Shown: positions 1 to 64,000 of the stretch, in pieces
How positions within the stretch are numbered: position 1 is the first letter of the stretch
Layout: every line of letters starts with the position of its first letter
Assembly (NCBI RefSeq): GCF_035084215.1
Contig: NC_090335.1
Location: 47,864,001-47,928,000 of the forward strand
Reading direction: 5' to 3'
DNA: 64,000 nt
DNA from: Heptranchias perlo
Taxonomy: Eukaryota
The notes under the pieces: generated by a model
What the model was told of the DNA's origin: nothing
Databases searched by the model: none
The model's input: the letters and a program-made list of their open reading frames with translations, nothing else
Position numbers and translations under genes: made by a program

Positions 1-10764: not shown

Positions 10765-12830
10765 AATGACAGGCAGGTAACGACCAACTGGTCCATCCAG
10801 CCTATCCAAACAGTTGTGATGCCTTGTGCATCACAGCATATACACTTCCCACTCCACCCCAAATCTATGTAATCTCCTGGAAGAGGCACAAAACCAGATT
10901 GAAAACCCAGGCCAATTAAGGAAAAAAAATGTGGAGAATTCCTCTCTGCCCCCCAACCCCCACGCCCGAGGCGATCGAAACTAGTCCAGGAGACCACTGT
11001 AGCCCTGATTAATGTTATGCAGTACCTACCTCTTGTACGAGGTGATCTCTGCTCTAGCCAGAAACCAGTCCAGCTCTTGCTTGAAGGAACTTAGTGAATT
11101 GGCATTCACCGCACGAGCTGGCAGCCTGCCCCAGAGGCCACTATTCTCTGAGAAAAGAACCACCTCCTAACATCTAATCTAGCTCTGCCTTTACTCTGCT
11201 TGGCTTTTATTGCTAGGGGGATAGAATATAAAAACAGGGAGGTATTGCTGCAGTTATATAAGGTATTGGTGAGACCGCACCTGGAATACTGCATACAGTT
11301 TTGGTCTCCATACTTAAGAAAAGACATACTTGCTCTCGAGGCAGTACAAAGAAGGTTCACTCGGTTAATCCCGGGGATGAGGGGGCGGACATATGAGGAG
11401 AGGTTGAGTAGATTGGGACTCTACTCATTGGAGTTCAGAAGAATGAGAGGCGATCTTATTGAAACATATAAGATTGTGAAGGGGCTTGATTGGGTGGATG
11501 CAGTAAGGATGTTCCCAAGGATGGGTGAAACTAGAACTAGGGGGCATAATCTTAGAATAAGGGGCTGCTCTTTCAAAACTGAGATGAGGAGAAACTTCTT
11601 CACTCAGAGGGTAGTAGGTCTGTGGAATTTGCTGCCCCAGGAAGCTGTGGAAGCTACATCATTAAATAAATTTAAAACGGAAATAGACAGTTTCCTAGAA
11701 ATAAAGGGAATTAGGGGTTACGGGGAGCGGGCAGGAAATTGGACATGAATTTAGATTTGAGGTTAGGATCAGATCAGCCATGATGTGATTGAATGGCGGA
11801 GCAGGCTCGAGGGGCCGATTGGCCTACTCCTGCTCCTATTTCTTATGTTCTTATGTTCTTATAACTTGAGATTGTGACCTCTGGTCCTCCCTAACCTATT
11901 TAGTTGGAACAAACTGCCTATACAAACGCAATCTAGTCCCTTCATCACCTCAATCAGATCACCCCTAAGTCCACACCTCTCTAAAGTGTAGAGTCTCAGC
12001 TCTTTGAGCCTATTTTGGTAACTAAGATGCTTTAAACTAGGAATTAATCTTGCGGCCCTCCTCTACACCCTTTCCAAACCCACCATGTGAGGAGACCAAA
12101 ACTGGACACATGACGTTTAACTTCGAAAAGCGCAGTGTTATGTATGTGGGCAGGACGAATGTTGAATGTACAAACACCCTTCAGGGAAAAGTACTAAAGC
12201 CATTGGAGAAAGAAAGAGATCTGGGCATTCTGGTGCATAAACCTCTAAAAGCTCATGAGCAATGCCGTGAAGCAATAGCTAGGGCGAACAGGGTGCTAGG
12301 GTGTATTTACAGGACAGTATACTCCAAACGCATACTATTTTGTCCTTGTACAAGACCTTGGTTAGGCCTCTTATGCGGTACCTTATCAAAAGCTTTTTCA
12401 AAGCACAATTTGGGTGCGGCAGATTACGCTGCAAGCTTCAGAGATCTAATACTGATTTTACAGTGGAAGAACAGGAGGCCATTAGTTGAATTTCTACTCT
12501 TATTTCCTTTTTATTATCTAATTTCTTATCCACTCTTCTTCCCCCCTGAATTCCCATGGATTTTAGTTGAATTAATAATCTTTCATATGGGACTTTGTCA
12601 AAGACCTTGTGGAAATTAATGTAAACTATAACATAGAAACTTCCACTGTCTCGTTTTGTTTCTGACATCTTAAAATAAGACAAGAATATTTGTCAAGCAA
12701 CATGTTCCCCTCCTGAATCCACGCTGATTCTTACTTATTAAGCTATTTCTATACAGGTCTTCATCCTACCTGTTCTTTAGTATAGTTTCCATTATTTGAC
12801 CCAATATTGATATAAGGAATGTTTGGACTC
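10765..12830 (-). mobile_element. Old rearranged CR1 LINE remnants, with an inverted piece at ~12115-12368
   Basis: Minus-strand DVRRWFFSQR and NFHKVFDKVPYERL. Plus-strand EKERDLGILVH..ANRVLGCI..LYKTLVRP. Confidence 0.7.
11199..11861 (+). mobile_element. Young CR1 LINE 3' end nested in the older CR1
   Basis: Open ORF2 C-terminus (LVRPHLEYC..RGDLIETYKI..TRGHNL..NFFTQRVV) and (TTCTTATG)n tail. Confidence 0.93.
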
Positions 12831-15113
12831 CTTTTAAGTACGACTGCTTGTTTGAGGGACGATAGCTTACTAAAATGTACAAACACTATTAGAAGTTATT
12901 CCCCTAGAGTTAATTCTGCTAAAGTTGGGCGTTCTTCCTTTGTGCAACAACAGAAATGAATTCTTCTGCATGTAAAAGCACCAGAAGTCACAATGATGCT
13001 GCATTTTGATTGTTATGCTGGTGCCAGAGGCAGCCTGACCCTGCCAGCAGTGCTGTGATATAAATGAGGCAACGCTAATGCTTCCATCAGGAAGGAGATG
13101 GTTTTTCCCCCTGTACTGCTGACGGCGAGCACTCCTGGCCACCATTAACAGTGCCACAGGCTGCTATTTTTTTCGGGCTGCACTCAACCTCTCGTGGAGG
13201 CCATTAATGTGCTTTTCTTTTTGCATTGCTAGCCTGCAGAAGGTGCTTGACCAGAAAGTTAAAGTCATGATCTTGGCTGTCAGCAACTGTGTATTCCTGA
13301 TCTTGCGTGTGAAGAGTTTTCCTGTTACCACCAGTGCTCTGAAATGTACTCCACTGTGTAATTGATGTACTTCAAAACATTAGAAGGGTCGGCATATTGC
13401 AGAACCATTTCTGTGGTATCAATGGGTTGGAAGGACTAACAGCGCTGACAGTTACCTTGTATAAATGAGGTCCATAAAGTGACAGACTGACCATTTCCTG
13501 TAAGTTGCATTCTGTCTGAGACAGCTGTCTAGTGCTATTGTCTGCACAATTACATGCACTGCAGTATTGTGCTTTCTTCAATTAATAGATCGGTATCTTG
13601 GCTGTCAATGGAAGCTATCATACTGTACAGAAGGGATCATATTTCCCACACAATCTTGCAAAATAAAAATGCAAACTGAAACTTAAAAAACATAAAATTC
13701 TGTCTAATTCAACAATTTGTCAGCGGAACCTATCAAACACTGCTCAAGGCAGGCTACATTCCACACAGTATAACAAATATCAAATGTCAGCTGTAGAGCA
13801 TGCTTTAATTGTGTTTGTGCAATCACTAATGAGTACCAATGCCAGAGTGTGCAGCGCTAACACTCCTGAGTGTTCCTGCCAACCCCATTATCTGTGATGT
13901 GGGTCTTCCAACCCATACTACCATTGAGTTTACATCTTTTCTCAATTTTCTCCTCTCCTGACCTCTGTGTGGGGATTCATGGACTGGGAAATAGTTTCAC
14001 AGGGACTGTCAGTAGACTATTCAACTGCAGGTAGCATCACAACTAAGCCCAGTCTTGTCCTTAGCCAATACCACACACATGCACTTTTCAACAGAAGTCT
14101 TTGGCTTGAAGTTGGGAGGAAGAACCCATTTAAAAAAAAAAAATTCCCCCTCCTCAGCCTAGGGTAAACGAGGTAGTGCTTCCATATCGGCACGGGTTAG
14201 GATCAGCTAACAATGCATGGCAGAGTTAGAGCCTGAGACCAAAGATCCCTTGATGGCTTAGTTGACTTACACTGTGAGCAGCTTAGTCATACAGACTAAG
14301 ACAGTTCTGGGTTTGATCCCCAGTCAGTGTTAGCTGATCTCGGATGAGGCTAGCAGCTGGGATGCTACAATTAGCAGTGACCCTGAGCTATAGAGGGAAG
14401 CTCATACAGCTGATCACTATCTGGTGACCCCTGCTGGAAGTGCATATGGGTCGATAACAGGTGAGGACAAGATCAGGCTCAGCTGTGATGCCCATCAATG
14501 TCAAATAGCCTGTTAGCATTCAGTGTCAAGTCTCACACATAACGTATTGGAAAGCAACCAGCACCTGCATAACTGTCCCAAGAAAGAGTCAAACACCTTC
14601 ATGAGGAGAAGAATTGACAGAGAAGAATAACCTGAAGCTTTCCTTGTTTTATGGCTCAGTGCAGTGCATTTATCCACTAAGACCTCAAAGGTATGTCTCC
14701 GACAGTGATAACACTATCTTAAGGAATATTCAAAGCATTCGTAAATCAATCAGTGTAATCAGCCCTGTCAGACAGGGCAAGGGTCATGAGCTGTATTTGT
14801 CTTGTTTCCACTCACTTTTTCTATTTTTCAACTCTAAATTCGACCCTTGGAAGGAGGCCATTCCTCCACCAGTACGACAAAATGCAGTGGAAGTATTTCA
14901 GTATTTATCTGGTGGTAAACCATTCTCCAAATAAATATCTGCTTGGTGCCACAAATTTCTGAATTTTGCAGTTTGAGCCGATGCACAGAGTGGAAGTTAA
15001 ATCGTGCTCTTGGTATTGAAAAGTTATGATGTGGAGATGCCGATGATGGACTGGGGTTGACAATTGTAAACAATTTTACAACACCAAGTTATAGTCCAGC
15101 AATTTTATTTTAA

Positions 15114-15154
15114 ATTCACAAGCTTTCGGAGATTTTCTCCTTCCTCAGGTAAAT
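15114..15154 (-). ncRNA. Minimal hammerhead ribozyme of PLE A (mirror copy on + strand at 19312-19352)
   Basis: ATTTAC-CTGAGGA-A-GGAGA(AAA)TCTCC-GAAAG-CTT-GTGAAT. Confidence 0.8.
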
Positions 15155-15403
15155 GTTTCAAGATCTCCTTGAAGCCTACGCATTTATACATATTGAATAA
15201 TACATGGTGTTTACAGACTGCCCCTGCAACTGCCCGTTGCCAAGGCAATCACCGTGTTCAGACAGAGAGGTGTCATCTGCAGAACCCCCGAATACACATT
15301 CAACAAAAAAACAAACAGGGAAAAAAAAACAGAGAAAAAAAAAAACACAGAGAGAGGCAGAAACATCCGGAAGGCAGAGAGAGCTAGCAAATGACCCATT
15401 ATA

Positions 15404-17783
15404 TTAAAAACAGATAACATTTGTTCGCTGGTGGGGTAACGTGTAGCGTGACATGAACCCAAGATCCCGGTTGAGGCCGTCCTCATGGGTGCGGAACTTG
15501 GCTATCAATTTCTGCTCGACGATTTTGCGTTGTCGTGTGTCTCGAAGGCCGCCTTGGAGTACGCTTACCCGAAGGTCGGTGGATGAATGTCCATGACTGC
15601 TGAAGTGTTCCCCGACTGGGAGGGAACCCTCCTGTTTGGCGATTGTTGCGCGGTGTCCGTTCATCCGTTGTCGCAGCGTCTGCATGGTCTCGCCAATGTA
15701 CCATGCTCTGGGGCATCCTTTCCTGCAACGTATGAGGTAGACAACGTTGGCCGAGTCACAGGAGTATGAACCATGCACCTGGTGGGTGGTGTCATCTCGT
15801 GTGATGGTGGTATCTGTGTCGATGATCTGGCATGTCTTGCAGAGGTTACCGTGGCAGGGTTGTGTGGCGTCGTGGACGCTGTTCTCTTGAAAGCTGGGTA
15901 GTTTGCTGCGAACGATGGTCTGTTTGAGGTTGGGTGGCTGTTTAAAGGCGAGTAGTGGAGGTGTGGGGATGGCCATAGCGAGGTGTTTGTCCTCATTGAT
16001 GACATGTTGAAGGCTGCGGAGAACATGGCGTAGTTTCTCCGCTCCGGGGAAGTACTGGACGACAAAGGGTACTCTGTTGGTTGCGTCCCGTGTTAGTCTC
16101 CTGAGGAGGTCTATGCGATTTTTTGCTGTGGCCCGTCGGAACTGTCGATCGATGAGTCGAGCGTCATATCCCGTTCTTACTAGGGCGTCTTTCAGCGTCT
16201 GTAGGTGTCCATCGCGTTCCTCCTCGTCTGAGCAGACCCTGTGTATTCGCAGGGCCTGTCCATAGGGGATGGCCTCTTTGACGTGGTTAGGGTGGAAGCT
16301 GGAAAAGTGGAGCATCGTGAGGTTGTCCGTGGGCTTGCGGTAGAGTGAGGTGCTGAGGTGCCCGTCTTTGATGGAGATTCGTGTGTCCAAGAAAGAAACT
16401 GATTCTGAGGAGTAGTCCATGGTGAGCTTGATGGTGGGATGGAACTTGTTGATGTTATCGTGTAGTCTCTTTAGTGATTCCTTGCCGTGGGTCCATAGAA
16501 AGAAAATGTCGTCGATGTATCTGGTGTATAGTGTTGGTTGGAGGTCTTGTGCAGTGAAGAAGTCCTGCTCGAACTTGTGCATGAAAATGTTGGCGTATTG
16601 GGGTGCGAATTTGGTCCCCATGGCTGTTCCGTGTGTTTGGGTAAAGAACTGGTTATCGAAGGTGAAGACATTGTGATCCAGGATGAAGCGGATGAGTTGT
16701 AGGATGGCTTCCGGAGATTGGCTGTTGTTGGTGTTGAGTATTGATGCTGTCGCAGCGATGCCGTCATCGTGGGGGATACTGGTGTATAGTGCCGAGACGT
16801 CCATCGTGGTGAGAAGTGTTCCTGGTTCAACTGGTCCGTGGGTACTGAGTTTTTGTAGGAAGTCTGTAGTGTCGCGACAGAAGCTGGGGGTTCCCTGTAC
16901 GATGGGTTTCAGGATGCCCTCGATGTATCCAGAGAGGTTCTCACACAGGGTTCCGTTGCCTGATACGATGGGACGTCCGGGTGTGTTGGCTTTGTGTATC
17001 TTTGGGAGGCAGTAGAAGTCTCCCACGCGGGGATTACGTGGGATGAGAATGCGTAGGATGCTTTGAAGGTCTGGATCGAAGGTCTTGATCAGTTTGTTGA
17101 GCTGGTGGGTGTGTTCTTTGGTCGGATCTGCGGGTAACCGTCTGTAGTGTTCCTGGTTGTCCAGTTGTCGGTATGCTTCTTTGCAATAGTCTGTTCTGTT
17201 CTGTATGACTATGGCTCCTCCTTTGTCCGCTGGTTTGATGACGATGTTGCGGTTGGTCTTGAGAGCGTTGATGGCGTTGCGTTGTGCTCGGGTGACATTC
17301 TGGACTGTCTTCTGAGTGCGGCTGATGAATCTGGCATTGACGCATTTCCTGACAGCTTGAGCATACATGTCCAGCTGAGGGCAGCGACCCTCCGGAGGAG
17401 TCCAGTTTGACTCTTTCCTCTTCGGTTGCTGTACCGCGGATCCCTCTGTCTGCTGTTCCGGATCGTCGATTGTCTCATTGGGTTCGCTGCTGAAATCTTG
17501 GGGTTTGTGGTAGAATTCCCGGAGCCTCATTCTCCTGATGAATTCCTCTGTGTCCGCCGCGAGACTAGTGGGGTCCATTTTGGTAGTGGGGCAGAAATTG
17601 AGCCCTCGGCTGAGAACTTCGATTTCGTCTGGTTGAAGGGTGTGGTCGGATAAATTGACAATAGACTTCCCTGTGGTTGCAACCGTGGTACCAGGGGAAG
17701 CTTGGTCGTTGCTGGTGGTGATGCCGAGTTTCTCAAGCTTCCTGCTCTTGGTTTTCATGTAGGCAGCGTAGTTCCGTTGCCTC
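15404..17783 (-). CDS. PLE polyprotein (RT + GIY-YIG endonuclease), open but 5'-truncated; Neptune-type Cys-rich linker
   Basis: IKPADKGG, FYCLPKIHK, PGRPIVS, MDVSALYTSIP, GTAMGT, RYIDDIF, FLD, LYRKPT, HP; linker PCHGNLCKTC; CDSANVVYLIRC..WYIGET..RMNGH; GLN. Confidence 0.95.
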
Positions 17784-19062
17784 CAGATCACGAACCCACT
17801 CAAGTCCACATACAACTCGGATTACGCTGAGAGACTCTGCCGCCGTACCTCTCGCACACTCCGCAACCATCTCATACACCAACTCTACAGCAGACGCCAC
17901 AACCTCGAAACCAAGATAGAGTCCATACTCTCAACCTGTACTCAGGACACAGCAGACCAGCTACGTTATACCGCCAAACAGACGAGGCAACGGAACTACG
18001 CTGCCTACATGAAAACCAAGAGCAGGAAGCTTGAGAAACTCGGCATCACCACCAGCAACGACCAAGCTTCCCCTGGTACCACGGTTGCAACCACAGGGAA
18101 GTCTACGAATCTCCATCAAAGACGGGCACCTCAGCACCTCACTCTACCGCAAGCCCACGGACAACCTCACGATGCTCCACTTTTCCAGCTTCCACCCTAA
18201 CCACGTCAAAGAGGCCATCCCCTATGGACAGGCCCTGCGAATACACAGGGTCTGCTCAGACGAGGAGGAACGCGATGGACACCTACAGACGCTGAAAGAC
18301 GCCCTAGTAAGAACGGGATATGACGCTCGACTCATCGATCGACAGTTCCGACGGGCCACAGCAAAAAATCGCATAGACCTCCTCAGGAGACTAACACGGG
18401 ACGCAACCAACAGAGTACCCTTTGTCGTCCAGTACTTCCCCGGAGCGGAGAAACTACGCCATGTTCTCCGCAGCCTTCAACATGTCATCAATGAGGACAA
18501 ACACCTCGCTATGGCCATCCCCACACCTCCACTACTCGCCTTTAAACAGCCACCCAACCTCAAACTACCCAGCTTTCAAGAGAACAGCGTCCACGACGCC
18601 ACACAACCCTGCCACGGTAACCTCTGCAAGACATGCCAGATCATCGACACAGATACCACCATCACACGAGATGACACCACCCACCAGGTGCATGGTTCAT
18701 ACTCCTGTGACTCGGCCAACGTTGTCTACCTCATACGTTGCAGGAAAGGATGCCCCAGAGCATGGTACATTGGCGAGACCATGCAGACGCTGCGACAACG
18801 GATGAACGGACACCGCGCAACAATCGCCAAACAGGAGGGTTCCCTCCCAGTCGGGGAACACTTCAGCAGTCATGGACATTCATCCACCGACCTTCGGGTA
18901 AGCGTACTCCAAGGCGGCCTTCGAGACACACGACAACGCAAAATCGTCGAGCAGAAATTGATAGCCAAGTTCCGCACCCATGAGGACGGCCTCAACCGGG
19001 ATCTTGGGTTCATGTCACGCTACACGTTACCCCACCAGCGAACAAATGTTATCTGTTTTTAA
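17781..19062 (+). pseudogene. PLE A right arm: longer N-terminus but RT core deleted
   Basis: Begins LQITNPLKSTYNSDYAERLCRR. A ~1280-nt deletion at 18105/18106 (equal to left arm 16382-17661) and a 21-nt deletion between CAAAC repeats at ~18565. Confidence 0.9.
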
Positions 19063-21393
19063 TATAATGGGTCATTTGCTAGCTCTCTCTGCCTTCCGGA
19101 TGTTTCTGCCTCTCTCTGTGTTTTTTTTTTTCTCTGTTTTTTTTTCCCTGTTTGTTTTTTTGTTGAATGTGTATTCGGGGGTTCTGCAGATGACACCTCT
19201 CTGTCTGAACACGGTGATTGCCTTGGCAACGGGCAGTTGCAGGGGCAGTCTGTAAACACCATGTATTATTCAATATGTATAAATGCGTAGGCTTCAAGGA
19301 GATCTTGAAACATTTACCTGAGGAAGGAGAAAATCTCCGAAAGCTTGTGAATTTAAAATAAAATTGCTGGACTATAACTTGGTGTTGTAAAATTGTTTAC
19401 TATTGAAAAGTTGAGTAGCTACAGCAGTACAACAGGGAAATCCAATCCTTATGACTGGAATTGAATCCCAGGCTCAGTTTTAATTCAAACCCATCTGTCC
19501 TTAAAAGCAGAAGAAGCCGAGATTTCCCAGTCAGCATTATTTTAATACCAGCAGTGATCCATTTAAAATAAATGGGTAGCCTGTCTAATGGAGGAAATGC
19601 ACCCAAAACATTAACGTGCCCCTTTAGAGATGCTGACCGAGTGCTGTATACATCCAGCATTTTCTGTTTTTTATTTCAGATTTCCAGTATTTGTATTTTT
19701 ATTTAAAATAACACCATAACACCAATCAGTAAATCTGGGATAGAGTCTCAGTCTTGGTGCCTTTCTATTAATAAAACCTGATCATCCTTCTGTTTTTCTT
19801 TTTCGTGCTGTTGATTTTTTTTTAAATGACTGAGCCTGATTGTCTGAGGAAGCAGAATTAATGGGCTAGATTTTCGCACCCCCGAGCAGGTGCGATCGTG
19901 GTGGGGGGGCTGTGAAAATCGGGGTTTCCCAGGGCAGGTCCGGACCCCGGCTCCAACCCGCCCACTTCCGGGTTCCCCAGTGACGCGCTGACATGCGCGC
20001 GCAGCCCCCGCATGTGGGACTCCCGCCTGCAATTAAAGCCGGCGAGATGCCACTTAAAGTAATTAACCAGGTACTTCAGGTCATTTACAGACCTGATTGA
20101 CCTGATATTTTAGGAGGGGTGGGATTTTCAGATCAACTGAGACTGTTTCCCGTACTGGGGGAAACACTCCCAGTTGAAATGGACGTGTTGCAGCCATCAG
20201 CCTGTGGCAGCTGTAAAGGTCCATTTGAAAGGTGGGGCGGGGGAGACCCTCACTCATTGCAGGAGGCCACTCTGTCACTTCGGACAAAGTTTAGCCTCCG
20301 CCACCCTCCTGCTAACAATAAAATTCACTAACTTGCACATTTACCCCGGGGTCCAGACACATTCACCTACCTTGCGACCCCCTCAAAAGTACATCTTCCG
20401 GATGGGGCCCGCGGTAGCTGCAGTCATGACCTCCTCGGAGGACGAACAGCTTCACCAGCCTCGCTGGCCATGCTGTCCACCTCTGACACGTGGAGCTGTG
20501 ACACATCCACCTGCACAGCAGGAGGGAGGGCAACCGCAGAGAGAGATGCGTCGCAGAGGGCACTACCCTCGCCACAGGGTCTACAGACCGAGGCTCAGCT
20601 TCCTGGACCTCTCTGAGCAGCAGTGCACACGGAGGCTCAGAGTCACTCGACATGTAGTCGTGGACATCTGCAGCCTCCTTCATTCTGAGCTGCTCCCGGC
20701 TCGCCCGAGCACCATCTTCTTACGTGTCGCAGTCAAAGTCACCACTGCCCTCAACAACCTCTGCTCTGCATCCTTCCAGGGTGCCACCGGGGACATCGCC
20801 GACTTCTCTCAGTCGTCTGCACAAAAGAGCCCTGCAAATACACCTACACCCACTCTGCAGTGACATAATGGGTTGCATCAGTTGTGGGTCTTCATAGTGA
20901 GCCTCAGGAAAGGGCATTATTGCACAAACCAGACAAGATTCGCAAAGACGTGGCAGTAGTGGTGCCAATATAATATGTAATGTGAGTTGATCAGAAATTA
21001 AATATAAGTAAAAACCATGACAAACCCTCAAACACCCTTGTGCATCCCCTTCATGCTCATGACACGTTTGCCTTACGCTTCCTACTGCACATATGTGATG
21101 CATGCCCTGTGGCTGCAGCACAGGTAGTGGCAGGTTGAGTGAGGCTGACTGTGAAAGAGATGCATGAGAGGGTGAGTATGAGATAGAGCCATGAGATTGT
21201 ATGAGGATTGGGTTGAGTGGTAGTGGCGGGATGAGTACTGGCGAGGTGAGTAAGTGCAGGTAAGATGAGGATGAGCTTTGAGTGGGTGTGAGGGGTGATG
21301 TGATAGAGTAGTGTTGGCAGTGCAGAAGGAGATGTGAGGTGGGGACGGTGATGTGGCAGACGGAGTGTAGGGGAATGAGTAAGTGTACTCACT

Positions 21394-21638
21394 TTGGCTG
21401 ACCTACTTAGGTGATTGAAGCGCCTCCTGCACTGTATGCAGGTGCGCGATATGTTGGTGGTGCAGGTGAACTCTTCTGCCACCTTGAGCCAGGCCTTCTT
21501 GGTGGCAGAGGCAGGCCACTTCCTCCCGCCCGCCGGGGGGATGATCTCTGTCCTCCCCCTCCTCCTCACCCCATCCAATAAGACCTGGAGTGAGGCATCA
21601 TTAAACCTGGGAGCAGCCTTCCCCCTGGGCTGCTCCAT
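21394..21638 (-). pseudogene. Harbinger Myb/SANT-like DNA-binding exon (open in H1), ending at an AAA|gtgagt donor
   Basis: The first ~82 aa of ORF 21057-21638 carry the trihelix pattern (RF..L.VLL..V, W..VA, QCRRRFN.L). Downstream exons are deleted. Confidence 0.75.
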
Positions 21639-21722
21639 GCTGTAATTTTTCCTATTTTCTACAGCATCAATCAGTGGAGGACTGCCCCTTTAAATAGGGC
21701 TCCTCCAGCTGACAGTCTATGC

Positions 21723-21734
21723 TGCGCATGCGCA
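21723..21734. promoter_or_regulatory. NRF1-type palindrome TGCGCATGCGCA upstream of a TATA-like TATTTAAA and the Myb ATG
   Basis: Exact motif also at 36294-36305, 40685-40696 and 41227-41238. TATTTAAA on - at ~21689-21696. Confidence 0.55.
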
Positions 21735-22589
21735 GTCCACCCACTGCGCAGCTTTCCAGTGCGAAACCCAGAAGCAAAGGTAAGTACCTTCAATCAAGCT
21801 GCAATCGCGCGCGGAGCACCCCGATTTCACCCCGCTGCCAACCCGCCTCCCTCCTAATAGCGGGCCCAATATGCACAGTTGAACAGATATGATTCCTAGA
21901 TATAGGAATATAGGAACAGGAGAAGGCTATTCAGCTCCTCGAGCCTGTTCCACCATTCCATTAAATCATGGCTGATCTGTACCTCAACTCCATCAGGACG
22001 GGTTTTTCCAACTGATGGACGGTAAGAGGTGACTGCGTGTGAAAAATAGTTACAGCAACTTCCACAGCTGATTTCCTTGGTGAATATTTAAAAATATTTT
22101 TTGAATTTGTCTCTGGCAGTGTGAGATGTTTTAATCACCTGAAGTGTTTGTTGGATATCACTGACAGACAGGGAAGGGACATTTAGGTCTGCAGCAATGT
22201 GCTGAAGAGAAATGGTCAAAGAGTGTCTCCCCATTGCAAATTTAAAACATACCTGTGGAGAGCCCACTAAAGAGGTGACTGCAGTTATGTGAAAATCCAG
22301 AACCTTCTATCTATGGATGAACATCTCTTGTGCTGCTCTACCATGTCAGCAAAGCACTCCGTTTTTGCTGGTAATAATAATGTGACAAAACCAATTTATG
22401 CACTGAAACGTTCTTTCTGTTGGCTCAGCATGCAGCAATGTAGAGAGAAGGTATGCAGAAAACTTACAGCCCATACAGTTCTGTCCTCTTGGCTGGAGAT
22501 GGAAGTGCGACACCAGACCACCAAAGCAGCAGTAGGGACTGGTGATAGGGGAGGAGTGGAATTATGAATAAAAATTATCATCTCATTTT

Positions 22590-22982
22590 AAGCGTCAGCC
22601 TTGGCTCAATGGTAGAACTCTCACCTCTGAGTCAGAAGGATGTGAGTTCAAGCCCCACTCCAGAGAGTTGCTCATGTAATTTAGACTGACAGTAACATGG
22701 TACTGAGGGAGTGCTGTGTTGTGGGAGGAACTGTCTTTCAGTTGAGACGTAAAAGATTCTGTGGCATTATTCGAAGAAGAGCAGAGGAGTTCTCCAGGTG
22801 TCCTGGCAAATATTTATCCCTCAACCGACACCACCATGTTTGTTGGACCTTGCTGTTCGGAAATCAGCTGTCGAATTTGCCTACATCACAATAGTGACTA
22901 CATTCGAAAAAGTATTTCATTGGTTTGAAGTGCTTTGGGATGTCCTGAGGTTGTGGAATGTACTATATAGATGCAAGTTCTT
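22590..22982 (+). mobile_element. DeuSINE (AmnSINE1/SacSINE1-like) with L2-type tail
   Basis: tRNA head GGCTCAATGGTAG..GAGTTCAAGCCC, core TTCGAAGAAGAGCAG..GTCCTGGC..ATTTATCCCTCAACC, tail CTATATAGATGCAAGTTCTTT. Other copies at ~23195-23452 and ~48620-49703 (interrupted). Confidence 0.75.
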
Positions 22983-23689
22983 TTATGCTTTATTAATTCG
23001 GTTCATTGTTTTCCCCCTTAACCTTTTCTCCTGAATGGGTAGTAGCAGCCCTCCAGTACCTCACCCAATTGGCTGTTCCTCATCGATGACCCAGGACAGT
23101 AAGTGTCAGAGGGCTAATTGATTGTAGGGAGCTACGACCGCTGAACTGGATCCTGTTCTTATGTAATACACAATTTTTTTGTGCACTTTACACTCGTGGT
23201 GGATGTAAAATGTCCCATGGCACTATTTGAAGAAGAGCGGGGAGTTCTTCCACTGCCCTGGCCAACATCCTTTCTTCAACCTAAATGGTTAATTCAGCAC
23301 TTATCCCATTTGCTGTTTGTGGAACCTTGCCGTGTACAAAATTAGCTGCTGTGCTTCTACACATAACAGTGACTACACTTCAAAAAATAATGCATTGGGT
23401 GAGTTTGGGACATTCTGAGAGAATGATAAAGCATTACATAAATGCAAGTTCTTCTCCTCCAATATAGGGACACTTACTTGCCAATTAAAATGTGGAATTG
23501 GGGAGCCTACCGCCCACCCCCTACTCCACCATCTCAGTTGGTAAAAGCACTGCCTAGTGTGACACTGAATTGTACAGACCAGGAAGGCCCCAAGTCTGAT
23601 CCCTGGCCTGTGCTGAGTTAGCTGATCTCAGATGACAAGATGTTGTGATTGTTCCCAGTGCCCTAAGCATGGAAAAGGTACAATGAGGT

Positions 23690-25843
23690 ATATTGGGAGA
23701 GTCTGTTGGCAGGCAAAGGTACGTCTGGTAAGTGGGAGGCTTTCAAAAGTGTGTTAACCAGGGTTCAGGGTAAGCACATTCCTTATAAAGTGAAGGGCAA
23801 GGCTGGTAGAAGTAGGGAACCTTGGATAACTCGGGAGATTGAGGCACTAGTCAAAAAGAAGAAGGAGGCATATGACATGCATAGGCAGCTGGGATCAAGT
23901 GGATCCCTTGAAGAGTATAGAGATTGCCGGAATAGAGTTAAGAGAGAAATCAGGAGGGCAAAAAGGGGATATGAGATTGCTTTGGCAGATCAGGCAAAGG
24001 TGAATCCAAAGAGCTTCTACAAATACATAAAGGGCAAAAGGGTAACTAGGGAGAGAGTAGGGCCTCTTAAGGATCAACAAGGTCATCTATGTGCGGAACC
24101 ACAAGAGATGGGTGAGATCCTGAATGAATATTTCACATCGGTATTTACGGTTGAGAAAGGCATGGATGTTAGGGAACTTGGGGAAATAAATAGTGATGTC
24201 TTGAGGAGTGTACATATTACAGAGAGGGAGGTGCTGGAAGTCTTAACGCGCATCAAGGTAGATAAATCTCCGGGACCTGATGAAATGTATCCCAGGACGT
24301 TATGGGAGGTTAGGGAGGAAATTGCGGGTCCCCTAGCAGAGATATTTGAATCATCCACCGCTACAGGTGAGGTGCCTGAAGATTGGAGGGTAGCAAATGT
24401 TGTGCCTTTGTTTAAGAAGGGCGGCAGGGAAAAGCCTGGGAACTACAGACCAGTGAGCCTGACATCTGTAGTGGGTAAGTTGTTAGAGGGTATTCTGAGG
24501 GACAGGATCGACAGGCATTTGGAGAGGCAGGGACTAATTAGGAACAGTCAGCATGGTTTTGTGAGAGGAAAATCATGTCTCACGAATTTGATTGAGTTTT
24601 TTGAAGGGGTAACCAAGAAGATAGATGAGGGCTGTGCAGTCGACGTGGTCTACATGGACTTCAGCAAAGCATTTGACAAGGTACCGCATGGTAGGTTGAT
24701 ACATAAGGTTAAATCTCATGGGATCCAAGGTGAGGTAGCCAATTGGATACAAAATTGGCTTGACGACAGAAGACAGAGGGTGGTTGTAGAGGGTTGTTTT
24801 TCAAACTGGATGCCTGTGTCCAGCGGTGTGCCTCAGGGATCGGTGCTGGGTCCGCTGTTATTTGTTATTTATATTAATGATTTGGATGAGAATTTAGGAG
24901 GCATGGTTAGTAAGTTTGCAGATGACACCAAGATTGGTGGCATTGTGGACAGTGAAGAAGGTTATTTAGGATTGCAACGGGATCTTGATCAATTGGGCCA
25001 GTGGGCCGATGAATGGCAGATGGAGTTTAATTTAGATAAATGTGAGGTGATGCATTTTGGTAGATCAAATCGGGCCAGGACCTACTCCGTTAATGGTAGG
25101 GCGTTGGGGAGAGTTATAGAACAAAGAGATCTAGGAGTACAGATTCATAGCTCCTTGAAAGTGGAGTCACAGGTGGATAGGGTGGTGAAGAAGGCATTCG
25201 GCATGCTTGGTTTCATTGGTCAGAACATTGAATGCAGGAGTTGGGATGTCTTGTTGAAGTTGTACAGGGCATTGGTGAGGCCACACTTGGAGTACTGTGT
25301 ACAGTTCTGGTCACCCTATTATAGAAAGGATATTATTAAACTAGAAAGAGTGCAGAAAAGATTTACTAGGATGCTACCGGGACTTGATGGTTTGACTTAC
25401 AGGGAGAGGTTAGACAGACTGGGACTTTTTTCCCTGGAGAGTAGGAGGTTAAGGGGTGATCTTATAGAAGTCTATAAAATAATGAGGGGCATAGATAAGG
25501 TCGATAGTCAAAATCTTTTCCCAAAGGTAGGGGAGTCTATAACGAGGGGGCATAGATTTAAGGTGAGAGGGGAGAGATACAAAAGGGTCCAGAGGGGCAA
25601 TTTTTTCACTCAAAGGGTGGTGAGTGTCTGGAACGAGCTGCCAGAGGCAGTAGTAGAGGCGGGTACAATTTTGTCTTTTAAAAAGCATTTGGACAGTTAC
25701 ATGGGTAAGATGGGTATAGAGGGATATGGGCCAAGTGCAGGCAATTGGGACTAGCTTAGTGTTATAAACTGGGCGACATGGACATGTTGGGCCGAAGGGC
25801 CTGTTTCCATGTTGTAACTTCTATGATTCTATGATTCTATGAT
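23690..25843 (+). mobile_element. Young 5'-truncated CR1 LINE with an uninterrupted 682-aa ORF2 portion
   Basis: KSPGPDEM, PGNYRPVSLTS, QHGF, DFSKAFDKVPH, GVPQGSVLGP, KFADDTK. (CTATGATT)n tail. Splits a SINE S1 copy. Confidence 0.95.
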
Positions 25844-27149
25844 TTCACAATCCAGTGAGCCTGGCTGGAAAGTGGGCAATGGGGTGAGGGCATGACCTGG
25901 CTTGGCTGCAGTCAAATAGCCTGTCAACATTCATTGTCTAGGCTCACACTTGATCAGTGGGCCACTAGAGTGAGGTACATCAGGTAGCTGGTGTTGGTAG
26001 ACCCTTTACCCCAACATGAACTTCAAGGGTTGGGGGGAGTAGAATAATGGGGAGGGGAAAGAAATCAGGAATTGGGATCACTGGCATAAAAAGAGTTTAT
26101 GGATGTATATTATCATCACCTTTGCAGATGCACAGATGGATTGCACATTTTAGAGCTGCTGTATGAAACTGCTGTTTATCTCCACTTGACCAAATTGATT
26201 TTAAAATCCATTGAAATTTGTAACCAGCTGGAATGTATACAACAGAATGAGGCCTCTGTGGTCACTTTACAATTATTTTGAAATCCTGCTTTTCTAAGCT
26301 CATTAAAGGCTGTTTTCGGGTTAGACAATCAGCCCAGTGTTGTTTCACAAGATGATTTGAAAACCTTTTAATTTATTTGTATTTCAGATTGCTAAATAAA
26401 TAGGTCAAGGAATCAGTGCCATTGTCAGTGTATGTAGAGATTCACTGTAAAAGATAAAAATTTGTTTAAAATGATCATCCCAGTTGGTAGCATTTCCCAT
26501 GGTGATTTGTACTATACCCAGTGTCCCAACGTGGGCAGAAAAGGCTCTGTCACTCAAGTGCCAATTCTAACCTCACTGCATTGGACAAAATGTTGAAATA
26601 TAAAAGTATCCACTCAGCCGAGTTAGGTGGATATTTCCACTAGCTGCATCAAAATGAAAGTAGGCAGTGGAGTCATCAAAGAGGCATTTTCCTGTGTAAG
26701 TTTTGCAGTATCTATGCAGCCATGTCTTTTTTAAACCAATTCAGAGGCACAGACAGAGCTGTACAACAAAATACCCATCCAGTGAGGCCAGAGCTGCTTT
26801 GCAGTTTCTAGACCATAAAGCACACAGTGAATGTATTCCCAATACCATGGTGGGGCTAGAAGCAGCATCTTATCTCTTAGTCTTGTTATTAGTAGCACCA
26901 ACCAACAAGAGGAAAATAAGGTAATGGGCAAGGATGATGCTTTCACTGCTGCGCTCTTAGCTTCTCTGTCACAAACATTAACTCAATTCTTTGTTGGGCT
27001 CTCAGCAACTCACTTGGAAATAGTGCATTTTATTCACTCTTATTAAAATCATGCTGTCAAAAGTATTCTTGCTATTGGTTGTTGTCGGTGGAACACTCTG
27101 AATGCCAATTTCATTGTGAGAGGAAAGGATCTCTGTCCTTCACGATTAT

Positions 27150-27402
27150 TGTAAGGAGTCTTACAACACCAGGTTATAGTCCAACAGCTTTATTTGAAAT
27201 CACAAGCTTTCGAAGGCTTCCTCCTTCATCAGGTGAGTGTGGGATTCCATAAAGGTACAGCTGTACCTTTATGGAATCCCACACTCACCTGACGAAGGAG
27301 GAAGCCTCCGAAAGCTTGTGATTTCAAATAAAGCTGTTGGACTATAACCTGGTGTTGTAAGACTCCTTACATTTGTCCACCCCAGTCCATCACCAGCATC
27401 TC
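27150..27402. mobile_element. Mini PLE insertion forming a 222-bp palindrome (27150-27371) plus 3' tail
   Basis: Duplication CACGATTAT at 27141-27149 and 27403-27411. Centre GTACAG|CTGTAC. Two arm mismatches. Confidence 0.92.
27285..27321 (+). ncRNA. Minimal hammerhead ribozyme (mirror copy on - strand at 27200-27236)
   Basis: TCAC-CTGACGA-A-GGAGG(AAG)CCTCC-GAAAG-CTT-GTGA. Confidence 0.8.
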
Positions 27403-29519
27403 CACGATTATAACCTAGATAGGGTAAACATTTTAAATGAGGAGCAATAATGGATTGTGCCTGGTGCAGAGTGCCACAGACTGAGATATTCTGGACCTGA
27501 ATCCCATAGCTCACATTCACACTTGGGAATCCTCCAAAATGTGAAGCTTCTAAACTCAGCCCATTATAAGGTTCAGCACTGAGTGACTGAAGGGAGTGAA
27601 TCAGCAGGAGTTCTGTCTTGGGTTGTTCCGTAGCACCCCCTAGTGTCTGTTCACAGAGTGTTATCAAGGGTGCATGACCCTCAGTGATATAAAGGAAAGA
27701 AAACGGTGATACTGTAATACATACTTGAAAAGTTTTACAACTATTTTCTAATGATCTTTTGATCTGAAAGAAGTGAACTAGAAGTGGTTTCTAATAGTAT
27801 CACCACTTCCAGGTCTACTATTTGTGCAAAAACAGAGCAACCGTGGCAAGGGCTTTTCTGCTTCGGTGTGAATTTATCTCTTCTGGGATCTAACACAGGT
27901 TTGTCAAGAATCCAACATGCCTTCTAATCCATTTCATCACCATAAACATTAAAAATATACTATCAGCTCTTTTTAAGTGTTGACATAATTACAGGACATA
28001 AATTGCACTTCCTTGATTTAAATTTTTATATTTTTTCTAAATGACACTTTATTTATTAATCTGTGTTAATTAACCTTTTGATTATTGAATGATGTTTTCC
28101 AGTCTCGAAATGCTAAAAAATTGTGTTCAAATCTCCTTTCAAACTATTGGCTGTCTTATTTGAAATAATTTTCCACAGTTTCAACTCACAGCTTCCCCCT
28201 GCGATTTAAAGCAGTTCCAGTGCTCAGCCTTGTAACTGACAGTTAATTATTTATCTCTTGCTGGTCTGATGCAAACTTACACACCCTAGGGCTTGGGAAA
28301 CAGATACAAACCATAACTCCCTGAATGCCGACTCTAAATAAAAGATTCATGATGAGACTAATCCTTAAATTGTGCTTAAAAGTTTAAAGATTCAGTAGAT
28401 TCCCACCTCACTTCGCCCATTCCAGACAATGCTGTGTGTTTACAGAAGTAAAACCTTTTTTAGACAATAGCAAACAACATTTAATTAATGGCTGAATTGG
28501 CATCTTTTGAATTGGAAGGTTTTCAAAAGGTTTGTAATTTTATTCAGAGCTTGTGCTAATCTGGAGCTCAGGGTCTCTGGATCCTTCAATTCGTGCATTA
28601 TTATTTTAACGAGAGGAAACAACGATCCTTCAAGCACTGAGTCCTTTGATGTAGGAGTGCCCCAGTTTATTTCAGAGAAGTCTCACGGTGAGTTCTCAGC
28701 CATGTAGACTGCTGAACATTCAAGGTGGTACTCTTGAGGATTTGGGTCAAGGGTTTCAAACTCTTGTAAATTTAAAGCTACCAAGAAACTCTGCCATTAA
28801 CACTTTGATAAGCAGGGTCGAACAGGAATATGTTAAAACAAACACAAGAACAGAAATAAGATGCAGGGCCCAATTTTGCATAGTTAGTACTGGGATCAAA
28901 CTAGATTGCCACATCGTAGCCTCAAGTTATGTGTGCACGTGGTGCAGGTGATTGTTTCCAGTACAGTGTCTTCCCGAGGAAGAGATCAGATTGACGACCA
29001 TTTTCAATGTCCATTAGTCCACTTTCCTAACAATTTGAAGGAATACTCGATGATAATCCCAGTTTGGTGCTCTATCTAAAATCAGTTTCCCATTCATAAT
29101 ACTGGTGGAAAACAATCATCTTATCTTTATGTTTGTATTAGTATTAAGAGGAAGTGCTGTTAATGTTCATTGGAAATCATTACTTTATAATTCAATTGTA
29201 AACAATTTTACAACACCAAGTTATAGTCCAGCAATTTTATTTTAAATTCACAAGCTTTCGGAGGCTTCCTCCTTCGTCAGGTGAACGATGTGAAAATGAA
29301 ATCCTCGAGATGAAATCGCATTTATAATTCACAGAACAATGCTTGGTGAGTACAGACAGTTTTTTCAACTGCCCGTTGCCAAGGCAATCAGTGTGCAGAC
29401 AGACAGGTGTTACCTGCCAGGTCTCAGAATATACAAATCACCAAAAAAAAACAACAAACAAAAAAAAAACAGAGATAGAGAGGTAGAAACATAGAAAAGA
29501 CAGCAACTGACCCGTTATA

Positions 29520-31769
29520 TTAAAAACAGATAACATTTGTTCGCTGGTGGGGTAACGTGTAGCGTGACATGAACCCAAGATCCCGGTTGAGGCCATCCTC
29601 ATGGGTGCGGAACTTGGCTATCAATTTCTGCTCGACGATTTTGCGTTGTCGTGTGTCTCGAAGGCCGCCTTGGAGTATGCTTACCCGAAGGTCGGTGGAT
29701 GAATGTCCATGACTGCTGAAGTGTTCCCCGACTGGGAGAGAACCCTCCTGTTTGGCGATTGTTGCGCGGTGTCCGTTCATCCGTTGTCGCAGCGTCTGCA
29801 TGGTCTCGCCAATGTACCATGCTCTGGGGCATCCTTTCCTGCAACGTATGAGGTAGACAACGTTGGCCGAGTCACAGGAGTATGAACCATGCACCTGGTG
29901 GGTGGTGTCCTCTCGTGTGATGGTGGTATCTGTGTCGATGATCTGGCATGTCTTGCAGAGGTTACCGTGGCAGGGTTGTGTGGTGTCGTGGACGCTGTTC
30001 TCTTGAAAGCTAGGTAATTTGCTGCGAACGATGGTCTGTTTGAGGTTGGGTGGCTGTTTAAAGGCGAGTAGTGGAGGTGTGGGGATGGCCATAGCGAGGT
30101 GTTTGTCCTCATTGATGACATGTTGAAGACTGCGGAGAACATGGCGTAGTTTCTCCGCTCCGGGGAAGTACTGGACGACAAAGGGTACTCTGTTGGTTGC
30201 GTCCCGTGTTAGTCTCCTGAGGAGGTCTATGCGATTTTTCGCTGTGGCCCGTCGGAACTGTCGATCGATGAGTCGAGCGTCATATCCCGTTCTTACGAGG
30301 GCGTCTTTCAGCGTCTGTAGGTGTCCATCGCGTTCCTCCTCGTCTGAGCAGACCCTGTGTATTCGCAGGGCCTGTCCATAGGGGATGGCCTCTTTGACGT
30401 GGTTAGGGTGGAAGCTGGAAAAGTGGGGCATCGTGAGGTTGTCCGTGGGCTTGCGGTAGAGTGAGGTGCTGAGGTGCCCGTCTTTGATGGAGATTCGTGT
30501 GTCCAAGAAAGAAACTGATGCTGAGGAGTAGTCCATGGTGAGCTTGATGGTGGGATGGAACTTGTTGATGTTATTGTGTTGTCTCTTTAGTGATTCCTCA
30601 CCGTGGGTCCATAGAAAGAAAATGTCGTCGATGTATCTGGTGTATAATGTTGGTTGGAGGTCCTGTGCAGTGAAGAAGTCCCGCTCGAACTTGTGCATGA
30701 AATTGTTGGCGTATTGGGGTGCGAATTTGGTCCCCATGGCTGTTCCGTGTGTTTGGGTAAAGAACTGGTTATCGAAGGTGAAGACAATGTGATCCAGGAT
30801 GAAGCAGATGAGTTGTAGGATGGCGTCTGGAGATTGGCTGTTGTTGGTGTTGAGTATTGATGCTGTTGCAGCGATGCCGTCATCGTGGGGGATACTGGTG
30901 TAGAGTGCCGAGACGTCCATCGTGATGAGAAGTGTTCCTGGTTCAACTGGTCCGTGGGTACTGAGTTTTTGTAGGAAGTCTGTAGTGTCGCGACAGAAGC
31001 TGGGGGTTCCCTGTACGATGGGTTTCAGGATGCCCTCGATGTATCCAGAGAGGTTCTCACACAGGGTTACGTTGCCTGATACGATAGGACGTCCGGGTGT
31101 GTTGGCTTTGTGTATCTTTGGGAGGCAGTAGAAGTCTCCCACGCGGGGAGTACGTGGGATGAGAGTGCGTAGGATGCTTTGAAGGTCTGGATCGAAGGTC
31201 TTGATCAGTTTGTTGAGCTGGTGGGTGTGTTCTTTGGTCGGATCTGCGGGTAACCGTCTGTAGTGTTCCTGGTTGTCCAGTTGTCGGTATGCTTCTTTGC
31301 AATAGTCCGTTCTGTTCTGTATGACTATGGCTCCTCCTTTGTCCGCTGGTTTGATGACGATGTTGCGGTTGGTCTTGAGAGCGTTGATGGCGTTGCGTTG
31401 TGCTCGGGTGACATTCTGGACTGTCTTCTGAGTGCGGCTGATGAATCTGGCATTGACGCATTTCCTGACAGCTTGAGCATACATGTCCAGCTGAGGGCAG
31501 CGACCCTCCGGAGGAGTCCAGTGTGACTCTTTCCTTTTCGGTTGCTGTACCGCGGATCCCTCTGTCTGCTGTTCCAGATCGTTGATTGTCTCATTGGGTT
31601 CGCTGCTGAAATCTTGGGGTTTGTGGTAGAATTCCCGGAGCCTCATTCTCCTGATGAATTCCTCTGTGTCTGCCGCGAGACTAGTGGGGTCCATTTTGGT
31701 AGTGGGGCAGAAATTGAGCCCTCGTCTGAGAACTTCGATTTCGTCTGGTTGAAGGGTGTGGTCAGACAA
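29520..31769 (-). CDS. PLE RT + GIY-YIG ORF, open (749 aa) but 5'-truncated
   Basis: Same motif set as element A. Confidence 0.9.
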   Translation of the reverse strand: MSDHTLQPDEIEVLRRGLNFCPTTKMDPTSLAADTEEFIRRMRLREFYHKPQDFSSEPNETINDLEQQTEGSAVQQPKRKESHWTPPEGRCPQLDMYAQAVRKCVNARFISRTQKTVQNVTRAQRNAINALKTNRNIVIKPADKGGAIVIQNRTDYCKEAYRQLDNQEHYRRLPADPTKEHTHQLNKLIKTFDPDLQSILRTLIPRTPRVGDFYCLPKIHKANTPGRPIVSGNVTLCENLSGYIEGILKPIVQGTPSFCRDTTDFLQKLSTHGPVEPGTLLITMDVSALYTSIPHDDGIAATASILNTNNSQSPDAILQLICFILDHIVFTFDNQFFTQTHGTAMGTKFAPQYANNFMHKFERDFFTAQDLQPTLYTRYIDDIFFLWTHGEESLKRQHNNINKFHPTIKLTMDYSSASVSFLDTRISIKDGHLSTSLYRKPTDNLTMPHFSSFHPNHVKEAIPYGQALRIHRVCSDEEERDGHLQTLKDALVRTGYDARLIDRQFRRATAKNRIDLLRRLTRDATNRVPFVVQYFPGAEKLRHVLRSLQHVINEDKHLAMAIPTPPLLAFKQPPNLKQTIVRSKLPSFQENSVHDTTQPCHGNLCKTCQIIDTDTTITREDTTHQVHGSYSCDSANVVYLIRCRKGCPRAWYIGETMQTLRQRMNGHRATIAKQEGSLPVGEHFSSHGHSSTDLRVSILQGGLRDTRQRKIVEQKLIAKFRTHEDGLNRDLGFMSRYTLPHQRTNVICF

Positions 31770-31798
31770 GTTCCGTTGCCTCGTCTGTCTGGCGGTAC

Positions 31799-34153
31799 AT
31801 GAAAACCAAGAGCAGGAAGCTTGAGAAACTCGGCATCACCACCAGCATCGACCAAGCTTCCCCTGGTACCACGGTTGCAACCACAGGGAAGTCTATCGTC
31901 AATTTGTCCGACCACACCCTTCAACCAGACGAAATCGAAGTTCTCAGCCGAGGGCTCAATTTCTGCCCCACTACCAAAATGGACCCCACTAGTCTTGCGG
32001 CGGACACAGAGGAATTCATCAGGAGAATGAGGCTCCGGGAATACTTCCACAAACCCCAAGATTTCAGCAGCGAACCCAATGAGACAATCAACGATCCGGA
32101 ACAGCAGACAGAGGGATCCGCGGTACAGCAACCGAAGAGGAAAGAGTCACACTGGACTCCTCCGGAGGGTCGCTGCCCTCAGCTGGACATGTATGCTCAA
32201 GCTGTCAGGAAATGCGTCAATGCCAGATTCATCAGCCGCACTCAGAAGACAGTCCAGAATGTCACCCGAGCACAACGCAACGCCATCAACGCTCTCAAGA
32301 CCAACCGCAACATCGTCATCAAACCAGCGGACAAAGGAGGAGCCATAGTCATACAGAACAGAACGGACTATTGCAAAGAAGCATACCGACAACTGGACAA
32401 CTAGGAACACTACAGACGGTTACCCGCAGATCCGACCAAAGAACACACCCACCAGCTCAACAAACTGATCAAGGCCTTCGATCCAGACCTTCAAAGCATC
32501 CTACGCACTCTCATCCCACGTACTCCCCGCGTGGGAGACTTCTACTGCCTCCCAAAGATACACAAAGCTAACACACCCGGACGTCCTATCGTATCAGGCA
32601 ACGTAACCCTGTGTGAGAACCTCTCTGGATACATCGAGGGCATCCTGAAACCCATCGTACAGGGAACCCCCAGCTTCTGTCGCGACACTACAGACTTCCT
32701 ACAAAAACTCAGTACCCACGGACCAGTTGAACCAGGAACACTTCTCACCACGATGGACGTCTCAGCACTCTACACCAGTATCCCCCACGATGACGGCATC
32801 GCTGCGACAGTATCAATACTCAACACCAACAACAGCCAATCTCCAGACGCCATCCTACAACTCATCCGCTTCATCCTGGATCACAATGTCTTCACCTTCG
32901 ATAACCAGTTCTTCACCCAAACACACGGAACAGCCATGGGGACCAAATTCGCACCCCAATGCGCCAACATTTTCATGCACAAGTTCGAGCAGGACTTCTT
33001 CACTGCACAGGACCTCTAACCAACACTATACACCAGATACATCGACGACATTTTCTTTCTATGGACCCACGGCGAGGAATCACTAAAGAGACAACACGAT
33101 AACATCAACAAGTTCCATCCCACCATCAAGCTCACCATGGACTACTCCTCAGAATCAGTTTCTTTCTTGGACACACGAATCTCCATCAAAGACGGGCACC
33201 TCAGCACCTCACTCTACCGCAAGCCCACGGACAACCTCACGATGCTCCACTTTTCCAGCTTCCACCCTAACCACGTCAAAGAGGCCATCCCCTATGGACA
33301 GGCCCTGCGAATGCACAGGGTCTGCTCAGACGAGGAGGAACGCGATGGACACCTACAGACGCTGAAAGACGTCCTAGTAAGAACGGGATATGACGCTCGA
33401 CTCATCGATCGACAGTTCCGACGGGCCACAGCGAAAAATCGCATAGACCTCCTCAGGAGACTAACATGGGACGCAACCAACAGAGTACCCTTTGTCGTCC
33501 AGTACTTCCCCGGAGCGGAGAAACTACGCCATGTTCTCCGCAGCCTTCAACATGTCATCAATGACGACGAACACCTCGCTATGGCCATCCCCACACCTCC
33601 ACTACTCGCCTTTAAACAGCCACCCAACCTCAAACAGACCATCGTTCGCAGCAAAATACCTAACTTTCAGGAGAACAGCGTCCACGACACCACACAACCC
33701 TGCCACGGTAACCTCTGCAAGACATGCCAGATCATCGACACAGATACCACCATCACACGAGAGGACACCACCCACCAGGTGCATGGTTCATACTCCTGTG
33801 ACTCGGCCAACGTTGTCTACCTCATACGTTGCAGGAAAGGATGCCCCAGAGCATGGTACATTGGCGAGACCATGCAGACGCTGCGACAACGGATGAACGG
33901 ACACCGCGCAACAATCACCAAACAGGAGGGTTCCCTCCCAGTCGGGGAACACTTCAGCAGTCAAGGACATTCAGCCACTGACCTTCGGGTAAGCGTACTC
34001 CAAGGCGGCCTTCGAGACACATGACAACGCAAAATCGTCGAGCAGAAATTGATAGCCAAGTTCCGCACCCATGAGGACGGCCTCAACCGGGATCTTGGGT
34101 TCATGTCACGCTACACGTTACCCCACCAGCGAACAAATGTTATCTGTTTTTAA
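31799..34153 (+). pseudogene. PLE B right-arm ORF with three nonsense mutations
   Basis: CAG>TAG (32402), CAA>TAA (33017) and CGA>TGA (34022) relative to the other copies. Confidence 0.9.
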
Positions 34154-34369
34154 TATAACGGGTCAGTTGCTGTCTTTTCTATGTTTCTACCTCTCTATCT
34201 CTGGTTTTTTTTTGGTGATTTATATATTCGGAGACCTTGTAGGTAACACCTGTCTGTCTGCACACTGATTGCCTTGGCAACGGGCAGTTGAAAAAACTGT
34301 CTGTAATCACCAAGCATTGTTCTGTGATTTATAAATGCGATTTCATTTCGAGGATTTCATTTCCACAAC

Positions 34370-34410
34370 ATTCACCTGAGGAAGGAGGAAGCTTCCGAAA
34401 GCTTGTGAAT
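34370..34410 (+). ncRNA. Minimal hammerhead ribozyme of PLE B (counterpart on - strand at 29247-29285)
   Basis: ATTCAC-CTGAGGA-A-GGAGG(AAG)CTTCC-GAAAG-CTT-GTGAAT. Confidence 0.78.
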
Positions 34411-36129
34411 TTAAAATAAAATTGCTGGACTATAACTTGGTGTTGTAAAATTGTTTACAATTGTCAACCCCAGTCCATCACCAGCATCTCCACATCAGGT
34501 ATATGAAATGTTTGTATTATATCCGGTACATTGTCAAAAACAACCAGAAATGCAGTTATAGATTTTGTCCTTCTGAATGTGGATCGTGTCCCAAGAGAGT
34601 ATTTTGAGCTATGTAGCACCAGAGTGAAGTAATGATGGTTACAGTATCGCAGTAGAAGTATTGGCACAATAGTAAAGTGTATTGGCTTGAAAGCAATTTT
34701 CGTATAGCATATTGATATCACTGTGCTAAGTGAATCTGGTGACAACACTCGTATGACAACTCAAGTGGAGTTAGCACTTTGTGTGGGCTGGTTAGGAATG
34801 TTGCGGAAGGTGATCCCTTCGGAGAGCACAATGTACTCTGGTCTCTGCTTGCAGTATTCTAAAAAAGATTCATGCATCCAAAAAAGTCTCTTACTCTAAC
34901 ATAAAGAGCTATCTATTGAAGTATTTGGGTCAGTGTCATTCTTTGTCTGATTACGCTCCTGTGAAGCACCTTGGGATGTTTTACTATTTTAATGTCGCTA
35001 TATAAATGCAAGTTGTTGTAACATTTATTAATATAAATAGTGTATATCTGTATCAATTCAAATAATTTATATTTCAAGTTCGCTATTTACAAAATGTACT
35101 TAATGTAAATAAAATCTTTGTTCAATTTATGTAATTTTATATCATTATTGTACTTCAATGTATGAATAATTATCAAAATATATTTACATATATAATTGCA
35201 TACAGTGACATTTATATATAATTACATACATATCATCTGGTTTACTGTGAGCAATGCCACAGAAGATCCACCAGTATTAATAGTACTTTGTCCTTGATGA
35301 CCAGTTACGAGCCGTATGAAATAAATTAAAGTTGATTGAAGTGAGCACCTAATGTGCATGTGGGAGCTCTTGCCTGTTTCCAACTATTCTGCTCATCATC
35401 ATGCAGAATGAAGACAAGCCACAGAAGAAATACAGGGGGAAAAAAACTCTCATACACTCAGATTAAGCAATGGAGCACAATGGTGATATAATTGGATTTT
35501 TCTTGGTTACAATACATTTTCATACATTAAGTTGTATTCATGGTATACAGTATACAAGGTACAATGTTGTAGACAGTAAATTCTCCTTGTGAATGACCCT
35601 AGGAATTGACTCTGGGGAAAAGTGACACTGTTAGAACGCATTGCCGCACTTACGTGCAGAGCCAATAAACGGGGTTTTGGTTGTGATACCAAAGCTTTAT
35701 GAGTTACACCAGTCAGATAGGATAAGTTTTTTCTTCCTGCATGGTACTTATGTTATGTGGGGAATATTGCTAGAATGTTGACCAGCTTTTGGCAGTATGC
35801 TAGGGATGTAGGCCAGATTTTTTTTTAAAATCCCTTGGTTTTGTCTCAGTGAGTCTATGTGATTTTATCAGTCTGGACTAGTTTCAGTAGTGCGTCAACC
35901 CACATTGACTGCCTGGGGATTGGATACTCATGCTGCTACTTCTGTGCATTGCACCAGCTGGTTCAGAAAATCTTAGGATCAAGTCAGGCTCTTAGAAATT
36001 GTGAACACCACAAATGGTTTCTGCCTTGTGAATTGGAGTAAGTTAAACTTGTAGGCGCTCATTGTATGCAATCAAGTTTATTGGTTGCTCTGATATGCAA
36101 TATCTGACTGCAGCTAGAAGGAAAACCAG

Positions 36130-38178
36130 GGGCCCGATATTAGGAGGGCGGTGGGTTCGCAGTGGGGGGTCGACTGGGCACGTGGGTAACACGCCCAGTG
36201 AAATCGGGGTGCTCCGCACGCAATCGCAGGCTAATTGCAGCCACTTACCTGTGTTTCCGGGTTTCGCGCTGGAAAGCTGCGCAGCGGGCGGACTGCGCAT
36301 GCGCAGCATTGGCTGTCAGCTGGAGGAGCCCTATTTAAAGGGGCAGTCCTCCACTGACTGATGCTGCAGGAAATAGGAAAAATTACAGCATGGAGCAGCC
36401 AGCGGAAAGGCTGCGCCCAGGTTTAATGAAGCCTCACTCCAGGTATTATTGGATGGGGTGGGGGGGGGTGGAGGACAGAGACCTTCCCCCCCCCCCCACC
36501 GGCAGGCGGGAGGGAGCGGCCTGCCTCTGCCACCAAGAAGGCCTGTCTCGAGGAGGCAGAGGAGGTCACCTGCACCACCAACATATCGTGCACCTGCATA
36601 CAGTGCAGGAGGCGCTTCAATGACCTAAGTAGGTCAGCCGAAGTGAGTACACTTACTCATTCCCCTACACTCCGTCTGCCACATCACCATCCCCACCCCA
36701 CATCTTCTGCATTGCCAACACTACTCTGTCACATCACTCCTCACACCCACTCAAAGCTCATCCTCATCTTACCTGCACTTACTCACCTCGCCAGTACTCA
36801 TCCCGCCACTACCACTCAACCCAATCCTCATATAATCTCATGGCTCTATCTCATACTCACCCTCTCATGCATCTCTTTCACGGTCAGCCTCACTCAACCT
36901 GCCATTACCTGTGCTTCAGCCACAGGGCATGCATCACATATGTGCAGTAGGAAGCGTAAGGCAAACGTGTCATAAGCATGAAGGGGATACACAAGGGTGT
37001 TTGAGGGTTTGTCATGGTTTTTACTTATATTTGATTTCTGATCAACTCACATTACATATTATATTGTCACCACTACTGCCACGTCTTTGCGAATCTTGTC
37101 TGGTTTGTGCAATAATGCCCTTTCCTGAGGCTCACTATAAAGATCCACAACTGATGCCACCCATTGTGTCACTGCAGAGTGGGTGTAGGTGTATTTGCAG
37201 GGCTCTTTTGTGCAGACGACTGAGAGACATTGGCGATGTCCCCGGTGGCACCCTGGAAGGATGCGGAGCAGAAGTTGTTGAGGGCAGTGGTGACTTTGAC
37301 CGCGACAGGTAAGAAGATGGTGCTCGGTCCAGCCAGGAGCAGCTCGGCATGAAGGAGGCTGCAGATGTCCACGACTACATGTTGAGTGACTCTAAGCCTC
37401 CATGTGCACTGCTGCTCAGAGAGGTCCAGGAAGCTGAGCCTCGGTCTGTAAACCCTGTGGCGAGGGTAGTGCCTTCTGCGACGCATCTCTCTCTGCTGTT
37501 GCCATCCCTCCTGCTGTGCAGATGGATGTGTCACAGCACTGTGTTGTGGGGCTCCACATGTCAGAGGTGGACGGCATGGGTGATGCTGTTCGTCCTCCGA
37601 GGAGGTCATGACTGCAGCTATGGCGGCCCCCATCTGGAAGCTGTACATTTGAGGGGATCCGCATGGTAGGTACATATCTCTGGACCCCGGGGTAAGTGTG
37701 CAAGTTGGTGAATTTTATTGTTAGGAGGAGGGTGGTGGAGGCCTAACTTTGTCCAAAGTGACAGAGTGGCCTCCTGCAATGAGTGAGGGTCTCTTTTCCC
37801 CCCCCCCCAACCTGTCAAATGGACCTTTGCAGCTGCCACAGGCTGAAGGCTGCAACACGTCAATTTCAACTGGGAGTGTTTCCCCCAGTACGGGAAACAG
37901 TCCCAGTTGTTTGGAAAATCCCACCCCTCCTAAAATATCATGTTAATCAGGTCTCTAAACGACCTGAAATACCTAAATGATTTCCTTAAGTGGCACCCCA
38001 CCGGCTTTAATTGCCGGCGGGAATCCCACATGCGGGGGCTGCACGCGCATGTCAGTGCGTCACTGGGGAACCCAGAAGTGGGCGGGTTGGAGCGGGCTCC
38101 AGACCCGCCCCGGGAATCCCCGATTTTCGCAGCCCCCCCGCCATGAACGCACCACTCGGGGGTGCGAAAATCGAGCCC
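36130..38178. mobile_element. Non-autonomous Harbinger H2 (same subfamily as H1, opposite orientation)
   Basis: Ends GGGCCCGATATTAGG and CGAAAATCGAGCCC, flanks CAG/GAG. Frameshifted Myb exon on +, transposase stub on -. Confidence 0.9.
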
Positions 38179-38819
38179 GAGGAATCTACACATATTTGGG
38201 TCCAGGAGAATACAGTGGGACATCCCATTGTAGGCAGCAGTGTGCTGTGTCTGGTTCAGTTTTATGCTTGGTGATCTTTTTGATGTTCTGCAGTTTCTTT
38301 TGCTATTTGGCCTGGATTTTTGAACATAGCCAGAAAATGTGTAAGGTTCTGGACCTCTCCACCATGCTCTGTAAAACATTCCAGAGTTCCCCTCGGCTCA
38401 TATTAAAAGGCAGCTATGCCATTCTGACAAGTGCTGGCTCACTTCAAATATTGGCCCGGAATTTGCAATGAGCGACGTACTTATGGCTCCCGCTGCTCGT
38501 TAGATTTAAGCTTATCCACAAACTATCCACGGGCTTCTGGACGCCAACTTGCTGCAATGGGGAGCCGAAAACAGGAACTGTCTGCCCCCTCAATCAATTA
38601 GATTGAAGCATCCTTGACAAGCCGCGCAAAGTGAGAACAGGGAAGTGAAAGCTACAACAGTAAATTCAATGTAAAATCAGTTCGAAAGAGTGAAATAAAA
38701 AGAGAGTAAGAAATTTGAATTATAAGACGGAGATAAAAGAGATAGAAAGAAAAAGTAAATAAATAAAAATGTACTTTTTTTTAAATGTCCAACAACATTT
38801 AAAAGGAATGAGACTCAAT

Positions 38820-40870
38820 GGGCTCGATTTTAGCGTCGGGTTTCCTGCGGGTTTCCAGCGGGGGGGCCCCGAAAATCCCGATATGCGGTCACGTGACCGG
38901 ATCGCGCCGCGATCCCGACCACTTCCGGGTTCCCCGATGACGTGCGGGGCTGCGTGCGTGGCCCCCGCTGGTGGGAATCCCGCAGGCAATTAAAGCCAGC
39001 GGGGTTCCACTTGAGTGTACTTACCTTGCTTGTTGAGGTCATTTAATGAGCTGAATCAGCTGTCAAAAGAGGAAGTGAGGGATTTTACCTTCACTGCAGT
39101 GTGTTTCACACACTGGGGGAAACAGTCTCTCTCCAACCAGGCGTGTTGCAGCCAGCAGCCTGTGGCAGGTGCCAAGGTGCACTCCACAAGGGAGAGCCCT
39201 CACCCACGCAGGAGGCCACCGCGTCACATAGGGCAACCCCTGCCCTCCACCACCCCCCGCCAAGCCAGAGGACAGACCGACACAAAACCGCAGCCCCAGT
39301 CCGAGGAACCACCCACCTACCCTGCACAACCCCTCAGACCAACACCTGCCAGATGGGTGGTGCGTGGACACCCTCGGAGGACGAACAGCATGACCAGCCC
39401 CAGCAGCCTCGCAGTCCACGCCGTCCGCCGCAGAGACGTGGAGCCCCCCAACACGGTGTTGTTGCACGCCCACCTGCATAGCAGGAGGGAGGGCTACCGC
39501 AGAGAGAGACGCATCGCAGAGGGCACTACCCTCGCCACAGGGTCCACAGACCGAGGCGCAACTCCCCGGACCTCTCCGAGCAGCAGTGCACACGGAGGCG
39601 CAGATTCGCTGGACATGTCGTCGTGGAGATCTGCAGCCTCTTTCATGCCGAGCTGCTCCTGGCTGGCCCCAGCACCAACTGCTTACCTGTCGCTGTCAAA
39701 GTCACCACTGCCCTCCACAACTTCTCCTCCGCATCCTTCCAGGGTGCAGCCGGGTACACCGCCGATGTCTCTCAGTCGTCTGCGCGGAAGAGCCCTGCAA
39801 ATACACCTGCACCTACTCTGCAGTAACACAATGGGTGGCATCAGTGGTGGGTCCTCATAGTGATACCCAGGAGCGGGCATTATTGCACAAAACAGACAGA
39901 CTTCGCGGAGACATGGCAGTGGTGGTGCCAATATAATGTGTGATGTTTGTTGCTCTGAAATTCAATATAGGTAACACCCATGGCAAACCCTCCGACACCC
40001 TTGTGCATCCCCTTCATGCTCACGACACATTTGCCTTACGCTGCCTACTGCACATATGTGATGCATGCCCTGTGGCTGCAGCACAGGTGGTGGCAGGTTG
40101 AGTGAGGCTGACCGTGAGGGAGATGCACGAGAGGGTGAGTATGGGATAGAGCCATGAGATTGTATGAGGATTGGGTTGCGTGGTAGTGGCAGGATGAGTA
40201 CTGGCGAGGTGAGTAGGTGGAGGTAAGATGAGGATGGGGTTTGAGTGGGTGTGAGGGGTGATGTGACAGAGTAGTGTTGGCGGTGCCGAAGGAGATGTGG
40301 GGTGGGGGCAGTGTTGTGGCAGACGGAGTGTAGGGGAAAGACTTTGTGTTCTCACTGTGGCTGACCTACTGCGGTCATTGCAGCGCCTCCTGCACTGTAT
40401 GCAGGTGGGCGATATGTTGGTGGCGCAGGTGACCCCCTCTGCCACCTCGAGCCAGGCCTTCTTGGTGGCAGAGGCAGGCCGCTTCCTCCCACTCGCCGGG
40501 TGGAAGATCTCTGTCCTCCCCCTCCTCCTCACCCCATCTGATGATACCTGTGATGAGGCATCATTAAACTGGGAGCAGCCTTCCCCCTGGGCTGCTCCAT
40601 GCTGTAATTTGTTCCATTGGTTGAAGCATCTGTCAGTAGAGGACTGCCCCTTTAACTAGAGAGCCTCCAGCTGACAGATCGTACTGCGCATGCGCAGCCC
40701 GACCGACGCGCAGACCAGCAGCGCGGACCCCGGAGGAGCAGGTAAGTGATTCCAATTTGTGCATTGCCTGCTGCGATCGCGCGGGAAACCCACTAATTTC
40801 ACCGGGCGCGGAGGCCACGCACCCGAAACACAACCCGCCGGAAACCCGCAGGCCTGCTAAAATCAGGCCC
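38820..40870. mobile_element. Non-autonomous Harbinger H3 (second subfamily)
   Basis: TIRs GGGCTCGATTTTAGC and GCTAAAATCAGGCCC, flanks AAT/CAT. Transposase stub on +, Myb on -. Confidence 0.9.
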
Positions 40871-41052
40871 CATATTTTTAAAAGTTAATCTTCAGTGCCA
40901 GAGAGATTGTTTGATAGTCATCAAGACTTACCATGCTGTTAAAAGTTAGCTTAGACCCTAAATAACTGACTGTACTTTTTTCTGTGTAGATTACTTTGTT
41001 TCCAGCTGGGCAGGAAAGCATTTTTGCTCTGGACCATTCATTCCAACTGGTG

Positions 41053-43103
41053 GGGCTCGAATTTAGCAGGCCTGTGGGTTCCCAGCGGGTGGTCCTCCGG
41101 GAGCGTCGAAAACGCGGACGGCGAAATTAGTGGGTTGCCCACGCGATCGTAGCAGGCAACCCACTAATCGGAATCAATTACCTGCTCCTCCGGGGTCCAC
41201 GGCGCTGGCCTGCGCGTCGGTCGGGCTGCGCATGCGCAGTACGATCTGTCAGCTGGAGGCTCTCTAGTTAAAGGGGCAGTCCTCCACTGACAGATGCTGC
41301 AACCAATGGGACAAATTGCAGCATGGAGCAGCCCAGGGGGAAGGCTGCTCCCAGTTTAATGATGCCTCACCCCAGGTATCATCAGATGGGGTGAGGAGGA
41401 GGGGGAGGACACAGATCTTCCCCCCGGCGGGCGGGCGGAAGCGGTCTGCCTCTGCCACCAAGAAGGCCTGGCTCGAGGTGGCAGAGGGGGTCACCTGCGC
41501 CACCAACATATGGCCCACCTGCATACAGTGCAGGAGGTGCTGCAATGACCGCAGTAGGTCAGCCGCAGTGAGAACATGAAGTCTTTCCCCTACACTCCGT
41601 CTGCCACAACACTGCCCCCACCCCACATCTCCTTCGGCACCGCCAGCACTATTCTGTCACATCACCCTTCATACCCACTCAAACCCCATCCTCATCTTAC
41701 CTCCACCTACTCACCTCGCCAGTACTCATCCTGCCACTAACACGCAACCCAATCCTCATACAATCTCATTGCTCCATCCCATACTCACCCTCCCGTGCAT
41801 CTCCCTCACGGCCAGCCTCACTCAACCTGCCACCACCTGTGCTGCAGCCACAGGGCATGCATCACATATGTGCAGTAGGCAGCGTAAGGCAAACGTCTCG
41901 TCAGCATGAAGGGGGTGCACAAGGGTGTCTGAGGGTTTGTCATGGGTGTTACCCATATTGAATTTCAGAGCAACAAACAGCACACATTATATTGACACCA
42001 CCACTGCCATGTCTCCGCGAATCCTGTCCGTTGTGTCCAATAATGCCCGCTCCTGGGTATCACTATGAGGACCCACCACTGATGCCACCCATCGTGTTAC
42101 TGCAGAGTAGGTGCAGGTGTATTTGCAGGGCTCGTCCGCGCAGACGACTGAGAGACATCGGCGGTGTAGCCGGCTGCACCCTGGAAGGATGCGGAGGAGA
42201 AGGTGTGGAGGGCAGTGGTGACTTTGCCAGCGACAGGTAAGCAGTTGGTGCTGGGGCCAGCCAGGAGCAGCTCGGCATGAAAGAGGCTGCAGATCTCCAC
42301 GACTACATGTCGAGCGAATCTGCGCCTCCCTCTGCACTGCTGCTCGGAGAGGTCCGGGGAGCTGCGCCTCGGTCTGTGGACCCTGTGGCGAGGGTAGTGC
42401 CCTCTGCGACGCGTCTCTCTCTGCGGTAGCCCTCCCTCCTGCTGTGCAGGTGGGCGTGCAACAACACCGTGTTGGGGGGATCCACGTCTCTGCGGCAGAC
42501 GGCGTGGACTGCGAGGCTGCTGGTGCTGGTCATGCTCTTCGTCCTCCGAGGGTGTCCACACACCACCCAACTGGCAGGTGTTGGTCTGAGGGGTTGTGCA
42601 GGGTAGGTGTGTGGTTCCTCGGACTGGGGCTGCGGTCTCGTGTCGGTCTATCCTCTGGCTTGGCGGGGGGTGGTGGAGGGCAGGGGTTGCCCTATGTGAC
42701 GCGGTGGCCTCCTGCGTGGGTGAGGGCTCTCCCCCGTGGAGCACACCTTGGCACCTGCCACAGGCTGCTGGCAGCAACACGCCTGGTTGGATGGAGACTG
42801 TTTCCCCCAGTGTGGGAAACTCACTGCCTTGAACCTAAAATCCCACACTTCCTCTTTTGACAGCTGCTTCAGCTCATTAACTGACCACAACGAGCAAGTT
42901 AAGTACTCTCAAGTGGAACCCCGCTGGCTTTAATTGCCTGCGGGATTCCCACCAGCGGGGCTTGCGCGCGCAGCCCCGCACGTCAGCGCGGTACCCGGAA
43001 GTGGCCGGGATTTCGTCGTGATCCGGTCACGTGACCGGAGATCGGGATTTTCGGGGCCCCCCCGCTGGAAACCCGCAGGTAACCCGACCCTAAAATCGAG
43101 CCC
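41053..43103. mobile_element. Non-autonomous Harbinger H4 (second subfamily, inverted relative to H3)
   Basis: TIRs GGGCTCGAATTTAG and CTAAAATCGAGCCC, perfect TSD GTG/GTG. Confidence 0.92.
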
Positions 43104-44689
43104 GTGATCTGTCCTTCCGTGCAGCTTCTGGAGGAGCAGGATATCTCATCGAGCAACTTCTGGATTTCTGCATTTGACTCTGCAAGTGCGCTCGTCAGAC
43201 GTTGCTCTTCCATTTTCCCTGAAATAACGGTGAGCGCTGTTCGGCTCTCCGTTATTTTTGGAGCAAATTCTGGGCATTGATAATTTCCATGGTTACCATA
43301 GGAATGTCAGGTGGCCCATTTAACAGTAAATACCCTTCTTTTGCTATTGGATTTGATCCACAATGGTTTTTTGGGCTTGGTTAGGCCAGAAAAATATTAA
43401 CAAATTGTAAATTTATTGTTGGTATAACTATTGTGCTATGACTGTTATATTAGCCATTTTCCACCTTCATATTTCCCATGCCTCAGATGGAGGTCAGTGT
43501 AAATAGGAGACCTGTGGTTCATACTGCAGACAACTGCTGGGTGTCCAGGTTTCTAAAACAACCAGAAGTGCAGAGCCCAATTATAAATTTATGAACTTGG
43601 ATGTAGAAATATTAATTAAGGTTGACCCAGGGTTCTCCCATGGCGCAATTTTTTTCAAATTCCAGCTTGCACCAAATGTTAAAATAAGATTTATGAGTTT
43701 AAAAAGAAGCAATATCAGCATTTTTCACTTTATTGACAGTGGACCGTCTGAAGCATATCCAGATTTAATCACTAACAGAGAACTGATCTTGCCAAAGACA
43801 GCAATTACAATTCTGCACTAAAATCATGATTTTAGAAAACATGTATTAATTTTCTATAATTCTGACTCACTTGTTCCCCCAACACTGTCTCTTACTGATG
43901 GGCAAGGACACTAACACTTCCACATTTGGTCGGAATATTGTATATACGGTCATGACATTCAGCCCTCCTTTCTCTGGTTGCGGTCTTGGAGATTGTGCCA
44001 ATAATTCCTGGCTTCTCAGTGTGACATATCTTTTCCTCTTTCTTGATCTTCAGCAAAAGAAAGCAAGACAATTTTATGGCGAGGGAACTATCCCAGCTAA
44101 AGGTTAATGGTGAATGCTGTATTAAACCTACTATCCCTATAGGTTTAATATAGGTCTTTCTCTCATGCTATGAATGCTGGAATAGCTCTTGTTCCCAAGT
44201 AGATTTTTGCAAGAGAAAACGCACCTGTAAATTCCAAAGCCAGATGGACGCTGAAGAAAAAAGAGAGAAAGAAAAATAGAGGGAAAAAGAGAAAAACAGA
44301 GATCCAGAGGAAAAGAACACACTAATGCTACTTTATACTGCACTGAAGGACACAGTGTTGTCTCTATTTTCACAGTAAAGCAAGTGGTTTACAATGCCTG
44401 TTCACTCACTATTAAGTTGGAGAAGGGAGTACTCCATTCATGTCAATCAAATGCATCCATAGAGTGCTTAATAACTTCCCACTGGTAATGTTATTTTAAT
44501 GAATTGAAAATAGCCAACAAGATAATCAACACTTTTGATCATTAAAATGTGAATAGTGATACAGTGAGCCATCCAAATTTGTTTTAACTTCTTAAAAACC
44601 TGTCTTTTATCAGGGCTTCACATCAGTTGCTTTTATACTACAGCCAATGTACATCCCTTCTAGCGTGATATCAGCCCATTTAGGGGTAG

Positions 44690-45625
44690 CGGCATGGATA
44701 GAAAGTTGGTTGACAAGACAGGAAAAAAAGAGCTAGGAAATATGGGTGTTGCTCAAATTGGAGAAGGAATGGAAGTGGTATACCCCAGAGGTCAGTGATG
44801 GGTCAACGTTTATTCTCAGTCCATACAGATGATTTGGACTGGGGCAGAATGAGCACAATCTCGAAATTTGGTACAAAATTAGGGGAATTAGCAAACAGCA
44901 AGGTGGATTGTAAAAAAAAAGTTCAGGAAGACATAAACGGGTTGTTGGAATGGGTAGACAGGTGACAGATGTAATTTAGTGTGGATCAGTGCTAGATAAT
45001 ACATTTTGGGAGGAAAAAAAAGGAATGTAAGTATACACTCAATGGCAAGACACTGAAGAGTGTGAATGAACTGAGAGACCCAGGGGTTCAAATATATAAT
45101 TCCCTGAAAGTGCGAGTAGAGATAGATAAAGCCATAAAAAAGGCCAACAGTATTTTGGGTTTTAAAAATAGGGACATAGAATACAGGAGTAAAGCAGTAA
45201 TAATAAATTTATACAAAGCATTGGTTAACCCGTAGTTGGAGTACTGTGTGATGTTTTGGGGACCCCAGTACAGACAGGACATTAAATCCATAGGCACTGA
45301 CAGTGTAGATTCACCAGGATGATGCCAGAGATGGGAAACTATAGTTATGAGGAGAGATTTGAGATACTGAGATAAATTTCACTGGTGCTGAGTATACTAA
45401 GAGGAGATTTGAAAGAGGTTTTTAAAATTATGAGTAGTTTTGATAGAGTGACTAGGGATTGACTATTTCCTCTGGTTAGGGTGTCATGACAAAGGATCTT
45501 CAATTTAAAATTGTCAATAACAGAGTGAGAGGAAAGGCTAGAAGAACTTTCTTTACACGGAGGGTAGTTGAATGTGGAATGCTTTGTCACAGGGAGTGAT
45601 TGAGACTGAGACCATTGCACCTTTG
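44690..45625 (+). mobile_element. Degenerate CR1 LINE fragment
   Basis: Decayed GIPQRSV, LYKALVNP*LEYCV and RGDLKEVFKI motifs. Confidence 0.75.
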
Positions 45626-46538
45626 CTGGCTTGACTGCCAAATGCCACAGAATACTAACCGCAGCTCCAATGTTAACGAATTTTGGAAAGAGGGCCTGAA
45701 GCAGGTGTTACTTGCATTTGCCTTACTTCTGTTTTAGGTGTGGACCCTGGATGCCTAAACAGGGGCCTTTACCAATATGGAGGGCAGAGCACTATGGGTA
45801 CAAAATGTGCCCGCGCACACCGCCCGCCATATTGGCCACTTAAAGTGTCCGTTTTACACCTGTAAAACATGCGCGACGCCAACGAATTACTAGGCCGATG
45901 GGCCGAATGGCATAATTCTGTGCCGTAACCTTCTGTGGTTCAGATTGGTGATTGGCTGAAAGGGTTTCTTCGTTTAGTCACCATGTGATACGACTCACTC
46001 ACTCTTCAATAACTGAAGAAAATCAGTGCGTCAAAGCAGCTACTATTAGCAGAAACAGAATAGTGAACTCAATTTAAAGAATAGTTCCGAGAGATGTGTG
46101 ATAGATGCAGCCTGCCACTTTTAACTATGTCTATGTTTTTGACATGAGGTGATGCATCAGCAGACTTGTGACTGACTCATGACTGACAGTGTTGACCGCT
46201 CTACCAGTATAAAAGGCAAGCAACCTGCTTCCAGGTTTCTGGCAGTGGGGCTCTAAAAGTGCCTACTATGAGGTGAGCAAAGAGTTTTTCTCATCCTGTT
46301 TCCATGGAGAAACCCCAGCCTTTGTTCTGCACCTTGACACAGTGGTATGACTGGGATTTGGGAACTTACTGCATATATGAGGAATTACTGGCATGAATGC
46401 ACATCCTACTCCACTCCATGGCACAGCATGTTTTAGCACCATGTTCCCTAGGTTTTATTTTTAAAAGTTTATTGCAAGAATGCACATTAATAAGCATTTC
46501 ATGGCTCTCTGCATTTTTCCTCAGTGTTTTAAGATTAA

Positions 46539-46641
46539 TTGTAAACAATTTTACAACACCAAGTTATAGTCCAACGATTTTATTTTTAATCCCACAAGCT
46601 TTCGGGGGCTTTCCCCTTCCTCAGGCGGTGTGGAAGTATTA
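46539..46641 (-). mobile_element. Solo tail-less PLE terminal fragment with a hammerhead (46592-46628)
   Basis: 11-bp duplication TTTAAGATTAA at 46528-46538 and 46642-46652. Minus strand CCGC-CTGAGGA-A-GGGG(AAAGC)CCCC-GAAAG-CTT-GTGG. Confidence 0.85.
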
Positions 46642-48716
46642 TTTAAGATTAAATAATACTTTCTGCTGGTACTATAAATGAAAAAGAGGATATATTGAAA
46701 GCTGAAGTTGATCTTCAGTAAGGTTCATCCAGCACTTCTCACTCTAATGTTAAGGCTTTTTTGTTTTAACAGTAGATTGCTTTTCAGAAATAACATTGAA
46801 ATAAAACACAAAATCAGCAAAATGCATTTTGACTGTGTGGTAAAGTCTTAATGTTATGCACCATGTATCAAAATGCACATTAATAATTAAAAAGCCGACA
46901 CCCGACCTTCAGTGTGACATTTTTATGATTACAATTGACAGTCTAAAATTATGCAATTTTTGGAAGTTGATTAAGAACATGACAAGAGCTTTTGTAAAAA
47001 ATATGTTGCTAACAGATTATACGCTCACTTAAATTGTGCAGTGTACATCCTTAAGCTGCATATACAGTGTATTGAATAACGTTTTGTCCTCACCAGAATA
47101 AATGTTTTGCCTAAAGGAAATGTGAGGTCAAAGGGTTGTTAAAGTTCTAGAGGCCTTCGTGCTGTTCGATTCATTTCTGTGAAAGCCATTTGTTTGGATG
47201 TATTGTCTTCCTGAAAGCATTAAGCACTCATAGCAGAACCCATTCCCATGGTGTCTCAGTGTTGTGAAGGTGTCCATGACAACTTCTCACCTCAAATTTG
47301 TGTTGGCTATTTTATCAACACTGTTTGAATACACAATGTAATCGTGTAGAACCGAGGTACAATTTACTCAACAAACTCCAAAATATTGGATTTGTCTAAG
47401 TGTTTACTGATAAGTTCATAAAATATCAATAGAAATTGGCAAGCATTAAGCAGAATGATTAATTGTGTAAAGTGGGGACATTTTGATGTATGATAGAATA
47501 ATCATAAATAAGACATTACAATATGTTTCGTTTTCCCATTTTAATTTATTATTTTTAAAGTGGTTGTCTTTGCTCGGATCAAAGGCCTGTTCATTGTGGC
47601 AACCTTTGTCCTGCATGATTCTTACAGTATTTACAAGTATAGCATTGAAGGACTTCTGTACTATGATTCACATTATGCCGCACCTTCTAATATTCTTTTA
47701 TATACAATACCAGGATCTCTGCTATATCGCACTATTTTTATGACTTATTCATTAATAGAAAAGTCACTCTCTATTGTACTCCTCATAATGTGCTTTTACA
47801 TTGGACCTTGCTCAGCTTGGATCTTGCATGAGTGCCAGGTCCCTACGTTTATATTATCCCAACAGCAAAATTGTAGATCCGCTTTTTTGAGTTTAGAATA
47901 AGGGAGCTGGTTTTAGTAGTACAAACGGGGTGAAGAGGGGATAACAGGCACATGAGTGCCACTCTCCCACAATCCTACCCAAATACCCTTATGTAAAGGC
48001 ACCTTCACTGTTATGTAGTACGGCTCCAATAAACATTTCACAATAGTCAAGTATGTTGATAGCATTTAAAAAAAACTTGGCTCTGAATTTCCTTGGGCAG
48101 AAACCCGTTTACGCGTGTAAACAGGATTTACGCTTTATCAGTTATTTTTTCCAAATTCTCCAGTGTTCACCTTGAACTGGCTTTTAGGAGGAGTGTGAGA
48201 GTGATGTGGGTTGACTTGCTCATTAACAGTCTCCTCTCTTCCTCTGAGTAAGGGCCTCGCCTCTACTTGTTGTGACCCTCCTGATAACGAGGTCTGAAGC
48301 CACATCCGAGTAATTCATGATGCATCATGTTAGTGCAGCAGGGTGATGCACCACTTGTACACCTCTATCATGATGCAGCATGCTGTGTCATCTCTATCCC
48401 AGTGATGAATTTTGCTCCAGGCATTGCTAAGTTGTTCTAATTTATTAGGATCTGGTGAGGAAAGTAATAATTACATTTTGTTTAATGATAATGAATTGAG
48501 ATCTGTATAGCATATATTATAGTGAGCGAAGACATTTTTACAACTCATAGATCTGCAGTGGCATTGCTCATGGCCTGTTAAGCCCTGACAACAATTTATT
48601 TTCTCCTTTTTTCTCTCTCTCTTTTGGCTCAGCAGTTTTGTCTTTCTCAGAAGTTTGTGATTCAAGCCCCACACTTTAATGCAGTACTCAGGGAATGCTG
48701 CATTGTCAGAGATGCA

Positions 48717-48846
48717 GAGATCATTTGAACCTAACCCGCCTGGCGGGAAACTGACCGGTTAAGATCGGCCACTTATTTTACACCCCGCCCAATTTTATAC
48801 GATCCCATCACTTTCCCGCCGGGTGGGTTAGGTTAAAATGAGCCCC
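48717..48846. mobile_element. ~130-bp MITE with ~34-bp imperfect TIRs, inside a DeuSINE
   Basis: TCATTTGAACCTAACCCGCCTGGCGGGAAA ... TTTCCCGCCGGGTGGGTTAGGTTAAAATGAGCCCC. Confidence 0.7.
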
Positions 48847-51264
48847 ACTGTCTTTCAGATGAGAGGTTAAACCAAGGCTAGTAGTCCAGTTCAGGTAGAC
48901 ATAAAAGATCCCATGGTGCTATTTGAATTAGAGCAGGAAGCTATCTGAATGTCTTGGCCAACATTCATCCCTCAAACAACACTATGAAAACAAACTAACT
49001 GGTCATTCATCTCATTTACTTTGGGATCTTGCTATAAGCAAGTTGAATGTCACGTTTATCTACATAAAAACAATGACCGCACTTCAAGCCAAGAGCACAT
49101 CACATAGTGAAATGGTTACAGAATGAGGTGGGAACAGAGTGAGATCAAGGAATTCTAAAATGCAAATTTGTTTAGAGTGAGAATTCACTGGTATGAGAGA
49201 AGCAGTGTGGAATTAGTTCAGAAAATGTGCATTTTATTGAACTGAAATTTAAGCTTAGATTTTAAGTTGTGCAGTTGCAAGTCAGTTGGCAGTTAACTGT
49301 CAAGTCAACTGCAAGTAGGTCACTGGCCAGATGTTAATTAGATACTCTGGTTGGGGGCCATAAATACAAGACTAAATATAAGAGACTTATAATAGAAAGC
49401 AGGAGAAACTTGTTTACACAGAGAGTTTAGAGGCTGTGGAATTCACTTTTAAGGTTAGTGGTTGAGGCAGAAACTATGTCAGCATTCTGGATTAGATTGG
49501 ATAGGTGGATGAAGGGAAGTGGAAACACAGTGGGTAATTGTGATTAGGACTATTTGCTCACTTGGTGGGTGGGTGCTGACATGGACTGGTTAGGCCAAAT
49601 GGCCTGTTTCCACATTTTAACTTCCATGTAAAATTAATTAATTCACCGTGAAGCACTTTGGGGTGTTCTCAGGACATGAAAGGCACGATATAAATGTAAG
49701 TTCTTTTTTTTCTTTCTTTCTCTCACTTTCATTCTTTCTCTCTTCTCCTCCACTCATTAGATCCCCAAGATGATCTCTCTCCCTTTCCCTTTTCCACCTG
49801 AACAACAAGAAGTCTCTCTTTCTTTTCCCAGGCTGCAGTGCTTTTGAAATTGGGAGTTGATTTATCAGAGTCAGATTTCACGTGTCAGATCTTCTCAAAC
49901 TTTATTGGGCCAAGTCCCATCATTTCAATCTTTTTCTTACCAAAAACATTTCATGGATTCTTGCACTAATCTAGCCATGGATATTGGTCTGCAAAAAAAG
50001 TGTGTCCCCGTATTCCTTTATTTCTATTTCTCTCTCTCTCTCCACTTCCATTTTATCCTCTTTCACTTCTGATCTTTTTCTTTTACATATGTTTTTCACT
50101 TCATTATCTTCTTTCTCTCTATCTTCTCCTTAACCACAAAGAACAGAGGAAATCCACTTAAAAATAATAAGAGGAACCGAGGAATACTTTATGAATAAGA
50201 ACAAAGGATTAAACAAAATGCTGGATAAAGTTATTAAAACAGATAGGTGTTGGTTGAAATGAAAGGCTTCACATTTTCATTTTTTGGTGCAATTTTTATT
50301 GAAAAATTGTTTTTTTATTTCCTTCAGACTTCTTCCTGATTTTCACCCATTTTTTTCTTTTGGCATTTCATTATCTTACATGTAAAATTCAGTTTTTCCA
50401 TTTATTTGGAACTGCAAATACTGCATCTGCAGAATAATAGAGACTTAACCAATGTCGAAGAAAACAGACTTAACCAAGTAAGAAGAAAATTGACAGGAAT
50501 ACTGGTTGGTTAACAAGCAGATTCAATGCACACATTAAACTGAAGACATTTCATTCTAAAGATATAAACATGTATTGAAAAATATTCAACATTTCTTGAT
50601 AATAATCCTTCATCCAATTATACTAAGCTTCGAGCATTATTGGAAATGAGTGTCTTCTAAATTTCATTCAGGTGAAATTGGGTATTATGTGAACAGCAAG
50701 AACTAAACCATTCCTGAGAGGACATGAAAGGTTGAATATGATCCGGAGAGAAATGGAGTTACTGTCCATTTCTAGCAGTGCTGGATGCTTATCAATGACC
50801 ACAGCTTGTAGGATAAACAGGATCTCGGCAGCTAACTTTCAATTTAAGTTTAAAATAAATAAATGGCACCCGTGACAATTTAGCATGTTTGTCTAGTGGG
50901 TAGCTGTGCCATACAGACCAGGCTTGTGGTGTTAGCTGATCTTTGTTGGGACAGCAGTAAGGAGCTCTGAGCACCCCTGAGTTCCTACTCCTTGGAGTGC
51001 CAAACATTCCAAGATGGTCTGCAAGGTTGTGAAGTTGTCTTGTACATGCTGTTAAGTGGACTCCATCTGCAGCACAATGTCTGGCATGGCCCCCAGTACT
51101 TGAATGACCCCCAGTACCTGCACCAATGCTTGAAGCTTTAGAAACAAAGTTTTTTAAAAAGTTGGATCCATCAAATCTTGATCTCCATGTTCTTCAGCCA
51201 AGAGGCCATACAGCTTGACCCTCTTTCTAGCAATGTTGTCTTCCTTGTGCCACCAGGACCTTCC

Positions 51265-51731
51265 CATAAGAGATAGGAGCAGGAGTAGGCCATTTGGCCC
51301 TTCAAGGCTGCTCCGCCATTTAATGAGATCATGGCTGATCTGATTTTTACCTCAACTCCACTTTCCCACCCTTTCCCCATATCCTTTGACTCTCTTGCTG
51401 ATCAAAAAATTGTGTAACTCAGCCTTGAATGTATTCAGTGACTCAGCCGCCACAGTTTTTTGGGGTAAAGAATTCCAAAGATTCACGATCCTCTGGGAGA
51501 AGAAATTCCTCCTCATTTCCGTCTTAAACGGGCGACCTCTTATTCTGAGACTGTGCCGCCTAGATTTAGATTCCCCCATGAGGGGTAATATCCTCTCAGC
51601 ATCAACCTATCGCGTCCTCTCAGAATCTTATATATTTCAATAAGATCTCCTCTCATTCTTCCAAACTCCAATGAGTATAGACGCAACCTGTTCAATCTTT
51701 CCTCATAAGACAACCCTTCCATACCCGGCTC
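51265..51731 (-). mobile_element. CR1 LINE 3' end
   Basis: SYEERLNRL..RMRGDLIEIYKI..RRNFFSQRIVNLWNSLP. Other CR1 tails at ~21900-21995, 49340-49630, 52310-52460 and 53150-53250. Confidence 0.88.
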
Positions 51732-52715
51732 AATCATGTTCTGCGTGTCTCCCAGTGCACTCCCCTCTGGCTCACTCACTAACTCCCATGGGATACAGTT
51801 TGGATAGATAGAATGAGTGATAGTGCATGCTGAGAAGTGCTGGCAAGGCCATATATCTTGGGACTTGTACGTTCTTTCTCAGTAACATTAATAGGAGGAA
51901 AAGAAAAAATGAGGCTGCAATGTTTCTTTTTTGCTGAACAGAGTTCACATGTAACTTACAATAGAAGGAGTGACCTGAGGCTCTCATGATATGGGTTGCT
52001 GACAGTTAAGGTGGGACACAATAGGGGATGAGAAGGAAGAGAAGCAGATGTTTATTATGAACCTGCAGCTGAAACATCCCCTCTTCCCAATCTCTGACAC
52101 CCTATATGAGCTCCCTTGTCAGGAATTGCTGCACTTGTTCATCATAGGATATTATAGGTTGGTTGCGGGGTTGCCATCTGTCACAGCTCTCTCCAGCATT
52201 ATGTTCTGTCTTCATATTGAAAAAGGAAAAAGGTCAGAATTCTCTTTTGTTCCTATAACATGCAGTAAAACACAGGTATTGTCATTCAGCTAGTAATGAG
52301 TGTGAAGAATGTGATTTACAAGGGAGTCAAAGGTTACAGTAGGTAGACAAGGAAAGTAGTGTTGAAGTCACAATCAGATCAGCCATGATCTTATCAAATG
52401 GCAGAGCAGGCTCGAGGGGCCGAATGGCCTACTCCTGCTCTTAGTTCGTATGTTTGTATGTAAGACAGGTGCACACAACAAGCAATTACATTCTATCTGA
52501 GGCTTTTGCAGGGTGAATGTATGTAAAGATGTGAGTGAAGGAGCTCTTGCAGGTGAAAGCTGGGGCTGTCAGGGGTACTGAATAGCCTCATGGGTATTGA
52601 AGATAAGTTATGTAAGTTATGAAAGTACTTAATAAAGTGAGGCGGAGAAATCGTTGCAAGTGGTAGCCATGCTAATTACAATGAATTCTTGGAAGGTGTT
52701 GATGGCTTCTCTTAC

Positions 52716-52960
52716 CTGGGCTGATGTCCTACAGTTATTAAACTTTTTCTCGAAAGGCCTGGCTGAGCAGCAGGTGATGGAGTTGACACTCACCGCCTTT
52801 ACAATCTCCTACCATTGCCTATAGGCAGCTGTCCGGGGGTCCTGCAACACTCGGCGCCAAAGAGTATTGCCTACCTCTGCCTTACTTCCTGTAACAGTAC
52901 TTCCACTGCCCCAACAGAGAACCCAGGGGCTCTCTGCCCTCCTGAAAACCTGGCAACCAT
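52716..52960 (-). pseudogene. Decayed Harbinger Myb/SANT exon
   Basis: Minus strand RAPGFSVGAVEVLLQEVRQR*AILFG...KKFNN..SAQ|gtaag. Confidence 0.6.
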
Positions 52961-54084
52961 TCTGCAATGGCACACCTTTCCCTGAACATACATAGTAATG
53001 ATGATCCCTGCCCCTTTAAGCTGCTGCAAGCCTTTAAATCCTACAGCAACATACTATTTCCTGCTGTGAAATGGGCGGGCTGCCAACAAAAGGTATTTCT
53101 GATGTTAGACCTTGCCCAAAATATTTTAACGAGGCTGACTTTAATGTGGCGGGGGAGTGGGACTAGCTGGATTGCTCTTGCAGAGAGCTGGCACGAACTC
53201 AACGGGCCGAATGTCCTCCTTCTGTGTTGTAACCATTCTATGATTCTAAGACTTTGGGGTCAGCATTCATCTCTTTGTGCGGATGGAATCTCACTCCACC
53301 TTACTTCCAGTTGGGTTCATGCCCAATCAGAAAATCCATGCTGGAATGTCTGTTACATGGAAATGTTTCACAGAAGATACACCCCATTCAATCAACCTTG
53401 CGTCGAAATTTGGAAACCGGGCTTGAATCAGATGCTCGGTTCATTTGTATTTTTCTTCAAATTAAGCCAGCTGCAGTTGAAGTTAAATTGAAAGTCACGA
53501 AAATCACTGCTCAATATTCCCAACTCCCCACAGCAGTGATTTTTGGGAAGAAAAAATTAGAAAAAATTTCAGGATCCCAGCCGTGCATAATTCACTACAT
53601 GGACAACTGTAGTGTTTTTACTGCTCTGCTGTATCAGGATTATCATCAGCAATTCAAGATGTGTAACTGTCTGGAGTGTTTATGCAATCTAATTTGTTAG
53701 GCAGTGTCTAATTCATTCTGTGGTGTTATTTGTGGATGAGGGTGTTTGTGTTGTGTATATATATGTGTTAAAGCATTAGTGATTCTAACCTGTGATAGCA
53801 GATAATTGAGTTTTTTTTAAATTTACTGAACTGTGTTTTTTATACAAGGTTTTGTAGCGTTCCTGGTAAAATCAGATAAATGGAGGTAACAAATATTAGA
53901 CAGAATCTAAAATGGACCATTTCATTTTATGCAACTAAATAACGATTATTTCAGAAACCTTCATATACATCTGCTTCACTTCCTTCTCATCCTATTATGC
54001 CCTTTATTTACTATCCTTACTTCAGATTTTGTCCTGAATGTAATAAGAACTCCAATTCACTCTGTGAACCCAGTGTAACCATTA

Positions 54085-56817
54085 GGACGGCTCCTTGGGG
54101 ACAAATGCTACCCTCTCTTTCCATGGCTCATGACGCCACCCCATAGGACTCGCAACTCCCAGCAGAAGTGAGATATAGTGAAGCTCACATGAGTATAAGA
54201 ATTCACATTGAGTAAGCATAGGAATGCTCAAAGAAAGGATCAGATGCCTGGATAGGTCATGGAGGTCCCCTCACTATGTTCCTCACATAGTATCACAAAT
54301 TTTGATAGCCTGTTGTGTCTTGCAACACGTTGCAATGCAGAAAGGCATCCAACTTGTCATGCTAGAGGAAGATTGAGATGCAGATGGTGACACCATGAAG
54401 AGTGAATATCAGGCATAGGAAGAGGAAGCAGATGAATCAACAGCCAAAGCAACTAGAAAGGTGTGACTGTGGTCTATTCAGGACTCCTTCACTGAAGCAT
54501 AAAGCACTGCTTGTCAACACACACTTCCATACAAAGAGAATCTCTGTGCTGCCCAACCAGCCTTTATATTAACTCCATCCAAAACTCCTTGAATGTGGAA
54601 GTTAGTGGAGAACATAAAGCCACCACATTAGTAACAGCACAAAATATAACATCATGTTTACTTTTTTCCTCAAGTCAGAAAACAACAGCATGAATCATTC
54701 CCCAAACAGAAGTTATGTACAATATTTGTAAACCTCTGGTGACTTTGCAAACCTCTGGTGAATTTCCCATTTTTCTTAAGACCTATTCAAACACTACATC
54801 TAAGTGCAACCTGAGGAACAGGAGTCTTGGATATGGATGGCACCTCAGAACGATCATGAGCCTCTTGGGGCGAAGGTGATCTTTCACTCAGGGCCGCTGA
54901 GTCCTGAGATGGACTGCGATGGGCCGTGTATTAGATATCGGCTCAGCGAGAGCCTGGTTCTGCTCTGACCTTTCCACTTGTGAAGGCATCTGGGGGATTT
55001 TTTTGGAGATCTCTGTGGTGCTGTTGTCTTGAGGGAAAGCTCATCATCAATGTAATCTTCAGGTCTCCCACCTGAACTAAGAACAGAATACTGCTGCCCC
55101 ACGACCTGCGGGACAACTGACCTGATGAAACTCTGAGAGAGATGGTACTGGTTATCCTGTAAGCCCACTGAGATGTTACTTTGGATCGTTCAGAATCCAT
55201 TAGTCATTGCTATCTCCATATGGTCCCCCAAAGTTTGAATGCCAGTAATCAATCCTTCCACTTGGAAGACATCTGGATGCTAAATTATTTAGGGTCAAAG
55301 ATGCAGATGTTACTGGAGCTGCCGCTCTTTCCAGCAAACACTGCACTGAAGTAAAACCCTCTCTGTAGGGGATGACATTGGGCTTCGTTGCCATGCCAGT
55401 CAATTGCTGCATGCCTGAGAGGCTGTGCAGTGCCTCCAAATGTGTCTGTTTTTCTACGAGCACCCTTCTTTTCATGGCAGCATCCCTGAAATCATCATCT
55501 GCTTGTTTGGCAGTGACATTTCCTTGGCCTCCACTTAACAATATCAGGTTCTGCTTCCATACATTCCGCCTCTGGATTCCTTATGCTCTGTGACTAACCC
55601 AGTGACATTTCCTCATCTGTACTATTTTGTTGATTCCCAGCCACTCTTATCTGGGCCGGTGGGTGTGAGTGAGAGTGAAAGTGACAGGGTGGGTGAGTTT
55701 CTAAGTCTGCTGCCAGCTGCGGAAGGGCCAAGAATTTTTTTCTCTGCTGCCTCTTTGCTTTGCGATTTTGAAGAAATAAAAAAGCTGTTGCCAACAGATT
55801 TCTGCTGTCACTTATTGCTATCCTCATCATCTTTCAGTGCAAGTACTGTTCATGCTTACCTCTATTTCCATAACCAGCGCCTCCAATATAATGTTTTGTC
55901 TGACTGTGAGCTCAGGGCCTTCGGTTTTTCTAGCTCGAGAGGAGTTACTCCCAGGATAGACATTGCTTCTTCCTCTAACTGGATCGATTGCTTGGTATCT
56001 GAGAAACCTCCACCTGTGGCCTGCAGCTCTATGGCATTGTGTGCCAACTTTTCCTGCAAGTAGAATTCATAAATGTGAAATAGCAGCAGTACGCTTTGAT
56101 GTTTATCTCATTTGACTGACAGTGTGTAGTGAAATAGAAGGATGTATTTAATGTTTGGACATTGGAGATGAGCTTCAAAGGGCTAGCATGCATGGCAAGA
56201 TGTGAAGGAATGTTAAATGGAGGGGGTCTGTGACAGACAAGCTGACTTGTACATGGACCAATATGTGTTCTTTGAAAGCCCAAGAATGCTGAACCACAAC
56301 ACTGAACACAGGGAGTGATGAATTTTTTCTGAAGGCATCAGCAAGCTGTCAGGGTACCTAGTTGGCAGGTCATGTTCCCTTGCTGCCCAGGTGAGGTTAT
56401 TAAATTTCTTCCTACATTGTGGGGTATGGTCTTTGGTGTTATGGAGATGCCATTGATTGCCTCTGCCTTATTTCAGTCAGCAGCACCTCCACATTGTGGT
56501 CTGTAAAGTTTGAAACCCTCTTTGCTGTCTTGTCAGGTGCCACCTTCTCTCCACCAGGAACCTGGCCTTTTAACCATATGCAAGCTTTTAAATCCTGCTC
56601 TGAGTCTGCTCCTGAACTTGCTTCATCCTGCCCTGCGCCCGCCCCACTCGATTTTCCTGGCCTCCTGGTTACTGTCCTGTTTTGCCCTACTCAGAATTAT
56701 TTAAATGAGCTGATCCCAGAACTCCTGACAGGGTCAACATTCTGAGGTACCTGCAGCTAGAAGTTCTGCCCTACCACATTTCCACCAGTGGAGAAGGACC
56801 AACCAAATTTCAGGCCC
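54085..56817. mobile_element. Old Harbinger relic: transposase C-terminus (+, ~54085-54500) converging on a multi-exon Myb gene (-, ~55200-56577)
   Basis: LLGDKCYPLFPWLMTP..EVRYSEAH..IE*..GMLKER..RCLDRS..ACCVL on +. KRVSNFTDHNVEVLLTEIRQR, QCRKKFNNL and QEKLAHNAIELQATGGG on -. Right TIR-like AAATTTCAGGCCC ends at 56817. Confidence 0.75.
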
Positions 56818-58496
56818 TGTGTCTTTGTGTATAGAGAGACTATTTTTGAGCTGTGGGTAACACTAGGGTAAAGAATTTATAATTACAGGTCTGTCATCGG
56901 TGGTGTTAGTTGTTGGAACAATTTGAGGTAGTGAATTTAGTATCATGCAAAATGTATATGACATAACTAAAGGCTCATGGCTTAAATGCAGTATTTCTTA
57001 TAATATATTAGTACCAATAAAGTATGTAATCCCAGTGACAACACTGACATTCTTTGGATCTTGAGTTGTCTTAAACTAGTATAACTATCCTAGAGTTTCA
57101 AGACAGTTTAAAAAATTCAATCAAATGTATTTAGTACAGATGGTGGTAACAGCCCAAATTTCTTCAGGGGTTCCGCCGGATGGGTAATTTCAGCGAGAGT
57201 CCAGCAGAACCCACCAGAAAACAGCAGGTACCCAGTTGTGCCAGGTCCTCGCTGATTCTGGGATTTCCCAGTTGGCCATGTTAGGGACAGAACTTCTGCC
57301 TGTCCCTTATAAAACCAATGATGTCAGTCCTTTTACTATTAGATCCCACTTCCCTAGCTCGGCAGGGACCTGGTGAATTACTGGAGGCCAGTACACTGAG
57401 TGAGATGCGGCATACTGGACCGCAGATATGACAAATGTGCCCCTGGACCTCTTTAAACAAAAAAATTTAATTGGATCGGTCCCGTTGTATAGGGGGTTAA
57501 GGGAAGCATTATTGAGTCTTAGGGGGAGAAAGTGCCTGGGTAACCACACCCCGTCCCCAGTGGTGGGCAGGAGTCTGGTTTTCGAGCTGCATAGGACAAG
57601 CAGGCATCAGGGCTGTGCCTCTTGTGGCTTAAGATGTCCTTCCAATGATCCTGCAAACTCCAGTGGCTTCAGCATTGGAGGGCATCGGAACAATTAGAAT
57701 TATGTACATAGAACTGATGCCCATCCTGCCAGGAGAGAGTTTGAGTAAGGCTTAGGGCTTGGAATTTAACAATCCTGCTGCAAAAGTGGGCCCCATTGAT
57801 CCTCAACTCTTCACGCAGATGGGATTTGGATAGCAAAATGTTCTGGAAAGCTACTATATCAGTCTGGAAGTTTATGCACGGTTTTTTAGATTTAGACCTT
57901 GGGATTACATCATGGATACGAGCGCAAGAATGATTAATGCATTTGTCTGAAATTCCTCGCTCTGAAATTTTAGCAAATGTGTTAATTCTTCTGCTAATAG
58001 ACGAGTGCATTCATAGGTTAATATCCATGCTGTAATTCTTAGCACCTGAAAAAAAAGAGCTAAGTGCTATTGCTAAAACAGTTCTGTGAGTTGATTCTGC
58101 TAATGGGTAATGCAAATCTCCATCTCTTCTCTATTTTCCACATGTTTTTCTCACTCACCTTTCATCTCCAGTCGCCATACTCCTTTAACCCTACAGGCCA
58201 GTATTAAGCTGTGAACATCTCCATGGTGAGGATCAGTGGTGCCCTGTAACCAGCCTCCATGAGGTTCAGAATTAAACACATTTTAGAGTTAAGTGAGACA
58301 GGCAGTTCCTGCTTTTTTTTTAACCAAGTCTGCAAAGAGTACCAGCATTGCCCATCCAAGAGATTAATTAACATTACCCAATTTCTGAAAAGATTGGGAG
58401 TCAATCTCTCAACCATTCATACATGAATTTAACTGTTTTAAATTAGTTTTTGTGCAATCTGCCCCTTTTGATATTTTTTCTCTCTTTCCCTTACAG

Positions 58497-58904
58497 TTAT
58501 TTCAGACACGCTCAGTGCAACATCAGTACCCCAGACCCTGAATAAAGTGGAAGGTGACTCCCTGGAACTGGTCTGTGAAGTATCCAAACAAACATCACAG
58601 CACACACACGTGGCTGTCACATGGTACCTACAGAAGGGAAATCAGAATCTCAAGGTCATCTCTCTAACACGAGATTTCATCCTACGTCCTGGAGAGTCAT
58701 ATAAGCAGAGACAGGCATCAGGAGATGTACGACTGGACAAGATTGGAGTCACTTCATTCAAACTAACCATCTATAAACTGCAGGCATTTGATCAGGGGGA
58801 GTTTTACTGTGAGGCTCGAGAGTGGATCCAAGACCCAGACAGGTCCTGGTACACCATAGCTACCAAGCGAACTGACAAAACAACTGTGAATATAAAAGCG
58901 ACTG
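58497..58904 (+). CDS. IGSF3: IGSF3-like exon, Ig-V domain 2 (EWI motif)
   Basis: cccttacag|TT...ACTG|gtaagg, 408 bp, phase 1/1. DTLSATSVPQTL..LELVCEV..DQGEFYCEAREWIQDPD. Confidence 0.95.
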
Positions 58905-58994
58905 GTAAGGCACTGATTTATAGCGGTTATTGTTCAAAAGCAGTAGTCAAAATCAGTATAGCCTTTATATGAATAAGCATTGAATAATGCATTC

Positions 58995-59154
58995 AAAAGC
59001 AAAATACTGAGGATGCGGGAAATCTGAAATAAAAACAGAAAATGCTGGAAACATTCAGAACAGTTCTGACGAAAGGTCATCGACCTGAAACGATAACTCT
59101 GTTTCTTCCTCCACAGATGCTGCCTGACTTGCTGAGTATTTCCAGCATTTTCTG
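58995..59154. mobile_element. Family P2 PLE-type terminal fragments in inverted arrangement, with a mutated hammerhead (59062-59098, +)
   Basis: CAGAAAATGCTGGAAA ... TTTCCAGCATTTTCTG. Hammerhead AGTT-CTGACGA-A-AGGTC(ATC)GACCT-GAAAC-GAT-AACT. Confidence 0.7.
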
Positions 59155-59882
59155 AGAATAATGTGTTGTTGGCATATAATAATATTACATGTGAAATTGA
59201 TAACATTAAGAGGGTCATAATCAGGGTTCCAGAGCAGCAAAGGATGCTTATGCCCAGTGATCTCCCAGCAGGTTTATTCTGATAGTCAGGCCATATCAGC
59301 CATAGATGCTGAGTAGAGGCCATATAAGTATGGGACTGGGGAGGGAATATTGGAGGATGACCCATTCTCAGCGGCTTATTCAAACCTTCTAGTGTCATTT
59401 GGTTCAGTTAGTAGCACTCTTGCCTATTTGGCAATCTCTTTCAGCTGCAAGCAACTGATGTACTCCACTATTGTGAGGCACTCCATCTAGCAACTCAGGG
59501 AAAATGACATAACTCCTCTTAGAATTCCTCACTGTGGGGAGGGTTCCTATTCCTTATTGCTATCTCAGTGACTCTTGCTGGTTAGTATTCATGGCTGGAC
59601 ATCAGGTGAGGACAGAATCTAGTAGTCTGTTGACACTCACTGCTTGGGCTTATTCGGGACCATCTCAGTAATGCACCAAGAGAGCATGTGACCTGTCCTA
59701 GCACAAGTCAGAATTTTTAGGAGAGAAGGGGGGAAAATTTGGGGTGTGGGAGGACAAACTGCAGTCGGCAGATATGGGTAACTGTCTCAGACAGTCCTAG
59801 GACGTGAATTATGAGCTATTAATTCTTTACTGCTGGATTCCCAAGCTCTAATCTTTATCTGCATGTTCATGTTTTGTTACAG

Positions 59883-60272
59883 ATAAGAATTTCAATGTTC
59901 AAATAGAGAATGAAAGGAGAGTTTTCACAGCTGGAGATACCATGGAGTTAAGATGTGTCATTGAAGCTCAAAATATACAGGACCGATATTTCTCTGTGTT
60001 GTGGATTTTTAATGGCTCACAGATTGCCAACATTGGCCGTAATGCTGTACCAACAGTCAATGGTGAATACACAACCAGAGAGCGTCTGGGATATGTACGG
60101 TTTGCAAAGGTGACTGATACAACGTACCTGCTGAAAATCTACCATGTTCAACTGGAGGACAGCGGCAAATACCATTGTCGAGCCACTGAGCATGAGAAAA
60201 CAGTGACGGGAGAATTCATTGCCAGAGACACAAACAAATCTACTAAAGTTTTAATCAGTGTCCAGCCTGTCA
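59883..60272 (+). CDS. IGSF3: IGSF3-like exon, Ig-V domain 3
   Basis: ttgttacag|AT...GTCA|gtaagt, 390 bp. DKNFNVQIE..LRCVIEAQNIQDRYFSV..EDSGKYHCRATEHEKTVTGEFI. Confidence 0.95.
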
Positions 60273-61726
60273 GTAAGTAACTGTCTAAAAATGTTACTGG
60301 CTCTTGAAGAATTAACAATATATAATCTTTTGGTAGCTAGGGATAACTGGAGACCAATTCCAGAATTCTTTGCGTACCCTTTCTGGCAGACAAAGAAGCT
60401 GATTTGGCACAGCAGTGCCTCTAGTTAGTGTGCTTCTTGTCACAAGTGGTCTTTCTCTGCAACTAACGTTATCTCGTATTTTGAATTCAAATCATCTAAT
60501 CAGAGAGCTACATTGTGGTTCTCATATTCTCAAGGTTACTCTAGGCTGTATGGAAATATTGTTGCTTAGTGACACAGCTCTTATCAATATGCGAGGAAAC
60601 CATTAAAAAAAACTTTCCCATGGTTACACAAGAGTCTGCTTGTTTCTGTTAACTCTTCACAAAGGAATCTAGGTTTAATGTGGCCCAGTTATCAGACCCA
60701 ATACATATTTGAATAAAGATGCAGAATAAAATTAAGGGGATGATTTGGACCGGAATTGCTTTTTTAAGACTAATTAAACCCAAATTATGTCATGGGGCTA
60801 AAAGCTCACCAACTAGTTTTGACAATTTTTGTAACAGGAATTTTGCTGTTGTGCAGGAATCTTATTCCAAAGCATGTGTTTGCAGCAAGAACTTTTGAGT
60901 TTGAGTGGCATAATTTTTGTTCATCAAATAGGCACTGTAGTGACAGCCCAGTCTACACCATCTCACTGATCCGCCTGCAGCTTCTGATGTCAGTTGCATT
61001 ACTCGTGCAAACACAAACAAAACCTAACCAGAATGGTTGACTGAAAATCACTAGCCAATGTTAGCATTGAGCGCATTTCCCTTTGATGTTTTTGCCTTTC
61101 ATCTTTCCCCAAAAATTGATAGTAGCTTGACTTTCACAAAAGCAGCATTACATTGTGGTATTAATGTCAGATTTTGAATTTCTTCATATGAAGGTATGTG
61201 AATCTTCTGTGAAGTAACGAAAAGGATCATGAAAGTACTTCATACTGACACTTACTGGGAGTGCTCCAACTTCTGGTTTTCAAAAAGATTAGATGAATTG
61301 ATCAAGAGAACAACATCAAAGCGACGTGCTGAGATGAAGGGGAGGACCAAAGTGAGCTGTAGACATCCTGCCCTCCTCTCCATTACAATTGCTACCTGTC
61401 CCTATTTAGATGCTGCTCATTTGAGATCCAGTTTCCAAATTCACCATTTATACTGGCAATTGGAGACCAGATTAGAAAGAAAATCTAGTGAAGTCTGACT
61501 TTTATTAGTTTAAATTTCACGAATTCTGCAATTGTGGCAAGCCAATGTGGCAACAACTTGGTCCTATTCACACTGATTTGCCAAATATTTATGGTCATAT
61601 TTACTCTGATTTGCCTGCCCCATCCCCTTTTTATGCTGTCCACAACATCCACCCTTTTTGAGAGGTAATCACTCCATTAAAATAGAATTTGGTATGAACA
61701 TGTTACAGTAATATTGTTCTAGGCTT

Positions 61727-62294
61727 ATAGGAACATAGGAACAGGAGTAGGCCATTCAGCCCCTCGTGCCTGCTCCACCATTTGATAAGATCATGGCTGA
61801 TCTATGATCTAACTCCATATACCTGCCTTTGGCCCATATCCCTTAGTACCTTTGGTTGCCAAAAAGCTATCTATCTCAGATTTAAATTTAGCAATTGAAC
61901 TAGTATCAATTGCCATTTGCGGAAGAGAGTTCCAAACTTCTACCACCCTTTGTGTGTAGAAATGTTTTCTAATCTCGCTCCTGAAAGGTCTGGCTCTAAT
62001 TTTTAGACTGTGCCCCCTACTCCTAAAATCCCCAACCAGCGGAAATAGTTTCTCTCTATCCACCCTATCTGTTCCCCTTAAAATCTTATAAACTTCGATC
62101 AGATCACCCCTTAACCTTCGAAACTCTAGAGAATACAACCCCAATTTGTGTATTCTCTCCTCGTAACTTAACCCTTGAAGTCCGGGTATCATTCTAGTAA
62201 ACCTACGCTGTACTCCCTCCAAGGCCAATATGTCCTTCCGAAGGTGCGGTGCCCAGAACTGCTCACAGTACTCCAGGTGCGGTCTAACCAGGGT
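61727..62294 (-). mobile_element. CR1 LINE 3' end
   Basis: ORF 61809-62228 is an ORF2 C-terminus; tail (TTCCTAT)n on -. Confidence 0.9.
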
Positions 62295-63265
62295 TATATC
62301 CTCTCTTTGCTTAAAAGTAGGAATTGCAAGTAGGAAATGTTTCTGTGAAGACTCAAGTCCAACCGAAAAAGTTCACTCATCTGTAATGTTAATATGTTCT
62401 TCCCAATATTTGTTATTCAAAGTCAATGCAAAAGTCAGCTTCCATAAGCAAGTCTACATTTCCTATGAACTGAAGCTTAATCATTGTAGAAAATAATCTG
62501 GGATAATGTTGCCACGAGGCAAACAATGAATTTTTCTACCAATGGGATATGCACTGGAAATAATGTGGCCTACCCACAAGCCAATGCAAAACACAACACT
62601 GCCAAACTGTGTAGCTCAGGCTAAAAATTGTGCCATGTTTATTCCCAGATTAGGCAGCTTCTGGCTAAATCAGAATCAGAACAAAAACAGAATGAGGGGA
62701 GATAGTTTGCAAACATTGATGATTAACAATAACACACGGCATCTCCTTTAATCAAGAGATGCTAATTCTAACACAATATGAAGCTGGTTAGCTTTCGAAA
62801 AAACAAACCTTATTTTCGACGGTTCAACCATTAGGGAAAGTGATGGCACTTCCTCTCGCAGTGGTAATGTTACCTATATTAACACTGGTGTCTGGCCTAA
62901 CCATAGACCACTTATAAAGAAATGCAAAACAAACTGTAGACCAACCGTACCCCTTTCTCTGCCACACTTCCGTGTTAATCACAAATAGTTTAACCTGGAC
63001 TTTTAGCATTAAAATAAATGGATTAAAATAATGTTGATTGGAAAATCTATGCTATTGCTTATTCTGTCCATCACAAAAACAGAAATCTCTGCCAGAAAAT
63101 AGTCACAACAGTCATTTTTAAATTGTTACAATACTGGCATAGCTTACAAAATTCCTATAAAAAATATTGATTCTTATGACGTGAAACAAGATGGATCCTC
63201 AGGTCGGTCACAATCGTCTTTTTACAAAACTACCAATTGTACTAAAAAGTATTTTTTTCCTACAG

Positions 63266-63667
63266 AAAGTAGTCTGAGTACGACTGTTACCAGTAACACT
63301 ACCAAGGTTTTGGAGGGTGACTTGCTCCAGTTCGTCTGTGATGTTCGTTCGGCAATCAGGAACAACAGTCGCCTCTCTGTCACCTGGCAGTTAATAAACA
63401 AACAGAGACAGGCCACTGACATCATCAGCTTGGACCAGGACGGTACTCAGGTTATTGGTACACTCTACCATAAGCGTGGTGCTAATGGAGACATCAGACT
63501 GGCCAAACGGCGGCCAGATTCTTTCATACTGGATCTACATAATGCAATAATATTGGATGATGGAGAGTATGTTTGTACGGTGGCTGAATGGATCATGAAC
63601 GTAGGTGGAGAATGGCAGCGAATAGGAAAACAATCAGCTCATGTCGTAGCGGTGGTAACTCCTCTAG
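63266..63667 (+). CDS. IGSF3: IGSF3-like exon, Ig-V domain 4; the gene continues beyond the window
   Basis: ttcctacag|AA...CTAG|gtaagt, 402 bp. KSSLSTTV..LQFVCDVR..LSVTWQL..DDGEYVCTVAEWI. Confidence 0.93.
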
Positions 63668-64000
63668 GTAAGTGCTCGGACCAAAAAACCTGCCTCGGAG
63701 CTGAAAAATTTCTGTCTAGTCTGGTTACTGTCTGATTATCTAAAAGGAGTATTTTTTTGTAGAATATATAAATACTGGATATGTTGTGGTAATTATAATC
63801 ATTAACTGATCAAATCATGAGTGTTAAAGTCATAAGTGAATGTCAGTTAGCTCATTATGGAGATATTTCTGAAATAATGTGGCTGGCTATGACATATATT
63901 CCAGTTATAATACTAGAGTCACTACTTTTGAAATGTGTAATTGGGTGGAGGTTATTGATAAAAGTTTAAAAATGAACGCAGCATGAAATTTTCAGTGTAA

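What the first reader, a model, noticed from the sequence alone, without database searches (positions are those of the whole stretch)
29193..34497. The two arms of PLE B are a mosaic: shared variants in the 5' half, different subfamily signatures in the 3' half
Seen: both arms share changes absent from element A (ESHWT, GNVTL, KRQH). They differ in the 3' part: left INEDKHL/IAKQ/SHGHSST (like A) versus right INDDEHL/ITKQ/SQGHSAT. They also differ in the UTR (indels; CTGACGA versus CTGAGGA core) and near the apex (REFYH versus REYFH). Element A's arms look identical. Inference: B used two different RNA templates, possibly followed by arm-to-arm gene conversion, as the two-cDNA model predicts.
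Basis: partly seen in the sequence, partly recalled or inferred. Interest (0 to 1): 0.7.

Follow-up and report, generated by a model that had tools for sequence, protein, structure and literature searches.

The report
Two-parent Penelope palindrome lacking target duplication
The two mirror-image halves of this Penelope-like jumping gene, in what relatives indicate is a shark genome, match one parent copy in their inner part and two different parent copies in their outer part, likely because two RNA templates were used during insertion, although recombination with a neighbouring copy fits almost as well and most differences between the halves are ordinary ageing.

Summary
B (29193-34497) is a head-to-head Penelope-like insertion of known layout: one arm with the 34-nt tail, one without. 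Its arms differ at 58 of 2,563 positions, against 0 of 1,417 for element A. Most differences look like private decay, but at 12 sites both letters occur in other copies. Eleven of these lie in the outer 0.9 kb (11 of 25 outer vs 1 of 33 inner; free-breakpoint p=0.004). Both arms also share two near-private substitutions in the inner part. So B is a real mosaic with a switch in 33094-33564. New here: B is the only one of five family insertions in the window without a target-site duplication, and all segments carry the same load of private changes. Best reading (0.45, inferred): two RNAs at insertion, with a template switch. Close rival (0.3): recombination with a neighbouring copy that deleted the DNA between. 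Late arm-to-arm conversion is disfavoured. One locus cannot decide; the empty site or a genome-wide census would.

The parts
29193..31772 (-). Left arm of B: RT + GIY-YIG ORF (open frame of 771 codons, 29520-31835), 3' UTR, ends without tail
   Evidence: Pfam RVT_1
31773..31797 (-). [quoted passage not shown]
31796..34463 (+). Right arm of B: same ORF with three in-frame stops (32402, 33017, 34022) and 3' UTR; 31796-31900 has no partner in the left arm
34464..34497 (+). 34-nt tail, right arm only; 97-99 contigs of other copies diverge at 34497; no target-site duplication at either end of B
   Evidence: (table 7)
32604..33093 (+). Minimal single-parent segment: two near-private transversions shared by both arms (32604 = left 31069, G290V; 33093 = left 30580, L453Q; residue numbers of element A's translation)
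33094..33564 (+). Interval holding the switch from one parent to two (left-arm equivalent 30109-30579); which arm switched is not determined
33565..34463 (+). Outer haplotype of the right arm (D610/E612, G33670, Q743/A747, UTR letters at 34238, 34240, 34328, 34363, 34368, 34380)
29193..30108 (-). Outer haplotype of the left arm (E610/K612, H743/S747 as in A; UTR matched at 6 of 6 displayed sites and by a 16-nt insertion in a contig of run X9)
32043..32046 (+). REYFH vs REFYH (left 31627-31630): possible third patch; non-majority share 1.3-2.3% at 32043 and 13-18% at 32046
34370..34410 (+). Minimal hammerhead-like motif (CTGANGA...GAAA, short palindromic helix III); left-arm copy 29246-29286 on minus
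   Evidence: sequence; fold; description in PMC4209133; no Rfam match
15027..19401 (.). Comparator element A: same family, arms identical where paired, 12-nt TSD TATTGAAAAGTT, tail on the left arm only

Best explanation
B is a head-to-head Penelope-like insertion whose arms derive from one parent in the inner 1.5 kb and from two different parents in the outer 0.9 kb, most likely because two element RNAs from sister source copies were primed at the two target ends in one event and one cDNA switched onto the other arm's template. Shown: the two outer haplotypes exist in other copies; the inner segment shares two near-private changes; private changes are equally dense in all segments; no TSD; one tail and one tail-less end. 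Inferred: left and right 3' ends were primed on RNA 1 and RNA 2; after 0.9-1.4 kb one strand moved to RNA 1 (copy choice) or annealed to a fold-back copy of cDNA 1; priming at two separate nicks lost the DNA between them and so left no TSD; each arm then gained about 0.5-1.1% private changes.
For: 12 of 58 arm differences have both letters in other copies, 11 of them from 33565 outward (1 of 33 inner vs 11 of 25 outer; permutation with free breakpoint p=0.0038, ORF only p=0.022). All 11 right-arm-only letters in 32047-33564 are private (at most 0.94% in X1, except CpG site 33467), where the outer-ORF rate predicts about 13 shared ones. 32604T 0.01/0.05/0% and 33093A 0.3/0.3/0.4% in three runs; V 0 of 9 and Q 0 of 18 close proteins. 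Private load inner 32/3,328 vs outer 14/1,798, p=0.54, as expected if all parts were laid down together. Tail/no-tail ends as in A and E. B lies in one intron between two collinear Ig-domain exons and the other four family copies in the window keep their TSDs, so no reciprocal partner is present. PMC11167929 (main text read): a PLE protein nicks and extends both strands, starts at two RNA sites and is predicted to dimerise. L1 analogues with two synchronous cDNAs joined at their 5' ends: 10.1101/2024.08.27.596794 (passages).
Against: No TSD is exactly what recombination between two insertions predicts, and 4 of 4 other insertions have one. Arms of A, E and D each share one haplotype (0 of 1,417; 2 CpG changes plus an end base in 113; 0 of 49), so two-parent arms are not the rule. 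Equal age is a weak test (14 outer changes). One search showed 40 of 155 variant rows, gives shares without linkage, and its residual share includes third letters; left-arm-only letters were checked only through A, proteins and run X9. Incompatible site pairs in the family (69 of 172) do not rise with distance (p=0.52), so frequent crossing-over in the family is not shown. One locus.
Confidence: 0.45

Rival explanations
1. An ordinary one-template palindrome recombined with a second, same-orientation PLE copy in the same intron (single-strand annealing or unequal crossover in 33094-33564 or its left-arm equivalent, after or during insertion). The DNA between them was deleted, so the two flanks come from different insertion sites.
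For: Explains inner identity, outer second parent and the missing TSD in one step. The intron holds four family insertions in 50 kb. Ectopic recombination is reported for proviruses (PMC4422153, passages) and TSD-less target deletions for L1 (PMC10760644, passages). That long palindromes are break-prone is from the listing of PMC7999016.
Against: Needs a second young copy of at least 0.9 kb, of like age and with a tail, close by; only A is that long here. Outer and inner private loads are equal. Does not explain REYFH. Collinear exons and intact TSDs of the other copies exclude a translocation or a reciprocal inversion inside the intron.
Confidence: 0.3
2. One-template insertion, then non-reciprocal gene conversion of one arm's outer 0.83 kb or more (or several short patches) from copies elsewhere in the genome.
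For: Very many potential donors (75,138 contigs laid from X1); could also give the REYFH patch; the right arm's Q743/A747 occurs among close proteins only with the shorter C-terminus (7 of 7), which looks like a patch.
Against: Conversion keeps the TSD, and B has none; needs one long or several tracts on one element.
Confidence: 0.12
3. One reading: two RNAs gave two wholly different arms, and arm-to-arm conversion later homogenised the middle.
For: Different (32046) - same (32604, 33093) - different (33565 outward) needs only one tract; intra-locus conversion is reported for LTRs (PMC4422153, passages).
Against: No drop in arm divergence in the shared segment (13 differences in 490 nt; neighbours 20 and 5 nt from 33093), so any conversion must be about as old as the insertion, which merges with the best explanation.
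Confidence: 0.08
4. Self-copy followed by ageing alone, or an assembly chimera.
For: 39 non-shared one-arm ORF differences are 33 transitions, 15 CpG losses, 16 synonymous, 20 missense, 3 stops, close to neutral rates; all differences together are evenly spread.
Against: 12 hits on family-polymorphic letters (binomial p 3e-5 at the most generous rate tried); 4 of 6 shared ORF sites are transversions vs 6 of 39 (p=0.016); a contig of another organism carries the left UTR haplotype. The right junction is present with 0 differences in runs X1 and X2, though that sample may be the assembly's source.
Confidence: 0.05

Closest known systems
Canonical EN+ Penelope-like element insertion unit (Craig et al. 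2021, PMC8557442; Arkhipova et al. 2013, PMC3846280; passages read)
   Same: RT plus C-terminal GIY-YIG ORF, inverted 5'-truncated copy joined head to head, 30-40-nt tail at one end only, hammerhead-like motif in the terminal repeat; TSD-less copies also occur in A. vaga.
   Different: The passages read do not compare the two arms by haplotype. Here they have two parents in the outer part. The self-priming idea of PMC3846280 predicts identical arms and cannot alone give B.
Poseidon of Anolis carolinensis in vitro (Frangieh et al. 2024, PMC11167929; main text and part of methods read)
   Same: Both target strands cut and extended; two RT start sites that match tail and no-tail ends; predicted dimer.
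   Different: Other clade; one template RNA was used, and use of two RNAs or switching between them was not tested in the text read.
L1 bridges from two synchronous insertions (bioRxiv 10.1101/2024.08.27.596794) and L1 target-site deletions (PMC10760644); passages read
   Same: Two 5'-truncated cDNAs in inverted orientation joined at their 5' ends; chimeras between two nascent cDNAs; loss of a matching TSD.
   Different: Somatic human L1 with APE endonuclease and poly(A) priming; bridges join distant breakpoints, whereas B sits inside one intron.
Discordant LTRs of proviruses by conversion or ectopic recombination (PMC4422153, passages read)
   Same: Two repeats that should be identical at insertion group with different relatives.
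   Different: Direct LTRs made identical by strand transfer; B's arms are inverted whole-ORF copies whose mode of synthesis is still open.

Membership tests
EN+ Penelope-like element | Single ORF with RT followed by a C-terminal GIY-YIG endonuclease carrying a CCHH motif with two Cys between GIY and YIG | tested here: met
   RVT_1 E 6e-9; VVYLIRCRKGCPRAWYIG ... GH ... EHF read by eye; the Pfam GIY-YIG model did not hit this ORF
EN+ Penelope-like element | Inverted 5'-truncated copy at the 5' end and 30-40-nt tail at one end | tested here: met
   definition in PMC8557442
EN+ Penelope-like element | Hammerhead motif in the terminal repeat | tested here: inconclusive
   core motifs and helices I and II present (z about -1.7 to -2.1); no Rfam match at E<=1; cleavage not testable
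EN+ Penelope-like element | Short target-site duplication (usual, not universal) | tested here: not met
   B none; A 12, D 12, E 9, F 11 nt; TSD-less PLE copies are described in PMC3846280
Neptune/Nematis-type PLE | CX2-5CxxC linker between RT and C-terminal EN | tested here: met
   PCHGNLCKTC; definition in PMC8557442
Neptune clade | Placement on an RT tree with named references | not tested
   no named reference sequences were fetched
Pure self-primed (fold-back) palindrome | Arms share one haplotype, differing only by private changes | tested here: not met
   12 shared-polymorphic differences
Two-RNA insertion product | Both parents joined at the time of insertion, flanks adjacent at the empty site | not testable with these tools
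   no genome held; no empty allele among the rows shown
Recombination-deletion chimera of two insertions | No TSD, and intervening DNA or two elements at the ancestral locus | tested here: inconclusive
   no TSD; ancestral locus not available; flanks gave no continuity clue

The most novel reading that the evidence does not exclude
A Penelope integration complex can hold two RNAs from different source loci and switch between them within one insertion, a copy-choice recombination like that of retroviruses. This would rule out self-priming as the only origin of inverted PLE arms and supply the route by which the family swaps UTRs and ORF segments. If REYFH is a true haplotype, the right arm switched twice.
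Probability: 0.35. Interest if true: 0.68.

Novelty: new variant of a known kind. Interest (0 to 1): 0.42.

Why it matters
How Penelope-like elements build their inverted arm (self-priming on one template or separate priming of two cDNAs) is unresolved in the papers read. Arm haplotypes, read together with presence or absence of a TSD, give a simple genome-scale test. B shows that the signal exists and can be told from ageing, and also that recombination between copies can mimic it. It also warns against dating PLE palindromes by raw arm divergence: about a fifth of B's differences predate the insertion.

Tried and rejected
No whole genome is held, so no copy-by-copy nucleotide census was possible. 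Earlier scan notes by sequence, by place and by the first word set returned nothing. Rfam: 0 matches. Resemblance of the left flank to the tail: not significant (p=0.17), rejected. Flank similarity search for a target deletion: only an unrelated SINE-like end at 34954-35019. Four-gamete incompatibility vs distance: no trend (p=0.52), so not used as support. No RNA holder is on record; X5 is only a guess at RNA and was not used for expression. Junction-contig depth is below flank depth (48 vs 72; 7.6 vs 15.6), which could mean heterozygosity, but contig depth is too crude. Region 36129-43103 is not a PLE and was dropped. Literature searches (open-licence PMC and bioRxiv only) listed no study comparing haplotypes of PLE inverted arms; only listings were seen for most hits and subscription papers are not covered. 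No supplements were opened; those of PMC11167929 (Figs S1-S2) may bear on insertion structure.

Full report
What is there. Self-comparison of the window shows B as an inverted repeat, 29193-34463, plus 34 nt to 34497. Each arm encodes an RT (Pfam RVT_1) followed by a GIY-YIG-type domain with a C-x4-C-x2-C linker, the Neptune/Nematis-type layout of PMC8557442 (passages). The left frame is open for 771 codons; the right has three stops. The best named relatives are Heptranchias perlo proteins at 93-99.7% and other sharks at about 77-86%; the window's own species was not determined. The right arm ends with the tail, the left without; A and E show the same one-tail layout. B lies in an intron of about 50 kb between two Ig V-set exons on the plus strand (7744-8205 and 58472-58969; the name IGSF3-like is recalled).

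Checking the observation. Every motif quoted is present. The arms differ at 58 of 2,563 aligned positions plus one 17-nt indel; A's arms differ at 0 of 1,417. In the ORF, 22 sites are left-only, 23 right-only, 18 A-only and 1 three-way; in the UTR 59 are A-only. The three ORFs are thus about equidistant, while both B arms share one UTR type against A. All 58 differences together are evenly spread (KS p=0.24).

Are the differences private? No genome is held, so two proxies were used. First, proteins: of 266 retrieved (only 15 of 54 members of the largest cluster were listed), 24 are at least 90% identical to A. At 610/612, 15 of 21 have D/E like the right arm and 3 have E/K like the left arm and A. 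At 743/747, 7 of 15 have Q/A and 7 have H/S. At 728, 1 of 15 has T. V290 is in 0 of 9 and Q453 in 0 of 18. Second, contigs of four runs laid on the right arm (X1, X2, X5 are one sample, and X1 and X2 hold B's right junction with 0 differences; X9 is another organism; 40 of 155 variant rows were shown). Both letters are common at 33565 and 33569 (right letter 72-81%) and at 34238, 34240, 34328, 34363, 34368 (17-84%). One X9 contig carries the left arm's letter at 6 of 6 displayed UTR sites and a 16-nt insertion at 34203. Another X9 contig has 17 differences, all accounted for by listed rows, so it carries the right arm's G at 33670 and none of the left-only letters in 32849-33963. At 34380, D and E have C and A and F have G. 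At 32046 the non-majority share is 13-18%, and F is the state in 12 of 13 more distant proteins; the letter itself is inferred. That gives 12 shared sites. The right-arm share is a residual that includes third letters, and contigs give no linkage.

Pattern. One of 33 inner differences and 11 of 25 outer ones (33565 outward) are shared; permutation with a free breakpoint gives p=0.0038, and 0.022 for the ORF alone. This classification depends on which rows were shown and the UTR is more variable, so the ORF figure is the safer one. All 11 right-only letters in 32047-33564 were shown and are private (at most 0.94% in X1, apart from CpG site 33467), where the outer-ORF rate would give about 13 shared ones (P(0)=0.015 even at the lower bound). 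In that inner stretch both arms carry 32604T (0.01, 0.05, 0%) and 33093A (0.30, 0.30, 0.44%), two non-CpG transversions nearly absent elsewhere. So the inner 1.5 kb has one parent and the outer 0.9 kb has two. The 39 non-shared one-arm ORF differences look neutral: 33 transitions, 15 CpG losses, 16 synonymous, 20 missense, 3 stops. ITKQ belongs to this class. At 11 other displayed polymorphic sites the arms agree, so both parents belong to one young group.

Two further facts. B has no TSD (best exact repeat 6 nt, not at the junctions), whereas A, D, E and F have 12, 12, 9 and 11 nt. Private changes are equally dense inside and outside the switch (32/3,328 vs 14/1,798, p=0.54), and the 490 nt between the two shared rare letters hold 13 arm differences. 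The sharing is therefore about as old as the insertion, which argues against late arm-to-arm conversion.

Mechanism. PMC11167929 shows a PLE protein nicking and extending both strands and starting at two RNA sites that correspond to tail and no-tail ends; PMC3846280 had proposed self-priming. Self-priming alone gives identical arms, as in A, D and E, and cannot give B. My best reading (0.45) is that two RNAs were primed at the two target ends and one nascent strand switched to the other arm's template in 33094-33564 or the left-arm equivalent; separate nicks would also lose the TSD. L1 offers analogues. Equal age of all parts, the canonical tail pairing and the lack of a reciprocal partner in the intron favour it. 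The close rival (0.3) is recombination of an ordinary palindrome with a second copy nearby, deleting the DNA between: it predicts the missing TSD outright but needs a long, like-aged, tailed neighbour and leaves REYFH unexplained. Ectopic conversion (0.12) leaves the missing TSD unexplained. These weights are judgement, not computed. Against my reading: the family's 69 of 172 incompatible site pairs show no distance trend (p=0.52), and 3 of 3 other two-armed insertions here are concordant.

Known versus new. The element and its layout are known; earlier scan notes (unchecked AI notes) say the same for other genomes. Searches listed no comparison of PLE arm haplotypes, within the limits of the library. 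The mosaic is real and gives a usable test of an open question, but a single TSD-less locus cannot separate two-RNA insertion from recombination, hence a middling score.

Noticed in passing
window 31796-31797 and 17784 (mapped on 17969-18006): Three of the four long arms (B left, A left, B right) have their 5' ends within about 37 nt of the same ORF position, which suggests a family-wide stop or turn point.
   Followed up: partly
window 15061-15398 vs 29193-29514: A's ORF is as close to B as B's arms are to each other, yet its UTR differs at 59 sites starting just after the stop; contigs in all four runs diverge at 34176-34177 into an A-like UTR. The family appears to swap UTRs at this point.
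   Followed up: partly
window 34119: A T/A polymorphism (A in 58-66% of depth in three runs) matches two C-terminal lengths, 805 vs 794 residues, among close proteins.
   Followed up: partly
window 7413-7600, 27148-27405, 46537-46641: Three stump-sized insertions of the same family (D, E, F), each with its own 3'-end haplotype and a 9-12-nt TSD; D and E are short palindromes.
   Followed up: partly
window 19863-21830, 36129-38180, 38820-40872, 41051-43103: Four related ~2-kb elements with similar GGGC-starting ends; one frame has a weak Myb/SANT-like hit (E 6e-4, below cut-off). PIF/Harbinger-like by recall. The last two form an inverted pair 93.7% alike, about 180 nt apart.
   Followed up: no
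window 7744-8205, 58472-58969, 63103-63735: Ig-domain exons of a host gene on the plus strand, IGSF3-like by recall.
   Followed up: partly
run X9: Another organism holds copies of this family about 98-99% identical to B's right arm over 479, 1,115 and 144 nt, which means a close relative, slow evolution or horizontal transfer.
   Followed up: no
window 23667-25754: A 695-codon LINE RT frame (RVT_1 E 3e-34) and several LINE 3' fragments at 11152, 51265 and 61727.
   Followed up: no
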